Positions 1 to 30,377 of a stretch of DNA of 30,377 nucleotides are shown here, in pieces (the first letter of the stretch is position 1; the number at the start of each line of letters is the position of its first letter). The stretch lies in IMG/VR virus record IMGVR_UViG_3300022554_000033; one strand, given 5' to 3'. This stretch comes from a virus. The notes under the pieces are model-generated. The model was not told where the DNA came from. It was given only the letters and a program-made list of their open reading frames with translations, and made no database searches. Position numbers and translations under genes: made by a program.

Positions 1-127
1 CAGGGGATTCCATCGACAATTTCCCCTGCATATTTAGATGCACTGCCTCTTTCTGTGTCGATCACGGCGATCCTGCCGCCGTTTACCAGCGCGTGGGCGA
101 AGCGCAGCGCCGTATAGGTCTTTCCCG
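1..127. repeat. Terminal direct repeat, copy 1 (identical to 30251..30377); assembly overlap of a circular contig
   Basis: Base-by-base comparison: caggggattccatcgacaat...cgtataggtctttcccg occurs at both window ends with no mismatch. Confidence 0.97.
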
Positions 128-191
128 ATCCCGCCGGTCCATCAATTGTCATTCGCAGCCGGCTCTGTCGTCGTGTAGCTTTTCTAAACAT
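1..191 (-). CDS. Sak4-like (AAA_24) recombination ATPase, 5' end of the gene that continues from 29572..30377 across the circular junction
   Basis: The reverse complement reads (MR)MFRKATRRQSRLRMTIDGPAGSGKTYTALRFAHALVNGGRIAVIDTERGSASKY..., with Walker A GPAGSGKT. The ATG at 191 lies 6 nt after SD AAGGAG (198..203); an alternative ATG is at 197. It overlaps the ERCC4 gene stop by 8 nt (ATGTTTAG). Not in the ORF track because it is cut by the window edge. Confidence 0.8.
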   Translation of the reverse strand, partial: MFRKATRRQSRLRMTIDGPAGSGKTYTALRFAHALVNGGRIAVIDTERGSASKYAGEIVDGIP

Positions 192-942
192 TCTCATCTC
201 CTTGTATGGCTAAAAACAATTCTCCGTTATCCTTGGCAAAGAGCTCCAGGCTCTCGCCGTCTTTCAAACCCAGTGCAGCTCGCACTTTGCGCCGGGTGGC
301 GTTGCCCAACGGACAACCGATATCCAGGTCGGTTATTCCAGATATAGCCACTCCCGCCCTTCCTCCCGCCCAAGCCAGTATCTCCATCGCTCGTTCCACG
401 CCGATCCCGGGCAGCGCCGCCAGGATTGCCGCGCTCGGTCCCAAAACCGACGGTATCCGTGGTGGCAATAGCTTCATCTCGATCTCTCGCTTGCGGTATG
501 CCAGGCGGATAATGCAGGCTTCAAAGTCCTGGTCTCCCCCGCAAAATACTACGAATACCCCCATTTCTTGAATGCTCAGTAATGCTCCTTGCACTGCGTC
601 CCAGTTCCAGCCAGTTTGCCGCTCGGTTATTGCCTTGCCGCCTGGTCCGCGGGAAATCTCTCCAGTGATGACCAAATATGGCCATGTAGTCAGCTTGCCG
701 TTAACCTGCTCGTCTATCCTGGCGTGGCTGATAGCTGCCATCTGCAGAAATAGCCGTTCTTCTCGAAGCGAATTCAGCAGATCATCTGGCGTCTTGCGCT
801 CGATCACCAGCAAGCAGCCGTCATCTGTCAGCGCATGCACGTCGCCGTAATCCAGCAATGTGATTGTTGTAGGTGCACCGCCGAACATTAACCTTTGCAC
901 CCAGTCTGGCTCGCGACTGTCAATCATCACTGCCTGGATCAT
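184..942 (-). CDS. ERCC4 (XPF/Mus81/Hef-type) structure-specific nuclease with C-terminal helix-hairpin-helix
   Basis: Motifs MIDSRE, DYGDV, VIERKTPDDLLNS and RLFLQ match the ERCC4 signature (D-x-RE, GD, ERK-x3-D). LAALPGIGVERAMEIL matches HhH. Confidence 0.8.
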   Translation of the reverse strand: MIQAVMIDSREPDWVQRLMFGGAPTTITLLDYGDVHALTDDGCLLVIERKTPDDLLNSLREERLFLQMAAISHARIDEQVNGKLTTWPYLVITGEISRGPGGKAITERQTGWNWDAVQGALLSIQEMGVFVVFCGGDQDFEACIIRLAYRKREIEMKLLPPRIPSVLGPSAAILAALPGIGVERAMEILAWAGGRAGVAISGITDLDIGCPLGNATRRKVRAALGLKDGESLELFAKDNGELFLAIQGDENV

Positions 943-1039
943 ACGGCGCCTCCCGAAGCCATTTGATAAGGATTGGTAAGAAAATCAGGACGAATAACAG
1001 GTAACTTCCACATAATACTGAGCATATTTTGACAATCAT
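920..1039 (-). CDS. Small hydrophobic ORF (39 aa, single predicted TM), below the ORF-track cutoff
   Basis: Translation is MIVKICSVLCGSYLLFVLIFLPILIKWLREAPYDPGSDD. SD AAAGGAG lies 7 nt upstream of the ATG at 1039. The 3' end overlaps the ERCC4 start. It fills an otherwise empty 210-bp gap. Confidence 0.35.
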   Translation of the reverse strand: MIVKICSVLCGSYLLFVLIFLPILIKWLREAPYDPGSDD

Positions 1040-1052
1040 ATTTGTGCTCCTT

Positions 1053-1086
1053 TGCCTGCCGACCCGGAGGGAAGAGCCGGCAGGCA
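1053..1086 (-). other. Stem-loop (9-bp perfect arms TGCCTGCCG / CGGCAGGCA, 16-nt loop) downstream of the 232-aa gene
   Basis: The inverted repeat is read directly. There is no U-run on either strand, so it is not a canonical intrinsic terminator. Confidence 0.4.
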
Positions 1087-1153
1087 GTAAGGAGAATGGG
1101 CGAGGCGCACCTACGCCGCGCCGTTCGGGGGAAATCCCTGTAAGAGAGAGCGG

Positions 1154-1852
1154 CTAGAACGGCGCGGTCATCTCGGTGATAAGCGCTACGGTTTCAGGCG
1201 AGTCAATCGTGAAATACTTCGCCAGTAGCTTCTGCTCGGCGATCATCGGTGCCAGCTTGGCGCGGATCTTCTCTAAATCTGTCTCGCCTCGGGCTGCGTT
1301 CTGAACATAAAATCTCAAGAATTTGAACGCTGTCTCTTTCTCTTTGCCGTTATCACTGGATGGCGCAGATGACGTCGCCGGTGCATTGCCATTAAATGCC
1401 GCCAGACATTCTTCGCGCGTGTCGTAAATCGCCAAAAAACGCAGTGTAGTGGCGTTCTTGACTTCTCCGTTTTGATTGGTGTATGTCCTGCCGGTGGGCA
1501 CAGTTTCCACCTTGGCGAACTTGCCGTTGATTTCTTGCAGCGTCATTACACCCAGATCGCGCAGGCTGGGTAGCACAATATCTTTCCACTCGCCGAACTC
1601 GGCGAGCATGCGGCGCTCAATCGGCTGTTCGATCTTGCTCTCTTCCAGCGGTGTAAGCAAGAGGTCGATTGCTGTGTAACGCCGCAGAGCGTTGCCTTTT
1701 TCATCCGTTTGGTTTGGGTCATATGGAACTTTGCCAAAACCCTTAACCAACGAACAAGCCCAGGCGTTCACGGAAATTTCTCCGTAATACTCAAAGGCTT
1801 GCTCCGGTGGGTTCATGGCAGCTTCAAATGGATCGTAAGGTTTGGTAGCCAT
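1154..1852 (-). CDS. Hypothetical early protein, 232 aa; possible non-canonical ssDNA-binding protein
   Basis: Long ORF with a near-ideal SD (AAGGAGAA) inside a 27-nt initiation region shared with gene 14018..14404. It has a beta-rich core, an S/A/P-rich linker (APATSSAPSSDNGKEKE) and a C-terminus ending in PF. It sits in the recombination module. Confidence 0.8.
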   Translation of the reverse strand: MATKPYDPFEAAMNPPEQAFEYYGEISVNAWACSLVKGFGKVPYDPNQTDEKGNALRRYTAIDLLLTPLEESKIEQPIERRMLAEFGEWKDIVLPSLRDLGVMTLQEINGKFAKVETVPTGRTYTNQNGEVKNATTLRFLAIYDTREECLAAFNGNAPATSSAPSSDNGKEKETAFKFLRFYVQNAARGETDLEKIRAKLAPMIAEQKLLAKYFTIDSPETVALITEMTAPF

Positions 1853-1871
1853 TCTTGTTTTCTCCTTTTCT

Positions 1872-2078
1872 CTAATCTTGGCTCTTACAGTTGTTAAGTA
1901 AAGTTTGAATTTCTTGCAGCGTAATGGCGACCAGCGCCACGCGTCGGATGATTTCAGTTGTTGTCAGTTGCTCTTCCAGGATTGGCATCATTAGCGTTTG
2001 GCACTTCGTTAGCCTGGCGATTGCGTCCATCCTCGCCCACTCAGCGTTGTTCGGCCAGCGCTTTCGATGCGTAACCAT
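1872..2078 (-). CDS. Hypothetical protein, 68 aa
   Basis: ORF in the operon orientation, packed tightly between neighbours. No recognisable motif. Confidence 0.55.
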   Translation of the reverse strand: MVTHRKRWPNNAEWARMDAIARLTKCQTLMMPILEEQLTTTEIIRRVALVAITLQEIQTLLNNCKSQD

Positions 2079-2113
2079 CCCCGATACTTCCCTCCTCTCT
2101 CCCGATTTGTGAC

Positions 2114-2407
2114 TTAATCTGATTCTGGGATTAGATTTAAAACAATCCCGCCGATTGCCTGCATCTCGTCCAGCAGCGCGGGGATATTTTTGCAGCCGAA
2201 TGGTCCTAGATTTCTACTTAGTATGGAACACATCGCAGCGTCATCGGAGATCCCACGTGTATCGATCACCGGGCAATTTACATGCGGCATCTCGCGGTGC
2301 TGAGTAAGCGCTGTTATGCGTTTGCGCCCGGCAATGATCGCCCAGCTGTCACCGTTGAAAAACGCCACTTGCGCGTTATTGATGATCTCTTCATCGATCA
2401 GTAACAT
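2114..2407 (-). CDS. Hypothetical protein, 97 aa; weak ParB/Srx-like N-terminal domain resemblance
   Basis: The start MLLIDEE at 2407 is supported by SD AGGAG 7 nt upstream and a 10-nt overlap with the HicA-like stop. SWAIIAGRKRITAL loosely resembles the ParB-type (D)G-x-x-R-x-x-A motif. Confidence 0.6.
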   Translation of the reverse strand: MLLIDEEIINNAQVAFFNGDSWAIIAGRKRITALTQHREMPHVNCPVIDTRGISDDAAMCSILSRNLGPFGCKNIPALLDEMQAIGGIVLNLIPESD

Positions 2408-2640
2408 AGGATTGCTCCTACGATAGTTACCGCTAACCCGATGCTGATAAAAATCTTTATGATCTTGCAACGTAAGCCCTTGCCCAGGTCACCCGGATGT
2501 ACTGGCACCACACACGAGCCTTTGCTCGTGCTCACGATAAAGTGCGACCCCTTGCCATTGCGCACAGTTGCCCCATGTTTTAGTGCGTGGTGTAAAAAAT
2601 CATCGCCGTTGCGGCAAGCGTCAAGCCGATTCTTGCTCAT
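2398..2640 (-). CDS. hicA: HicA-like (YcfA family) toxin-domain protein with hydrophobic C-terminal tail
   Basis: FLHHALKHGATVRNGKGSHFIVSTSKGSCVVPVHPGDLGKGLRCKIIKIF matches the HicA pattern (L-x-x-G-x5-GSH...vP-x-H...dL..G....I.K). SD GAGGAG lies 7 nt upstream. The last 16 aa (ISIGLAVTIVGAILCY) are hydrophobic. Confidence 0.7.
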   Translation of the reverse strand: MSKNRLDACRNGDDFLHHALKHGATVRNGKGSHFIVSTSKGSCVVPVHPGDLGKGLRCKIIKIFISIGLAVTIVGAILCY

Positions 2641-2773
2641 CGCTTGTCTCCTCGTGAAAGCCGCCCGCCATCTCCCCGCCTACGTCTTCGGTAAAACGCT
2701 GGATCAAGTCCAGCAATGCTTCCGCCTGGTCGCGGGTCATAAAAACTGTGAAGTCAAAAGAATACTCAGTCAT
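2621..2773 (-). CDS. Small acidic ORF (50 aa), translationally coupled upstream of the HicA-like gene
   Basis: Translation is MTEYSFDFTVFMTRDQAEALLDLIQRFTEDVGGEMAGGFHEETSDEQESA. Its start overlaps the preceding micro-ORF stop (ATGACTGA) and its stop lies 20 nt inside the HicA-like gene. It is below the ORF-track cutoff. Confidence 0.45.
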   Translation of the reverse strand: MTEYSFDFTVFMTRDQAEALLDLIQRFTEDVGGEMAGGFHEETSDEQESA

Positions 2774-2849
2774 TTCGCCCCCAGTCCAGTGCCAGCATCA
2801 ACAGGCTCAGCGCCAGGATGAATACGCCAGATGCGATCCACTCAACCAT
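2766..2849 (-). CDS. Micro-ORF (27 aa) predicted single TM peptide
   Basis: Translation is MVEWIASGVFILALSLLMLALDWGRND. Both ends overlap their neighbours by 8 nt (ATGGTTGA and ATGACTGA). The SD is weak. Confidence 0.3.
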   Translation of the reverse strand: MVEWIASGVFILALSLLMLALDWGRND

Positions 2850-3027
2850 TTTTCGCCTGCTCTTTCTTTTCTTGTTCTTCCCAAAACAGGTCAATTGCCC
2901 GCCTCACGCACTCGCCTTGGGAAATCCCAAGCCGTTTCGCTAAATCGGAAATCCTGGCGATGTGCAGCATACTCAGGGAATAGGTCTTTGTCACCGCATA
3001 TTGCATTTTTGGGTCTTCGTTCTTCAT
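2842..3027 (-). CDS. Ribbon-helix-helix (CopG/Arc-like) DNA-binding protein, Cro-like first gene of the early operon
   Basis: KTYSLSMLHIARISDLAKRLGISQGECVRRAIDLFWEE shows the RHH strand-helix-helix pattern. The ATG at 3027 (MKNEDPK) has SD GAGGT 5 nt upstream. The longer GTG start at 3057 would sit inside the operator palindrome. Confidence 0.75.
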   Translation of the reverse strand: MKNEDPKMQYAVTKTYSLSMLHIARISDLAKRLGISQGECVRRAIDLFWEEQEKKEQAKNG

Positions 3028-3041
3028 AGTTACCTCGGGTT

Positions 3042-3058
3042 GGTGACTATATGTCACC
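3042..3058. promoter_or_regulatory. Operator O1, perfect inverted repeat GGTGAC-N5-GTCACC
   Basis: GGTGACTATATGTCACC is read directly. It lies about +4 to +20 relative to the leftward consensus promoter. Confidence 0.6.
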
Positions 3059-3068
3059 AGATGGTTAC

Positions 3069-3097
3069 ATTATATATCGTTATTGTTAGTTTGTCAA
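3069..3097 (-). promoter_or_regulatory. Early leftward promoter, perfect sigma70/sigmaA consensus
   Basis: The minus strand reads TTGACA-aactaacaataacgata-TATAAT, with a 17-nt spacer counted. It points into the RHH gene. Confidence 0.8.
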
Positions 3098-3102
3098 TGG
3101 CT

Positions 3103-3119
3103 GGCAACAAAATGTCACC
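3103..3119. promoter_or_regulatory. Operator O2, GGCAAC-N5-GTCACC (2 mismatches to O1)
   Basis: Same 6-5-6 geometry as O1. It is immediately upstream of the -35 of the leftward promoter. Confidence 0.5.
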
Positions 3120-3135
3120 CATTGGCTTTTCGGTT

Positions 3136-3152
3136 TGTGACAAACTATCGCC
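3136..3152. promoter_or_regulatory. Operator O3, TGTGAC-N5-ATCGCC (3 mismatches to O1); overlaps palindrome GTTTGT-G-ACAAAC
   Basis: Same 6-5-6 geometry. It is 33 bp centre to centre from O2 and just upstream of the repressor SD. Confidence 0.4.
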
Positions 3153-3166
3153 AGGAGAAAAACGGC

Positions 3167-3565
3167 ATGTTCTCAGAATGGCTTCAAAGGGAGATCAATC
3201 AACGTGGGTGGTCCCAATCAGATTTAGCGCGAAAAGCAGGGATAAAACGTCAAGTAGTTAATCGATACATTAATCAAGAACGATTAACCCCAGATAAAGA
3301 AATTCTCATAGCCATTGCCCGCGCCCTCGACTATCCCCCCGAGGTCGTCCTGCGCGCCGCCGGTATCCTCCCCACTCTCCCCGATTGGCGCTCCGCCGCC
3401 GAAGAAATCCTAGGCTACAAGCTTACTGAGCTCAGTAACTCGCAGATCGAAGAGCTGCTCCAGTATGTCGAGTTTATCCAAAATCGCGACGAGCGTAATC
3501 TCGACCGCCGCACCAGCTACAAAAAACGGGAGGGGGAAACCCCTCCCGAAACGGTTAAGAAATAG
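3167..3565 (+). CDS. XRE-family helix-turn-helix repressor (CI-like), 132 aa
   Basis: GWSQSDLARKAGIKRQVVNRYINQER is a classic XRE HTH. The ATG at 3167 is preceded by AGGAG (3153..3157). It is divergent from the RHH gene across an operator-rich region. Confidence 0.85.
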   Translation: MFSEWLQREINQRGWSQSDLARKAGIKRQVVNRYINQERLTPDKEILIAIARALDYPPEVVLRAAGILPTLPDWRSAAEEILGYKLTELSNSQIEELLQYVEFIQNRDERNLDRRTSYKKREGETPPETVKK

Positions 3566-3588
3566 AACAATTATTCTAAGACGATAAA

Positions 3589-3924
3589 ATGAAACGGTTT
3601 TTTCTAGATCAAGAAGAACTAAATAAAGTTAAGCAAATACGCTTAGCTGGCGACTTAGATCGAGCCGAGAAGATTCTTCTACAGGCCGAGCAGACTCCGG
3701 CTACTTGTGATGAGCTTCGCAAAATTGCATCTATACGCGCGCATGAAGCAAAAAAACAGGGTGATTGGATGAAAGTTATAAACGTCCTTGAAGCATATAA
3801 TCAGCACGCTGCTCGCTGGAAATTGCATTGTTTACATATTGTGAATCAAGAGCCGCCGGAACATACAAAAACAGATCAACGTTTGCTGCATGAAGCAAAA
3901 ACAACATTAAACAACAATAGGTGA
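3589..3924 (+). CDS. Hypothetical protein, 111 aa, AT-rich orphan downstream of the repressor
   Basis: ORF co-oriented with the repressor. No SD and no recognisable motif. Hand-counted 60-nt lines at 3601 and 3781 give 33% and 40% G+C, against 62% at 3361. Confidence 0.55.
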   Translation: MKRFFLDQEELNKVKQIRLAGDLDRAEKILLQAEQTPATCDELRKIASIRAHEAKKQGDWMKVINVLEAYNQHAARWKLHCLHIVNQEPPEHTKTDQRLLHEAKTTLNNNR

Positions 3925-3952
3925 AAGTAATTGCTCTACTGATAAACGCACT

Positions 3953-3963
3953 TTGCATTCCAC
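3953..3963 (+). repeat. 11-bp direct repeat TTGCATTCCAC, left copy (candidate integrase arm-type site)
   Basis: Exact copy at 4099..4109. The pair brackets the tRNA gene. Confidence 0.5.
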
Positions 3964-4017
3964 GCTCCACTATAACCGGTAACGCACACCGCAATCCACT
4001 CCCCACAGCCCAGGGCT

Positions 4018-4090
4018 GCCCCCATCGTCTAGGGGACCAGGACGCAGCCCTTTCAAGGCTAAAACGAGGGTTCGAATCCCTCTGGGGGCA
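4018..4090 (+). tRNA. tRNA-Glu: tRNA-Glu (anticodon TTC), 73 nt, no encoded CCA
   Basis: Cloverleaf folded by eye. The acceptor GCCCCCA/TGGGGGC is 7 bp perfect. The D arm is GTCT...GGAC. The anticodon stem is CAGCC/GGCTA (one C-A mismatch) with loop CTTTCAA. There is a 4-nt variable loop, a T arm GAGGG-TTCGAAT-CCCTC and discriminator A. The layout parallels bacterial tRNA-Glu. Confidence 0.9.
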
Positions 4091-4098
4091 CACGAGCA

Positions 4099-4109
4099 TT
4101 GCATTCCAC
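4099..4109 (+). repeat. 11-bp direct repeat TTGCATTCCAC, right copy
   Basis: Identical to 3953..3963 and 9 nt after the tRNA 3' end. Confidence 0.5.
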
Positions 4110-4135
4110 CTCTTTCAACATGGGATTGTAGTCTG

Positions 4136-4157
4136 CGTTTCAAATTTATGTGAAACG
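4136..4157. promoter_or_regulatory. Inverted repeat CGTTTCA-N8-TGAAACG abutting the integrase SD
   Basis: The 7-bp perfect arms are read directly. The right arm ends at the first G of GGAGG (4157..4161). Confidence 0.35.
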
Positions 4158-4171
4158 GAGGTTGCAATCCT

Positions 4172-5125
4172 ATGCTATTATCCGAAGCCCTGGACGGCTA
4201 CTACCTTAGCCACATTGCTGATGGCTATAGCCCACTGACCATGACAACATATCTATCAGCTCTGCGAATTCTGAGTGGCTTTCTACACGATCCCAATATA
4301 TCAGAAATATCTGAAACAGACTTAAAACGCTTCTTCGGTCACCTGCGCACAAGCTATGCTCCGGAGCATTCTGATAGCGGTCAACTCTCCACGGCTTCCC
4401 TGCATCGCTATTGGAAGGCTATTCGATCTTTTTTCAAGTGGGCAGATGCCAGTTTTGGAGTTGGTCGTCCTGATGCTGCCTTCAAAATGCCTCGTTATGC
4501 AAACAAAGAAATTATCCCCTATTCTGAAAACGACGTTCAAAGACTACTGACCGCTTGCCGGCAATCCCGTCCTATTGCAAAAGCAGGTAAGCGAGAATAT
4601 CATTTCCGGCCTAATACTGCAGAACGAAATATAGCTATATTGCTTTTGTTCTTGGATACCGGCTTGCGCCCAGGAGAGCTTGCTAGGCTCAAAATCGGCG
4701 ATATTGATTTATCCAGCGGAGAAATTCAGGTCAAGCCCTACAGGAGTGGTAAAACTCGTCCCCGTATTGTGATTGCCTCAGCAAAAACCCGCAAAGCCAT
4801 CTGGCGCTACCAGGCTACACGAGGAGAATGTGAAGTGAATCAGCCCGCTTTTTTGACCAATGATGGCTGTGAAATGACTCGTCATACCCTGGGCAGCCTG
4901 GTGGCTAATCTGGGGCGGCGCGCTGGCGTGCCCAATGCTAATCCATATCGTTTTCGTCACACATTTGCTATCGAATATCTTCGCAATGGCGGGGATGTCT
5001 TTACTCTCCAGCGTCTATTGGGTCATGCAACTCTGGAGATGTGCCGCGTCTATCTGCGCCTTGCCCAAACAGATGTGGCGACTGCCCACCGCCGCGCCTC
5101 GCCGGTAGACCGCTGGCGGGTGTGA
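4172..5125 (+). CDS. int: Tyrosine recombinase / phage integrase
   Basis: LDTGLRPGELARL (Arg I), RFRHTFA (H-x-x-R) and LLGHATLEMCRVYLRL (His and catalytic Tyr). There is an N-terminal SAM-like core-binding region. SD GGAGG lies 10 nt upstream. Confidence 0.95.
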   Translation: MLLSEALDGYYLSHIADGYSPLTMTTYLSALRILSGFLHDPNISEISETDLKRFFGHLRTSYAPEHSDSGQLSTASLHRYWKAIRSFFKWADASFGVGRPDAAFKMPRYANKEIIPYSENDVQRLLTACRQSRPIAKAGKREYHFRPNTAERNIAILLLFLDTGLRPGELARLKIGDIDLSSGEIQVKPYRSGKTRPRIVIASAKTRKAIWRYQATRGECEVNQPAFLTNDGCEMTRHTLGSLVANLGRRAGVPNANPYRFRHTFAIEYLRNGGDVFTLQRLLGHATLEMCRVYLRLAQTDVATAHRRASPVDRWRV

Positions 5126-5632
5126 TCACGGCAGCTTGATGACTCGGAAGAACGGCGAATAACGACTCACGTATAACATATCCAAATTTCCCCCGCTGCT
5201 TTGGTAACCCATCATGGTGAGATAATCACCGGCGTCGAGTTTACTCAGACAGGCAATGGATATCCATGTGGCACCACTGGACTGGGCATTTCGCCCGTCA
5301 ACTGCCAGGAGTGTAGCGCCATTTAATTGAATCATAAGCCCACGCATCCCTGTCGTGTTTGCCGCAAATACCAGATGCCCAGTTGCCAGATACCAGCCCC
5401 CCAGAGGTGCAATAACTCTCTCCGTGTTGATGCTTGTCGAGTGCATCCCGTAAGGATCCGACATTTCGCTGTTGAAAGTCAACGTTTGCCAGTTTCCCGT
5501 GTTGGTGTGAATGATGTTGGCATTGTTATATACATCACATGCAATCACCGGTTGCTCGCGCGTTTCCAGTTCTGCCAGCTTGCCCTGCAGCTCGTCAATC
5601 TCACGTTGTATTTGTATCAAGATGTCCCGCAT
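5126..5632 (-). CDS. Tail fibre / receptor-binding protein with N-terminal coiled coil and C1q/TNF-like beta head
   Basis: A QIQREIDELQGKLAELE coiled coil is followed by a beta-rich 130 aa region (APLGGWYLATGHLVF, LMIQLNG, DAGDYLTM) resembling C1q-type jelly-rolls. It is the last gene of the tail module. Confidence 0.55.
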   Translation of the reverse strand: MRDILIQIQREIDELQGKLAELETREQPVIACDVYNNANIIHTNTGNWQTLTFNSEMSDPYGMHSTSINTERVIAPLGGWYLATGHLVFAANTTGMRGLMIQLNGATLLAVDGRNAQSSGATWISIACLSKLDAGDYLTMMGYQSSGGNLDMLYVSRYSPFFRVIKLP

Positions 5633-5633
5633 A

Positions 5634-6725
5634 CTAACCTAATACTCTGAAATTTCCACTTATATCCAATCCGTTTTCGTCAATCTTGATTTCAACTCGG
5701 GTTACCAGGACATTAAATGAGCTCCCCTGATACTCAACAATCACTACATCACCCAATCCCCACTCGATACCATAACGGATTGAGTCACTGTTACGCAGTG
5801 TTCCGTTAAGCTTAACCTGTGGCTTCCCTGCATTCAGCGCCGAATATGCTTTTGCCTGCACTCCTGTAGTGCTTTTTTCGTTGCGCGCATCGGTAAAAGT
5901 TTCGCGCCGATTCCATGGGCTGCTTTTGACCCTGCTCACATCTTGCACCTCTACAATCACGCGGTTGCTGCCTTCCCCTTGCCCGCCGGCATAGATATAG
6001 TTCACTTCATTGCTCCAATCGTATTCCAGCGATGGATTATCCAGATTCCCCCATGATTTACCGAAATATACTTCTCTGCCGCTCCCTGCTCCACGATCGT
6101 TGCTTGGTTGCCCGGTATAAGTCATAAAAACATAACTGGCACTCGATTGCAAGCTCGGCTGTAAATTGAAAAATAACCGCGTCCCGTTTTCCTCGCTCAC
6201 CGCGCAGATATCCAGCAATACTTGCATTAATGGTCGCCATGCAAATCCCTTTTCGATGATGGGCGCGTCGCTTAAATTCGCTCCTACGCTTAATCCGAGA
6301 GAACTCAAATTGCGCCCGGCGCTGGCGTCGCTGCCCAGATTATCCCTCACAATTTCTTTTAAGAGATCATCCGCGTAGCCACTCATGCTTGCCTGGCTGC
6401 TGTCTGCCGCATACGCAATGATGCGCCCGGTTAGCAAGTATTCCGGCGTGTAACAGGTGATCTTGACTCGTTCCTGCTCGTTTGCGTCATAATATAAAAT
6501 TTTCCGAATAAAACCAACTGTTTCCAATCTGGCTGACCCGCCGGTTGGAATATAGTCTATTTCAATAACTCGATCCAGCGCTAGAAAGTTTCGGTCAATC
6601 GTTGCCGCCGCGTCAATTGTAAATACCCCTACGCCGTTAACCACCCTGACAATGTGAAGACTGGTGAAATCCTCCAGCAGCTTGTCGCGCACCCCGAGTG
6701 GGCTGCACAACCAGATTTCAAACAT
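5634..6725 (-). CDS. Tail tip / minor tail protein (Tal- or Gp37-like)
   Basis: Position is directly after Dit. The N-terminus MFEIWLCSPLG... and the C-terminal YGIEWGLGDVVIV pattern resemble siphovirus Gp37-like tail proteins. The ATG at 6725 has GGGAG 8 nt upstream; the track start at 6740 is also possible. Confidence 0.55.
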   Translation of the reverse strand: MFEIWLCSPLGVRDKLLEDFTSLHIVRVVNGVGVFTIDAAATIDRNFLALDRVIEIDYIPTGGSARLETVGFIRKILYYDANEQERVKITCYTPEYLLTGRIIAYAADSSQASMSGYADDLLKEIVRDNLGSDASAGRNLSSLGLSVGANLSDAPIIEKGFAWRPLMQVLLDICAVSEENGTRLFFNLQPSLQSSASYVFMTYTGQPSNDRGAGSGREVYFGKSWGNLDNPSLEYDWSNEVNYIYAGGQGEGSNRVIVEVQDVSRVKSSPWNRRETFTDARNEKSTTGVQAKAYSALNAGKPQVKLNGTLRNSDSIRYGIEWGLGDVVIVEYQGSSFNVLVTRVEIKIDENGLDISGNFRVLG

Positions 6726-6726
6726 G

Positions 6727-9156
6727 TTACGCGCTCCCATCGATGCTCTCGTAGCGGTTAACCCATTGCAGGTAGGCTGTTATCGTTGGTGAACCGCTTT
6801 GTTGGACATAGAGACTCAAAAGATTGTCACCTGGCAGCAAGTAAAATTCTGCAAACTCACTGCCGCGTAGAACCTTATTCCAGATATTCCCGTAAATTGA
6901 TGAAAGCACTTTGCGTTTACCCTCGCTAAAATCAACGATTACGACTTCACTATCTTGCAGCGCTAGGTCAAACCATAGGGTAGCTCCAGTTGTTTCGTTC
7001 TTTAAAAACACCAGTTTTGCTGACGTCCCGCCCGAACGCTTGATCACCAGGCGCGGGTGTACCCGCGCCGTTCCTGTATTTGTATACAGGTCTGTCTTGC
7101 TGTATGTTGCTGTCCCACTGGTGCCAAAACCGATAAATATGTCACCCCGATACGTTGCGAGTCCAGTCCCGATCGGAGTTCCTGGCAATGTGATGTCCAG
7201 GTTTACCCAGCTGGAACCATTCCACGCCGCCAGCCGGCTTGCCGTTGCTAGTCCACCTGCCGACGTGAAATTACCACTGGCATACAGTACCCCATTTTGG
7301 TCAAAAGCCAGGTTGTAACAATCGCCGCCGCTCAAACCACTCCCCAGCGGGGTGAATGTTTGCCCATTCCAGCGGGCAATTTTACTGCATGATACGCCGT
7401 CAGCAGTTGTAAACTGCCCTCCAACATACACGTCTCCGTTTGGCGCAACGACAATGGGCATGCCCTGTCCATTGAGACCGGTCCCTAGCCCAGTGTAGGT
7501 AGATCCATTCCACTTGCAAATACGTGTCAATCCAATAGTTGTAAAACCGCCTGTCAGATATATGTCACCGTTTGGCGCCAGCGCCATCCCCAGCACCGGT
7601 CCATTTAGCGTGGAGCTTAATGATTGCCAGGCGGAACCGGTCCACCTGGCGAAATAATTGACCGTCACTCCGCCCGCCGTCGTGAATTCCCCGCCGACGT
7701 ATAAATATCCATCTTGACCAAACACCATGCAGCGTCCTGCAAGATTTAATCCTGTTCCCAGGGCGCTCCAGTTTGAGCCATTCCACACAGCGATCCGATT
7801 TGCCGAAACGCCGCCTGCGGTGGTAAACTCTCCACACGCGTAAACCTTGCCGTCCGCGCCAATGACAATGTCTTGCACCAAGCCGTTCATCCCAGAGCCG
7901 GCCGCGTACCATCGGTTATCATCAAAATCATAGTAGGCAATGTAATCCGCGTTCGCATCGCCGTTCCAGTTCAAGAACGACCCACCTACCCAGATCTGTT
8001 TCGGGTAGGAGAAACCCACATTGCTGCCAGATGGAACATTCTTATACGTAATAGCAATCGCCAAGACCGAGATCCCAGTCCCCGGGTTGGTCACTGCACT
8101 GGGCGTTATGCCGCTATTCCACATCTTATCTATCTTGGCTGCCAGGTATCTCAGGGTTGCACTGTCCTGTGTGATTAGGGAAAGAGCACTATCTGCTGTA
8201 TCATAAAAATAGGGATCGTACGCCGTCAGGCTTAATGCAATGTCTTGCCATGTCGGTATCAATAGCTTGCTGATTTCTCTGTCCACCACACAGCGCAGCT
8301 CAACCTCATTATTTCCGCCGTTGTAACGCAACGCCAGTGGTTCATCTCCCGGTGTCAGGTCATGCTTGACCGCATTAATCAAAACCGACCGCCGGCTGTG
8401 CTGCTCAGATTGCGATGATGCCAGCGCTCCCATGCTCAGTAAGAGAGAGCGCGGTACTGCACGCGCCCCCAAATACTCAGCTCCCGGAAGCAACGATCTC
8501 TGGCTCACCTGATGTTTTGATTCAACCATGCCCGCGCCGCTCACTTCTTTGACAAAAATGTTTAGGTTATCTAGATTGACTACTTGTCCTATCCTGCGGG
8601 CTTCCGGCTCGGTTGTTGATGTCGATCTGTGCGAAGTGCCGTCCCAGTGACAATGCTCGCTGTCGCCATCGAAATAAGTCACGTCATACGCCGAGTTTAC
8701 ACACAGTAACCCATCCACATAAAAGGGTGCCGTAGACGCCGAATTGTTTTTTGTGATATACAGACGATTGTTAATGCTCGTCAATCCGGGAGTGTATTGC
8801 ACGGAGTGACGTTCCCAGTTACCGGTCGCAACAAATTCTTTGGCTGTGCCTTGTAATGTTCCTGATGAGTTGGCGAAGTATATCCTGTAAGGCACACCAG
8901 CCTGACCTTTAATGTCCACACTGAAAACATATGGCTGGTCGCCGACAAATGCAATTGGACTGTAATAGACGCCGTCATATGCTCCGCTTGTCGGCGTCAC
9001 GGTTAAACTATATGCGCCGCGCCTGGCAGTACCGATCACTCGCGCAATACTCGCTCCCACAGCTGTGTAATTGAGCGTGCTCGCCTCCACGCTGGGATTC
9101 ACCACCAGGTTGGTGATCGCTTTACTATCCGGTACAACAATGCTCCATAATCCCAT
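6727..9156 (-). CDS. Elaborated distal tail protein (Dit) with N-terminal CBM-like module and inserted six-bladed beta-propeller
   Basis: It is immediately downstream of the tape measure gene. The C-terminal 115 aa (TARVHPRLVIKRSGG...LKNETTGATLWFD...VIVDFSEG...FYLLPGDNLL) fit the Sipho_tail/Dit C-terminal pattern. Residues 389-678 are six repeats of about 47 aa (GGxFTxAGG...IAxWNGxxWxxLGxGLNG...GxxYVGG). Residues 1-165 look like a galactose-binding-like CBM. Confidence 0.7.
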   Translation of the reverse strand: MGLWSIVVPDSKAITNLVVNPSVEASTLNYTAVGASIARVIGTARRGAYSLTVTPTSGAYDGVYYSPIAFVGDQPYVFSVDIKGQAGVPYRIYFANSSGTLQGTAKEFVATGNWERHSVQYTPGLTSINNRLYITKNNSASTAPFYVDGLLCVNSAYDVTYFDGDSEHCHWDGTSHRSTSTTEPEARRIGQVVNLDNLNIFVKEVSGAGMVESKHQVSQRSLLPGAEYLGARAVPRSLLLSMGALASSQSEQHSRRSVLINAVKHDLTPGDEPLALRYNGGNNEVELRCVVDREISKLLIPTWQDIALSLTAYDPYFYDTADSALSLITQDSATLRYLAAKIDKMWNSGITPSAVTNPGTGISVLAIAITYKNVPSGSNVGFSYPKQIWVGGSFLNWNGDANADYIAYYDFDDNRWYAAGSGMNGLVQDIVIGADGKVYACGEFTTAGGVSANRIAVWNGSNWSALGTGLNLAGRCMVFGQDGYLYVGGEFTTAGGVTVNYFARWTGSAWQSLSSTLNGPVLGMALAPNGDIYLTGGFTTIGLTRICKWNGSTYTGLGTGLNGQGMPIVVAPNGDVYVGGQFTTADGVSCSKIARWNGQTFTPLGSGLSGGDCYNLAFDQNGVLYASGNFTSAGGLATASRLAAWNGSSWVNLDITLPGTPIGTGLATYRGDIFIGFGTSGTATYSKTDLYTNTGTARVHPRLVIKRSGGTSAKLVFLKNETTGATLWFDLALQDSEVVIVDFSEGKRKVLSSIYGNIWNKVLRGSEFAEFYLLPGDNLLSLYVQQSGSPTITAYLQWVNRYESIDGSA

Positions 9157-9158
9157 GA

Positions 9159-11126
9159 CTACCCCGCTAACGCTTTCAGAAGCGCGAAATCTGTGATGAT
9201 GTCTCCCCTGTTGCCCGCCTCGTGGATGGTCAAGTTGTAGTTATAGACCATACTGCCTGTTGCAGCATACAACGCTCGGCTGGCTACGTTCACATTCTTG
9301 GTTATCCCAACCGCCATGCCCGCCATCATATTCTTGCCTATTTCGGCAAACACAGTAGATGGAGATTCGATCCCCAAAAATCCCTTGGCAGCCTCAAATG
9401 CCGCTTTAGCTGCCGCAATGGCAGCTTTCTTGATAATGTCTAGCGCCGCTGTAATGCCATCCGCCACACCCTGGATAATTGACTTTCCCACTGCTTTCCA
9501 GTCAGTGTTGCTGAATTTGTCTTTAATATCCTCGATCAAATTGCCGACAATCATTTTGAGACTATCCCACGCCAGCTTAAATACGCCTTCGATCTGCTGC
9601 CACATATCATTGACGATTTCCCTCAGTTTCTCGCCGAACAGCCTCCAGTCTCCTTCCTGCGCCGCTTTGAACGCATCGAATAAGGTTTTTACCTGATCTT
9701 TAAACCAGTTATAGATGCCAACCACTGCATCCCAAATTCCTTGCACTGTCCTCTTGATCTCCTCACCGTGTTGATCCCAGAACAATTTTACGGCTTCTAA
9801 AAACTTCGTCACGGCTGTTTTTATGATTTCAATCGCAGCATTAAAAGCACTTTTTGCATCCTCCCACAGCTTCCTCACTGTGGCAATCACTTCATCGCCG
9901 TGCTCTTGCCACCACTGGCGGATGTTGTTCAAAAATCCCTCGATATACGGTTTGATCCATTCGACGATCTCCATTGTCTTGTCGCGGATACCACCCCAGT
10001 TGCCAGACCATGCCGCGCCTAACATGGCAATTACGCCGATGATCAATGTGATTGGGTTAAACAGACTGGCAATTGCGCCTGCGATGGCGACAATCCCCGC
10101 CACAATCGCCCCGGCTGCCAACACCGCCGCTACCGCAATCAACGCCCCGCGAAATTCTTCCCAGTGTTCCTGTACAAACGGTATCAATGTCATATTTACG
10201 AAATCACTAATCTTTGTTGCGATAGTTGATATGCCATTGACTACATCCCAAATTGCATCGACCACTCTCTCGCTCAGTATGTTGGATAACGCCTCCATCA
10301 CCCCATTGATCAGCCCACCGCTTTCATAACCTTTCATAAACACATTCACCAGGGTTGTCACTCCCGCTGCAAATGCTTCGATATGCGGCACGATCGGGAT
10401 AATGACTTTTTCAAGCAAATCCTGCAGCAGCGGTAGCACCGCTGTGCCAACCCCCTCCGCCACATTACTAAGCGAGTTTTTCAGAATATCCAGTTGCCCG
10501 GCAAACGTTTTCCCCGCCGCCTCCGCGCTCCCGCCGAATTCACGCTGCAACTCTCCCAGGATTAGCTTCTGCGCCCCCATCACATCCCCCGCCGCGACCA
10601 TCTTTTCGATCATGGTCTTTTGCTCTTCGGTAAAACTTACCCCTACGCGGGTTAATGCCGTAATGCCTTTTACAGGATCGTTTAGAGCCTTGCCCAGTTG
10701 GATCGCGCTGCTTTTCAAATCCTGACCAAGTGCCTGGCTCATGTCGAGCATGACTTCGGTTGTATCTGGGAAAACATCTTTGCCGATGTTGGTAAACGTA
10801 AGTAAGATATTTTCTCCAGATAAGATTGCCTCATCTGAGAACCTGGTAACCTTACTGAGCGAATCCGCCAGCCCATTTGCCATGCCCGTTGTCACACCTG
10901 CCGCGCCCCCGGTCGATTCCAGCACTGCTGCAAGCTGCGCTTGCACCTCTTGGGCTTCCATTGCCTCCTTGACTGAGAATGCCAAACCACCCGCCAACGC
11001 GCCAGCCGCTGCAGTCGCCGCGCCTAAACCTATTGTCAGGATGCCCTTGCCGACGCTTCCCAGATCCCGAAAGACCTTGCTGGCTTGGTCATCAGCAGTA
11101 ATCAGGATTTCGAGTTTTTCCGTCAC
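9159..11126 (-). CDS. Tail tape measure protein
   Basis: The conserved TMP core (TRFSDEAILSGENILLTFTNIG...MLDMSQALGQDL...LGKALNDPVKGITALTRVGVSFTEEQ) is present. There are central hydrophobic/Gly-Ala segments and a long helical C-terminal half. The GTG start overlaps the TAG of the frameshifted chaperone. Confidence 0.9.
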   Translation of the reverse strand: MTEKLEILITADDQASKVFRDLGSVGKGILTIGLGAATAAAGALAGGLAFSVKEAMEAQEVQAQLAAVLESTGGAAGVTTGMANGLADSLSKVTRFSDEAILSGENILLTFTNIGKDVFPDTTEVMLDMSQALGQDLKSSAIQLGKALNDPVKGITALTRVGVSFTEEQKTMIEKMVAAGDVMGAQKLILGELQREFGGSAEAAGKTFAGQLDILKNSLSNVAEGVGTAVLPLLQDLLEKVIIPIVPHIEAFAAGVTTLVNVFMKGYESGGLINGVMEALSNILSERVVDAIWDVVNGISTIATKISDFVNMTLIPFVQEHWEEFRGALIAVAAVLAAGAIVAGIVAIAGAIASLFNPITLIIGVIAMLGAAWSGNWGGIRDKTMEIVEWIKPYIEGFLNNIRQWWQEHGDEVIATVRKLWEDAKSAFNAAIEIIKTAVTKFLEAVKLFWDQHGEEIKRTVQGIWDAVVGIYNWFKDQVKTLFDAFKAAQEGDWRLFGEKLREIVNDMWQQIEGVFKLAWDSLKMIVGNLIEDIKDKFSNTDWKAVGKSIIQGVADGITAALDIIKKAAIAAAKAAFEAAKGFLGIESPSTVFAEIGKNMMAGMAVGITKNVNVASRALYAATGSMVYNYNLTIHEAGNRGDIITDFALLKALAG

Positions 11127-11583
11127 TATTTACCCAAGTCCTTCTTCTGTTTCTCTGTTCGCATCCTGCTATACTCAGCCCAGCGGAACCACCAAGTGAG
11201 TTTGTCTCCGCCGGCGATTTCCCACGGCGGGCAGCTCCATTCTTCGGCGGCGACCAGGACAGATGCCCATAACGGACCGCTTCCCCCGCCGAAGATAGCG
11301 GCAATCAGCCGCCGCTTATCTCCGGGGGGACCGCTGTCGCTTGCAACTCCTTAATCTTGTCGCCCATCTGGTCAAACGTCGCTTTCAGCTCACCCAGGCT
11401 CAGCTTGCCAGCTAGGGCGAATGCCTCGGCATAATCCAAATATTGCCCGTCATCGCCAATGATGAAGCGCGCTACGAACTCTTTGACCTGCCGCGCTGGT
11501 AGTTTCGCCGTCCCCATTTCGTCCAGCATGATCAGGTCATCCAGCGTTATCCGGTTGGCATCCAGTTTGAGCTTGATTTCCAT
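11126..11583 (-). CDS. Tail assembly chaperone, -1 frameshift fusion product (gpGT-like)
   Basis: The -1 frame entered at 11323..11329 stays open for 65 codons (GDKRRLIAAIFGGGSGPLWASVLVAAEEWSCPPWEIAGGDKLTWWFRWAEYSRMRTEKQKKDLGK). It has no start of its own and ends in a TAG that overlaps the TMP GTG start. Confidence 0.6.
11305..11583 (-). CDS. Tail assembly chaperone (gpG-like), 92 aa
   Basis: Small acidic ORF between the tail tube and tape measure genes, which is the canonical position. Confidence 0.75.
   Translation of the reverse strand: MEIKLKLDANRITLDDLIMLDEMGTAKLPARQVKEFVARFIIGDDGQYLDYAEAFALAGKLSLGELKATFDQMGDKIKELQATAVPPEISGG
11323..11329 (-). other. Candidate -1 programmed ribosomal frameshift slippery heptamer C CCC CCG
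   Basis: The minus strand reads GTC CCC CCG GAG in the zero frame, 5 codons before the gpG stop. This fits X XXY YYZ. Confidence 0.5.
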
Positions 11584-12581
11584 TATGGCACCGTTACCAG
11601 TTCATTGACTACGACAATGTTGCCGAATGCAGCTTTTGTGGCATTGTATCGACCCCGGAATGTGCCGGTGATGATGTCATTGCCGTCGGCTTCAGCGATC
11701 TTGTCAAACTTCTCCCACTTGCCCGCTAGGTTGATAATCAGAGTCTTGTACGTATATGTCGTCCCAGGGGTTGCCAACGCGCTGCCCTCCGCTTTAAGCT
11801 GGATCAGGCGCGGCGTTTGATTGCGCCAGTTGACCTTCTCAGCAGCGGCAGTAGCGTCGTGCTCGAACGTGATGTCCAGGGTCGCTTCGGGCGGGGTAAG
11901 CTTGATGAATGAGAAATACAGGTTGCCGTCCGCGGTAAATACCGGCATCCAGCCTGTTTTAACTGTAAAGCTGGCTTCTAGTAGGGTATTGGACTTCAGT
12001 GTAGCACCAAAGTTGCCTGTCACTGCATCGATATATAACTTAGTCTTCGAGAACAGGATCTCCTCGACTATCGGCACACTCAACGACGTAGTAAAGGCAT
12101 TCAGAGCAACTTGTCGCCCCAACCAGGTGGCACCCATCATCCAAGCTTCACTGGCTTTACCTGTTAGATTCAGCTCAGAGACAAACGCGTATTCCATGCG
12201 TTCTGCTTCTTGGTCATCACCACCCTGAATGGTATACGTCTTGATCGTATTGGCAGTCGCAACCGGCAATGTATAATCGTAAATCTTACCCGATCCGCTG
12301 CCATCAGCAACACCAGTGCCAATCGCTTTGATACCCGCCTCCAGAATATGTGGCAGCTGCTCGAACGTCGCCTCGACAGATTCAAACTCGATGCTTCCCT
12401 GTAGTTTGGGCACATAAGACCGGTCCACGCCGGAGATATATCCGATGTCCTCTTCAACAAACTTCGTCTCACGCTGATCTTCTAGTGTTCCCATGCCGCG
12501 CCAGATCGTGGTCGCTGCTACCGGCGTTCCGGCAGTAGCTTCCCTTCCTAACTGGATTTTCCTCAACGCTTTGATGCTCAT
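11583..12581 (-). CDS. Major tail (tube) protein, 332 aa
   Basis: Position is immediately upstream of the chaperone pair. It is a beta-rich protein. The start overlaps the preceding gene by ATGA. Confidence 0.65.
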   Translation of the reverse strand: MSIKALRKIQLGREATAGTPVAATTIWRGMGTLEDQRETKFVEEDIGYISGVDRSYVPKLQGSIEFESVEATFEQLPHILEAGIKAIGTGVADGSGSGKIYDYTLPVATANTIKTYTIQGGDDQEAERMEYAFVSELNLTGKASEAWMMGATWLGRQVALNAFTTSLSVPIVEEILFSKTKLYIDAVTGNFGATLKSNTLLEASFTVKTGWMPVFTADGNLYFSFIKLTPPEATLDITFEHDATAAAEKVNWRNQTPRLIQLKAEGSALATPGTTYTYKTLIINLAGKWEKFDKIAEADGNDIITGTFRGRYNATKAAFGNIVVVNELVTVP

Positions 12582-12814
12582 TCTTCACCTCGCTTGTTTT
12601 CTTGTTCCGGCAGTCGCGCCTTGTTGGTGCTTCCCCCGGCGTTTGCTTTAATCTCAATATACAACCCGGAGCGCAGCAGGAATGACCTCAACGTATCACC
12701 CTTATGAATTATCAAGCCAAAAGCCTCACTCTTTTCAAGCTCAGTAAGGTCGAAGTCGCTCAAATCCCGCGCCGGTATCCCTGAATAAAAACCTGGTCCA
12801 ACATATTTCAGCAT
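12578..12814 (-). CDS. Hypothetical structural-module protein, 78 aa
   Basis: ORF coupled (ATGA) to the tail tube gene. No motif recognised. Confidence 0.55.
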   Translation of the reverse strand: MLKYVGPGFYSGIPARDLSDFDLTELEKSEAFGLIIHKGDTLRSFLLRSGLYIEIKANAGGSTNKARLPEQENKRGEE

Positions 12815-12822
12815 ATTGCCTC

Positions 12823-13224
12823 CTATACTAATGGCACTTTCACGTCCACTTCAAATCGGTAGCCGATTGTCTCAGCCCCGTTCCATTCCAGCCTGCCAAA
12901 TGTGCGTCGCACTTCAATCACACAACTTACTGAGCCTCCCAGAGTCGGATCGGCGATAAGTTGTTTCAAAAATGCGTCACGCATGCTCATCGCTTGTTCG
13001 ATGGCTCTTGGCAATAGCTGCCTGCTCACGTGCAGCTCAGTATAGATGGTGGCCAAATCATCCCCAAAACTTGCCGAGCGGACTACCAATCTGCCCGACC
13101 GTTCGTAGCTGACTGCAAATGGGAACACGTTGGCGCTTTCAGTTGGAGCGTTTGGTGCCGCCCGCATCCCGCTCAGGCTCATGGCTTTGGCCTGTAAATT
13201 TCCGATGGCATCATTCAGGCTCAT
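12823..13224 (-). CDS. Head-tail joining / tail terminator-like protein, 133 aa
   Basis: Size and position are between the connector and tail tube genes. There is a 4-nt overlap with the upstream gene. Confidence 0.5.
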   Translation of the reverse strand: MSLNDAIGNLQAKAMSLSGMRAAPNAPTESANVFPFAVSYERSGRLVVRSASFGDDLATIYTELHVSRQLLPRAIEQAMSMRDAFLKQLIADPTLGGSVSCVIEVRRTFGRLEWNGAETIGYRFEVDVKVPLV

Positions 13225-13838
13225 AGCGTCACTCGCTGGTATTTCGGTATCTCAAGCAAGCTAGCAATATCCGGATCTAACTTGGTGTAGCGGATTTGCC
13301 CCAGTTCCACGTTTGCCAGTGTGTCTTGATACGCGCCCTGACCGCGCTTGAACCAACGCACGGTTTGAATGATTGTCACCTGTTTAATTTCATCCGGCGC
13401 AGAGACCGAAAAGCCAAACGTACCAATGATCTTCACTGCCCGACGATATGGTGGCCATATTGATTTTGATCCACGTGGATTAATGTCAATCCGCACATAT
13501 GGTATCCCATCCAACAGCGCATTATCCGGCCATAGAAAATAGTCGCTAGCTGAGTAAAGGGTATAGCTTGACAAATCCCCGCTCTCTGCCACGCTTACCG
13601 AGGTAGGTGCTGCCGCTAGCTCGTCAATCCATAGTTCATCTGTGCCTGACCCCGTGTAATAACGCGTCTCATCGGTACTCACCGCAAACGCCCCCGGCTT
13701 GCGCTTGAGATGAGCGTCAATTGCCCGGCTAGCAGCAGTGATCAGCCGGTTGACAATCGCATCATACTCAGTATTCCAGAGACCGGTTTGCCCGTCGGTC
13801 AGTTGCTCTATGATCTCAGCCAGTGTGCAATAAGTCAT
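13221..13838 (-). CDS. Head-tail connector (gp6-like adaptor) protein, 205 aa
   Basis: The N-terminus MTYCTLAEIIEQL...YDAIVNRLITAASRAIDAHLKR fits the gp6-like head-tail connector pattern. SD AGAGGTG is present. Confidence 0.65.
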   Translation of the reverse strand: MTYCTLAEIIEQLTDGQTGLWNTEYDAIVNRLITAASRAIDAHLKRKPGAFAVSTDETRYYTGSGTDELWIDELAAAPTSVSVAESGDLSSYTLYSASDYFLWPDNALLDGIPYVRIDINPRGSKSIWPPYRRAVKIIGTFGFSVSAPDEIKQVTIIQTVRWFKRGQGAYQDTLANVELGQIRYTKLDPDIASLLEIPKYQRVTL

Positions 13839-13925
13839 GATTCACCTCTTCATGGGAACGGTTTTACGATCACCCGGCAAAACATGCCGCGTCTCCGTCC
13901 GCCGATGGTAGCGATGCAGGTCAAG

Positions 13926-13940
13926 TAATACTCAGTATTA
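13926..13940. repeat. Palindrome TAATACT-C-AGTATTA in the noncoding gap; its core ATACTCAGTATT is repeated at 13764..13775
   Basis: Both read directly. The 12-mer copies are 164 bp apart and straddle the connector gene start. Confidence 0.5.
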
Positions 13941-13964
13941 ATTGACAGTTTAGAACAATCCAAA

Positions 13965-14007
13965 GGCGGAGAGGGGGAACGCTCAGTAACGAGAACCCCC
14001 CCCCGCC
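13965..14007 (-). terminator. GC-rich imperfect hairpin, possible partial terminator after gene 14018..14404
   Basis: GGCGGAGAGGGGG...CCCCCCCCCGCC arms, followed on the minus strand by TTTGGATTGTT (a weak U-tract). Confidence 0.35.
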
Positions 14008-14017
14008 CGCAAATCTA

Positions 14018-14404
14018 TTAAGTCAGTCGTTTCTCAACCAGGAACAACCCGCAGAACTGGTAGGTTGGCGAGGTGCCAGTTGTGGTTGCCACCATCCGGA
14101 TGTAGCGTTTCTTAGTCCGGAAGTGAATCTCCTGTTTGCTGTCCACAGTGGTCACTTGCGTGAACGCCGCGCCGGAAATGTCCGAGTACCCGGAACCGCC
14201 TCCGGTGTCGCTTTCCTGCACTTTGACATCCAGGGTCGGACTGGTGCCGGAGATCGCGTTCGCAGAGAGGATCGCTTTGATCTCCCGCCCGCCCGGGTTG
14301 ACATAGCCCATCAGATCCATGTCGCTGCCGTTGATTGTGGTTGGCGTTGAAACGGCCTGCGCTTGCAGCGTTTCTAGCACTGCTAAGTTTCTCATGGTAG
14401 CCAT
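14018..14404 (-). CDS. Putative capsid decoration / head accessory protein, 128 aa
   Basis: It is directly downstream of the major capsid gene. It is a beta-rich small protein. Its very strong initiation region is identical over 27 nt to that of gene 1154..1852. Confidence 0.6.
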   Translation of the reverse strand: MATMRNLAVLETLQAQAVSTPTTINGSDMDLMGYVNPGGREIKAILSANAISGTSPTLDVKVQESDTGGGSGYSDISGAAFTQVTTVDSKQEIHFRTKKRYIRMVATTTGTSPTYQFCGLFLVEKRLT

Positions 14405-14436
14405 TCTTGTTTTCTCCTTTTCATCATGATCTCGGA

Positions 14437-14458
14437 GGGGTGTATGGCTCTACACCCC
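14437..14458 (-). other. Stem-loop (GGGGTGTA / TACACCCC, 6-nt loop) 20 nt after the capsid gene stop
   Basis: 8-bp perfect inverted repeat read directly. No U-run follows. Confidence 0.4.
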
Positions 14459-14477
14459 CCTATCCAGAACTCCGATA

Positions 14478-15842
14478 TTACGATGTGCCTGCCTTCAGCA
14501 CTTTCATCCGGTACGGTTCAGCGCAGTATCCGCCGACGCGCTTGCGTCCCAAAAGCAGGGTCAGATTGGTTTCGGCGTAGATCTCGCTCAGTCGCTGCAG
14601 AGAGAACCCCACCCGGTCGAGCACGATATACCCCGACAGGTCGCCAAACAGGATCGGGTAGGTGTTTGTCCCAATGTCCGGCATGAACTCATCCACCCTA
14701 ACTGGCTTGCCCTTCACGCGCTCCGGCTCATCGCTTGCCAATCCTGCGTTCAGCAGGGTCTGCACGATGGGACGCTTCTGGGCATCCACCAGGTTCTCGA
14801 CCTCTTTCAGAGTGCTTGAGTTCATCACCCAGGCCGCGTTTCTCCGATACTGAGCTGGCACCGCATAGTACAGGTTTAACAAGCGCTGGCCAGAATGACC
14901 ATCGCCCGAGGTGGTGATCGCGGCGCTGGTGCCGGAGATCACGTACGCTGGTCCATTGGTATTCACTTCTGCCAGGATGCCCATGGGCTTGTTCACACCA
15001 TTGCCGTTGAGGAAAACATCGTCCTCGCCCAGAGCGAATGCCTCTGCCATCAAATCTGAGGAGACGCCCAATACATCGAATGCCGCGTCCTCGATCAGAT
15101 CGTTGGTGATCGGCATGCTCGCCATCGCCGTGTGCACCGGGATGGTGATCAACCCAAATACCGGGTCGGTCACACGATGTTCACTCGATGACGCCGGCTG
15201 CTCGCCGGTCCACGTCAGACGCACACCAGAGGTGTACTTGTCATCCGTGGTGTAGTTCACCCGTGGCCATTTTGCCATATCCCGGCTGGTGGTTACCACT
15301 CGCGCCAAGCTGCGGATTGCCGCCAGGGTTGCTACTTTTTTGATCAGCTCTGCATGATAGTCCTCTGGCACCAAAAAGCCGCCGGCGCTGTCAACGCCTG
15401 CGGACAACGTCTTGCGGTCTGACGGACCCAGTTCACCAAATCCCTTACGCAGGTATCCCTCGAATGCCGGGGAGTACTCCTTTGCCTGCACCACAATTGG
15501 CACGTGATAACGCAGGGTTTTCACGCCCACGGGTGTGGCAATCTCCATCTGCCGCCATGCCTTCACATCCACTGCCGGCGCGCCTTCATCAGGACCGGCA
15601 GGACGCCAGCCCAGATGAGCTGCCTGTGGATCACCAGGCCCATTCAAAAACTGGTCACTATCAGCCAGGCGCTCCGCCAGGTTGATCTTGGCTTTGATCT
15701 CATCCGCCTGCCCAAGAATAGTATCGATCTGCCTCGCTGCCTCTTGGGTCATCTGCTCTTCTTTGCCCTTCCATTGCGCAGCCAGCGCCTGGGCTTCAGC
15801 GATCTTGGCTGCGTACGCTTTGCGTAACTGTTCTAGGTTCAT
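14478..15842 (-). CDS. Major capsid protein, HK97 family, with N-terminal delta-like coiled-coil region
   Basis: N-terminal helical region MNLEQLRKAYAAKIAEAQALAA..., then GGFLVPEDYHAELIKKV...LARVVTTS typical of HK97-fold MCPs. It follows the prohead protease gene. SD GAGGTGA is present. Confidence 0.93.
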   Translation of the reverse strand: MNLEQLRKAYAAKIAEAQALAAQWKGKEEQMTQEAARQIDTILGQADEIKAKINLAERLADSDQFLNGPGDPQAAHLGWRPAGPDEGAPAVDVKAWRQMEIATPVGVKTLRYHVPIVVQAKEYSPAFEGYLRKGFGELGPSDRKTLSAGVDSAGGFLVPEDYHAELIKKVATLAAIRSLARVVTTSRDMAKWPRVNYTTDDKYTSGVRLTWTGEQPASSSEHRVTDPVFGLITIPVHTAMASMPITNDLIEDAAFDVLGVSSDLMAEAFALGEDDVFLNGNGVNKPMGILAEVNTNGPAYVISGTSAAITTSGDGHSGQRLLNLYYAVPAQYRRNAAWVMNSSTLKEVENLVDAQKRPIVQTLLNAGLASDEPERVKGKPVRVDEFMPDIGTNTYPILFGDLSGYIVLDRVGFSLQRLSEIYAETNLTLLLGRKRVGGYCAEPYRMKVLKAGTS

Positions 15843-15846
15843 TGTT

Positions 15847-16947
15847 TCACCTCATGGTCAAAAATATAGGGTCTCTGGTTGCAATTGCCAGCCTTCGCAG
15901 TACCTGCCCAGTGAGTGCCCGACTTTTTTCATCGTCAGGCGGCTCGGCTGCTAACAGGATCTCCTCCAGCACTTCCAGTGCGTTCTTCAAGCGCTCCAGG
16001 TTGCGGGCGCTCAGCACTCGGCCTTCTTTCAATTCTGGCAGCATCAGCCGCGATAAATACGACCAGCGCACCAGTTTCATTTCCGGGGGGACTTTATCGA
16101 ATTGCTCATAATGCCGCGCGAGGTGCTTGTAAACCGCCTCTACATCACCCTCGGGGATATCTACCCCGCCTCGTGCTCCCATCAATGCCCCCATGGCTGC
16201 CGCACAGCCCCGCCATACTACCTTGCCTACCCCGGTTTTCTCCGCTTTGTGATGTGGCAACTTGCAGTCAGTAAACTTTTCAGGCGGCATAGAGACCACC
16301 CACGCATAATGCGCCGCGATGCGCCGCCTTTCGGATTCTGATAGGTCATCCCAGGATTGCTCAGTAAAATCGGTTAGGCGCGGCGCTGACCATTCTTCAC
16401 CCTCGTCGGCAATGCCCGTGTCCTTATAAGGCACTGCCGCCTTGCTCGCGATAGTGGCATTGTTCGCTCCCCAGTTCACGTCCGATGTGTCCCAGATACG
16501 CACCTCGCGCAGATTGCGCACCATGAGTTTACGGTCATCATACTCAATTTCCGCGAAGTCATACTTCACCGGGTCATAGCCAATGCTCATCTCTGAAATT
16601 GCGCCCGTCCGGATCCCCTCCAGGATTTCATCGCCGCGCGGCGTGCGTAGGTATTCGCGCACTACTATCAGCCCGCCAGTAGCATCCGGGTATTCTTTTT
16701 TGACCTCATCCGGCAGCTCCGCCGTGTCAACCTCTCTCAGCTCTCGCACCGCTGCCACCGGCGGTTGCATCATATCGTGCTGCCATAAGTGGCGTACCCT
16801 GCCGGCGTTCTCTTTTATGGTCTTCTTGAAAGCGCCTCTGTGGATGATATCCCAATAAGTATCCACGTTCCCGGTGATCGCTGCCAGCCCGGTCACGGTG
16901 CGATCCTGGATGTCGTTTACCTGTGTCTGAATAGATTTGTATTCCAT
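15847..16947 (-). CDS. HK97-family prohead protease (S78) with long C-terminal scaffold-like extension
   Basis: DTYWDIIHRGAFKKT...RHLWQHD...ISEMSIGY match the S78 protease pattern. The C-terminal EGRVLSARNLERLKNALEVLEEIL helical tail is typical of protease/scaffold fusions. Confidence 0.88.
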   Translation of the reverse strand: MEYKSIQTQVNDIQDRTVTGLAAITGNVDTYWDIIHRGAFKKTIKENAGRVRHLWQHDMMQPPVAAVRELREVDTAELPDEVKKEYPDATGGLIVVREYLRTPRGDEILEGIRTGAISEMSIGYDPVKYDFAEIEYDDRKLMVRNLREVRIWDTSDVNWGANNATIASKAAVPYKDTGIADEGEEWSAPRLTDFTEQSWDDLSESERRRIAAHYAWVVSMPPEKFTDCKLPHHKAEKTGVGKVVWRGCAAAMGALMGARGGVDIPEGDVEAVYKHLARHYEQFDKVPPEMKLVRWSYLSRLMLPELKEGRVLSARNLERLKNALEVLEEILLAAEPPDDEKSRALTGQVLRRLAIATRDPIFLTMR

Positions 16948-16954
16948 TGTCGCC

Positions 16955-17362
16955 TCACTTGATCAGATCATGCACTGCCTGTTCGTAGATCTTGACAATC
17001 ACATCCTTCGCTTTCATTACTACTCCCTGAAGTGTCCACCAGCGCCCTTTGTGCATCCACGCCTGCGGTCCACGCTTGCCAACCGCCTGGTCGCTGATCA
17101 CCCACGGGGCGTAAACGATTGGGGTGCCGATCACCCCAACGATCGTGCTGCCAAGCTCTCTTACCTCAGTTGATATACTGGCACCCATTTTTTCCGTTCG
17201 CCGATACGTGCTCAACGGTGGCGGAGGTGGATACGGCGGCACTTCCGAATGCACGTATAGAATCGCCCTACGCGTTGCCTGGACGAGTGCCGGTTTTATT
17301 TCTGTTCCTATCCGCCCCAGCTCCTTACTCAGCTTATCCATGCCCTTGATTTCAAGTTTCAT
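16955..17362 (-). CDS. HK97 gp10-like head-tail joining protein
   Basis: MKLEIKGMDKLSKELGRIG...ALVQATRRAILYVHSEV and GVIGTPIVYAPWV fit the gp10-family pattern. Confidence 0.55.
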   Translation of the reverse strand: MKLEIKGMDKLSKELGRIGTEIKPALVQATRRAILYVHSEVPPYPPPPPLSTYRRTEKMGASISTEVRELGSTIVGVIGTPIVYAPWVISDQAVGKRGPQAWMHKGRWWTLQGVVMKAKDVIVKIYEQAVHDLIK

Positions 17363-18555
17363 GCTTGACTTTGCCCATCGTTTTTGGTATCATAAAAGTG
17401 GTTCTGGGGTAGGATGTCGTCTCCTACATCCTCGAGAGAGGTCAAGATGCCGACGTGACGCACGGTGGACGGGACCATAAGCCGGGTTTTCCCGGCTTTT
17501 TTCGTGCCGATCCAGCGCTGCCTGAGCTGTCCACTCTCATCATATAAATATCTCTCACCCGCTCGGAATATGTTGTAAATCGCATGCAGTTGATTGCTCC
17601 GCCTGGAGTCTCTCAATTGAATAACTACCACAAGATAGGGTGGCTCTCCCTCTCTATGCGCCACAGATACAACGTGCGCCATCGTCAAGCCGCTTTTCAG
17701 CGAGCGAGGTGTCATTTCAATAAAATCGGGTCGCTCAATGGCTTTCCTCACCATTGATAGACGAGTATTGATCCAGCGAAAGTCTTCAGGATGTTCTCGC
17801 GCAATATACCGTACCTGTCCAGGCAAAACCCGCACATCATTTACCTGAAATGCTTCTCCCTTCAAATCAGGCAAAATATCCCCATACTGAAACGAGTTGA
17901 CTCCCAGCTCGTATGCTTTGTCTTCTTTAGGATTAAATGCCGGAATCGTTAACACCACCGGCTGTAAATAACACCTGCACCGCACATGCGCTGGCGGCGC
18001 GCTTATCCCATCAAATCCAGTCTCGTCATCCAGGGCAACTTCCATACCGTCTAATGGCGCGCATATCTCACACACCAGCTCATCTTCGCCGGTCATCCAC
18101 CGTTTGCCTTCGACTATCCCGCTTTCTCGCCAAGTCGCCAGATTGCCCTCAGCAAATGCCCGCGTTGTCTCAGTAACGCCTATCATCTCCGCCCGCACCG
18201 GTCCCCACATTGGCTCCAGCTTTTTGAGCAACACAGGCAATGGCTCACCGCTCCCGATCCACTCACTTAACTCCTGCTGCAAAAAATTCTTGCTGGTCTC
18301 TGTAATGCCCTTCACCAAGTCATAAGTGTATTCTTCCGCCCATTTTTTCACCGCCTCATTCACCAGCCGCCAGTCAACGCCAATACCGATCTCTTCCAAA
18401 TCTGTTAGCGCCGACTTTGCGCCCTCTACTGCTGCTTTGCCAATCAACGGCGTTAGCAGCTCAAACAAACGCTCCCGTTCGTCCTCCCAAAACGATGTGT
18501 CCGGGAAACGTTTCGTGTTCACACCAAACAATAACTCAGCAACGCTAAGCGCCAT
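17359..18555 (-). CDS. Head morphogenesis protein, Mu F / SPP1 gp7 family, with about 190-aa extra C-terminal domain
   Basis: VTETTRAFAEGN...CEICAPLDG...PPAHVRCRCYLQP is the MuF signature. Residues 205-398 are an additional domain. Confidence 0.85.
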   Translation of the reverse strand: MALSVAELLFGVNTKRFPDTSFWEDERERLFELLTPLIGKAAVEGAKSALTDLEEIGIGVDWRLVNEAVKKWAEEYTYDLVKGITETSKNFLQQELSEWIGSGEPLPVLLKKLEPMWGPVRAEMIGVTETTRAFAEGNLATWRESGIVEGKRWMTGEDELVCEICAPLDGMEVALDDETGFDGISAPPAHVRCRCYLQPVVLTIPAFNPKEDKAYELGVNSFQYGDILPDLKGEAFQVNDVRVLPGQVRYIAREHPEDFRWINTRLSMVRKAIERPDFIEMTPRSLKSGLTMAHVVSVAHREGEPPYLVVVIQLRDSRRSNQLHAIYNIFRAGERYLYDESGQLRQRWIGTKKAGKTRLMVPSTVRHVGILTSLEDVGDDILPQNHFYDTKNDGQSQA

Positions 18556-19885
18556 CCGCCAGTTCCTTTTTGATTCGTTTGTATTGACCGGTCAAGTAGC
18601 CATCCATCGCCTCGGTGATATCACTCTCTGCAGACCGCCGGCTTTTATACTCAGTCTTACCGTTACTCTTTGCAGACTGCTTGATAGGCACTTCGACAAC
18701 GGCCATCCCGCGCAGATACACATTGCCTGCTTTGCCCTTGTCTGGCAATCCAACTTCATCGCAGAATTCGTTCACTGTGATCGCGCCAGCTTTGAGCGCT
18801 TCAGTCGCCCGGGTCCAGCGCATATTGCGCTCTTCTTGTAATGCGTTCACCCGACTGAAGTCCCATTCTATGCTGATATCATCGCCGAATTCTGTTGCGA
18901 GTTGATTGATAATGACATCCAGGAAGTTAGCGTATAGCGGGATAAGGCTGTCTTCCCACCATGCCCGCCGCGCCTCACCGTAATTTGAGTACGTCGCCCG
19001 GTCTAATCCAATCTTCGCGCCAACCAGAATTGGCGGTATGTCCATCACCATGCAAATGCGCGCTTCGCTGCGTGCATCTAATTCGCCGAAGCCCATCTCG
19101 GCAAACGATAGACCGATCCTCTGATACTCAGCGTCCGAGTCCAACACAGCCGGTTCTAGCCAGTGCTCGAATCCGCCGTATCTCTCTCTCCATCGCCGCC
19201 GAATGTCAGCTACCTGGGTGTCTTGTAGCTTCTGCACGGTTTTTAACAACCCAGGCGGCGCGCCGCCTTTCTCGAAAAACAATCGCACATAATCCGTCAC
19301 CGCGTTATCCACATCTCCTACCCGGGCTGCTACTGCCACAGGCGGCCAGCCATTGTAGAAATTGATCGGATCAAATAGCTTGAAATCCAACACATCCTCA
19401 GGCAGCAACGTTTGCGGCGACATTCCCGGCGGTGCATATTCGTACCCGCCAATCATAGATTGCGAGCTAGCTAGTGGTTTTACCCAATCTGGGCGCAACG
19501 GCCAAAGCTGCACCACCTGCCCTGCCCGGCTACGTACTTTTTCAAAGATCGCCCTGCCAGCTAATTTTTGATAAATAATCACCGCTGACCAAAAGTCATA
19601 TTCACTCATAAACGGGTTCGGCTTCTGAATAAGACTTTTAAGTGGGTGTTCTGGTAATTCATTCCCATCGCGCCGCGAATAAACCTTTAGCTCCACTTGA
19701 GATGCCGTATTGGCTGCCTTATTGATACACGAAAATATCAGCTCGTTCTTGCGCCATCCATGACGCACCATGCTTTCGAAGTTAATCTCCGAATAGCTCG
19801 GCTGTCCCTCTTTCCAAGTTTCAACCAAAGTTGCCAATGCCTTCTCACGCCTGCCGGTCAGCCTATCCAAAAATCGCCTAAACAT
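18545..19885 (-). CDS. Portal protein (HK97-type family)
   Basis: FSCINKAANTASQVELKVY...HPLKSLIQKPNPFMSEYDFW matches the portal pattern. The ATG at 19885 (MFRRFLD) follows a G-rich SD and overlaps the terminase stop (ATGTTTAG). The track start at 19954 lies deep inside terL. Confidence 0.9.
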   Translation of the reverse strand: MFRRFLDRLTGRREKALATLVETWKEGQPSYSEINFESMVRHGWRKNELIFSCINKAANTASQVELKVYSRRDGNELPEHPLKSLIQKPNPFMSEYDFWSAVIIYQKLAGRAIFEKVRSRAGQVVQLWPLRPDWVKPLASSQSMIGGYEYAPPGMSPQTLLPEDVLDFKLFDPINFYNGWPPVAVAARVGDVDNAVTDYVRLFFEKGGAPPGLLKTVQKLQDTQVADIRRRWRERYGGFEHWLEPAVLDSDAEYQRIGLSFAEMGFGELDARSEARICMVMDIPPILVGAKIGLDRATYSNYGEARRAWWEDSLIPLYANFLDVIINQLATEFGDDISIEWDFSRVNALQEERNMRWTRATEALKAGAITVNEFCDEVGLPDKGKAGNVYLRGMAVVEVPIKQSAKSNGKTEYKSRRSAESDITEAMDGYLTGQYKRIKKELADGA

Positions 19886-21380
19886 GGATACCCCCCATCG
19901 CTGACCCATTCCGCAGATCGTTCCAGCTCCAAAATGCTGCATCAACCAGGTCAAATGGTTTAGTCAACGGGAACCGCCTGAGCGCACGCTCTAAAATCAG
20001 ATGTGTTCCATTTACATGCACAATTTTGCCCCGCTCATAGTCTGCCAGCATTTGCAGATTGCGCTCCACCTTGGGGCCATAGCCAGCCCCTGCTTTGTCC
20101 CATACCATTAGCGGCAACCAGGTCAGCTCGGGACGATCCTGCCGGATCTGCTCACACACCCGGTAATATACACTCTGCCAGGTATCCCCGCCCTGGTCAG
20201 TCTCAATCCCCACGTGATCGAACTGCAACTCGACTGCCTTGAGAATTGCCCTCTTTAGCGCGTCCTCCGGGCTGGTCACCTGCTCCCACGAGAACAAACG
20301 ATAGATGATCCCATCTTCGCCCAATCCATCCGCCTGAATCCCTTGGCTGTCGCTCTGGTCAGTGCTGGTTACTGCCGGATCAACCCACACACAACCCCGT
20401 ATGAGCACAGGCAGATCACTCCACTCACAATGCTGAAACTCAATATGATCCCAGATCCCACCTGGCGGTACATCTACCTCGTGCTGCGCCTCTTGCAGAA
20501 ACGATGTCAATCCCCAGGTTGTCATCTGTCCCTGGCATATTTCGAGATTCTGCCCTTCCCAAGTCGCCTTGCCAGCCGTAATCACAAACTGCCCACCTCG
20601 CTGCTCATACTCTAATCCTTCCACCGCCGGATACGGTCCGCTGACAATCCGATCAGCGAGCATCTCTGCCCGCCCGTCAACCAGCTGCGCCGCGATGCTG
20701 TTGGGGTGTATGAGGTTTTGAATAAACAGCACTGCACAATCCACACTGCCGGCAGGCAGAAGCGAGGTTGATATTGTTTCGACTTTCTTGCGAGTCGTTG
20801 CCAGGCTATCAAAACGCTCGTCCACGTCATCGAAAATGATCAGGTCTGGGCGCTGGTGCTCCACCTTTGCGCCACGGCTGCCCACATCCAAGCCCAGAGC
20901 ATCTATCGTCAATCCGCTGGCGGTCCGCAGTCGCTCCCGCCGCCAGCCTTTCGACGCCCCATACTTGCCAATCTTGCGTGATGCCAGGAGCGGGTGATAA
21001 CGTTCCAATTGCTTGCTTTCCAACATTGCCCCAATAGTCTCTACGTGCTTGTCGGCCTTCTCCTGAGTGGCAGAGACATACCAGATGTATTTGCGGCTTC
21101 CTTTAGCTCCCACTCGCACACAAGCCAGCTCAGCACTGGATGATTTTGCTCCACCTCTCGGCCAGATTGCCACCAGTGGGCACGGACGCACACCACGCTG
21201 TATTCCCTCTACCCACTCCCAAAACAACACGTGTCTATCGGCAAATGGCGCGCTGATATACGCCGGGTAGATAGCTTTCAGCCAACCCTGCCAGCTCTCT
21301 GGCGCCAACAGGGTCTTAGTCCCCAGGCGTTTCCTGCGCTCCAGCTCCGCCAACGCTCTGACCTGCACTTGCGAGTACAT
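19878..21380 (-). CDS. terL: Terminase large subunit
   Basis: Walker A-like WPRGGAKSS and Walker B DLIIFDDVDE. The C-terminal nuclease acidic motifs are VWVDPAV and GIETDQGGD. The ATG at 21380 has GGGGAGGA 8 nt upstream. Confidence 0.88.
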   Translation of the reverse strand: MYSQVQVRALAELERRKRLGTKTLLAPESWQGWLKAIYPAYISAPFADRHVLFWEWVEGIQRGVRPCPLVAIWPRGGAKSSSAELACVRVGAKGSRKYIWYVSATQEKADKHVETIGAMLESKQLERYHPLLASRKIGKYGASKGWRRERLRTASGLTIDALGLDVGSRGAKVEHQRPDLIIFDDVDERFDSLATTRKKVETISTSLLPAGSVDCAVLFIQNLIHPNSIAAQLVDGRAEMLADRIVSGPYPAVEGLEYEQRGGQFVITAGKATWEGQNLEICQGQMTTWGLTSFLQEAQHEVDVPPGGIWDHIEFQHCEWSDLPVLIRGCVWVDPAVTSTDQSDSQGIQADGLGEDGIIYRLFSWEQVTSPEDALKRAILKAVELQFDHVGIETDQGGDTWQSVYYRVCEQIRQDRPELTWLPLMVWDKAGAGYGPKVERNLQMLADYERGKIVHVNGTHLILERALRRFPLTKPFDLVDAAFWSWNDLRNGSAMGGIHV

Positions 21381-21954
21381 GCAGTGGGTCCTCCCCATTT
21401 GCGATTCGCGCCAACTGTTCATCACTCAGTAATGAGAGATCAATGTTCAGTGTAGTCAACCTACCTCCAGTCTCTATCCCGGCTGCCAGTCTTCGCAGCT
21501 TCGAAGCCAGCTCCATCGCGTCAACCAGGAATTTCCCGTTTAGCGCAACTGTCATAATCTCTTTCCCACTTCGATCAACCCGAGTGCTGGTCTTGATAAA
21601 CCTCGGCCCTTCTGCCAGGATCGCCTTAGACAATTCCAGCAACTCGCTGCCCACCTGCCATTCGTCCTCTCGCAACTGCGCATGGCGCTGAGCCCACTTG
21701 TCATGATCCTCAATCGCCCGCAGCTGCTCCCAGGCTGCAACCCGCGCCTGCCACGCGTAGTGTCCTGACCATTTGTCAAGCGTCGGCTTGCGCCTGGTCG
21801 GCGGATCAGTCTGCTGTCGGTATAGCATATGCAACTTTGCCAGACTACGCTTGAACCCCATCATGGCGTAGTCATACAAAGCACGGTTCGCTTTTGCCGA
21901 TTCGCCATCACAGCGCGCCAGTGGGTCATCAGGATTAAAAACAAACTCGGTCAT
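21316..21954 (-). CDS. terS: Terminase small subunit (putative)
   Basis: It is directly upstream of terL. N-terminal HTH-like ANRALYDYAMMGFKRSLAKL is followed by WSGHYAWQARVAAWE, a pattern seen in TerS proteins. Confidence 0.6.
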   Translation of the reverse strand: MTEFVFNPDDPLARCDGESAKANRALYDYAMMGFKRSLAKLHMLYRQQTDPPTRRKPTLDKWSGHYAWQARVAAWEQLRAIEDHDKWAQRHAQLREDEWQVGSELLELSKAILAEGPRFIKTSTRVDRSGKEIMTVALNGKFLVDAMELASKLRRLAAGIETGGRLTTLNIDLSLLSDEQLARIANGEDPLHVLASAGQSVGGAGAQETPGD

Positions 21955-22108
21955 CGAAATCGTCGCACTCGTACAACATCAAGCGATACTCTAACCCACG
22001 GATGTAATGTCGTAGCAGGTTGGCGGTTTCTGTATCTGTCTCCTCAATCTTCGCCAGCGCCAACTCGATATCTTCCTTGGTCACCAATTTGGGCTGAGTT
22101 TCACTCAT
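21935..22108 (-). CDS. Hypothetical protein, 57 aa
   Basis: The start MSETQPK overlaps the endolysin stop (ATGA). The protein is acidic and helical. Confidence 0.5.
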   Translation of the reverse strand: MSETQPKLVTKEDIELALAKIEETDTETANLLRHYIRGLEYRLMLYECDDFDDRVCF

Positions 22109-23004
22109 ACTGGCTCCGCATAGTATTGACCGTTTAGAACCAGGCACACCCACTTGCCATCATACTGCCCACCCTTGATTTGCAACCATGTTGAGCACAC
22201 TGGCGCGCCGGCTTTAATGTCCAGCACCTCAAACTCAGTATGAGAGGGCAAGTTACCTACGTCTGGAAAGTTGGTGCCTGGACCAGACCTTACATTCAAA
22301 TACGGGGATGCAGTCACTCGATATTTCAATTTATCACCTCCTGGCGGTTCAGGCATGCTTATTCCAAATTCCGCCCTGAATTGCTCAAGCGTTCCAGGAT
22401 ATTCATCCAGATCAACAGTTGGGTCAACTATCCCAGGTATCGTTTCGCTCCATGACCGCTGCCAGATAACGTAATCCTTCCACAGCTTCGGCATAGTCGG
22501 CTTGGGGGCTGTGTTGTATAACCCGCCACTGCCCGGGCTCGCTACCCACAGCCTGGTGCCCAGCGTCGACTTGAGATACTGGTTGGCGTATGCCTGGTTG
22601 GTATAGGTCAGCGGCATTTGCCCGTTGACGCGGGGCAGGTTGTACACATGGTAGTCAAACGTCCGCATCGCCCTCCCTGGGACACTCGCCGGTCTGATCT
22701 CCATGTCAATCGCAATAGGCCAATCCAGCGGACGGGCTCCCAGGTGCGCCAGGAAATTTGCTACCTGCGGTGGGTCATCTTGATCTGGCACAGGCACCGT
22801 GTAGGCTGTCACCAATAGTCCGGCCGCCTTCGCCCCCTCATAGTCGGCATGAAACCAAGGGTCACGGTAGTAACGCCCAACCGTGCAACGGATGGCAACA
22901 TAGTGGTAACCAGCTGCATAGATAGCCCCCCAATCGTGCGGCGCTGTGCCATGCTTGTGATTGTTATAGCTAGTATCGAAACCTAGCAAAGTCATTATCC
23001 GCAT
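22105..23004 (-). CDS. Endolysin: GH25-like muramidase with C-terminal SH3b cell-wall-binding domain
   Basis: GFDTS...DWGAIYAAGYHYVAIRCTVG..YRDPWF..YEGAKAAGLLVTAY resembles GH25. LNVRSGPGTNFPDVGNLPSHTEFEVLD...WLQI matches the SH3_3 pattern. Confidence 0.78.
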   Translation of the reverse strand: MRIMTLLGFDTSYNNHKHGTAPHDWGAIYAAGYHYVAIRCTVGRYYRDPWFHADYEGAKAAGLLVTAYTVPVPDQDDPPQVANFLAHLGARPLDWPIAIDMEIRPASVPGRAMRTFDYHVYNLPRVNGQMPLTYTNQAYANQYLKSTLGTRLWVASPGSGGLYNTAPKPTMPKLWKDYVIWQRSWSETIPGIVDPTVDLDEYPGTLEQFRAEFGISMPEPPGGDKLKYRVTASPYLNVRSGPGTNFPDVGNLPSHTEFEVLDIKAGAPVCSTWLQIKGGQYDGKWVCLVLNGQYYAEPV

Positions 23005-23008
23005 CCTC

Positions 23009-23299
23009 TCACGGAAACACCACCTGCGCCTGTCCTACAATCAACGCCCAAATCAACGCAATCACCGAAACCCCCAACAAACTTGCCACTGCCATCATCG
23101 CTTTAATGAAGGGCGCAAAAGTCTCAAGTGTTCTCAGGCGGTCTTCATGATCTTTGGCAACCCGCTCAAGCTCAGTAAGCTGTTTGGCTGATAGAGGCAC
23201 GTTTATTAATACAACCTCAACCTTGCTTCTGAGCTCTTTTAGGTCAGTTTTGATCTCTGCGATATCCCCCCGCAGCTCAGTGTAATCGTCGTGAGGCAT
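23009..23299 (-). CDS. XhlA-like lysis-associated membrane protein (coiled coil plus C-terminal TM), 96 aa
   Basis: MPHDDYTELRGDIAEIKTDLKELRSKVE... coiled coil, then the TM segment AMMAVASLLGVSVIALIWALIV. It sits between the holin and endolysin genes. The track start at 23422 overlaps the holin. Confidence 0.5.
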   Translation of the reverse strand: MPHDDYTELRGDIAEIKTDLKELRSKVEVVLINVPLSAKQLTELERVAKDHEDRLRTLETFAPFIKAMMAVASLLGVSVIALIWALIVGQAQVVFP

Positions 23300-23306
23300 G
23301 GTAAAG

Positions 23307-23588
23307 TCAGCCACTAGCCGGCGCACGCTTGCTGATAAACTTGTAATACCCGCTGGCTGCCAGACCAAACGCCGCCGAGGTGAACAGGATCTCCACCGCC
23401 TGCCCATAGGGTTGTGGCACAATGCCGATGAGTTGGTATGCGGTCAGAATAACCGCTCCCAACACCGCCGCCAGCATAGTCACCCGCTTCCCTGACCAGC
23501 CCAGCAGCCCCTTCAAAAACTCCACCAGCCCAAACACCAGGGCAATCAACTGTACCCCGCCAACCACATATGCTTCTGGATCGAACAT
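23307..23588 (-). CDS. Holin (three predicted TM segments), 93 aa
   Basis: The hydrophobic segments are VVGGVQLIALVFGLVEFL, VTMLAAVLGAVILTAYQLIG and ILFTSAAFGLAASGYY, with a charged C-terminus. SD AAGGAGAA is present. It is the first gene of the lysis cassette. Confidence 0.7.
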   Translation of the reverse strand: MFDPEAYVVGGVQLIALVFGLVEFLKGLLGWSGKRVTMLAAVLGAVILTAYQLIGIVPQPYGQAVEILFTSAAFGLAASGYYKFISKRAPASG

Positions 23589-23599
23589 AACTTCTCCTT

Positions 23600-23633
23600 A
23601 AACGCAAAACACCCGATGCAAAAATACATCGGG
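23600..23633 (-). terminator. Intrinsic terminator in the leader of the late operon
   Basis: The minus-strand RNA forms a stem CCCGAUGUA / UGCAUCGGG (9 bp including one G-U) with a UUUU loop, followed by UGUUUUGCGUUU. The mismatch on the plus strand argues for minus-strand function. Confidence 0.7.
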
Positions 23634-23692
23634 CGCACCCTAGCCGAAATCAATTGGATTGACCCCACACCTGTCAATCAGCGCTTAAAATG

Positions 23693-23719
23693 ATTATATC
23701 ATAAAATTTCAAATTTCAA
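23693..23719 (-). promoter_or_regulatory. Candidate late promoter with extended -10 (TGATATAAT) and TTGAAA -35-like element
   Basis: The minus strand reads TTGAAA-tttgaaattttatga-TATAAT, with a 15-nt spacer and a TG at the extended -10 position. It starts right after the stop of gene 23728..23988. Confidence 0.55.
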
Positions 23720-23727
23720 TTCCCTTT

Positions 23728-23988
23728 TTAGGGAAGGGTCGGGGATAGGTTGTTCCCCCGCCTCACCCTCTCAATCAGATCATCAATTGCCTCTTGCCCC
23801 GCGTGCCACAACAGCACCCCCCCGCAGGCGCACCACACCTCCATATCCATCGCGCTCTCCACCATCAGCCCCCCCATCTCTACGCGTAGCACCCGTATAC
23901 CGTTCTTACGGAACACGCGCCCCACCACCTGCTTGCACTCCGGGCAGCGTATTGGCTTGCCGTTCTCCATAGTAGTATCATCCGTCAT
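23728..23988 (-). CDS. Zinc-ribbon-like small protein, 86 aa
   Basis: A CPEC...CACG cysteine pair-of-pairs. It is the last ORF before the late promoter/terminator. Confidence 0.65.
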   Translation of the reverse strand: MTDDTTMENGKPIRCPECKQVVGRVFRKNGIRVLRVEMGGLMVESAMDMEVWCACGGVLLWHAGQEAIDDLIERVRRGNNLSPTLP

Positions 23989-24112
23989 TCATCCTCTCTT
24001 TCATCTTTAGGGAGAGGGCAGGATGGGGATTAACCTCGCCACCGCCAGCGCCCCCGTCGCCCCCACCTGCATCAGCTTCTCTTTCTTTCTGTACTGTATA
24101 TTCAGTAATCAT
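23978..24112 (-). CDS. Micro-ORF, 44 aa, Gly-rich centre
   Basis: Translation is MITEYTVQKEREADAGGGDGGAGGGEVNPHPALSLKMKERMNDG. The start overlaps the upstream stop (GGAGAATGA) and the end overlaps the next start by 11 nt. It is below the ORF-track cutoff. Confidence 0.3.
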   Translation of the reverse strand: MITEYTVQKEREADAGGGDGGAGGGEVNPHPALSLKMKERMNDG

Positions 24113-24339
24113 TCTCCACTCAAATATTCTTTTATCCATTCATTATCAGCCCAGGTAACAGCCGCTTTATCCATAATCAACTTCAGGAACGCCAGGATAT
24201 GCTCTGGGGATGTAAAGCGTATCCCAATACTTTGATTGTCTCCAATCCAGAATATAATTGTCACATGGTCCTCATAGGCATATGCCTCAGGTGCAACATA
24301 CACAACTTCCGGCAATCGCGGGCGTCTATTCCTGGACAT
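24109..24339 (-). CDS. Hypothetical protein, 76 aa
   Basis: The internal ATG at 24339 (MSRNRRPRLPE) has GGAG 6 nt upstream. This reduces the overlap with the upstream gene from 101 nt to 14 nt. Confidence 0.6.
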   Translation of the reverse strand: MSRNRRPRLPEVVYVAPEAYAYEDHVTIIFWIGDNQSIGIRFTSPEHILAFLKLIMDKAAVTWADNEWIKEYLSGE

Positions 24340-24583
24340 TATGCACTCCAAATATCTGTCTTGTTCCTTCAATCGCCACAGGTGGCTGTGTGTATCCACT
24401 ATGTACCCATAGCCATACTTTGCCATAAAACAACATGGACAGTCGCTCTCTCAGGGTTGGTCGCCAGCACGACACACACATTAATCCATCTGTATAGACT
24501 GGCAATGTTCCACATTGTTCATCCGTCCACCCGGCAGGTTTGACAAGGTCTTTATTTGCTTCTGGAAATTTTATCGGTTTCAT
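24326..24583 (-). CDS. Conserved-looking phage hypothetical protein, 85 aa
   Basis: MKPIKFPEANKDL...LPVYTDG..CVSCW.PTLRERLSMLFYGKVWLWV...QPPV resembles a recurrent small phage protein family of unknown function (recalled from memory, not searched). SD AAGGATGG is present. Confidence 0.65.
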   Translation of the reverse strand: MKPIKFPEANKDLVKPAGWTDEQCGTLPVYTDGLMCVSCWRPTLRERLSMLFYGKVWLWVHSGYTQPPVAIEGTRQIFGVHNVQE

Positions 24584-24603
24584 AATCCATCCTTTTTATC
24601 CTT

Positions 24604-24641
24604 GCCCGTCTCCGGTGGCTTCCCGTTCACCGGAGATGGGC
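24604..24641 (-). other. Long stem-loop GCCC-gt-CTCCGGTG ... CACCGGAG-at-GGGC in a 176-bp noncoding gap
   Basis: 8-bp perfect inner stem plus 4-bp outer stem, with a 10-nt loop. No U-run on either strand. Confidence 0.4.
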
Positions 24642-24759
24642 AAGCTGACCAGATTGCCGCAATCGCCTATTACACACCTCCCGATGACCATGGAACCGCG
24701 GCGTATCCCACGTCATCGTTTTGGGCTGGGGCGCGACCTGCGAATTCACACACATATCA

Positions 24760-25641
24760 TCAACATTTTATTTGCTCTCGTAAGATCGCAATTGCATCAT
24801 CGTTAGACATACTGTGCAATCTGGCAAATAAATTGATCACATCCAGCGGCTTGGGCGTGCAGCCGGCAAAACAACCGCAAATCTGGCGCTGAGTGTCGAT
24901 CCAAAAACTGGGATGCCTGTCATCATGCAACGGACACGTTGTCAATAGCCAGTGGTCACCAGTGGCAATCGTATTGCCAAAAAAGCTCTCGATTGATAAA
25001 CTTGCCCGGATCTTGTCGATAACACCAGTACCGGGCGGAGCGCTGCGCGGCAACATAGCCAGGAGCCACGGGTCATCAACAGACCGGGCAACAACCGGGT
25101 TAACAACTCCCGCCGGCAAATCCTGATCTGCCAGCACAGCCGCCGGCAACACATCGGAAAGATTAGCGACCAAAGGGAAGTTAAAATGCTCAGTAAGGGG
25201 GGTATAGACAGCCCCGCTCGGGTGGATCGACCCTGCGCCGATCACATAACCCCCGCGGCACTTGATATCAATCTTACCGACGCGCCGGGTACGCTCGGGC
25301 TTGGGAAGACGAATATAAACATGTACACCCCGGGAAGTTACCACTTTATAAGCCATCCAGCTGACCCACTCCGGCGGTCCGGGTTGGCTTCTTGCCCACA
25401 ACAACCATTTAGAGTAATCACTCATATCGTCAAAATCTAAGACGGTTAATCCTTGCCAACCGGTTATAATCCCTATATTGCGTGGCTTCGCGAACCACCA
25501 CCGCAATTCTTGCTCAGTAGGGAGTTGGGATTGATATTGCTGCCATCGCAAGAGCGGTCGCTTGTCACGGTATTTCACCGGGATTACTGCGATCCCCCGG
25601 TGAAGAAAGCTTAGTGCAAGGTTTATTGCGGAATTGGTCAT
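24760..25641 (-). CDS. Bifunctional primase-polymerase (Prim-Pol, AEP) with C-terminal CHC2-type zinc finger
   Basis: GIAVIPVKYRDKRPLL.W...NIGIITG..GLTVLDFDD...RGVHVYI...GGYVIGAGSIHPSG fit the Prim-Pol N-terminal domain. CPLHDDRHPSFWIDTQRQICGCFAGC fits a primase zinc finger. Confidence 0.85.
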   Translation of the reverse strand: MTNSAINLALSFLHRGIAVIPVKYRDKRPLLRWQQYQSQLPTEQELRWWFAKPRNIGIITGWQGLTVLDFDDMSDYSKWLLWARSQPGPPEWVSWMAYKVVTSRGVHVYIRLPKPERTRRVGKIDIKCRGGYVIGAGSIHPSGAVYTPLTEHFNFPLVANLSDVLPAAVLADQDLPAGVVNPVVARSVDDPWLLAMLPRSAPPGTGVIDKIRASLSIESFFGNTIATGDHWLLTTCPLHDDRHPSFWIDTQRQICGCFAGCTPKPLDVINLFARLHSMSNDDAIAILREQIKC

Positions 25642-25659
25642 TGTTGTTCTCTAATATTG

Positions 25660-25754
25660 GTTACAGATGTTACATGTAACATCTATTAAATTACTTTTAC
25701 TGGTAAACTTAATTTAATAGCAGTTACGCGTAACATCTGTAACATCTGTAACAC
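25660..25754. repeat. Palindrome/iteron block: candidate replication origin
   Basis: The block contains a 20-bp perfect palindrome AGATGTTACATGTAACATCT (25665..25684). It has the inverted repeat ATTAAATTA-N16-TAATTTAAT (25685..25718) and the 12-bp palindrome GTTACGCGTAAC (25723..25734). It also has the 9-bp tandem repeat GTAACATCT x2 plus a partial third copy (25730..25754). There are eight GTTAC/GTAAC pentamers in 95 bp. Confidence 0.6.
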
Positions 25755-27212
25755 TCATGGCCCTTTCAATCGTATTCCTGCATAGCCGCGCAGCAAATTC
25801 CTTCCGGTTCTAGCAACAAACGGCTTCCCCAGTCCCAACTTAGTCAGCGCTGCTGCCAATTTGCGCGTATCCAGGTCGAATCCGGTTAGCCCAGCGTTTT
25901 TCAGCTCCGCCAAAATATCGAGCGTCGCCATCCACCACTGGTTATTGCCGGGGTCGATCTCAAATAAACGCTTGATAGTTTCCTCCACCACGTCTACAAT
26001 CTGATATTGTTGGTTGATTTCCTCCGCCTGGTCCCACTCGTGGGGTGTCAGCTCCCAGGGCTCGCCGCTTAAATACAGATCGAACGCTTGCGCCCAAACT
26101 TGGTCAACATCTATCCGAGTGTAAGACCAGTCGATATTCTCCAGGTGCACCACCATGAAACGCCGGTTGCCAGTTGGATCGGATAGTAAACCCCCCTCGT
26201 TGTTCGCCGTGCCGATGAAGCTAGTGATCACCTGCCCGATCAGATCAAATTTCGCGTACGGCTTTCGGTCTCTCACGGTCTGTGTGGTCAAAAACGCTTT
26301 CAGCGCTTCCCGGTCTGCCCGCCGGGTTGTAGAGCCAAACTCGTTCACTTCCCAGATCCACGTCCATAGGCGTCTTAATCTACAATCCTTGTCATCTGGC
26401 GTGATTGCTCCCTCATGGTAGTACTCCGGCATCGGGCTCGCCAGCCACTTCACAAAATGGCTCTTGCCGATGCGCTGCCTGCCATCCAGAACTAATACTC
26501 TATTTTGTTCACCCGCCATCACCCGCGCTACCGCCCCCACCAGCCAGCGCCGCATCCAGGTTGCAAAGACGTTGTGCTCATCCCAAAAACAAGCGCATAA
26601 ATTCCCGATTGGGTCGCCACCGTTAAATTTCAAGCCTGTCAAATAGTCCCGAATCGGATGATAACGGTGCAACCAAGCGGCGCCGGTGTAGGCGTCCTCC
26701 GCCACACCTACTTCCCACACCCCCACGTCGCGCAATTTGCCTCGGATGATCTTTGCCAGACCATCACTCACCGGCACGCCGTTTGCCTCGATCTCGTGGG
26801 TGCATAAGTTGTATTTGAATTCATATCCTAATGACTTCAGCACCTGCATATACTGAGCAGTCTTGCGTTTCTTTCCCGGGCTGGCGGTTTGCAGCCATTG
26901 CCGCAATTCAGCTGCCCGGGTGGTAATTGCCCCCAGCACAGCTGCCTGCGCCGCCGGCGGCAGGTTCTCGATGCTGAGAGCGATAGCATCTTGCACGTTG
27001 CCGCCAATTTGGATAATCTGCTCGTGCATGCTCCGCCATGGTTCTGCCCTCGGCGGCAACAAATTTGGCGGCTCGCCGCTCGCCAGGCAACGTGCAATTT
27101 GCTCCAGCCCATCGATAAATTCCTGCTCTGGCTCATTGGCGTAATATTGTTCCAGGATCTGGGCGTCGCCCGTATTAATCCCGGCATTGAGCAGGGTGCG
27201 TAAGTTCGCCAT
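25755..27212 (-). CDS. VirE-family / D5-like SF3 replicative helicase
   Basis: VLVLDGRQRIGKSHFVKWL (Walker A), WIWEVNEF (Walker B-like) and RKPYAKF...FIGTANNEGGLLSDPTGNRRF match the VirE (PF05272-like) pattern. Confidence 0.88.
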   Translation of the reverse strand: MANLRTLLNAGINTGDAQILEQYYANEPEQEFIDGLEQIARCLASGEPPNLLPPRAEPWRSMHEQIIQIGGNVQDAIALSIENLPPAAQAAVLGAITTRAAELRQWLQTASPGKKRKTAQYMQVLKSLGYEFKYNLCTHEIEANGVPVSDGLAKIIRGKLRDVGVWEVGVAEDAYTGAAWLHRYHPIRDYLTGLKFNGGDPIGNLCACFWDEHNVFATWMRRWLVGAVARVMAGEQNRVLVLDGRQRIGKSHFVKWLASPMPEYYHEGAITPDDKDCRLRRLWTWIWEVNEFGSTTRRADREALKAFLTTQTVRDRKPYAKFDLIGQVITSFIGTANNEGGLLSDPTGNRRFMVVHLENIDWSYTRIDVDQVWAQAFDLYLSGEPWELTPHEWDQAEEINQQYQIVDVVEETIKRLFEIDPGNNQWWMATLDILAELKNAGLTGFDLDTRKLAAALTKLGLGKPFVARTGRNLLRGYAGIRLKGP

Positions 27213-27219
27213 TTAGAGT

Positions 27220-27780
27220 TTATGCGTTCAGTAAAAGCTGCTTGGCTTTATCCAGTAGATTTGTTGCCCGATCTGCCGTCACAATCGCCCCGCCGGCTGC
27301 TTTTGCCAGCCGGGCCAGGAATTCGCGGCCGTGGGGTCTATCTTCCGGACCGACAAAAATCACATGAATCGTATTTTTGTATTGAACAGCGATCCCTAAC
27401 GCATCCGACTCGCTATTTGGCTCGCCATCGGAGATGACAATGAATTTCATCCCTGGCACGTCGGCGATCTTGGCAAATCTAAGCGCCCCGGCTAAATCAG
27501 TACCGCCGCCTAAGTATTGCGGTTTTCCGTTTGGGCAGAAGATGGTTGTATCTGAGAAGGCTAAAACCGCAATTTTCCCTGGCATGTTCTGTTGTAAGCT
27601 CGCTAGCTCCTCGCACGCCACACTATAGCGGGAACGCCCGTTGCGGGAATCTTCTGCCGCCATGCTGCCGCTCGTGTCAACGATGACGATTACATCGCAG
27701 GACAGGAATGTTTCCGCGATGCTCTTGCCCGTGTTTTGGGCAATTGATCCAAGTGATCCGGGGATGATTGCATTGTTCAT
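27220..27780 (-). CDS. von Willebrand factor A (vWA) domain protein with complete MIDAS, 186 aa
   Basis: VIVIVDTSGSM (D-x-S-x-S), GGGTDL (Thr) and VISDGEP (Asp). The ATG at 27780 overlaps the upstream stop (ATGA). The 71-aa N-terminal extension in the track is Arg/Ser-rich junk overlapping the previous gene. Confidence 0.85.
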   Translation of the reverse strand: MNNAIIPGSLGSIAQNTGKSIAETFLSCDVIVIVDTSGSMAAEDSRNGRSRYSVACEELASLQQNMPGKIAVLAFSDTTIFCPNGKPQYLGGGTDLAGALRFAKIADVPGMKFIVISDGEPNSESDALGIAVQYKNTIHVIFVGPEDRPHGREFLARLAKAAGGAIVTADRATNLLDKAKQLLLNA

Positions 27781-27968
27781 CGCACACAGTATTCCTTCCT
27801 CGCGCCGCAATACACGCACACGTACACTTCCCATCGTCCGTACTCGATCAACTGGTGGGCTGTACTCTTGCCGCACCGGTCGCAATACATCCGGTAGTAG
27901 TCGATCTTGCGCTTCCTGGCTACTGCTTGTCTCACCATTTCGATGAATTGCACGCTTTCTTTGCTCAT
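27777..27968 (-). CDS. Zinc-ribbon protein, 63 aa
   Basis: CDRC-x17-CVYC. There are ATGA overlaps at both ends (27965..27968 and 27777..27780). Confidence 0.65.
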   Translation of the reverse strand: MSKESVQFIEMVRQAVARKRKIDYYRMYCDRCGKSTAHQLIEYGRWEVYVCVYCGARKEYCVR

Positions 27969-28813
27969 ACCCATCTCTCCGTAAATGTGTCATTGCCTGG
28001 CTGCCAGCTTGTTACTAAGACCTGTCCCCGGCTATTAACGATATCCTCCCACGCCAGGATTTTTTGTGTGATAAAACGTCCTACCTGGTCAATTCCCTCC
28101 GCCATGATATACCCACAACGCAATGGCGAGCGATACCCGCCAGGAGTCAAGTCCATTGTTTGCCAATCAACTTTCCTCTTCATCGTGGCTTCCAGCGCCA
28201 ACCCGGCATCGTAACGGGCGCGCTTGTCTGCGTTGCTCAGGATCTCGTAGGCTTCTTGGATACGCATAAAGATCTCGACTGCGTTCTTTTCCTTGCAATA
28301 GTCGGGGTGCCATTGCTTCGCCATCCGGCGATAAGCGCGTTTGATCCCCTCGTCGTCGGCGTTCTGCGATGCGCATAACACCCCATATAACGATTGCGCC
28401 GGAGGTCTTTCGTTTTCTTGCACAACGCCATCGAACCACGATCGTAGCACTAGCTCCGGAAAGACAACTGACCATTCGCCGTTGCAATATCCGTAGGCGC
28501 TCCACCCGTCATCTCGCCATTTAGTAATGCCAATATAGCGCACGTCCAGTACACGAGTGTCAACAACTGGGGTTGTCACAATTTGCGGCGCTAATATGGC
28601 AACCCCGATATACTCAGCCACCCAGTTTGTCAGCGTCTGCCCATGCCGGGGATGCACCAGCCATCGCTTGCCATTCGGATCCCAGCGTCGTTCGGCTTGC
28701 GGCAGCGCTTTGATTTTCGCCGTCAAGCTTGGCTCATAGCTGCATGTCAGCGCCAGGGTGCCATTTTCGATAGTCAGCCGCGCGAATGGCGTGTGCTTGC
28801 TGTACCTAGTCAT
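27965..28813 (-). CDS. J-domain (DnaJ-like) protein with N-terminal HARP-like motif, 282 aa
   Basis: Residues 141-202, SLYGVLCASQNADDEGIKRAYRRMAKQWHPDYCKEKNAVEIFMRIQEAYEILSNADKRARYD, form a canonical J domain with HPD. The N-terminal SYEPSLTAKIKALPQAERRWDPNGKRWLV resembles the SMARCAL1-type HARP motif. The ATG at 28813 has SD AGAGGTAAG. Confidence 0.85.
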   Translation of the reverse strand: MTRYSKHTPFARLTIENGTLALTCSYEPSLTAKIKALPQAERRWDPNGKRWLVHPRHGQTLTNWVAEYIGVAILAPQIVTTPVVDTRVLDVRYIGITKWRDDGWSAYGYCNGEWSVVFPELVLRSWFDGVVQENERPPAQSLYGVLCASQNADDEGIKRAYRRMAKQWHPDYCKEKNAVEIFMRIQEAYEILSNADKRARYDAGLALEATMKRKVDWQTMDLTPGGYRSPLRCGYIMAEGIDQVGRFITQKILAWEDIVNSRGQVLVTSWQPGNDTFTERWV

Positions 28814-29570
28814 ACTTACCTCTACACTGCCCCCAAAAATCACAATAAGCTGGGCTGCACTTCCAGGTTGTGGGATTCTCAGGATAGACATTTCTGGATA
28901 TCGCTTCCCACACATGCCGGATCATCCCGAACAGCCACATCACCTGTCCTGGTGTATGCTTATGCTCGAATATGTCTATCTTGGGCTGTTTTGTCTTCAC
29001 AATCACATAATGCCTGAAAGTCCATTCGTGATTATGCTCACCTAACTGGTTTAGCGCGGCTAAGTAAAATAGCGGCTGCGTTTCGCCGGTCGCTCGGTCA
29101 GCAGACCACGACTTGGCGGATGTTTTGAAGTCCCCCGGCACACCCGCTAGGTCAATCATGTCAATATACCCAATCACCGGCACAGGCACCCCCGGCACGC
29201 GCAGCTCTACTTTGCGCTCGATCTCAGTTGCTTGTAATTCACTTAGGGCATCGCAGATCGCCCTGTCGCTCAGTATGCGAACGCCCTCGTTGAAATGTTG
29301 TTCCGGGGTGTCTGTGCCCCACACTATCTGCTCGCCCTCTAGAGCCTGGTTCCAGGCTCTTCCCCAAATACTGAGCAAATCCTCCTGAGTCATAATATTC
29401 TCTTCGATGGTCTGGTGCATTGCCTTGCCGAAAATCAGGTCGGGCGTTGAATAGGTCGGGATTTTTTCCACATACTTAAAGCGCCAGCTCGCTGGGCATG
29501 TCAGATAAGTTGTTATGCTCGAGTAAGACAAATGCTCGATCAGTGATATGTTTGATTGAGTGGCGCTCAT
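28806..29570 (-). CDS. Cas4-like / RecB-family PD-(D/E)xK exonuclease
   Basis: LSYSSITTYLTCPASWRFKYV (N-terminal Cys), GYIDMID...GDFKTSAK (D...D/E-x-K) and C-terminal CSPAYCDFWGQC (three Cys) fit a Cas4-type Fe-S nuclease layout. Confidence 0.85.
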   Translation of the reverse strand: MSATQSNISLIEHLSYSSITTYLTCPASWRFKYVEKIPTYSTPDLIFGKAMHQTIEENIMTQEDLLSIWGRAWNQALEGEQIVWGTDTPEQHFNEGVRILSDRAICDALSELQATEIERKVELRVPGVPVPVIGYIDMIDLAGVPGDFKTSAKSWSADRATGETQPLFYLAALNQLGEHNHEWTFRHYVIVKTKQPKIDIFEHKHTPGQVMWLFGMIRHVWEAISRNVYPENPTTWKCSPAYCDFWGQCRGKYD

Positions 29571-29571
29571 A

Positions 29572-30377
29572 TCATATTCTTCTACTTTCTAACACGCTCA
29601 AGATCTGCAGTACTTCTTCGTCCGTCGCTGGGATCTTTCCCCCGTTTGCGTTCATGATCACCTCGGCGTCGTAGGACTCCAGCAGTATTGCCAGTAGGTC
29701 ATGGTTAGTTTGTGTTTCTGGCTTTTGTACTGGAATTTCTGGTATGGACTCTGTTCCCGAAGTCAGCCATTCAATCACCGGCAGCATGAATTCCGGACCA
29801 GGCTTTTCGATCTTGAGATCGGCTACTGCTGGACAGCGGCTTTTAGAGACTGTCATAATGTGCGACCAGTCGATGTCACATACCAGGTCGAATTCGTACT
29901 CTACGCCGGGCCTCTGCACTGGCGCCATGCCCACCCGCCGTACCACGGTTTTGCCTTGCTCGTTGATTTCTTGAACATACTCCATCCGGCTGCGCATGGT
30001 AGTGATGACGTGGCATGGCGATTGCAGGATACTGTCCACCATACGGTTATGGATTGGAGTCACCGTTCTCCATGCAGTGTAATTGTTGCCTGGCGCCCGG
30101 TCTTTGATCTCCAACGCCCCTCCAACGCCTTCCCATGCGTGCGAGAGCGAATCGATCACCAATACCGCGTAACCCATACGTCCCGCCGCCAGCACTGCCT
30201 CGGTGTATCGCTCTGGTGAAAATGTGGTGAGCTCAAGTACATCAAATTCCCAGGGGATTCCATCGACAATTTCCCCTGCATATTTAGATGCACTGCCTCT
30301 TTCTGTGTCGATCACGGCGATCCTGCCGCCGTTTACCAGCGCGTGGGCGAAGCGCAGCGCCGTATAGGTCTTTCCCG
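29572..30377 (-). CDS. Sak4-like (AAA_24) recombination ATPase; 5' end continues at 1..191 after the circular junction
   Basis: Walker B VLVIDSLSHAW, with the AAA_24-like C-terminal half. The ORF is open to the window end. The full gene is 870 nt in the 30250-bp circle when started at the ATG equivalent to position 191. Confidence 0.85.
   Translation of the reverse strand, partial: GKTYTALRFAHALVNGGRIAVIDTERGSASKYAGEIVDGIPWEFDVLELTTFSPERYTEAVLAAGRMGYAVLVIDSLSHAWEGVGGALEIKDRAPGNNYTAWRTVTPIHNRMVDSILQSPCHVITTMRSRMEYVQEINEQGKTVVRRVGMAPVQRPGVEYEFDLVCDIDWSHIMTVSKSRCPAVADLKIEKPGPEFMLPVIEWLTSGTESIPEIPVQKPETQTNHDLLAILLESYDAEVIMNANGGKIPATDEEVLQILSVLESRRI
30251..30377. repeat. Terminal direct repeat, copy 2 (identical to 1..127)
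   Basis: Exact match, checked block by block. Confidence 0.97.

Follow-up and report, generated by a model that had tools for sequence, protein, structure and literature searches.

Timing of late-gene expression by antitermination is textbook knowledge for the lambdoid phages of enterobacteria; to our knowledge, it is poorly documented outside this group. The known factors (i.e., the three Q families, N, AlpA, and put) represent unrelated solutions to one problem. The Q protein of lambda carries a zinc-binding motif. Systems of the N-nut type are characterized by an arginine-rich peptide that binds the boxB hairpin, by boxA, and usually by at least two nut sites. In P. aeruginosa, AlpA lets RNA polymerase bypass an intrinsic terminator located just downstream of the promoter of the lysis cluster alpBCDE; AlpA is a DNA-binding protein that recognizes a site between the -35 and -10 elements (PMC7969949, PMC9371919). 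A small zinc-finger protein of phage Mu, Com, recognizes a structure in the mom mRNA and alters an adjacent inhibitory hairpin (PMC6483171).

We analyzed a viral sequence of 30,377 nt (here called the window), which is the closed circular genome of an uncultured temperate phage (positions 1 to 127 are identical to positions 30251 to 30377). Its early and late genes are all carried on the minus strand, and a gap of 139 nt on this strand separates an 86-amino-acid (aa) open reading frame (ORF; 23728 to 23988) from the ATG of the holin gene (23588). We propose that the ORF and the gap form a late-gene antitermination switch made of two coinherited parts, a leader acting as the cis element and a zinc-ribbon antiterminator, and we give this reading a probability of about 50%. 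On direct reading, all of the minus-strand elements listed in the original prediction for this gap were present (i.e., the stop of the upstream ORF, TTGAAA-15-TGATATAAT, a hairpin, a U-tract, a Shine-Dalgarno sequence, and the holin ATG).

The phage is distant from those deposited in databases. The TerL protein has no more than 24% identity to that of any deposited phage (tblastn), and the region from 22000 to 25700 had no match to deposited phages in a distant blastn search; the host is uncultured. Upstream of the gap are genes for a Prim-Pol and a VapE-type helicase together with small ORFs; downstream are those for the holin, a 96- to 137-aa membrane/coiled-coil protein, an endolysin (GH25 plus SH3), TerS, TerL, and the portal. 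The holin gene (23307 to 23588, minus strand) is the first of the lysis/packaging/head/tail operon; its match in the window is weak (phrog_1299; E = 1.2e-3), and the holins of the relatives match the same family (E = 1e-9 to 1e-11). A perfect TTGACA-17-TATAAT promoter (3097 to 3069, minus strand) faces an HTH (XRE-like) repressor gene on the plus strand (start near 3178), and GGTGAC-N5-GTCACC palindromes and half-sites flank this promoter (3040 to 3180). It is likely the early promoter, and the region from 3040 to 3180 likely represents the immunity region with its operators. The early/replication operon, about 9.7 kb long, ends with the 86-aa ORF (TAA stop at 23730 to 23728, minus strand), and the hairpin in the gap is also the terminator of that operon.

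Several other features of the genome were recorded. The only other strong minus-strand intrinsic terminator in the whole 30-kb circle (3548 to 3527; 9 pairs, of which 8 are GC; UUUUUU; -18.8 kcal/mol) lies within the 3' end of the repressor gene in the orientation opposite to this gene, and it may shield the immunity region against transcripts from the late operon or the int region. Directly 3' of a 128-aa capsid-region gene, a 179-nt gap contains an imperfect hairpin (about 13965 to 14015, minus strand), which is G/C-rich and has a weak U-tract; it may partially terminate transcription within the late operon, and a AATACTGAGTATT palindrome follows it. An apparent 150-nt gap between the endolysin and TerS genes was rejected as a second control region: it is occupied by a small ORF (21935 to 22108, minus strand; about 57 to 72 aa), of which the likely ATG overlaps the lysin stop (ATGA).

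The protein encoded by the 86-aa ORF contains C15-x2-C18 and C53-x-C55, followed by W61 and a C-terminal helix. In the family alignment (73 to 110 aa), C15, C53, C55, W61, and A67 are invariant, and the C-terminal helix EAIxEL is conserved. Cys18 serves as the fourth ligand, or is replaced in several members by a His at the next position, and the second knuckle has the form C-x(1,2)-C. This is a genuine zinc-ribbon signature with four ligands in two knuckles, from which metal binding is predicted. An AF2 model of fair quality (pLDDT, 77.7) contains six strands and a helix and is rich in beta structure around the ligand residues. The family is rare: an exhaustive phmmer search yielded 15 matches among 1.8e9 representatives, a word search yielded two clusters, and profile searches added a few more; the family has a few dozen sequences among approximately 15 billion proteins.

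Searches of family and structure collections left the protein without a relative. In Pfam (E ≤ 0.01), the only match was a subthreshold one to DUF6510, with none to the Com or Ogr_Delta families, and PHROG and NCBIfam yielded no family. The best Foldseek matches had E values of 0.9 (PDB) and 0.16 (viral library), and no Q protein was among the best 50 matches listed for each. No recognizable RNA-binding domain or structural relative was found in these searches. Profile matches in the PDB to C2H2 zinc-finger proteins covered the N-terminal part of the profile only and were taken as spurious. The N-terminal GKPxRCPxC (residues 10 to 18; window positions 23940 to 23960) mimics the linker of eukaryotic C2H2 zinc fingers, and we attribute to this mimicry the misleadingly low E values of the PDB matches to zinc fingers, both designed ones and those of PRDM9.

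We retrieved the genomic context of 12 homologue lineages and compared the plus-strand ORFs of 11 of these metagenomic loci by all-against-all BLASTP. The zinc-ribbon family was the only protein family common to all 11 loci, with the next family being present in four. The protein had been named as a candidate factor in the original prediction, and the comparison left it as the only conserved one. It is accordingly the candidate trans-acting factor, by gene association alone. Its gene is usually the last of the early ones. A homologous leader is found in nine loci, which fall into three clades: clade A (the window, L005, L205, and L007), clade B (L192 and L193), and clade C (L194, L195/L202, and L201). 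Each of the nine loci contains the promoter, the leader elements described below, the terminator, a Shine-Dalgarno sequence, a gene for a holin or another small late protein, a GH25 lysin gene, and a terminase gene. The zinc-ribbon proteins of the leader-bearing loci have diverged to 33 to 62% identity, and the genes flanking the cassette are mosaic. In L205, three genes lie between the zinc-ribbon gene and the leader, and both parts are retained. Since the conserved unit co-occurs with the zinc-ribbon gene in this mosaic background, we regard the two as a regulator-plus-target cassette like that of Q-PR'-tR'. The conserved synteny could also reflect common descent of the module instead of function.

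Two further loci have a divergent leader of similar build. The loci of the distant homologues L198, L199, and L200 carry a promoter, a hairpin, and a U-tract of unrelated sequence, so that a match between protein and RNA, if real, is not universal in sequence; in L199, three intervening genes precede the leader-like unit, which scored only 13.7 bits against a covariance model of the leader. The L206 contig ends 15 nt after the zinc-ribbon gene, and the sequence downstream could not be read. In motif scans of IMG/VR, the leader motif was found only beside zinc-ribbon homologues: the gapped scans recovered L005/L006 and L202, which are true members, and two chance matches. Scans of metagenome and genome collections for the exact motif TCGGNNAGGGTGCGCCCGATG gave 82 and 96 loci among the matches listed; once a filter requiring the upstream block and the terminator arm had been applied, those outside the family were rejected as chance matches in GC-rich coding regions. 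Two loci with a related holin (L001, 50 to 240; L002, 2190 to 2500) have a near-consensus promoter and a hairpin-rich leader of 160 to 280 nt and of unrelated sequence before the holin gene, and no zinc-ribbon homologue was seen in the fetched stretches. In this phage group, gating of the lysis/late operon by a promoter, a leader, and a terminator may be general, with the leaders differing.

The late promoter consists of the -35 hexamer TTGAAA (23714 to 23719, minus strand) and, after a 15-nt spacer, the extended -10 element TGATATAAT (23693 to 23701), in agreement with the form of sigma-70/sigma-A extended -10 promoters (a TGnTATAAT-like element with a TTGnnn -35 at 15 to 18 nt). Transcription is predicted to start at an A 7 to 8 nt after the -10 element (23685 to 23686), given the usual spacing. 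The relatives have TTGnnn 15 to 17 nt upstream of a TAnnnT -10 element, which is preceded by TGn in 8 of the 9 alignable loci, and the distance from the -10 element to the first conserved block of the leader is 6 to 14 nt. The short spacer that the window and L007 share (15 nt) counts against our reading; this version of the promoter received no score in a generic promoter scan, and promoter-like matches overall were no more frequent than expected by chance. We therefore base the call on the extended -10 element and on its conservation at the equivalent place in the relatives, which point to a constitutive sigma-A/sigma-70-type extended -10 promoter, with its activity predicted from these features.

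The late region was said in the original prediction to have no other obvious promoter, and the scan agrees: no strong promoter was found there, the best minus-strand matches scored 9 of 12, and their number was below the shuffle expectation. The late promoter lacks the immunity operators (GGTGAC-N5-GTCACC), which is also the situation at lambda PR', and control of this promoter by the repressor was rejected for this reason. A TTGAAAT direct repeat showed no enrichment elsewhere.

A strong terminator had been predicted immediately before the holin gene, and the hairpin at 23609 to 23636 (minus strand) ranked first in a terminator scan of positions 20000 to 30377 (12 pairs, of which 6 are GC; -19.6 kcal/mol). 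Its 9-bp core (CCCGAUGUA / UUUU / UGCAUCGGG) includes one U-G pair and extends to 12 pairs, and it is followed by the U-rich tail UUUUGCGUUU (23600 to 23609) and by the holin Shine-Dalgarno sequence AAGGAG (23594 to 23599). A GC-rich stem, a short loop, and a U-rich tract directly after the stem are the features of an intrinsic terminator, and the U-tract is present on the minus strand and absent from the plus strand. The G-U pairs can form only in minus-strand RNA, which bears out an earlier claim about this hairpin. Across eight relatives, the stem is 98.6% paired, with compensatory changes in its upper part. The sequence GCCCG in the 5' arm is invariant among the aligned leaders, and this suggests sequence-specific recognition. 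The minimum-energy fold of every relative contains the terminator, which dominates the fold, and read-through should therefore need a factor. Termination at this hairpin is predicted to yield a leader of about 83 nt with its 3' end near 23603 to 23605.

Two other elements were noted around the terminator. An SD-like AGGGUG stands 6 nt before an AUG within the terminator 5' arm, from which an ORF of 27 codons extends across the holin start (23546 to 23629, minus strand). Clades B and C have ACG or GCG in place of this AUG, so the ORF is probably nonfunctional; in L005 and L205 it is reduced to AUG-UGA, and attenuation by a leader peptide was rejected. In the same two clade A loci (L005, 3385 to 3425; L205, 4078 to 4118), an extra 6-bp hairpin (AGCCCU...AGGGCU), which is absent from the window, lies between the terminator and the holin Shine-Dalgarno sequence.

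The 102-nt leader folds better than all of 200 shuffled sequences (z = -3.6). Given only the MAFFT alignment, RNAalifold returned a consensus composed of a 4-bp helix (P0), a hairpin (P1), and the terminator, in which 7 of the 18 pairs are still paired after changes on both sides. P0 joins the first conserved block of the leader (GCGC, about +3 to +6; 23681 to 23684, minus strand) to GUGC (P0'; 23635 to 23638), which directly abuts the terminator stem. It is 100% paired, and two of its four pairs are compensatory: between clades A/B and clade C, C-G changes to G-C and G-U to U-A. These two pairs stand for one evolutionary event in three clades only and in a helix of 4 bp, and this covariation is suggestive, not statistical. 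P0 and the terminator together are 99% paired, compared with 27 to 56% in slid controls.

P1 (UUGAC / AGGUGUGGG / GUCAA; 23659 to 23677) has a counterpart at the equivalent place in all of the relatives, with differing stems (UGGCA/UGCCA, UCCCCA/UGGGGA, GCCCAC/GUGGGC, and GCCCGC/GCGGGC) and with loop sequences that are not conserved between the clades. The junction between P1 and P0' (23639 to 23658) contains the invariant purines GG..A.GG and the sequence UCGG (23647 to 23644), and the invariant alignment columns are concentrated in this junction and in the terminator arm. UCGG can pair with CCGA in the terminator 5' arm (23632 to 23629) and is thus a candidate strand of an antiterminator helix (AT). 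In the form RUCGG/CCGAY, AT is 82.5% paired among the relatives and includes one A-U to G-C exchange; it has 5 bp in most clade A/B sequences, 4 bp in the window, and only 3 bp in clade C, with 3 bp forming in every sequence. Its formation would sequester the terminator 5' arm and create a pseudoknot with P0. A thermodynamic search for a strong conserved antiterminator was negative, in that the minimum-energy folds of shortened leaders differed and only the weak RUCGG/CCGAY pairing recurred. A covariance model built from eight leaders scored the leader of the window at 83.7 bits and the next best site at 10 bits, so the leader is a single copy and there is no second nut-like site. In Rfam, only a tRNA exceeded the gathering threshold in the whole window, and for positions 23500 to 23800 at E ≤ 10, the best matches were unrelated and far below the thresholds. 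Because the compensatory and G-U pairs fit only the minus strand as RNA, we take the leader to act as RNA.

How the two parts might work together can be compared with lambda. The arrangement recalls that of the Q proteins of lambda and of phages 21 and 82: the gene of the (here candidate) regulator directly precedes a constitutive late promoter, a strong terminator is reached within about 100 to 200 nt and gives a short abortive RNA (here predicted), the late operon begins with the lysis genes, and the regulator travels with its target as a cassette. The zinc-ribbon protein might also act as Q and AlpA do, by binding to the late promoter or to DNA close to it and transferring during early elongation to RNA polymerase, which would resist this and later terminators. 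The zinc-binding motif of lambda Q speaks for this, as do the conserved position of the promoter, which precedes the leader by a short and fixed distance, and the terminator-like hairpin at about 14015 to 13965, which would make processivity useful. The order of gene, promoter, terminator, and lysis genes matches both lambda Q-PR'-tR' and P. aeruginosa AlpA-alpBCDE (PMC7969949, PMC9371919), and with the latter the locus shares a small regulator, a promoter-proximal intrinsic terminator, and a lysis gene cluster. However, the zinc-ribbon protein, which the original prediction had likened to lambda Q in its zinc-binding motif, resembles no Q family in sequence or fold, and the same is true for the AlpA, Ogr, and Com families (for Q, AlpA, and Ogr, no Pfam or fold match). 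The protein has 86 aa, whereas Q proteins have about 150 to 210, and the leader has about 83 nt, whereas that of lambda has 194. By-eye inspection, which is a weak test, revealed no common motif across the clades in the promoter spacers, where a Q or AlpA site would be expected, or upstream of the -35 element, and no -10-like pause hexamer at +1 to +25 of the aligned leaders, of which the initial transcribed bases are AAGCGCUG or GGUCAGCC. The conservation is instead located in the transcript, in a structured RNA with compensatory and G-U pairs, and this RNA touches the terminator and leaves little room for a loading step. We therefore favor direct action on the nascent leader and consider a Q- or AlpA-type factor unlikely. 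Of the lambda PR'-tR'-like control proposed originally, the logic is supported (the unit is conserved before the late/lysis genes and co-occurs with the zinc-ribbon gene), as is the choice of candidate factor, and the Q-type mechanism finds no support.

Two other explanations were considered. The leader might work without the protein, either as a riboswitch-like sensor of a kind not described before, which would open the terminator upon a cellular signal, or as an RNA that modifies the polymerase in the manner of put, canT, or EAR, with the neighboring gene being merely syntenic. The anatomy of the leader, with its invariant junction purines, the pseudoknot that P0 and AT may form, and the terminator next to them, is indeed typical of an expression platform, and cis-acting antiterminator RNAs are present in HK022 (PMC9378689) and Tn916 (PMC11658703). 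Yet no Rfam family matched even at E = 10, the terminator is strongly favored in all folds, and a constitutive cis-antiterminator behind a constitutive promoter would express the lysis genes in lysogens. Moreover, the motif was never found without the zinc-ribbon gene in the loci and scans examined, and given this strict co-occurrence we regard a protein-free RNA as quite improbable. Alternatively, the unit might be a terminator or insulator of the early operon combined with a small RNA gene, the RNA of about 83 nt being a product like StxS, with the late genes activated by another route. In Stx phages, the short transcript from PR'-tR' is a functional small RNA (PMC7547250), the pairing of the 5' end beside the terminator would give a compact and probably stable RNA, and the terminator also ends the early operon. 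Against this, the leader shares only one complementary 11-mer with the remainder of the genome, which is at the level of chance, and for lack of a more extended target we disfavor a StxS-like function; in addition, the P1 loops are not conserved between the clades, and the 18-kb late operon has no other strong promoter. As a replacement for the switch, this explanation appears to us the least probable one, and it is compatible with the switch and does not exclude it.

Several other known systems resemble the locus in part. Mu Com likewise combines a small phage zinc protein, a specific RNA structure, and an adjacent inhibitory hairpin, but Com activates translation and not transcriptional read-through, its cysteine spacing differs, and the Com family of Pfam had no match to the protein described here. 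In the BglG/LicT-RAT and ANTAR systems, a weak second helix also overlaps the 5' arm of the terminator beside a leader hairpin, and a protein is needed against the dominant terminator. Unlike those systems, the present one has no CAT/PRD or ANTAR domain and no RAT or ANTAR loop or stem features; it is also phage encoded and would control a whole late operon. As in lambda N-nut and HK022 put (PMC9378689), a nascent-RNA element would specify antitermination. In contrast to those elements, the leader occurs once per genome and is fused to the terminator instead of lying hundreds of nucleotides upstream; there is no arginine-rich peptide, the protein being predicted to be a beta-rich zinc ribbon, and no Rfam match.

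We envisage the antitermination switch as follows. A constitutive promoter would fire straight into the leader of about 83 nt, which ends in the strong intrinsic terminator and in which P0 would pair the 5' end beside the terminator, enclosing the variable P1 and the invariant purine-rich junction. By default, transcripts from the late promoter and those arriving from the early operon would stop at the terminator, and the holin, endolysin, terminase, and structural genes would be silent. The trans-acting part would be the 86-aa zinc-ribbon protein from the end of the early operon. Once early transcription had supplied enough of it, the protein would bind the emerging leader RNA, contacting the junction, P0', and GCCCGAYG in the 5' arm, and may stabilize the alternative pairing RUCGG/CCGAY. 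Formation of the terminator hairpin next to the U-tract would then be blocked, and RNA polymerase would read into the late operon. The zinc-ribbon protein is thus presumed to be the factor, to act on RNA and not on DNA, and to do so locally and not processively. Because its gene is the last of the early operon, downstream of the promoter at 3097 to 3069 on the circular genome, such an arrangement would provide a natural delay timer.

Antitermination control of late genes is itself known, and what is new here is an orphan zinc-ribbon protein family together with an undescribed structured leader RNA. Only tentatively do we go further and suggest an undescribed class of antiterminators, in which an orphan-fold zinc-ribbon protein of 73 to 110 aa would recognize a dedicated, possibly pseudoknotted leader RNA fused to a terminator and so gate an entire late operon; the class would join the genetic logic of lambda Q with RNA remodeling like that of Com or RAT. 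Its biological reach is limited by the rarity of the family. Should the zinc-ribbon protein not act on RNA, the leader would still represent an undescribed structured phage RNA. The locus is a compact and portable candidate for a further solution to the problem of late-gene timing, consisting of one 86-aa protein and a DNA segment of about 130 bp, and, since both parts are defined, it can be used in a heterologous reporter without culturing the host. If RNA is what the protein acts on, both its small RNA-binding fold and the orthogonal transcription switch would be new.

Follow-up and report, generated by a model that had tools for sequence, protein, structure and literature searches.

A repeat block beside the VapE-like helicase gene of a temperate Chloroflexota phage as a predicted replication origin of the SaPI Rep/iteron type

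In the genome of a complete temperate siphovirus of Chloroflexota, the short gap between two replication genes is filled with palindromes and tandem repeats. This raises the question whether the block is the replication origin of the phage or serves another function, e.g. the control of the neighbouring primase gene. The window, i.e. the whole stretch of DNA analysed here (30,377 nucleotides), carries an integrase gene (4172-5125) and an HTH repressor gene (3083-3565) according to a Pfam screen. Our analysis indicates that the block at 25660-25754 is probably a phage replication origin of the SaPI Rep/iteron type, both repeat binding and origin activity being predictions.

Structure of the repeat block

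The gap (25642-25754) separates a VapE-like helicase gene on one side from a primase-polymerase (Prim-Pol) gene on the other (Table 1). The repeat block adjoins the helicase stop codon (TGA on the minus strand, 25755-25757), and the last GTTAC half-site lies 18 nt from the start codon of the Prim-Pol gene. The product of the latter matches the Pfam families Prim-Pol (PF09250, E = 5.8e-24) and Zn_ribbon_DnaG (PF01807, E = 3.8e-07).

Table 1. Features of the repeat block and the flanking genes.
Feature	Position	Strand	Remarks
Prim-Pol gene with C-terminal CHC2 (DnaG-type) zinc ribbon	24760..25641	-	293 aa; Pfam
Prim-Pol-proximal iteron set	25660..25684		tandem GTTAC AGATGTTAC (25660-25673) and 20-bp palindrome AGATGTTACATGTAACATCT (25665-25684)
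Whole-block near-dyad	25660..25743		41-nt arms, 85% complementary, 2 nt apart
AT-rich centre, proposed melting region	25685..25722		GC 0.18
Helicase-proximal iteron set	25723..25754		12-bp palindrome GTTACGCGTAAC (25723-25734) and tandem repeats (25730-25754)
VapE-like SF3 initiator-helicase gene	25755..27212	-	485 aa; Pfam VapE-like_dom PF05272, E = 6e-40

The elements that a first-pass annotation had described are all present in the sequence. This applies for the 113-bp gap between the two genes, the perfect 20-bp palindrome, the 12-bp palindrome and an AT-only inverted repeat in the centre, consisting of ATTAAATTA (25685-25693), a spacer of 16 nt and TAATTTAAT (25710-25718). It applies, too, for the repeat occurring 2.8 times head to tail (GTAACATCT, GTAACATCT, GTAACAC), which reaches the helicase stop codon. 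This array has a period of 9 bp and is oriented away from the centre. The repeats on the Prim-Pol side (GTTACAGATGTTAC) are likewise tandem and form the mirror image of the helicase-proximal set. The GTAAC/GTTAC cores thus stand in two opposed sets, three on the Prim-Pol side and four on the helicase side, in addition to a degenerate central pair.

A degenerate third palindrome (TTTACTGGTAAA, 25696-25707) was detected in the middle of the AT-rich centre, so that the block contains three palindromic sites spaced 27 bp. Furthermore, the block as a whole forms an 84-bp near-dyad with arms at 25660-25700 and 25703-25743, the outermost 15 nt of which pair perfectly. As a single strand these 84 nt fold into a hairpin of -23.7 kcal/mol (z = -7.7), and none of 200 shuffled sequences was equally stable. 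The AT-rich centre, folded as single-stranded DNA, reached z = -2.7; the corresponding spacers of related elements are enriched in TTAAT-type motifs. The near-dyad, the central palindrome and the tandem arrangement of the Prim-Pol-side repeats had been overlooked in the first-pass annotation.

Occurrence of the repeats in the window

A search of the whole window for further repeat copies, as proposed in the annotation, yielded four exact copies of GTAACATCT, all of them inside the gap. Seven GTAAC/GTTAC half-sites are found within 93 bp compared to 0.10 expected (P ~2.5e-11; ~8e-9 after correction for position). Both exact GTTAC-NN-GTAAC palindromes of the window are located in the gap; with up to one mismatch, there are three sites window-wide compared to 0.32 expected from shuffles. 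The gap is also the sole place in the window where an 8-mer recurs four times within 300 bp, and it contains the 100 bp with the lowest GC content (0.27 compared to 0.52 overall). The 20-bp palindrome is the longest one in the window. Taken alone it is modestly unusual, as palindromes of at least 20 bp appeared in 13 of 300 dinucleotide shuffles, in agreement with the earlier estimate of about 0.03 per 30 kb by chance. The complete repeat cluster goes far beyond what chance would produce.

The GC skew, in which a switch had been suggested as a possible mark of the origin, stays negative throughout the window and shows no switch. Since nearly all genes lie on one strand, the skew is uninformative here.

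The helicase as candidate origin reader

The profile of the helicase family matched the structure of SaPI1 Rep1 with DNA (PDB 7PDS) with an E-value of 5.8e-29. An AF2 model of the protein (pLDDT 87.8) predicts the element order H-S-H-H-S-S for residues ~408-482, corresponding to a winged-helix topology. The same structure, 7PDS, was the top Foldseek match of this model (E = 9e-17, ~445 aligned columns for a chain of 454 residues), ranking above the SF3 helicases of NrS-1, ASFV and poxviruses (D5/E5). At the level of these models, the product of the upstream gene is shown to be a full-length homologue of SaPI1 Rep1, i.e. an SF3 helicase with a predicted C-terminal winged helix. We propose this VapE-like protein as the origin-binding, self-loading helicase.

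Conservation of the block in related elements

For near relatives, neither a megablast search of INPHARED nor a peptide-pattern scan of IMG/VR gave a match, and the tblastn matches listed against reference phages had at most 31.5% identity. The relatives used for comparison were drawn from metagenomes and MAGs and belong to phages and prophages of Chloroflexota. A related prophage (locus L084) is also present in the cultured Ornatilinea apprima P3M-1 (NZ_LGCL01000045.1, about 170.8 kb). In about 30 distinct relatives (helicase 38-58% identical) the gap comprises 118-423 bp and carries arrays of 8-11-bp repeats, arranged either as >>> AT <<< or as >>>> << >>>. The repeat unit itself differs among them, e.g. 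GGTTGGACA, GGTTGGAAC, GGTTGTAAC, GGTTGACC, CTGAGTAC or GGTGACA.

For the position of the cluster, 63 non-redundant VapE loci were compared, each having a clear cluster with five or more repeat copies. In 46 of these the peak was situated either at the 3' end of VapE (41 loci) or just before the Prim-Pol gene (5 loci), with a chance level of ~4.5% per locus. This result persists down to 26-35% identity. The block stays with VapE across a variety of next genes, encoding Prim-Pol, a DnaG-type Toprim primase, an SNF2 helicase, an exonuclease or a protein of unknown function.

The divergence of the repeats was correlated with that of the VapE C-terminal domain when the ATPase domain was controlled for (partial Mantel r = 0.24, p = 0.003). 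This signal is modest, and shared ancestry accounts for part of it, since ATPase-domain divergence also correlates with repeat divergence. No correlation was seen between the repeats and the domains of the Prim-Pol (r = -0.17 and -0.23). Due to these negative partial correlations, and as Pfam detects no duplex-DNA-binding domain in it, the Prim-Pol was ruled out as reader of the repeats. At the level of single residues, the wing residue preceding VWGY varies together with repeat positions 7-9, namely P with AAC (3 loci) and R with AC(A/G) (5 loci).

Evidence for a SaPI-type origin

The replication origin of SaPIs is located immediately downstream of rep and consists of 6-12 iterons with an AT-rich centre, which is flanked on either side by two or more iterons, those of the two sides having opposite orientation; the iterons are bound by the C-terminal winged helix of Rep, which is a self-loading helicase (Qiao et al. 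2022, PMC9371898). In the phage the block lies immediately 3' of a Rep-type SF3 helicase gene. It contains seven GTAAC/GTTAC cores and four exact 9-mers, and the three and four opposed cores flank a centre with a GC content of 0.18. The putative initiator ends in a winged helix according to the AF2 prediction. Finally, the iteron sequence appears to be element-specific and matched to the element's own helicase, for which the computational evidence is modest.

The proposal of an origin made in the first-pass annotation is supported by the homology of the helicase to Rep1 over its full length and by the retention of the block in related phages. Because of this retention, the proposal also withstands the objection considered there, that related phages might keep both genes and lack the repeats. 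Points against an origin are the skew without a switch, a gene order unlike that of SaPIs and the persistence of the block beside the Prim-Pol gene. An origin of the iteron plasmid or lambda type was rejected, as the Pfam screen of the replication-module genes revealed no RepA/O-type initiator gene and the gap contains no DnaA box with up to one mismatch; elsewhere in the window such boxes are scattered and unclustered. Several related contigs comprise 36-42 kb compared to the 30.4 kb studied here, and a second origin may be located outside the window.

Alternative functions of the block

The block might act solely as operator and promoter of the Prim-Pol and later genes, with a regulator, possibly the helicase itself, controlling a middle promoter. 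The distance from the end of the block to the Prim-Pol start codon is 18 nt, and where relatives carry additional small ORFs between both genes the block remains directly upstream of Prim-Pol and not at the helicase stop codon. This counts against an origin, because a promoter or operator would behave likewise. In the relatives an element (G-run)TAT(T)TTAAT often precedes the Prim-Pol-proximal array by 0-8 nt, and a TTAAT-type element occurs within 17 nt of this array in 16 of 32 loci compared to 3.7 in shuffles; such a conserved TATTTAAT-like element would then represent the -10 box. However, the motif is present in 32% of the windows elsewhere in the same spacers compared to 50% at the array, and it is mirrored on the opposite side in bipartite origins. 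It is therefore not clearly directional, and a -10 box in fixed position was rejected, the evidence for it being weak. No sigma-70-like promoter was found on either strand of 25642-25754, a weak exclusion since the promoter types of Chloroflexota phages are outside such a scan. Two further points argue against a mere operator: distant families keep the block at the 3' end of VapE whatever gene follows, even with Prim-Pol upstream, and 6-12 opposed repeats around an AT-rich core correspond to the documented layout of Rep1-type origins. We consider an exclusive operator function improbable. The operator alternative of the first-pass annotation is thus weakened by the missing sigma-70-like promoter, while an additional role of this kind may still apply, given the position of the block at the Prim-Pol start in relatives with inserted ORFs.

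The stability of the single long hairpin could alternatively mean that the fold itself is the functional unit, either in RNA (processing, attenuation, termination) or in DNA, as a cruciform or as a single-stranded signal read by the primase. Dyad-symmetric central spacers of differing sequence do occur in bipartite relatives, too (L036, z = -5.1; L091, z = -3.7; L086, z = -3.3), and for the archaeal plasmid pRN1 a stretch of 166 bp downstream of the primase-helicase gene is reported to be essential (PMC4234260). On the other hand, a hairpin spanning the gap is missing in relatives of the tripartite type >>>> << >>>, the spacers of which are not more stable than shuffled sequences (z ~0), for which reason the whole-gap hairpin was ruled out as a conserved feature. 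The stem is not followed by a T-run, and no intrinsic terminator was called in the gap. The Rfam search of the gap gave sub-threshold matches only, to miRNA-precursor models, i.e. generic long hairpins, the best one with 29.7 bits compared to a gathering score of 80. Moreover, a hairpin leaves the head-to-tail repeats with their period of 9-11 bp unexplained, and we regard this function as very improbable. A role in packaging (pac/cos), as partition centromere or as integrase arm sites is suggested by the fact that such sites are clustered short repeats as well and that the phage is temperate, with integrase and repressor. Yet the integrase gene is situated ~20 kb from the block, and no partition gene was detected among the 20 ORFs at the two ends of the window that were screened with Pfam. 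As the block is also tied to the VapE helicase gene across many unrelated elements, such a role has next to no probability in our opinion.

Proposed mechanism

For the preferred reading as an origin, the following course of events may be envisaged. [quoted passage not shown] The region ATTAAATTA...TAATTTAAT would melt, upon which the two helicases would load themselves and travel apart in 3'->5' direction. The exposed strands would be primed for a host polymerase by the Prim-Pol/zinc-ribbon protein encoded by the neighbouring gene, the expression of which might be modulated by the occupancy of the Prim-Pol-proximal repeats.

Several observations can be joined to a wider model. The helicase-bound repeats may license initiation and at the same time gate the transcription of the primase gene, thereby coupling the supply of primase to the occupancy of the origin. 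Across this large family, one or a few wing residues may form a simple specificity code with repeat positions 7-9, in which, e.g., GGTTGGAAC goes with P and GGTTGGAC(A/G) with R. It seems that the cassette of helicase, origin and primase was reassembled again and again, using primases that are not homologous to one another (Prim-Pol or DnaG-type Toprim). That the block is origin and primase switch in one, with a wing-residue code and in a cassette rebuilt with other primases, is rather doubtful as a combined model.

Significance and comparison with known systems

The annotation as an origin is solid and unsurprising, as origins of this kind have already been shown experimentally for SaPIs, and it reveals nothing new in terms of mechanism. 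With it, a well-supported origin annotation becomes available for an uncultivated family of Chloroflexota (Anaerolineae, Caldilineaceae) temperate phages and prophages. The SaPI Rep/iteron paradigm, known from staphylococcal satellites, is thereby applied to complete phages whose hosts belong to a distant phylum. The comparative set contains dozens of helicases together with their cognate repeats, and these natural specificity variants could serve for the dissection of origin recognition by self-loading SF3 helicases. For annotation purposes, a repeat cluster should be sought at the 3' end of genes encoding helicases of the VapE family.

Iteron plasmids (RepA, pi, TrfA) and lambda O/ori share with the phage the direct repeats beside an AT-rich unwinding element and an initiator encoded by the element itself. 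In these systems, binding to inverted copies gives autoregulation. In contrast to the VapE-like protein, their initiators have no helicase function of their own and depend on the recruitment of host DnaB. Many of these origins need DnaA boxes, which are absent from the gap, and in lambda the iterons form part of the O gene, unlike the intergenic block described here.

In SV40 (large T antigen) and papillomaviruses (E1), an SF3 helicase is the initiator, too, and recognizes palindromic half-sites beside AT-rich DNA; loading as a double hexamer has been proposed. Their origin-binding domain has a different fold and is situated N-terminal to the helicase, and the hosts are eukaryotes. E1 has been named as a structural parallel of Rep1 (PMC9371898). 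The DNA sites of these viruses have no sequence relationship to those of the phage.

The alpha protein of the satellite phage P4 is a primase-helicase of the D5/SF3 lineage reading octamer iterons via a C-terminal DNA-binding domain. For its replication P4 requires two repeat regions that lie apart from each other (ori and crr), and a single fused protein combines primase and helicase. Unlike P4, the phage has one block in 30 kb and separate genes for primase and helicase.

The closest parallel is the SaPI1 Rep1 replicon, from which the phage differs in several respects. The gene order is rep-ori-pri instead of pri-rep-ori, the iteron is a 9-bp unit with a GTAAC core, the inner copies of which form perfect palindromes, instead of a penta- or hexanucleotide, a zinc ribbon of the DnaG type is part of the primase, and a complete temperate siphovirus takes the place of a satellite island. 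Common to both are a homologous SF3 helicase, self-loading in SaPI, whose C-terminus forms a winged helix (predicted for the phage), a repeat sequence varying from element to element, an adjacent primase gene and the location of the (here putative) origin directly after the helicase gene, with opposed sets of short repeats around an AT-rich centre.

Repeat block between the helicase and Prim-Pol genes

The first-pass annotation had placed a 20-bp palindrome, an AT-only inverted repeat, a 12-bp palindrome and head-to-tail repeats in the 113-bp gap between the genes encoding the VapE-like helicase and the primase-polymerase (Prim-Pol), and all of these elements are present there at the positions it reported. 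The whole block forms an 84-bp near-dyad, whose arms are 85% complementary and pair perfectly over their outer 15 nt. Three palindromic TTAC-NN-GTAA sites (GTTACATGTAAC, TTTACTGGTAAA and GTTACGCGTAAC) follow each other at a spacing of 27 bp, and the Prim-Pol-proximal repeats are tandem, too.

Features of the window
Feature	Position	Strand	Remarks
ERCC4-domain nuclease	184-942	minus
ORF	2114..2470	minus
GTAACAT	2401-2407
Origin palindrome, one mismatch	2426-2437		GTTACCGCTAAC
ORF	2441..2821	plus
HTH_3 (Cro/CI-type) protein	3083-3565	plus	lysogeny module
16-bp perfect palindrome	3423-3438		TTACTGAGCTCAGTAA
Low-GC stretch	3536-3663		minimum 0.28
Tyrosine integrase	4172-5125	plus	lysogeny module
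Sipho_Gp37-like protein	5634-6740
Long ORF	18545..19954	minus
16-bp GC-only perfect palindrome	19253-19268		AGGCGGCGCGCCGCCT
DnaA-box-like 9-mer	19305-19313
Prim-Pol with C-terminal CHC2 zinc ribbon	25641..24760	minus	293 aa; PF09250, E = 5.8e-24; PF01807, E = 3.8e-07
Gap	25642-25754
Near-dyad arms	25660-25700, 25703-25743
Centre	25685-25722
VapE-like protein	27212..25755	minus	485 aa; Pfam PF05272, E = 6e-40
VWA-domain protein	27220-27993
DnaJ (J-domain) protein	27965-28915
PD-(D/E)XK nuclease	28806-29570
AAA_24 ATPase	29572-30315

The 20-bp palindrome is the longest of the window; as palindromes of at least 20 bp were reached in 13 of 300 dinucleotide shuffles, it is by itself mildly unusual. 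The cluster taken whole is not due to chance. All four exact copies of GTAACATCT in the 30 kb and both exact GTTAC-NN-GTAAC sites of the window lie inside the gap, 7 GTAAC/GTTAC half-sites occur within 93 bp compared to 0.10 expected (P = 2.5e-11), and nowhere else in the window does an 8-mer recur four times within 300 bp. The gap also holds the lowest-GC 100 bp (GC 0.27), and the centre between the two iteron sets has a GC of 0.18 compared to 0.52 overall. GC skew is uniformly negative across the window without a switch and is therefore uninformative as an origin check here. A copy of the origin palindrome with one mismatch (0.32 such sites expected per window) is located where a minus-strand and a plus-strand ORF meet, together with GTAACAT 19 nt further upstream; the two may represent a weak secondary site of the protein proposed to bind the block, or may have arisen by chance.

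The HTH_3 and integrase module together with the Sipho_Gp37-like protein identify the element as a temperate siphovirus. A 16-bp palindrome lies inside the HTH gene, and shortly after it, at the end of this gene, is the sole other stretch of the window with a 100-bp GC of 0.32 or below; this may represent a regulatory region of the lysogeny switch.

Conservation of the block in relatives

No close relative was found in reference phage collections; metagenomes and MAGs contain hundreds. Genome matches lead to Chloroflexota (Anaerolineae, Caldilineaceae); one of them is a prophage of the cultured Ornatilinea apprima. Prim-Pol comes after the helicase gene in 44 loci, and all of the about 30 distinct gaps (118-423 bp) exhibit arrays of 8-11-bp repeats flanking an AT-rich spacer, in either a bipartite (>>> AT <<<), as in the window, or a tripartite layout (>>>> << >>>). 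The layout is conserved while the repeat sequence changes from phage to phage (GGTTGGACA, GGTTGGAAC, GGTTGTAAC, GGTTGGTAA, GGTTGACC, CTGAGTAC, GGTGACA, TGTAACAGA and others). Relatives lacking the repeats, which the first-pass annotation had named as evidence against an origin, are the opposite of what we found.

For each fetched locus carrying a VapE-family helicase we determined the 300-bp segment richest in one repeated 7-mer; a clear cluster, with at least 5 copies, was obtained for 63 non-redundant loci not shorter than 6 kb. Of these, 41 had the peak at the 3' end of VapE and five more had it directly upstream of Prim-Pol, compared to about 4.5% per locus expected by chance. This position also holds for helicases of 26-35% identity from Clostridia, Rhodobacterales and Bacteroidota. 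What lies downstream of the block varies: the next gene encodes a Prim-Pol, a DnaG-type CHC2+Toprim primase, an SNF2 helicase, an exonuclease or an unknown protein, and in loci with Prim-Pol upstream the block is still found 3' of the helicase. Therefore, the block belongs with the helicase gene and with no particular downstream gene.

A cassette of VapE helicase, repeat block and primase recurs with non-homologous primases (loci L094, L106 and L148 compared to the window and L048), namely a Prim-Pol with CHC2 or PriCT_2 C-terminus in some loci and a DnaG-type CHC2+Toprim primase in others. In loci L020, L025-L033, L043 and L026, one to several small ORFs (about 80 aa each, some with many cysteine pairs) separate the helicase stop codon from the block, which consequently lies 0.5-3.4 kb away from the helicase gene, yet directly upstream of Prim-Pol. 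Two dense clusters of short repeats are unrelated to the origin block: ACCTGAG occurs 14 times in L014 (1-300) and ACCTGCG 10 times in L072 (3200-3560), upstream of its helicase gene.

The helicase and recognition of the repeats

Among solved structures, the helicase-family profile gave one strong match, 7PDS (E = 5.8e-29), the DNA complex of Rep1 from the staphylococcal pathogenicity island SaPI1. 7PDS was also the best structural match of the AlphaFold2 model (pLDDT 87.8; about 445 aligned columns vs. a 454-residue chain, E = 9e-17), ahead of NrS-1 and the ASFV and poxvirus D5/E5 SF3 helicases. The helicase is homologous to Rep1, and a C-terminal winged helix is predicted, with residues 408-482 modelled in the corresponding helix-strand-helix-helix-strand-strand topology.

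In 27 non-redundant loci carrying both genes, repeat divergence correlated with that of the C-terminal 62 helicase residues when the ATPase domain was controlled for (partial Mantel r = 0.24, p = 0.003); the catalytic and zinc-ribbon parts of Prim-Pol showed no positive partial correlation in these loci (r = -0.17 and -0.23, respectively). In 58 loci the C-terminal signal was r = 0.18 (p = 0.0015), and the ATPase domain correlated, too (r = 0.13), indicating that shared ancestry contributes to it. Within the GGTTGG-type group, repeat positions 7-9 are tracked by the wing residue preceding the VWGY motif: AAC with P (L010, L036, L099), AC(A/G) with R (five loci), TA(A/C) with K or L, ATA with F and CAT with Q. 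Judged from these sequences, the tracking is suggestive of a link between the helicase wing and repeat reading.

Alternative functions of the block

A promoter or operator region, the alternative already named in the first-pass annotation, would fit a TTAAT-type element, often (G-run)TATTTAAT, which abuts the Prim-Pol-proximal array in 16 of 32 loci compared to 3.7 in shuffles. However, bipartite origins have a mirror copy of this element on their other side, it is common throughout the spacers, and no sigma-70-like promoter was called in the gap; neither was an intrinsic terminator. As the block stays beside Prim-Pol despite inserted small ORFs, it may have a regulatory role besides that of an origin.

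Alternatively, the functional unit might be a hairpin or cruciform: the single strand folds as an 84-nt hairpin (z = -7.7), and other bipartite origins have dyad-symmetric central spacers of different sequence. Dyad symmetry is absent from tripartite origins, however, and all Rfam matches were sub-threshold and to miRNA-precursor models. Against attP arm sites speaks the distance of about 20 kb to integrase and repressor. No DnaA box was found in the gap; the sole exact DnaA-box-like 9-mer of the window lies 37 nt from a GC-only palindrome inside a long minus-strand ORF.

Proposed mechanism and comparison with SaPI

The Rep1-homologous helicase, the SaPI-like layout and the repeats kept in relatives support the origin proposed from the first reading, and the block is quite probably an origin of the SaPI Rep/iteron type. 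The winged helix would bind the GTAAC repeats and one hexamer would assemble per side of the centre, whose 18%-GC DNA would be melted; the helicases would then self-load and translocate divergently 3'->5', with priming by the adjacent Prim-Pol. The most useful by-product is a comparative set of cognate helicase/repeat pairs.

The genes immediately upstream of the helicase encode a VWA-domain and a J-domain protein; a PD-(D/E)XK nuclease and an AAA_24 ATPase come next. The J-domain protein might recruit host Hsp70 near the self-loading helicase, remodelling replication complexes.

SaPI Reps are self-loading SF3 or SF6 initiator-helicases binding iterons by their C-terminal winged helix; the SaPI ori lies immediately 3' of rep, with 6-12 iterons, at least two per side in opposite directions, an AT-rich centre between them and an adjoining primase gene (Qiao et al. 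2022, PMC9371898). The gap between the VapE-like helicase and Prim-Pol genes matches this layout and position exactly. The proposed origin departs from that of SaPI in the order of the genes, the repeat unit and the phylum of the host.

Follow-up and report, generated by a model that had tools for sequence, protein, structure and literature searches.

A J-domain protein with a HARP-like domain and its vWA partner, a conserved pair in the replication module of temperate siphoviruses

Introduction

Why would a virus of bacteria carry a J-domain protein inside its replication module, and with which partner would it act? The question is raised by three overlapping minus-strand genes, encoding a J-domain protein (hereafter J protein), a zinc-ribbon protein and a vWA protein, in a viral DNA of 30,377 nucleotides (IMG/VR record IMGVR_UViG_3300022554_000033, whose full length is called the window below). 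J domains work through Hsp70. Phage J-domain proteins are almost unstudied, Rki being the only one characterised (PMC3486835), and a 2026 review devoted to J-domain proteins states that, of 49 unique catalogued phage J proteins, 48 show the J domain as their only known domain. The initial annotation of the locus read the three genes as one coupled device and took it to be undescribed; on the latter point we agree, as no description of such a module was found in the literature searched (HARP, J domain, vWA, phage, DnaK, Anaerolineae).

Results

Gene layout

The layout of the three ORFs was confirmed, with ATGA start/stop overlaps exactly at 27965..27968 and 27777..27780, and so was their position inside a replication module, with the gene of a PD-(D/E)XK Cas4-like nuclease on one side and that of a VapE-like helicase on the other (Table 1). 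What did not hold is the reading of translational coupling as the mark of a three-gene unit. All five junctions of the operon are tight: a 1-nt gap separates the AAA_24 and nuclease genes, the nuclease and J genes overlap by 8 nt, the J and zinc-ribbon genes by 4 nt and the zinc-ribbon and vWA genes by another 4 nt, and a 7-nt gap precedes the helicase gene. No promoter- or terminator-like site was found on the minus strand between 27220 and 28813. Since ATGA-type junctions are the norm across the operon, they say nothing specific about these three genes, and their coupling is ordinary phage operon packing that provides no evidence of a three-gene unit.

Table 1. Genes, protein domains and the candidate origin discussed in the text, with positions in the window
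Feature	Position	Strand	Basis or remark
AAA_24 RecA-like ATPase	29572..30315	minus	Pfam AAA_24; upstream
PD-(D/E)XK Cas4-like nuclease	28806..29570	minus	Pfam PDDEXK_1; upstream
J protein gene	27965..28813	minus	ORF and translation, 282 aa
HARP-like domain (residues ~10-70)	28604..28786	minus	beta-beta-alpha-beta-beta-alpha; Pfam, profile and Foldseek
Middle beta-beta-beta-alpha domain (residues ~84-128)	28430..28564	minus	conservation and confident model
J domain (residues 142-202)	28208..28390	minus	Pfam DnaJ PF00226, E 1e-20; HPD at 28301..28309
Family-specific C-terminal beta domain (residues ~225-282)	27968..28141	minus	putative partner- or client-binding module
Zinc-ribbon gene	27777..27968	minus	ORF, 63 aa, CxxC-x18-CxxC
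vWA protein gene	27220..27780	minus	ORF, 186 aa
VapE-like SF3 helicase	25755..27212	minus	Pfam VapE-like_dom, E 6e-40; downstream
Prim-Pol with CHC2 zinc finger	24760..25641	minus	Pfam Prim-Pol, E 6e-24; downstream
Candidate replication origin	25660..25743	.	84-bp imperfect palindrome, helicase-PrimPol intergenic region

Architecture of the J protein

The J protein is built of four modules, namely a HARP-like domain, a middle beta domain, the J domain and a family-specific C-terminal domain, and its AF2 model is confident over the full length (mean pLDDT 89.5). It has more than 1000 full-length relatives (clusters at 90% identity) of 262-319 aa, with ~45-53% identity, and the N-termini of 30 aligned relatives are consistent with a start at 28813. 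The canonical J domain announced by the initial annotation is present with its HPD motif (H169-P170-D171), which is invariant in all 31 aligned sequences of the family, and it scores 74.1 bits on Pfam DnaJ (cut-off 27.8), the only Pfam match of the protein at E up to 1. The model superimposes on solved J domains with an rmsd of 1.1-1.4 Å in Foldseek, the DnaK-bound J domain 5nro_B being among them. NCBIfam DnaJ equivalogs match through the J domain alone and far under their cut-offs, and the PHROGs families matched, again through the J domain, are solely of "unknown function". By its domain content, a J domain with HPD and no G/F region, DnaJ zinc finger or DnaJ C-terminal domains, the protein is a class C J-domain protein (Hsp40). 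It likely recruits the host Hsp70 (DnaK).

The N-terminus, which includes the string YEPSLTAKIKALPQAERRWDPNGKRW beginning at residue 26, had been guessed to be HARP-like, and three partly independent routes bear on this guess: Pfam searches of relatives, a family profile run against the PDB, and AF2 modelling followed by Foldseek. With E values up to 1 accepted, Pfam HARP (PF07443) is found in 12 of 31 family members, the best value being 3.2e-6, and three relatives (P0034, P0083 and P0118) reach 25.0-27.0 bits against a cut-off of 25; the best PDB match of the family profile is 4O66, the HARP domain of SMARCAL1 (E 0.0037). When the full-length model was compared with PDB and BFVD, both lists were dominated by J domains and uninformative on the other domains, and residues 1-135 were therefore modelled on their own (pLDDT 92.7). 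4o66 then occupied ranks 1 and 2 (probability 0.98, E 0.075, target-normalised TM 0.57), followed by XPB (2fwr, 6p66, 2fz4; probability 0.80-0.85) and the N-terminal domain of MutS 6i5f. The guess thus stands for the family, while the J protein of the window itself has no match to Pfam HARP even at E up to 10. With moderate confidence, resting on this model, we assign to the N-terminus a HARP fold as in the XPB damage-recognition domain and MutS domain I. HARP in SMARCAL1 is reported by Mason et al. (2014) to be a structure-specific DNA-recognition domain. Most members of the J family keep the HARP-like domain; it is missing in several lineages, and a separate HARP ORF sought in the HARP-less loci was not found. 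Since the domain is dispensable there, DNA targeting cannot be the core function of the family. A role of the J protein as an annealing helicase of the SMARCAL1 type was considered and rejected, as its 282 aa include no ATPase domain and the targeting domain alone is held in common.

The middle domain has invariant residues at Y93, K98, A106, W114, L123, W126 and F127, gives weak chromodomain-like matches in Foldseek (probability 0.6-0.77, E ~1) and is missing from the shortest variants of the family. The C-terminal domain is the best-conserved part of the protein, with Y227, C233, G234, I252, D257, L266, S269, W270 and W281 invariant. Its profile found 397 matches at E up to 0.001 among 1.84 billion representatives (~400 clusters at 50% identity) and none among PDB sequences at E up to 10. 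Among the best 150 of the 397, the domain lies nearly always at the extreme C-terminus, and the J domain stands directly upstream in nine of nine genuine matches scanned with Pfam. A 2444-aa repeat protein that also matched the profile (P0256) is an unrelated SpaA/prealbumin-type surface protein and was treated as spurious. As judged from the best 150 of these 397 profile matches, the C-terminal domain was found in the J family alone.

The vWA protein

The third protein had been annotated as a vWA domain with all MIDAS residues, and these are indeed in place (DTSGS at 35-39, that is D35, S37 and S39, encoded at 27664..27678, together with T94 and D118); the MIDAS positions are invariant in 16 of 16 relatives, and the match to Pfam VWA_2, at 28.3 bits, lies just above the cut-off of 27. 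The search returned 1065 relatives, the best 120 of which are stand-alone proteins of 184-204 aa showing no fusion to another domain, and the ORF has a median length of 190 aa across related loci. The structures closest to the profile are generic prokaryotic vWA proteins (4RCK, 5A8J and BatB, with 3IBS also matched), and PHROGs offers essentially no match for either the vWA or the zinc-ribbon protein. By sequence, then, the third gene encodes a lone vWA domain of 186 aa whose MIDAS is complete. Matches in Gordonia phages (Opie gp46 and the CobT-like protein of VanLee) were not accepted as relatives, given ~31% identity, another gene context and, for Opie, no J gene nearby.

A conserved pair and a variable slot

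The distribution of the three genes was assessed in 108 distinct loci of the J family. The vWA gene is present in 99 of them, and six of the nine loci without it have no more than 1.15 kb of downstream sequence, which leaves three judgeable loci (at least 6 kb downstream) that lack the vWA gene. Co-occurrence of J and vWA thus amounts to ~97% of judgeable loci, compared at the same sensitivity with 57% for the nuclease, 42% for VapE and 64% for PrimPol. Seen from the other side, vWA homologues of at least 42% identity with enough upstream sequence nearly all have a J gene (at most one exception, L095), whereas below 37% identity a J gene is never nearby. The pair is retained in six loci despite a changed order or strand, and also where HARP, or HARP and the middle domain, are missing. 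Pairwise distances of J and vWA correlate at 0.62, a value that may reflect co-inheritance instead of physical interaction, compared with 0.26 for J and nuclease, 0.21 for vWA and helicase, and 0.68 for helicase and PrimPol, a known functional pair. No J-vWA fusion protein occurs among the matches listed, searched from the J, C-terminal-domain and vWA sides.

The zinc-ribbon ORF behaves differently. The ribbon is real, with a spacer of 18 residues between its CxxC pairs in place of the 17 first reported, and it has no match in Pfam, PHROG, NCBIfam or PADLOC. Only two homologues besides itself (70% and 54% identity) were found among 5.8 billion proteins, and the gene recurs in one of the 108 loci, L073, where it is located between the J and vWA genes. 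The gap between these two genes ranges from 0 to 5.4 kb and is filled with unrelated ORFs, 121 of 198 being singletons; methyltransferases, HNH nucleases and pentapeptide-repeat proteins are among the contents. J and vWA are directly adjacent in 16 of 69 loci, and any CxxC...CxxC ORF lies between them in 15 of 69. The zinc-ribbon ORF is hence a real yet sporadic passenger, one of many fillers of a hypervariable slot, and lies outside the conserved module. The initial annotation had itself named a lack of co-occurrence in related phages as fatal to its trio, and this is what the neighbourhoods show (zinc ribbon in 1/108 loci versus vWA in 99/108), while the same survey upholds J and vWA as a pair. 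The conserved unit is a duo, not a trio.

The replication module and a candidate origin

The module shows a constant synteny of AAA_24, PD-(D/E)XK nuclease, J, vWA, SF3 helicase and Prim-Pol, and in more than 90 loci J and vWA keep their fixed place between the recombination and the primase-helicase genes. Of the 108 related loci, 62 have the nuclease and 14 have AAA_24 (at least 50% coverage); the SF3 helicase gene usually lies right beside that of the vWA protein, with a median gap of 91 bp to the helicase match. Ten large ORFs from eight loci without a tblastn match to VapE were scanned with Pfam, and six are SF3 helicases (D5_N/DUF5906/VapE-like) or Prim-Pol, the D5 type being fused to Prim-Pol in two; three others are DNA methyltransferases, and one has a weak ORC/CDC6-like match alone. 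The window also encodes an ERCC4/Hef-like nuclease. None of the three proteins matched PADLOC at E up to 0.01, and no MoxR, AAA_3 or AAA_5 match was found among the neighbours in the module.

The intergenic palindrome between the helicase and PrimPol genes, 1.5 kb downstream of the J-vWA pair, is a candidate iteron-type, AT-rich origin of replication. Its inverted repeat has 41-nt arms that are 85% complementary, and as single-stranded DNA it is predicted to fold at -23.7 kcal/mol (z -7.6). Seven GTTAC/GTAAC pentamers lie within 113 bp where 0.15 would be expected (P 3e-10), and the centre is 81% AT. The layout recurs in relatives, whose repeats differ in sequence; one (L062) has GTTACAGAT in common with the window.

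Carriers of the module are temperate siphoviruses that occur as prophages, for the most part in Chloroflexota (Anaerolineae). A cultured lysogen candidate is Ornatilinea apprima P3M-1 (L154), with the prophage on contig NZ_LGCL01000045.1 at roughly 159.7-176.5 kb.

Discussion

Proposed function and alternatives

We propose that the J protein is a DNA-targeted recruiter of DnaK which, with its vWA partner, helps to assemble or remodel the primase-helicase replisome, both being encoded in the early replication/recombination operon of a temperate siphovirus; we give this tentative reading a probability of about 0.4. The HPD-bearing J domain would dock on host DnaK-ATP and trigger ATP hydrolysis, which is expected because it is established J-domain biology. 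The HARP-like domain, judging by its fold, may place the protein on branched or partly unwound DNA, be it the palindromic iteron origin beside the helicase gene, forks, or D-loops arising from the AAA_24/Cas4-like recombination genes. The C-terminal beta domain would be a partner- or client-binding module, as suggested by its invariable coupling to the J domain. The metal site of the vWA MIDAS would most likely clamp an acidic residue, either in the J C-terminal domain (D257 and E279 are candidates) or in a component of the replisome, and the vWA protein could serve as adaptor or client. Through its ATP cycle DnaK might then promote the assembly, activation or release of the SF3 primase-helicase at the origin or fork, akin to the action of DnaJ/DnaK on the lambda O-P-DnaB complex and to that of the J domain which polyomavirus large T antigen carries in cis.

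Two other functions have to be weighed against this. The pair might work with the AAA_24 (Sak4-like) protein and the Cas4-like nuclease on stalled forks or D-loops, DnaK turning over recombination intermediates without any origin firing or helicase loading. HARP-fold domains are indeed found in fork-regression enzymes such as SMARCAL1 and T4 UvsW (in the N-terminal domain), XPB and MutS are among the Foldseek matches, the nuclease gene lies immediately upstream of the J gene and is present in 62/108 loci, and the ERCC4/Hef-like nuclease is encoded in the window as well. Yet the distances of J and nuclease correlate poorly (0.26), AAA_24 is detectable in 14/108 loci only, and it is the SF3 helicase gene that the vWA gene usually abuts, at a median of 91 bp; we consider a recombination or fork-repair accessory unlikely. 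Alternatively, the J protein could hijack DnaK to inactivate or stabilise a host factor, with the vWA protein as decoy or adaptor and the location among replication genes an incidental early-gene placement. Rki, the sole characterised precedent, acts on sigma-32 and not on replication (PMC3486835), the slot between J and vWA holds typical anti-restriction cargo (methyltransferases, HNH nucleases, pentapeptide-repeat proteins), and HARP is dispensable in some lineages. Such a take-over or counter-defence role nevertheless strikes us as rather unlikely, given that most family members keep a HARP-like DNA-structure domain and that over 90 loci have the pair in its fixed place between the genes for recombination and those for primase and helicase; the lack of a PADLOC match is a weak point against it, because that library covers defence systems, not anti-defence.

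The partnership itself can also be questioned. J and vWA could be independent members of a syntenic block inherited together, as their variable spacing (0-5.4 kb), the lack of a fusion among the matches listed and the ancestry common to all genes of the block would allow. We find this quite unlikely, since they co-occur far more constantly (~97%) than the nuclease (57%), VapE (42%) or PrimPol (64%), correlate more strongly with each other (0.62) than either does with its immediate neighbour, outlive inversions and order swaps together, and since close vWA homologues, wherever this can be judged, sit beside a J gene, L095 being the one possible exception. At the other extreme, an obligate three-protein device with the zinc ribbon as an integral, translationally coupled subunit is very improbable, and as a general statement it is already refuted. 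ATGA overlaps do flank the zinc-ribbon ORF on both sides, and in L073 a homologue has been kept in the gap between J and vWA; this is, however, the only such locus among 108, and the protein collection holds three matches including the protein itself. J and vWA, moreover, are directly adjacent in 16/69 loci, 121/198 of the gap ORFs are singletons, and a CxxC...CxxC ORF fills the gap in just 15/69.

The proposal of a DnaK recruiter at the replisome deserves attention for what the family combines: it is large, and it joins a domain that plausibly targets DNA structures to a putative client-binding domain of its own, a near-obligate vWA partner and a location in the replication module beside a candidate origin. 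If true, the J protein would be the first co-chaperone known to be encoded by a phage for replisome assembly and part of the first Hsp70/J-vWA pairing, and the T-antigen J domain would gain a convergent counterpart. Work on replication would also be opened up for the phages of Chloroflexota, which are absent from the literature searched.

Comparison with known systems

Like Rki (RB43 ORF 057w), the J protein is a phage class C J-domain protein with HPD and a host DnaK target, which is predicted in our case (PMC3486835). Rki differs in being a small ORFan without HARP, middle or C-terminal domain and without a vWA partner, and it stabilises sigma-32 and is not located in a replication module (PMC3486835). 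With SMARCAL1 the J protein has the motif Y-x3-L(I/V)-x3-K-x-LP-x3-R-x-(W/Y)-D-x3-K-x-W and probably the fold in common, in one HARP-like domain and not a tandem pair; having no SNF2 ATPase motor, it cannot be an annealing helicase, and its energy source would be DnaK in trans. The mechanism proposed here, Hsp70-driven disassembly or activation of an initiation complex on origin DNA, is that by which host DnaJ/DnaK/GrpE remodel the lambda O-P-DnaB preprimosome and the plasmid initiators RepA/RepE. Lambda, however, borrows the host DnaJ whereas this phage encodes a specialised J protein, and the phage helicase is an SF3 enzyme, not DnaB, with no P-like loader and with a DnaK dependence that is predicted.

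Large T antigen unites a J domain, an origin-binding domain, a Zn domain and an SF3 helicase. The likeness of the phage module to that of SV40 lies in a viral J domain that would be dedicated to an SF3-helicase replication system: the J gene precedes a putative DNA-binding module, the vWA gene and the gene of the SF3 (VapE/D5-like) helicase, and the layout of the candidate origin recalls that of the SV40 core origin, with short pentamers in inverted sets about an AT-rich or palindromic centre. The phage parts are, in contrast, separate polypeptides, the DNA-binding module is HARP-like and not an OBD, the vWA partner has no T-antigen counterpart and the chaperone would be bacterial DnaK. No sequence relationship extends beyond the J and SF3 folds, which makes this an analogy and not membership. 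The J domain of SV40 T antigen is required for efficient viral DNA replication (cited in PMC13254874).

The MoxR(AAA+)-vWA systems (RavA-ViaA, CbbQ-CbbO, NorQ-NorD and the phage CobS/CobT-like pairs) likewise combine, as genetic partners, a lone vWA adaptor bearing a MIDAS with the component that targets an ATP-driven remodeller. The phage vWA gene differs in having no adjacent MoxR or other AAA+ gene, its neighbours being AAA_24 (RecA-like), PD-(D/E)XK, VapE and Prim-Pol; as its partner gene encodes a J protein, the motor would be Hsp70. We know of no Hsp70/J-vWA pair that has been described, and none appeared in the literature searched. A more far-reaching reading, which we regard as doubtful, is that the pair represents an unrecognised class of Hsp70-targeting device in which the J C-terminal domain docks on the vWA MIDAS, giving a DnaK-powered counterpart of MoxR-vWA. 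In most lineages HARP would aim this device at branched or origin DNA for the loading or activation of the SF3 primase-helicase, a split parallel in bacterial viruses to polyomavirus large T antigen.

Domain architecture of the J protein

Three consecutive minus-strand ORFs, joined by ATGA overlaps exactly where the initial annotation had placed them (27965..27968 and 27777..27780), encode a J-domain protein, a zinc-ribbon protein and a von Willebrand factor A (vWA) protein. The J domain is canonical, as claimed (Pfam DnaJ, E 1e-20; HPD at residues 169-171). A search of 5.8 billion proteins returned more than 1000 matches to the J protein, the best 120 of which are full-length (262-319 aa, 45-53% identity). 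The family alignment consists of four conserved blocks with two variable linkers between them, and the AF2 model (mean pLDDT 89.5) is of low confidence only at linkers 133-138 and 213-217.

The N-terminus had been likened to the fork-binding HARP motif, and this appears to hold, with moderate statistical support, for the family as a whole and for its fold, although the window J protein's own sequence alone has no Pfam HARP match. Among 31 family members, 12 match Pfam HARP (PF07443) at E <= 1 (best 3.2e-6) and three attain its gathering score. The best PDB match of the family N-terminal profile is the SMARCAL1 HARP structure (4O66, E 0.0037), in an alignment spanning the conserved Y26 and the invariant K35, P38, R42 and W51. 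With the AF2 model of residues 1-135 (pLDDT 92.7), the fold check that had been proposed, Foldseek placed 4o66 first (probability 0.98, E 0.075, target-normalised TM 0.57), followed by XPB damage-recognition domains and MutS; the HARP fold is reportedly common to these two. Together, the Pfam, profile and Foldseek results argue for a HARP-like domain.

The middle domain gives chromodomain-like matches, all weak. The C-terminal domain has no sequence match in the PDB; its profile retrieved 397 proteins at E <= 0.001 from 1.84 billion representatives. Among the best 150 of these it lies nearly always at the extreme C-terminus, and a J domain precedes it in all nine genuine matches scanned. Shorter natural variants occur: some related loci encode the middle, J and C-terminal domains without HARP (~200 aa; L073, L075, L078, L120, L155, L157), and the shortest variants J and C-terminal domains alone (~155-180 aa; L113). 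All of these listed loci keep the vWA gene, and no separately encoded HARP ORF lies nearby in the HARP-less ones. The J and C-terminal domains are therefore the invariant core, which is often extended by HARP, a dispensable domain with a presumed targeting role.

Features of the window, of the J protein and of related loci (L numbers)
Feature	Position	Strand	Remarks
ERCC4/Hef-XPF-like nuclease gene	184-942	-	Pfam ERCC4, E 1.5e-10
HTH regulator	3083-3565	+	
Integrase	4172-5125	+	
Structural module	5126-21425		
Tail protein	6727-9156	-	809 aa
GH25+SH3 endolysin	22105-23004		
Terminator-like hairpin, strong	23636-23609	-	12-bp stem, then T-rich tail; first such on strand
Replication module	24760-30315		
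Helicase-PrimPol intergenic region	25642-25754		113 bp; core 25660-25743
vWA gene	27220..27780	-	186 aa
Zinc-ribbon gene	27777..27968	-	63 aa
J gene	27965..28813	-	282 aa
DUF5710, weak Pfam match	28574-28813		E 0.043; J residues 1-80, HARP-like region
HARP-like domain	J residues ~10-70		
Middle domain	J residues ~84-128		Beta-beta-beta-alpha
J domain	J residues 142-202		
C-terminal domain	J residues ~225-282		Four-strand beta; most conserved block
Variable slot, L002	8837-11153		
Variable slot, L030	8042-13047		
Variable slot, L046	7392-12811		
L148, order swapped	vWA 14-505; J 566-1366		
L154, Ornatilinea apprima P3M-1	NZ_LGCL01000045.1 159700-176512		258-kb contig; nuclease, J, vWA, VapE, PrimPol all present

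Genomic context

The window is essentially a whole temperate siphovirus (~30.4 kb, a near-complete genome), with structural genes for tape-measure protein, tail fibre, capsid, protease and portal. One tail protein, in which Rax2/DUF5122 beta-propeller repeats are joined to a CBM_4_9 carbohydrate-binding domain, is the probable receptor-binding protein. On a circular map the ERCC4/Hef-like gene would lie just upstream of the gene for the RecA-like ATPase AAA_24; its product would be an unusual junction-nuclease for a phage recombination module.

The three ORFs lie, as annotated, between the gene for a PD-(D/E)XK Cas4-like nuclease and that for a VapE-like helicase, and no promoter- or terminator-like site interrupts their stretch. 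Their overlaps are not special to them, since five of the six junctions between the AAA_24 gene and PrimPol fall within 8 nt. The strong terminator-like hairpin probably closes the early replication operon before the lysis and late genes.

Pairing of the J and vWA genes

The vWA protein is MIDAS-complete, as stated (VWA_2, 28.3 bits versus a cut-off of 27; DTSGS 35-39, T94, D118), and its family is a uniform stand-alone domain of ~185-195 aa, with no fusion to another domain among the matches listed. Related loci were fetched via the J protein (80 from IMG/VR), via the vWA protein (58) and from genomes (36). Within the locus DNA retrieved, the vWA gene accompanies 99 of the 108 distinct J-family sequences; in six of the nine loci lacking it the DNA extends no more than 1.15 kb from the J gene, so that it is truly absent, within at least 6 kb, from three loci only. 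The J gene precedes vWA on one strand in 93 loci; vWA comes before J in three, and the two lie on opposite strands in another three. Both genes are kept where their order is swapped or where they lie on opposite strands several kb apart (L148, L151, L066, L068, L077). Reciprocally, vWA homologues of at least 42% identity with enough upstream sequence have a J gene, with one exception (L095), and none of the vWA proteins below 37% identity has one.

Pairwise distances correlate at 0.62 between J and vWA, at 0.26 between J and the nuclease, at 0.21 between vWA and the helicase, and at 0.68 between helicase and PrimPol. J and vWA thus co-evolve, or are co-inherited, more tightly than either is with its physical neighbour.

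The interval between them is a hypervariable insertion slot (0-5419 bp, median 469 bp; in 16 of 69 loci J and vWA are immediate neighbours). Across 94 loci, 198 ORFs occupy it; 121 are singletons, and among the others are methyltransferases, HNH nucleases and pentapeptide-repeat proteins. The proposed trio does not stand as a unit: the zinc-ribbon protein has a homologue in only one related locus (L073) and, besides itself, just two homologues in the whole protein collection. Its CxxC...CxxC ribbon is present, although with a spacer of x18 rather than the x17 reported; the gene is genuine, but a passenger.

Synteny, candidate origin and hosts

The conserved block runs AAA_24, PD-(D/E)XK nuclease, J, variable slot, vWA, SF3 helicase, Prim-Pol. 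A Pfam scan of ten large ORFs from eight loci without a VapE tblastn match identified six as SF3 D5_N/DUF5906/VapE-like helicases or Prim-Pol proteins, D5-type domains being fused to Prim-Pol in two scanned ORFs; three were DNA methyltransferases and one had a weak ORC/CDC6-like match alone.

The core of the helicase-PrimPol intergenic region is an 84-bp imperfect palindrome (41-nt arms, 85% complementary; single-strand DNA fold -23.7 kcal/mol, z -7.6), in which seven GTTAC/GTAAC pentamers (0.15 expected over the 113-bp region, P 3e-10) surround an 81% AT centre. Relatives have the same layout but other repeat units: short direct repeats, in inverted sets, lie on either side of an AT-rich spacer. 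The sequence GTTACAGAT is common to this region of the window and the related locus L062. This is a classical arrangement for an iteron origin adjoining its initiator helicase gene, and we infer a candidate origin here.

In one-genome-per-species data most contigs carrying the family come from Chloroflexota (Anaerolineae, Bellilinea, the cultured Ornatilinea apprima P3M-1). Contigs of this group are in some cases 0.25-2.1 Mb long, so these are prophages; single cases come from Chloracidobacterium and other MAGs. The Ornatilinea strain, a cultured Anaerolineae isolate with the full module, is a possible experimental system. The sole phage relative in GenBank, an uncultured spring-water phage (MW202444.1), has two small genes between J and vWA, upstream of a RepA-annotated protein.

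Possible role and comparison with known systems

The intact, invariant HPD motif argues for action via host DnaK, and the HARP-like domain may place the protein on branched or unwound DNA. The private C-terminal domain accompanying the J domain could be a natural client or partner site, and the MIDAS vWA protein, near-obligate and co-evolving, would naturally serve as that partner or client. The fixed location ahead of an SF3 primase-helicase and the adjoining candidate palindromic origin point to replisome assembly or remodelling. Our tentative reading (probability about 0.4) is thus that a DnaK-acting, DNA-targeted J protein and a vWA partner assemble or remodel the replisome.

Host take-over in the manner of Rki, a phage J-domain protein acting on sigma-32, would likewise employ a J domain, and we consider it unlikely beside the fixed position in the replication block. 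Just below it we rank a role in recombination or fork repair with the upstream genes, which precede J in the conserved block and among which the nuclease shows the low distance correlation with J. Slightly less probable again is mere synteny, in which J and vWA, shared neighbours in one block, form no functional pair; the tight J-vWA correlation and the retention of both genes in rearranged loci speak against this explanation. Replisome assembly or remodelling remains the reading we prefer.

At sequence level the J protein classifies as a class C J-domain protein. PHROGs matched it to "unknown function" families only, PADLOC gave no match for the proteins, and the literature searched holds no description of the domain combination, in line with the initial annotation. 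In a 2026 review, 48 of 49 unique phage J proteins catalogued had no other known domain, and Rki was the sole one studied. The J family is large, coherent and uncharacterised, with a putative, testable mechanism.

Lacking an SNF2 motor, the J protein is no annealing helicase. The J/vWA pair resembles the MoxR-vWA remodellers in architecture, with Hsp70 replacing the AAA+ motor, but is not such a system, as there is no AAA+ partner. The closest working analogies to the proposed J role are the lambda O-P-DnaB complex with DnaJ/DnaK and SV40 large T antigen with its J domain in cis, the latter being an SF3 helicase with pentamer-repeat origins like the candidate described here.
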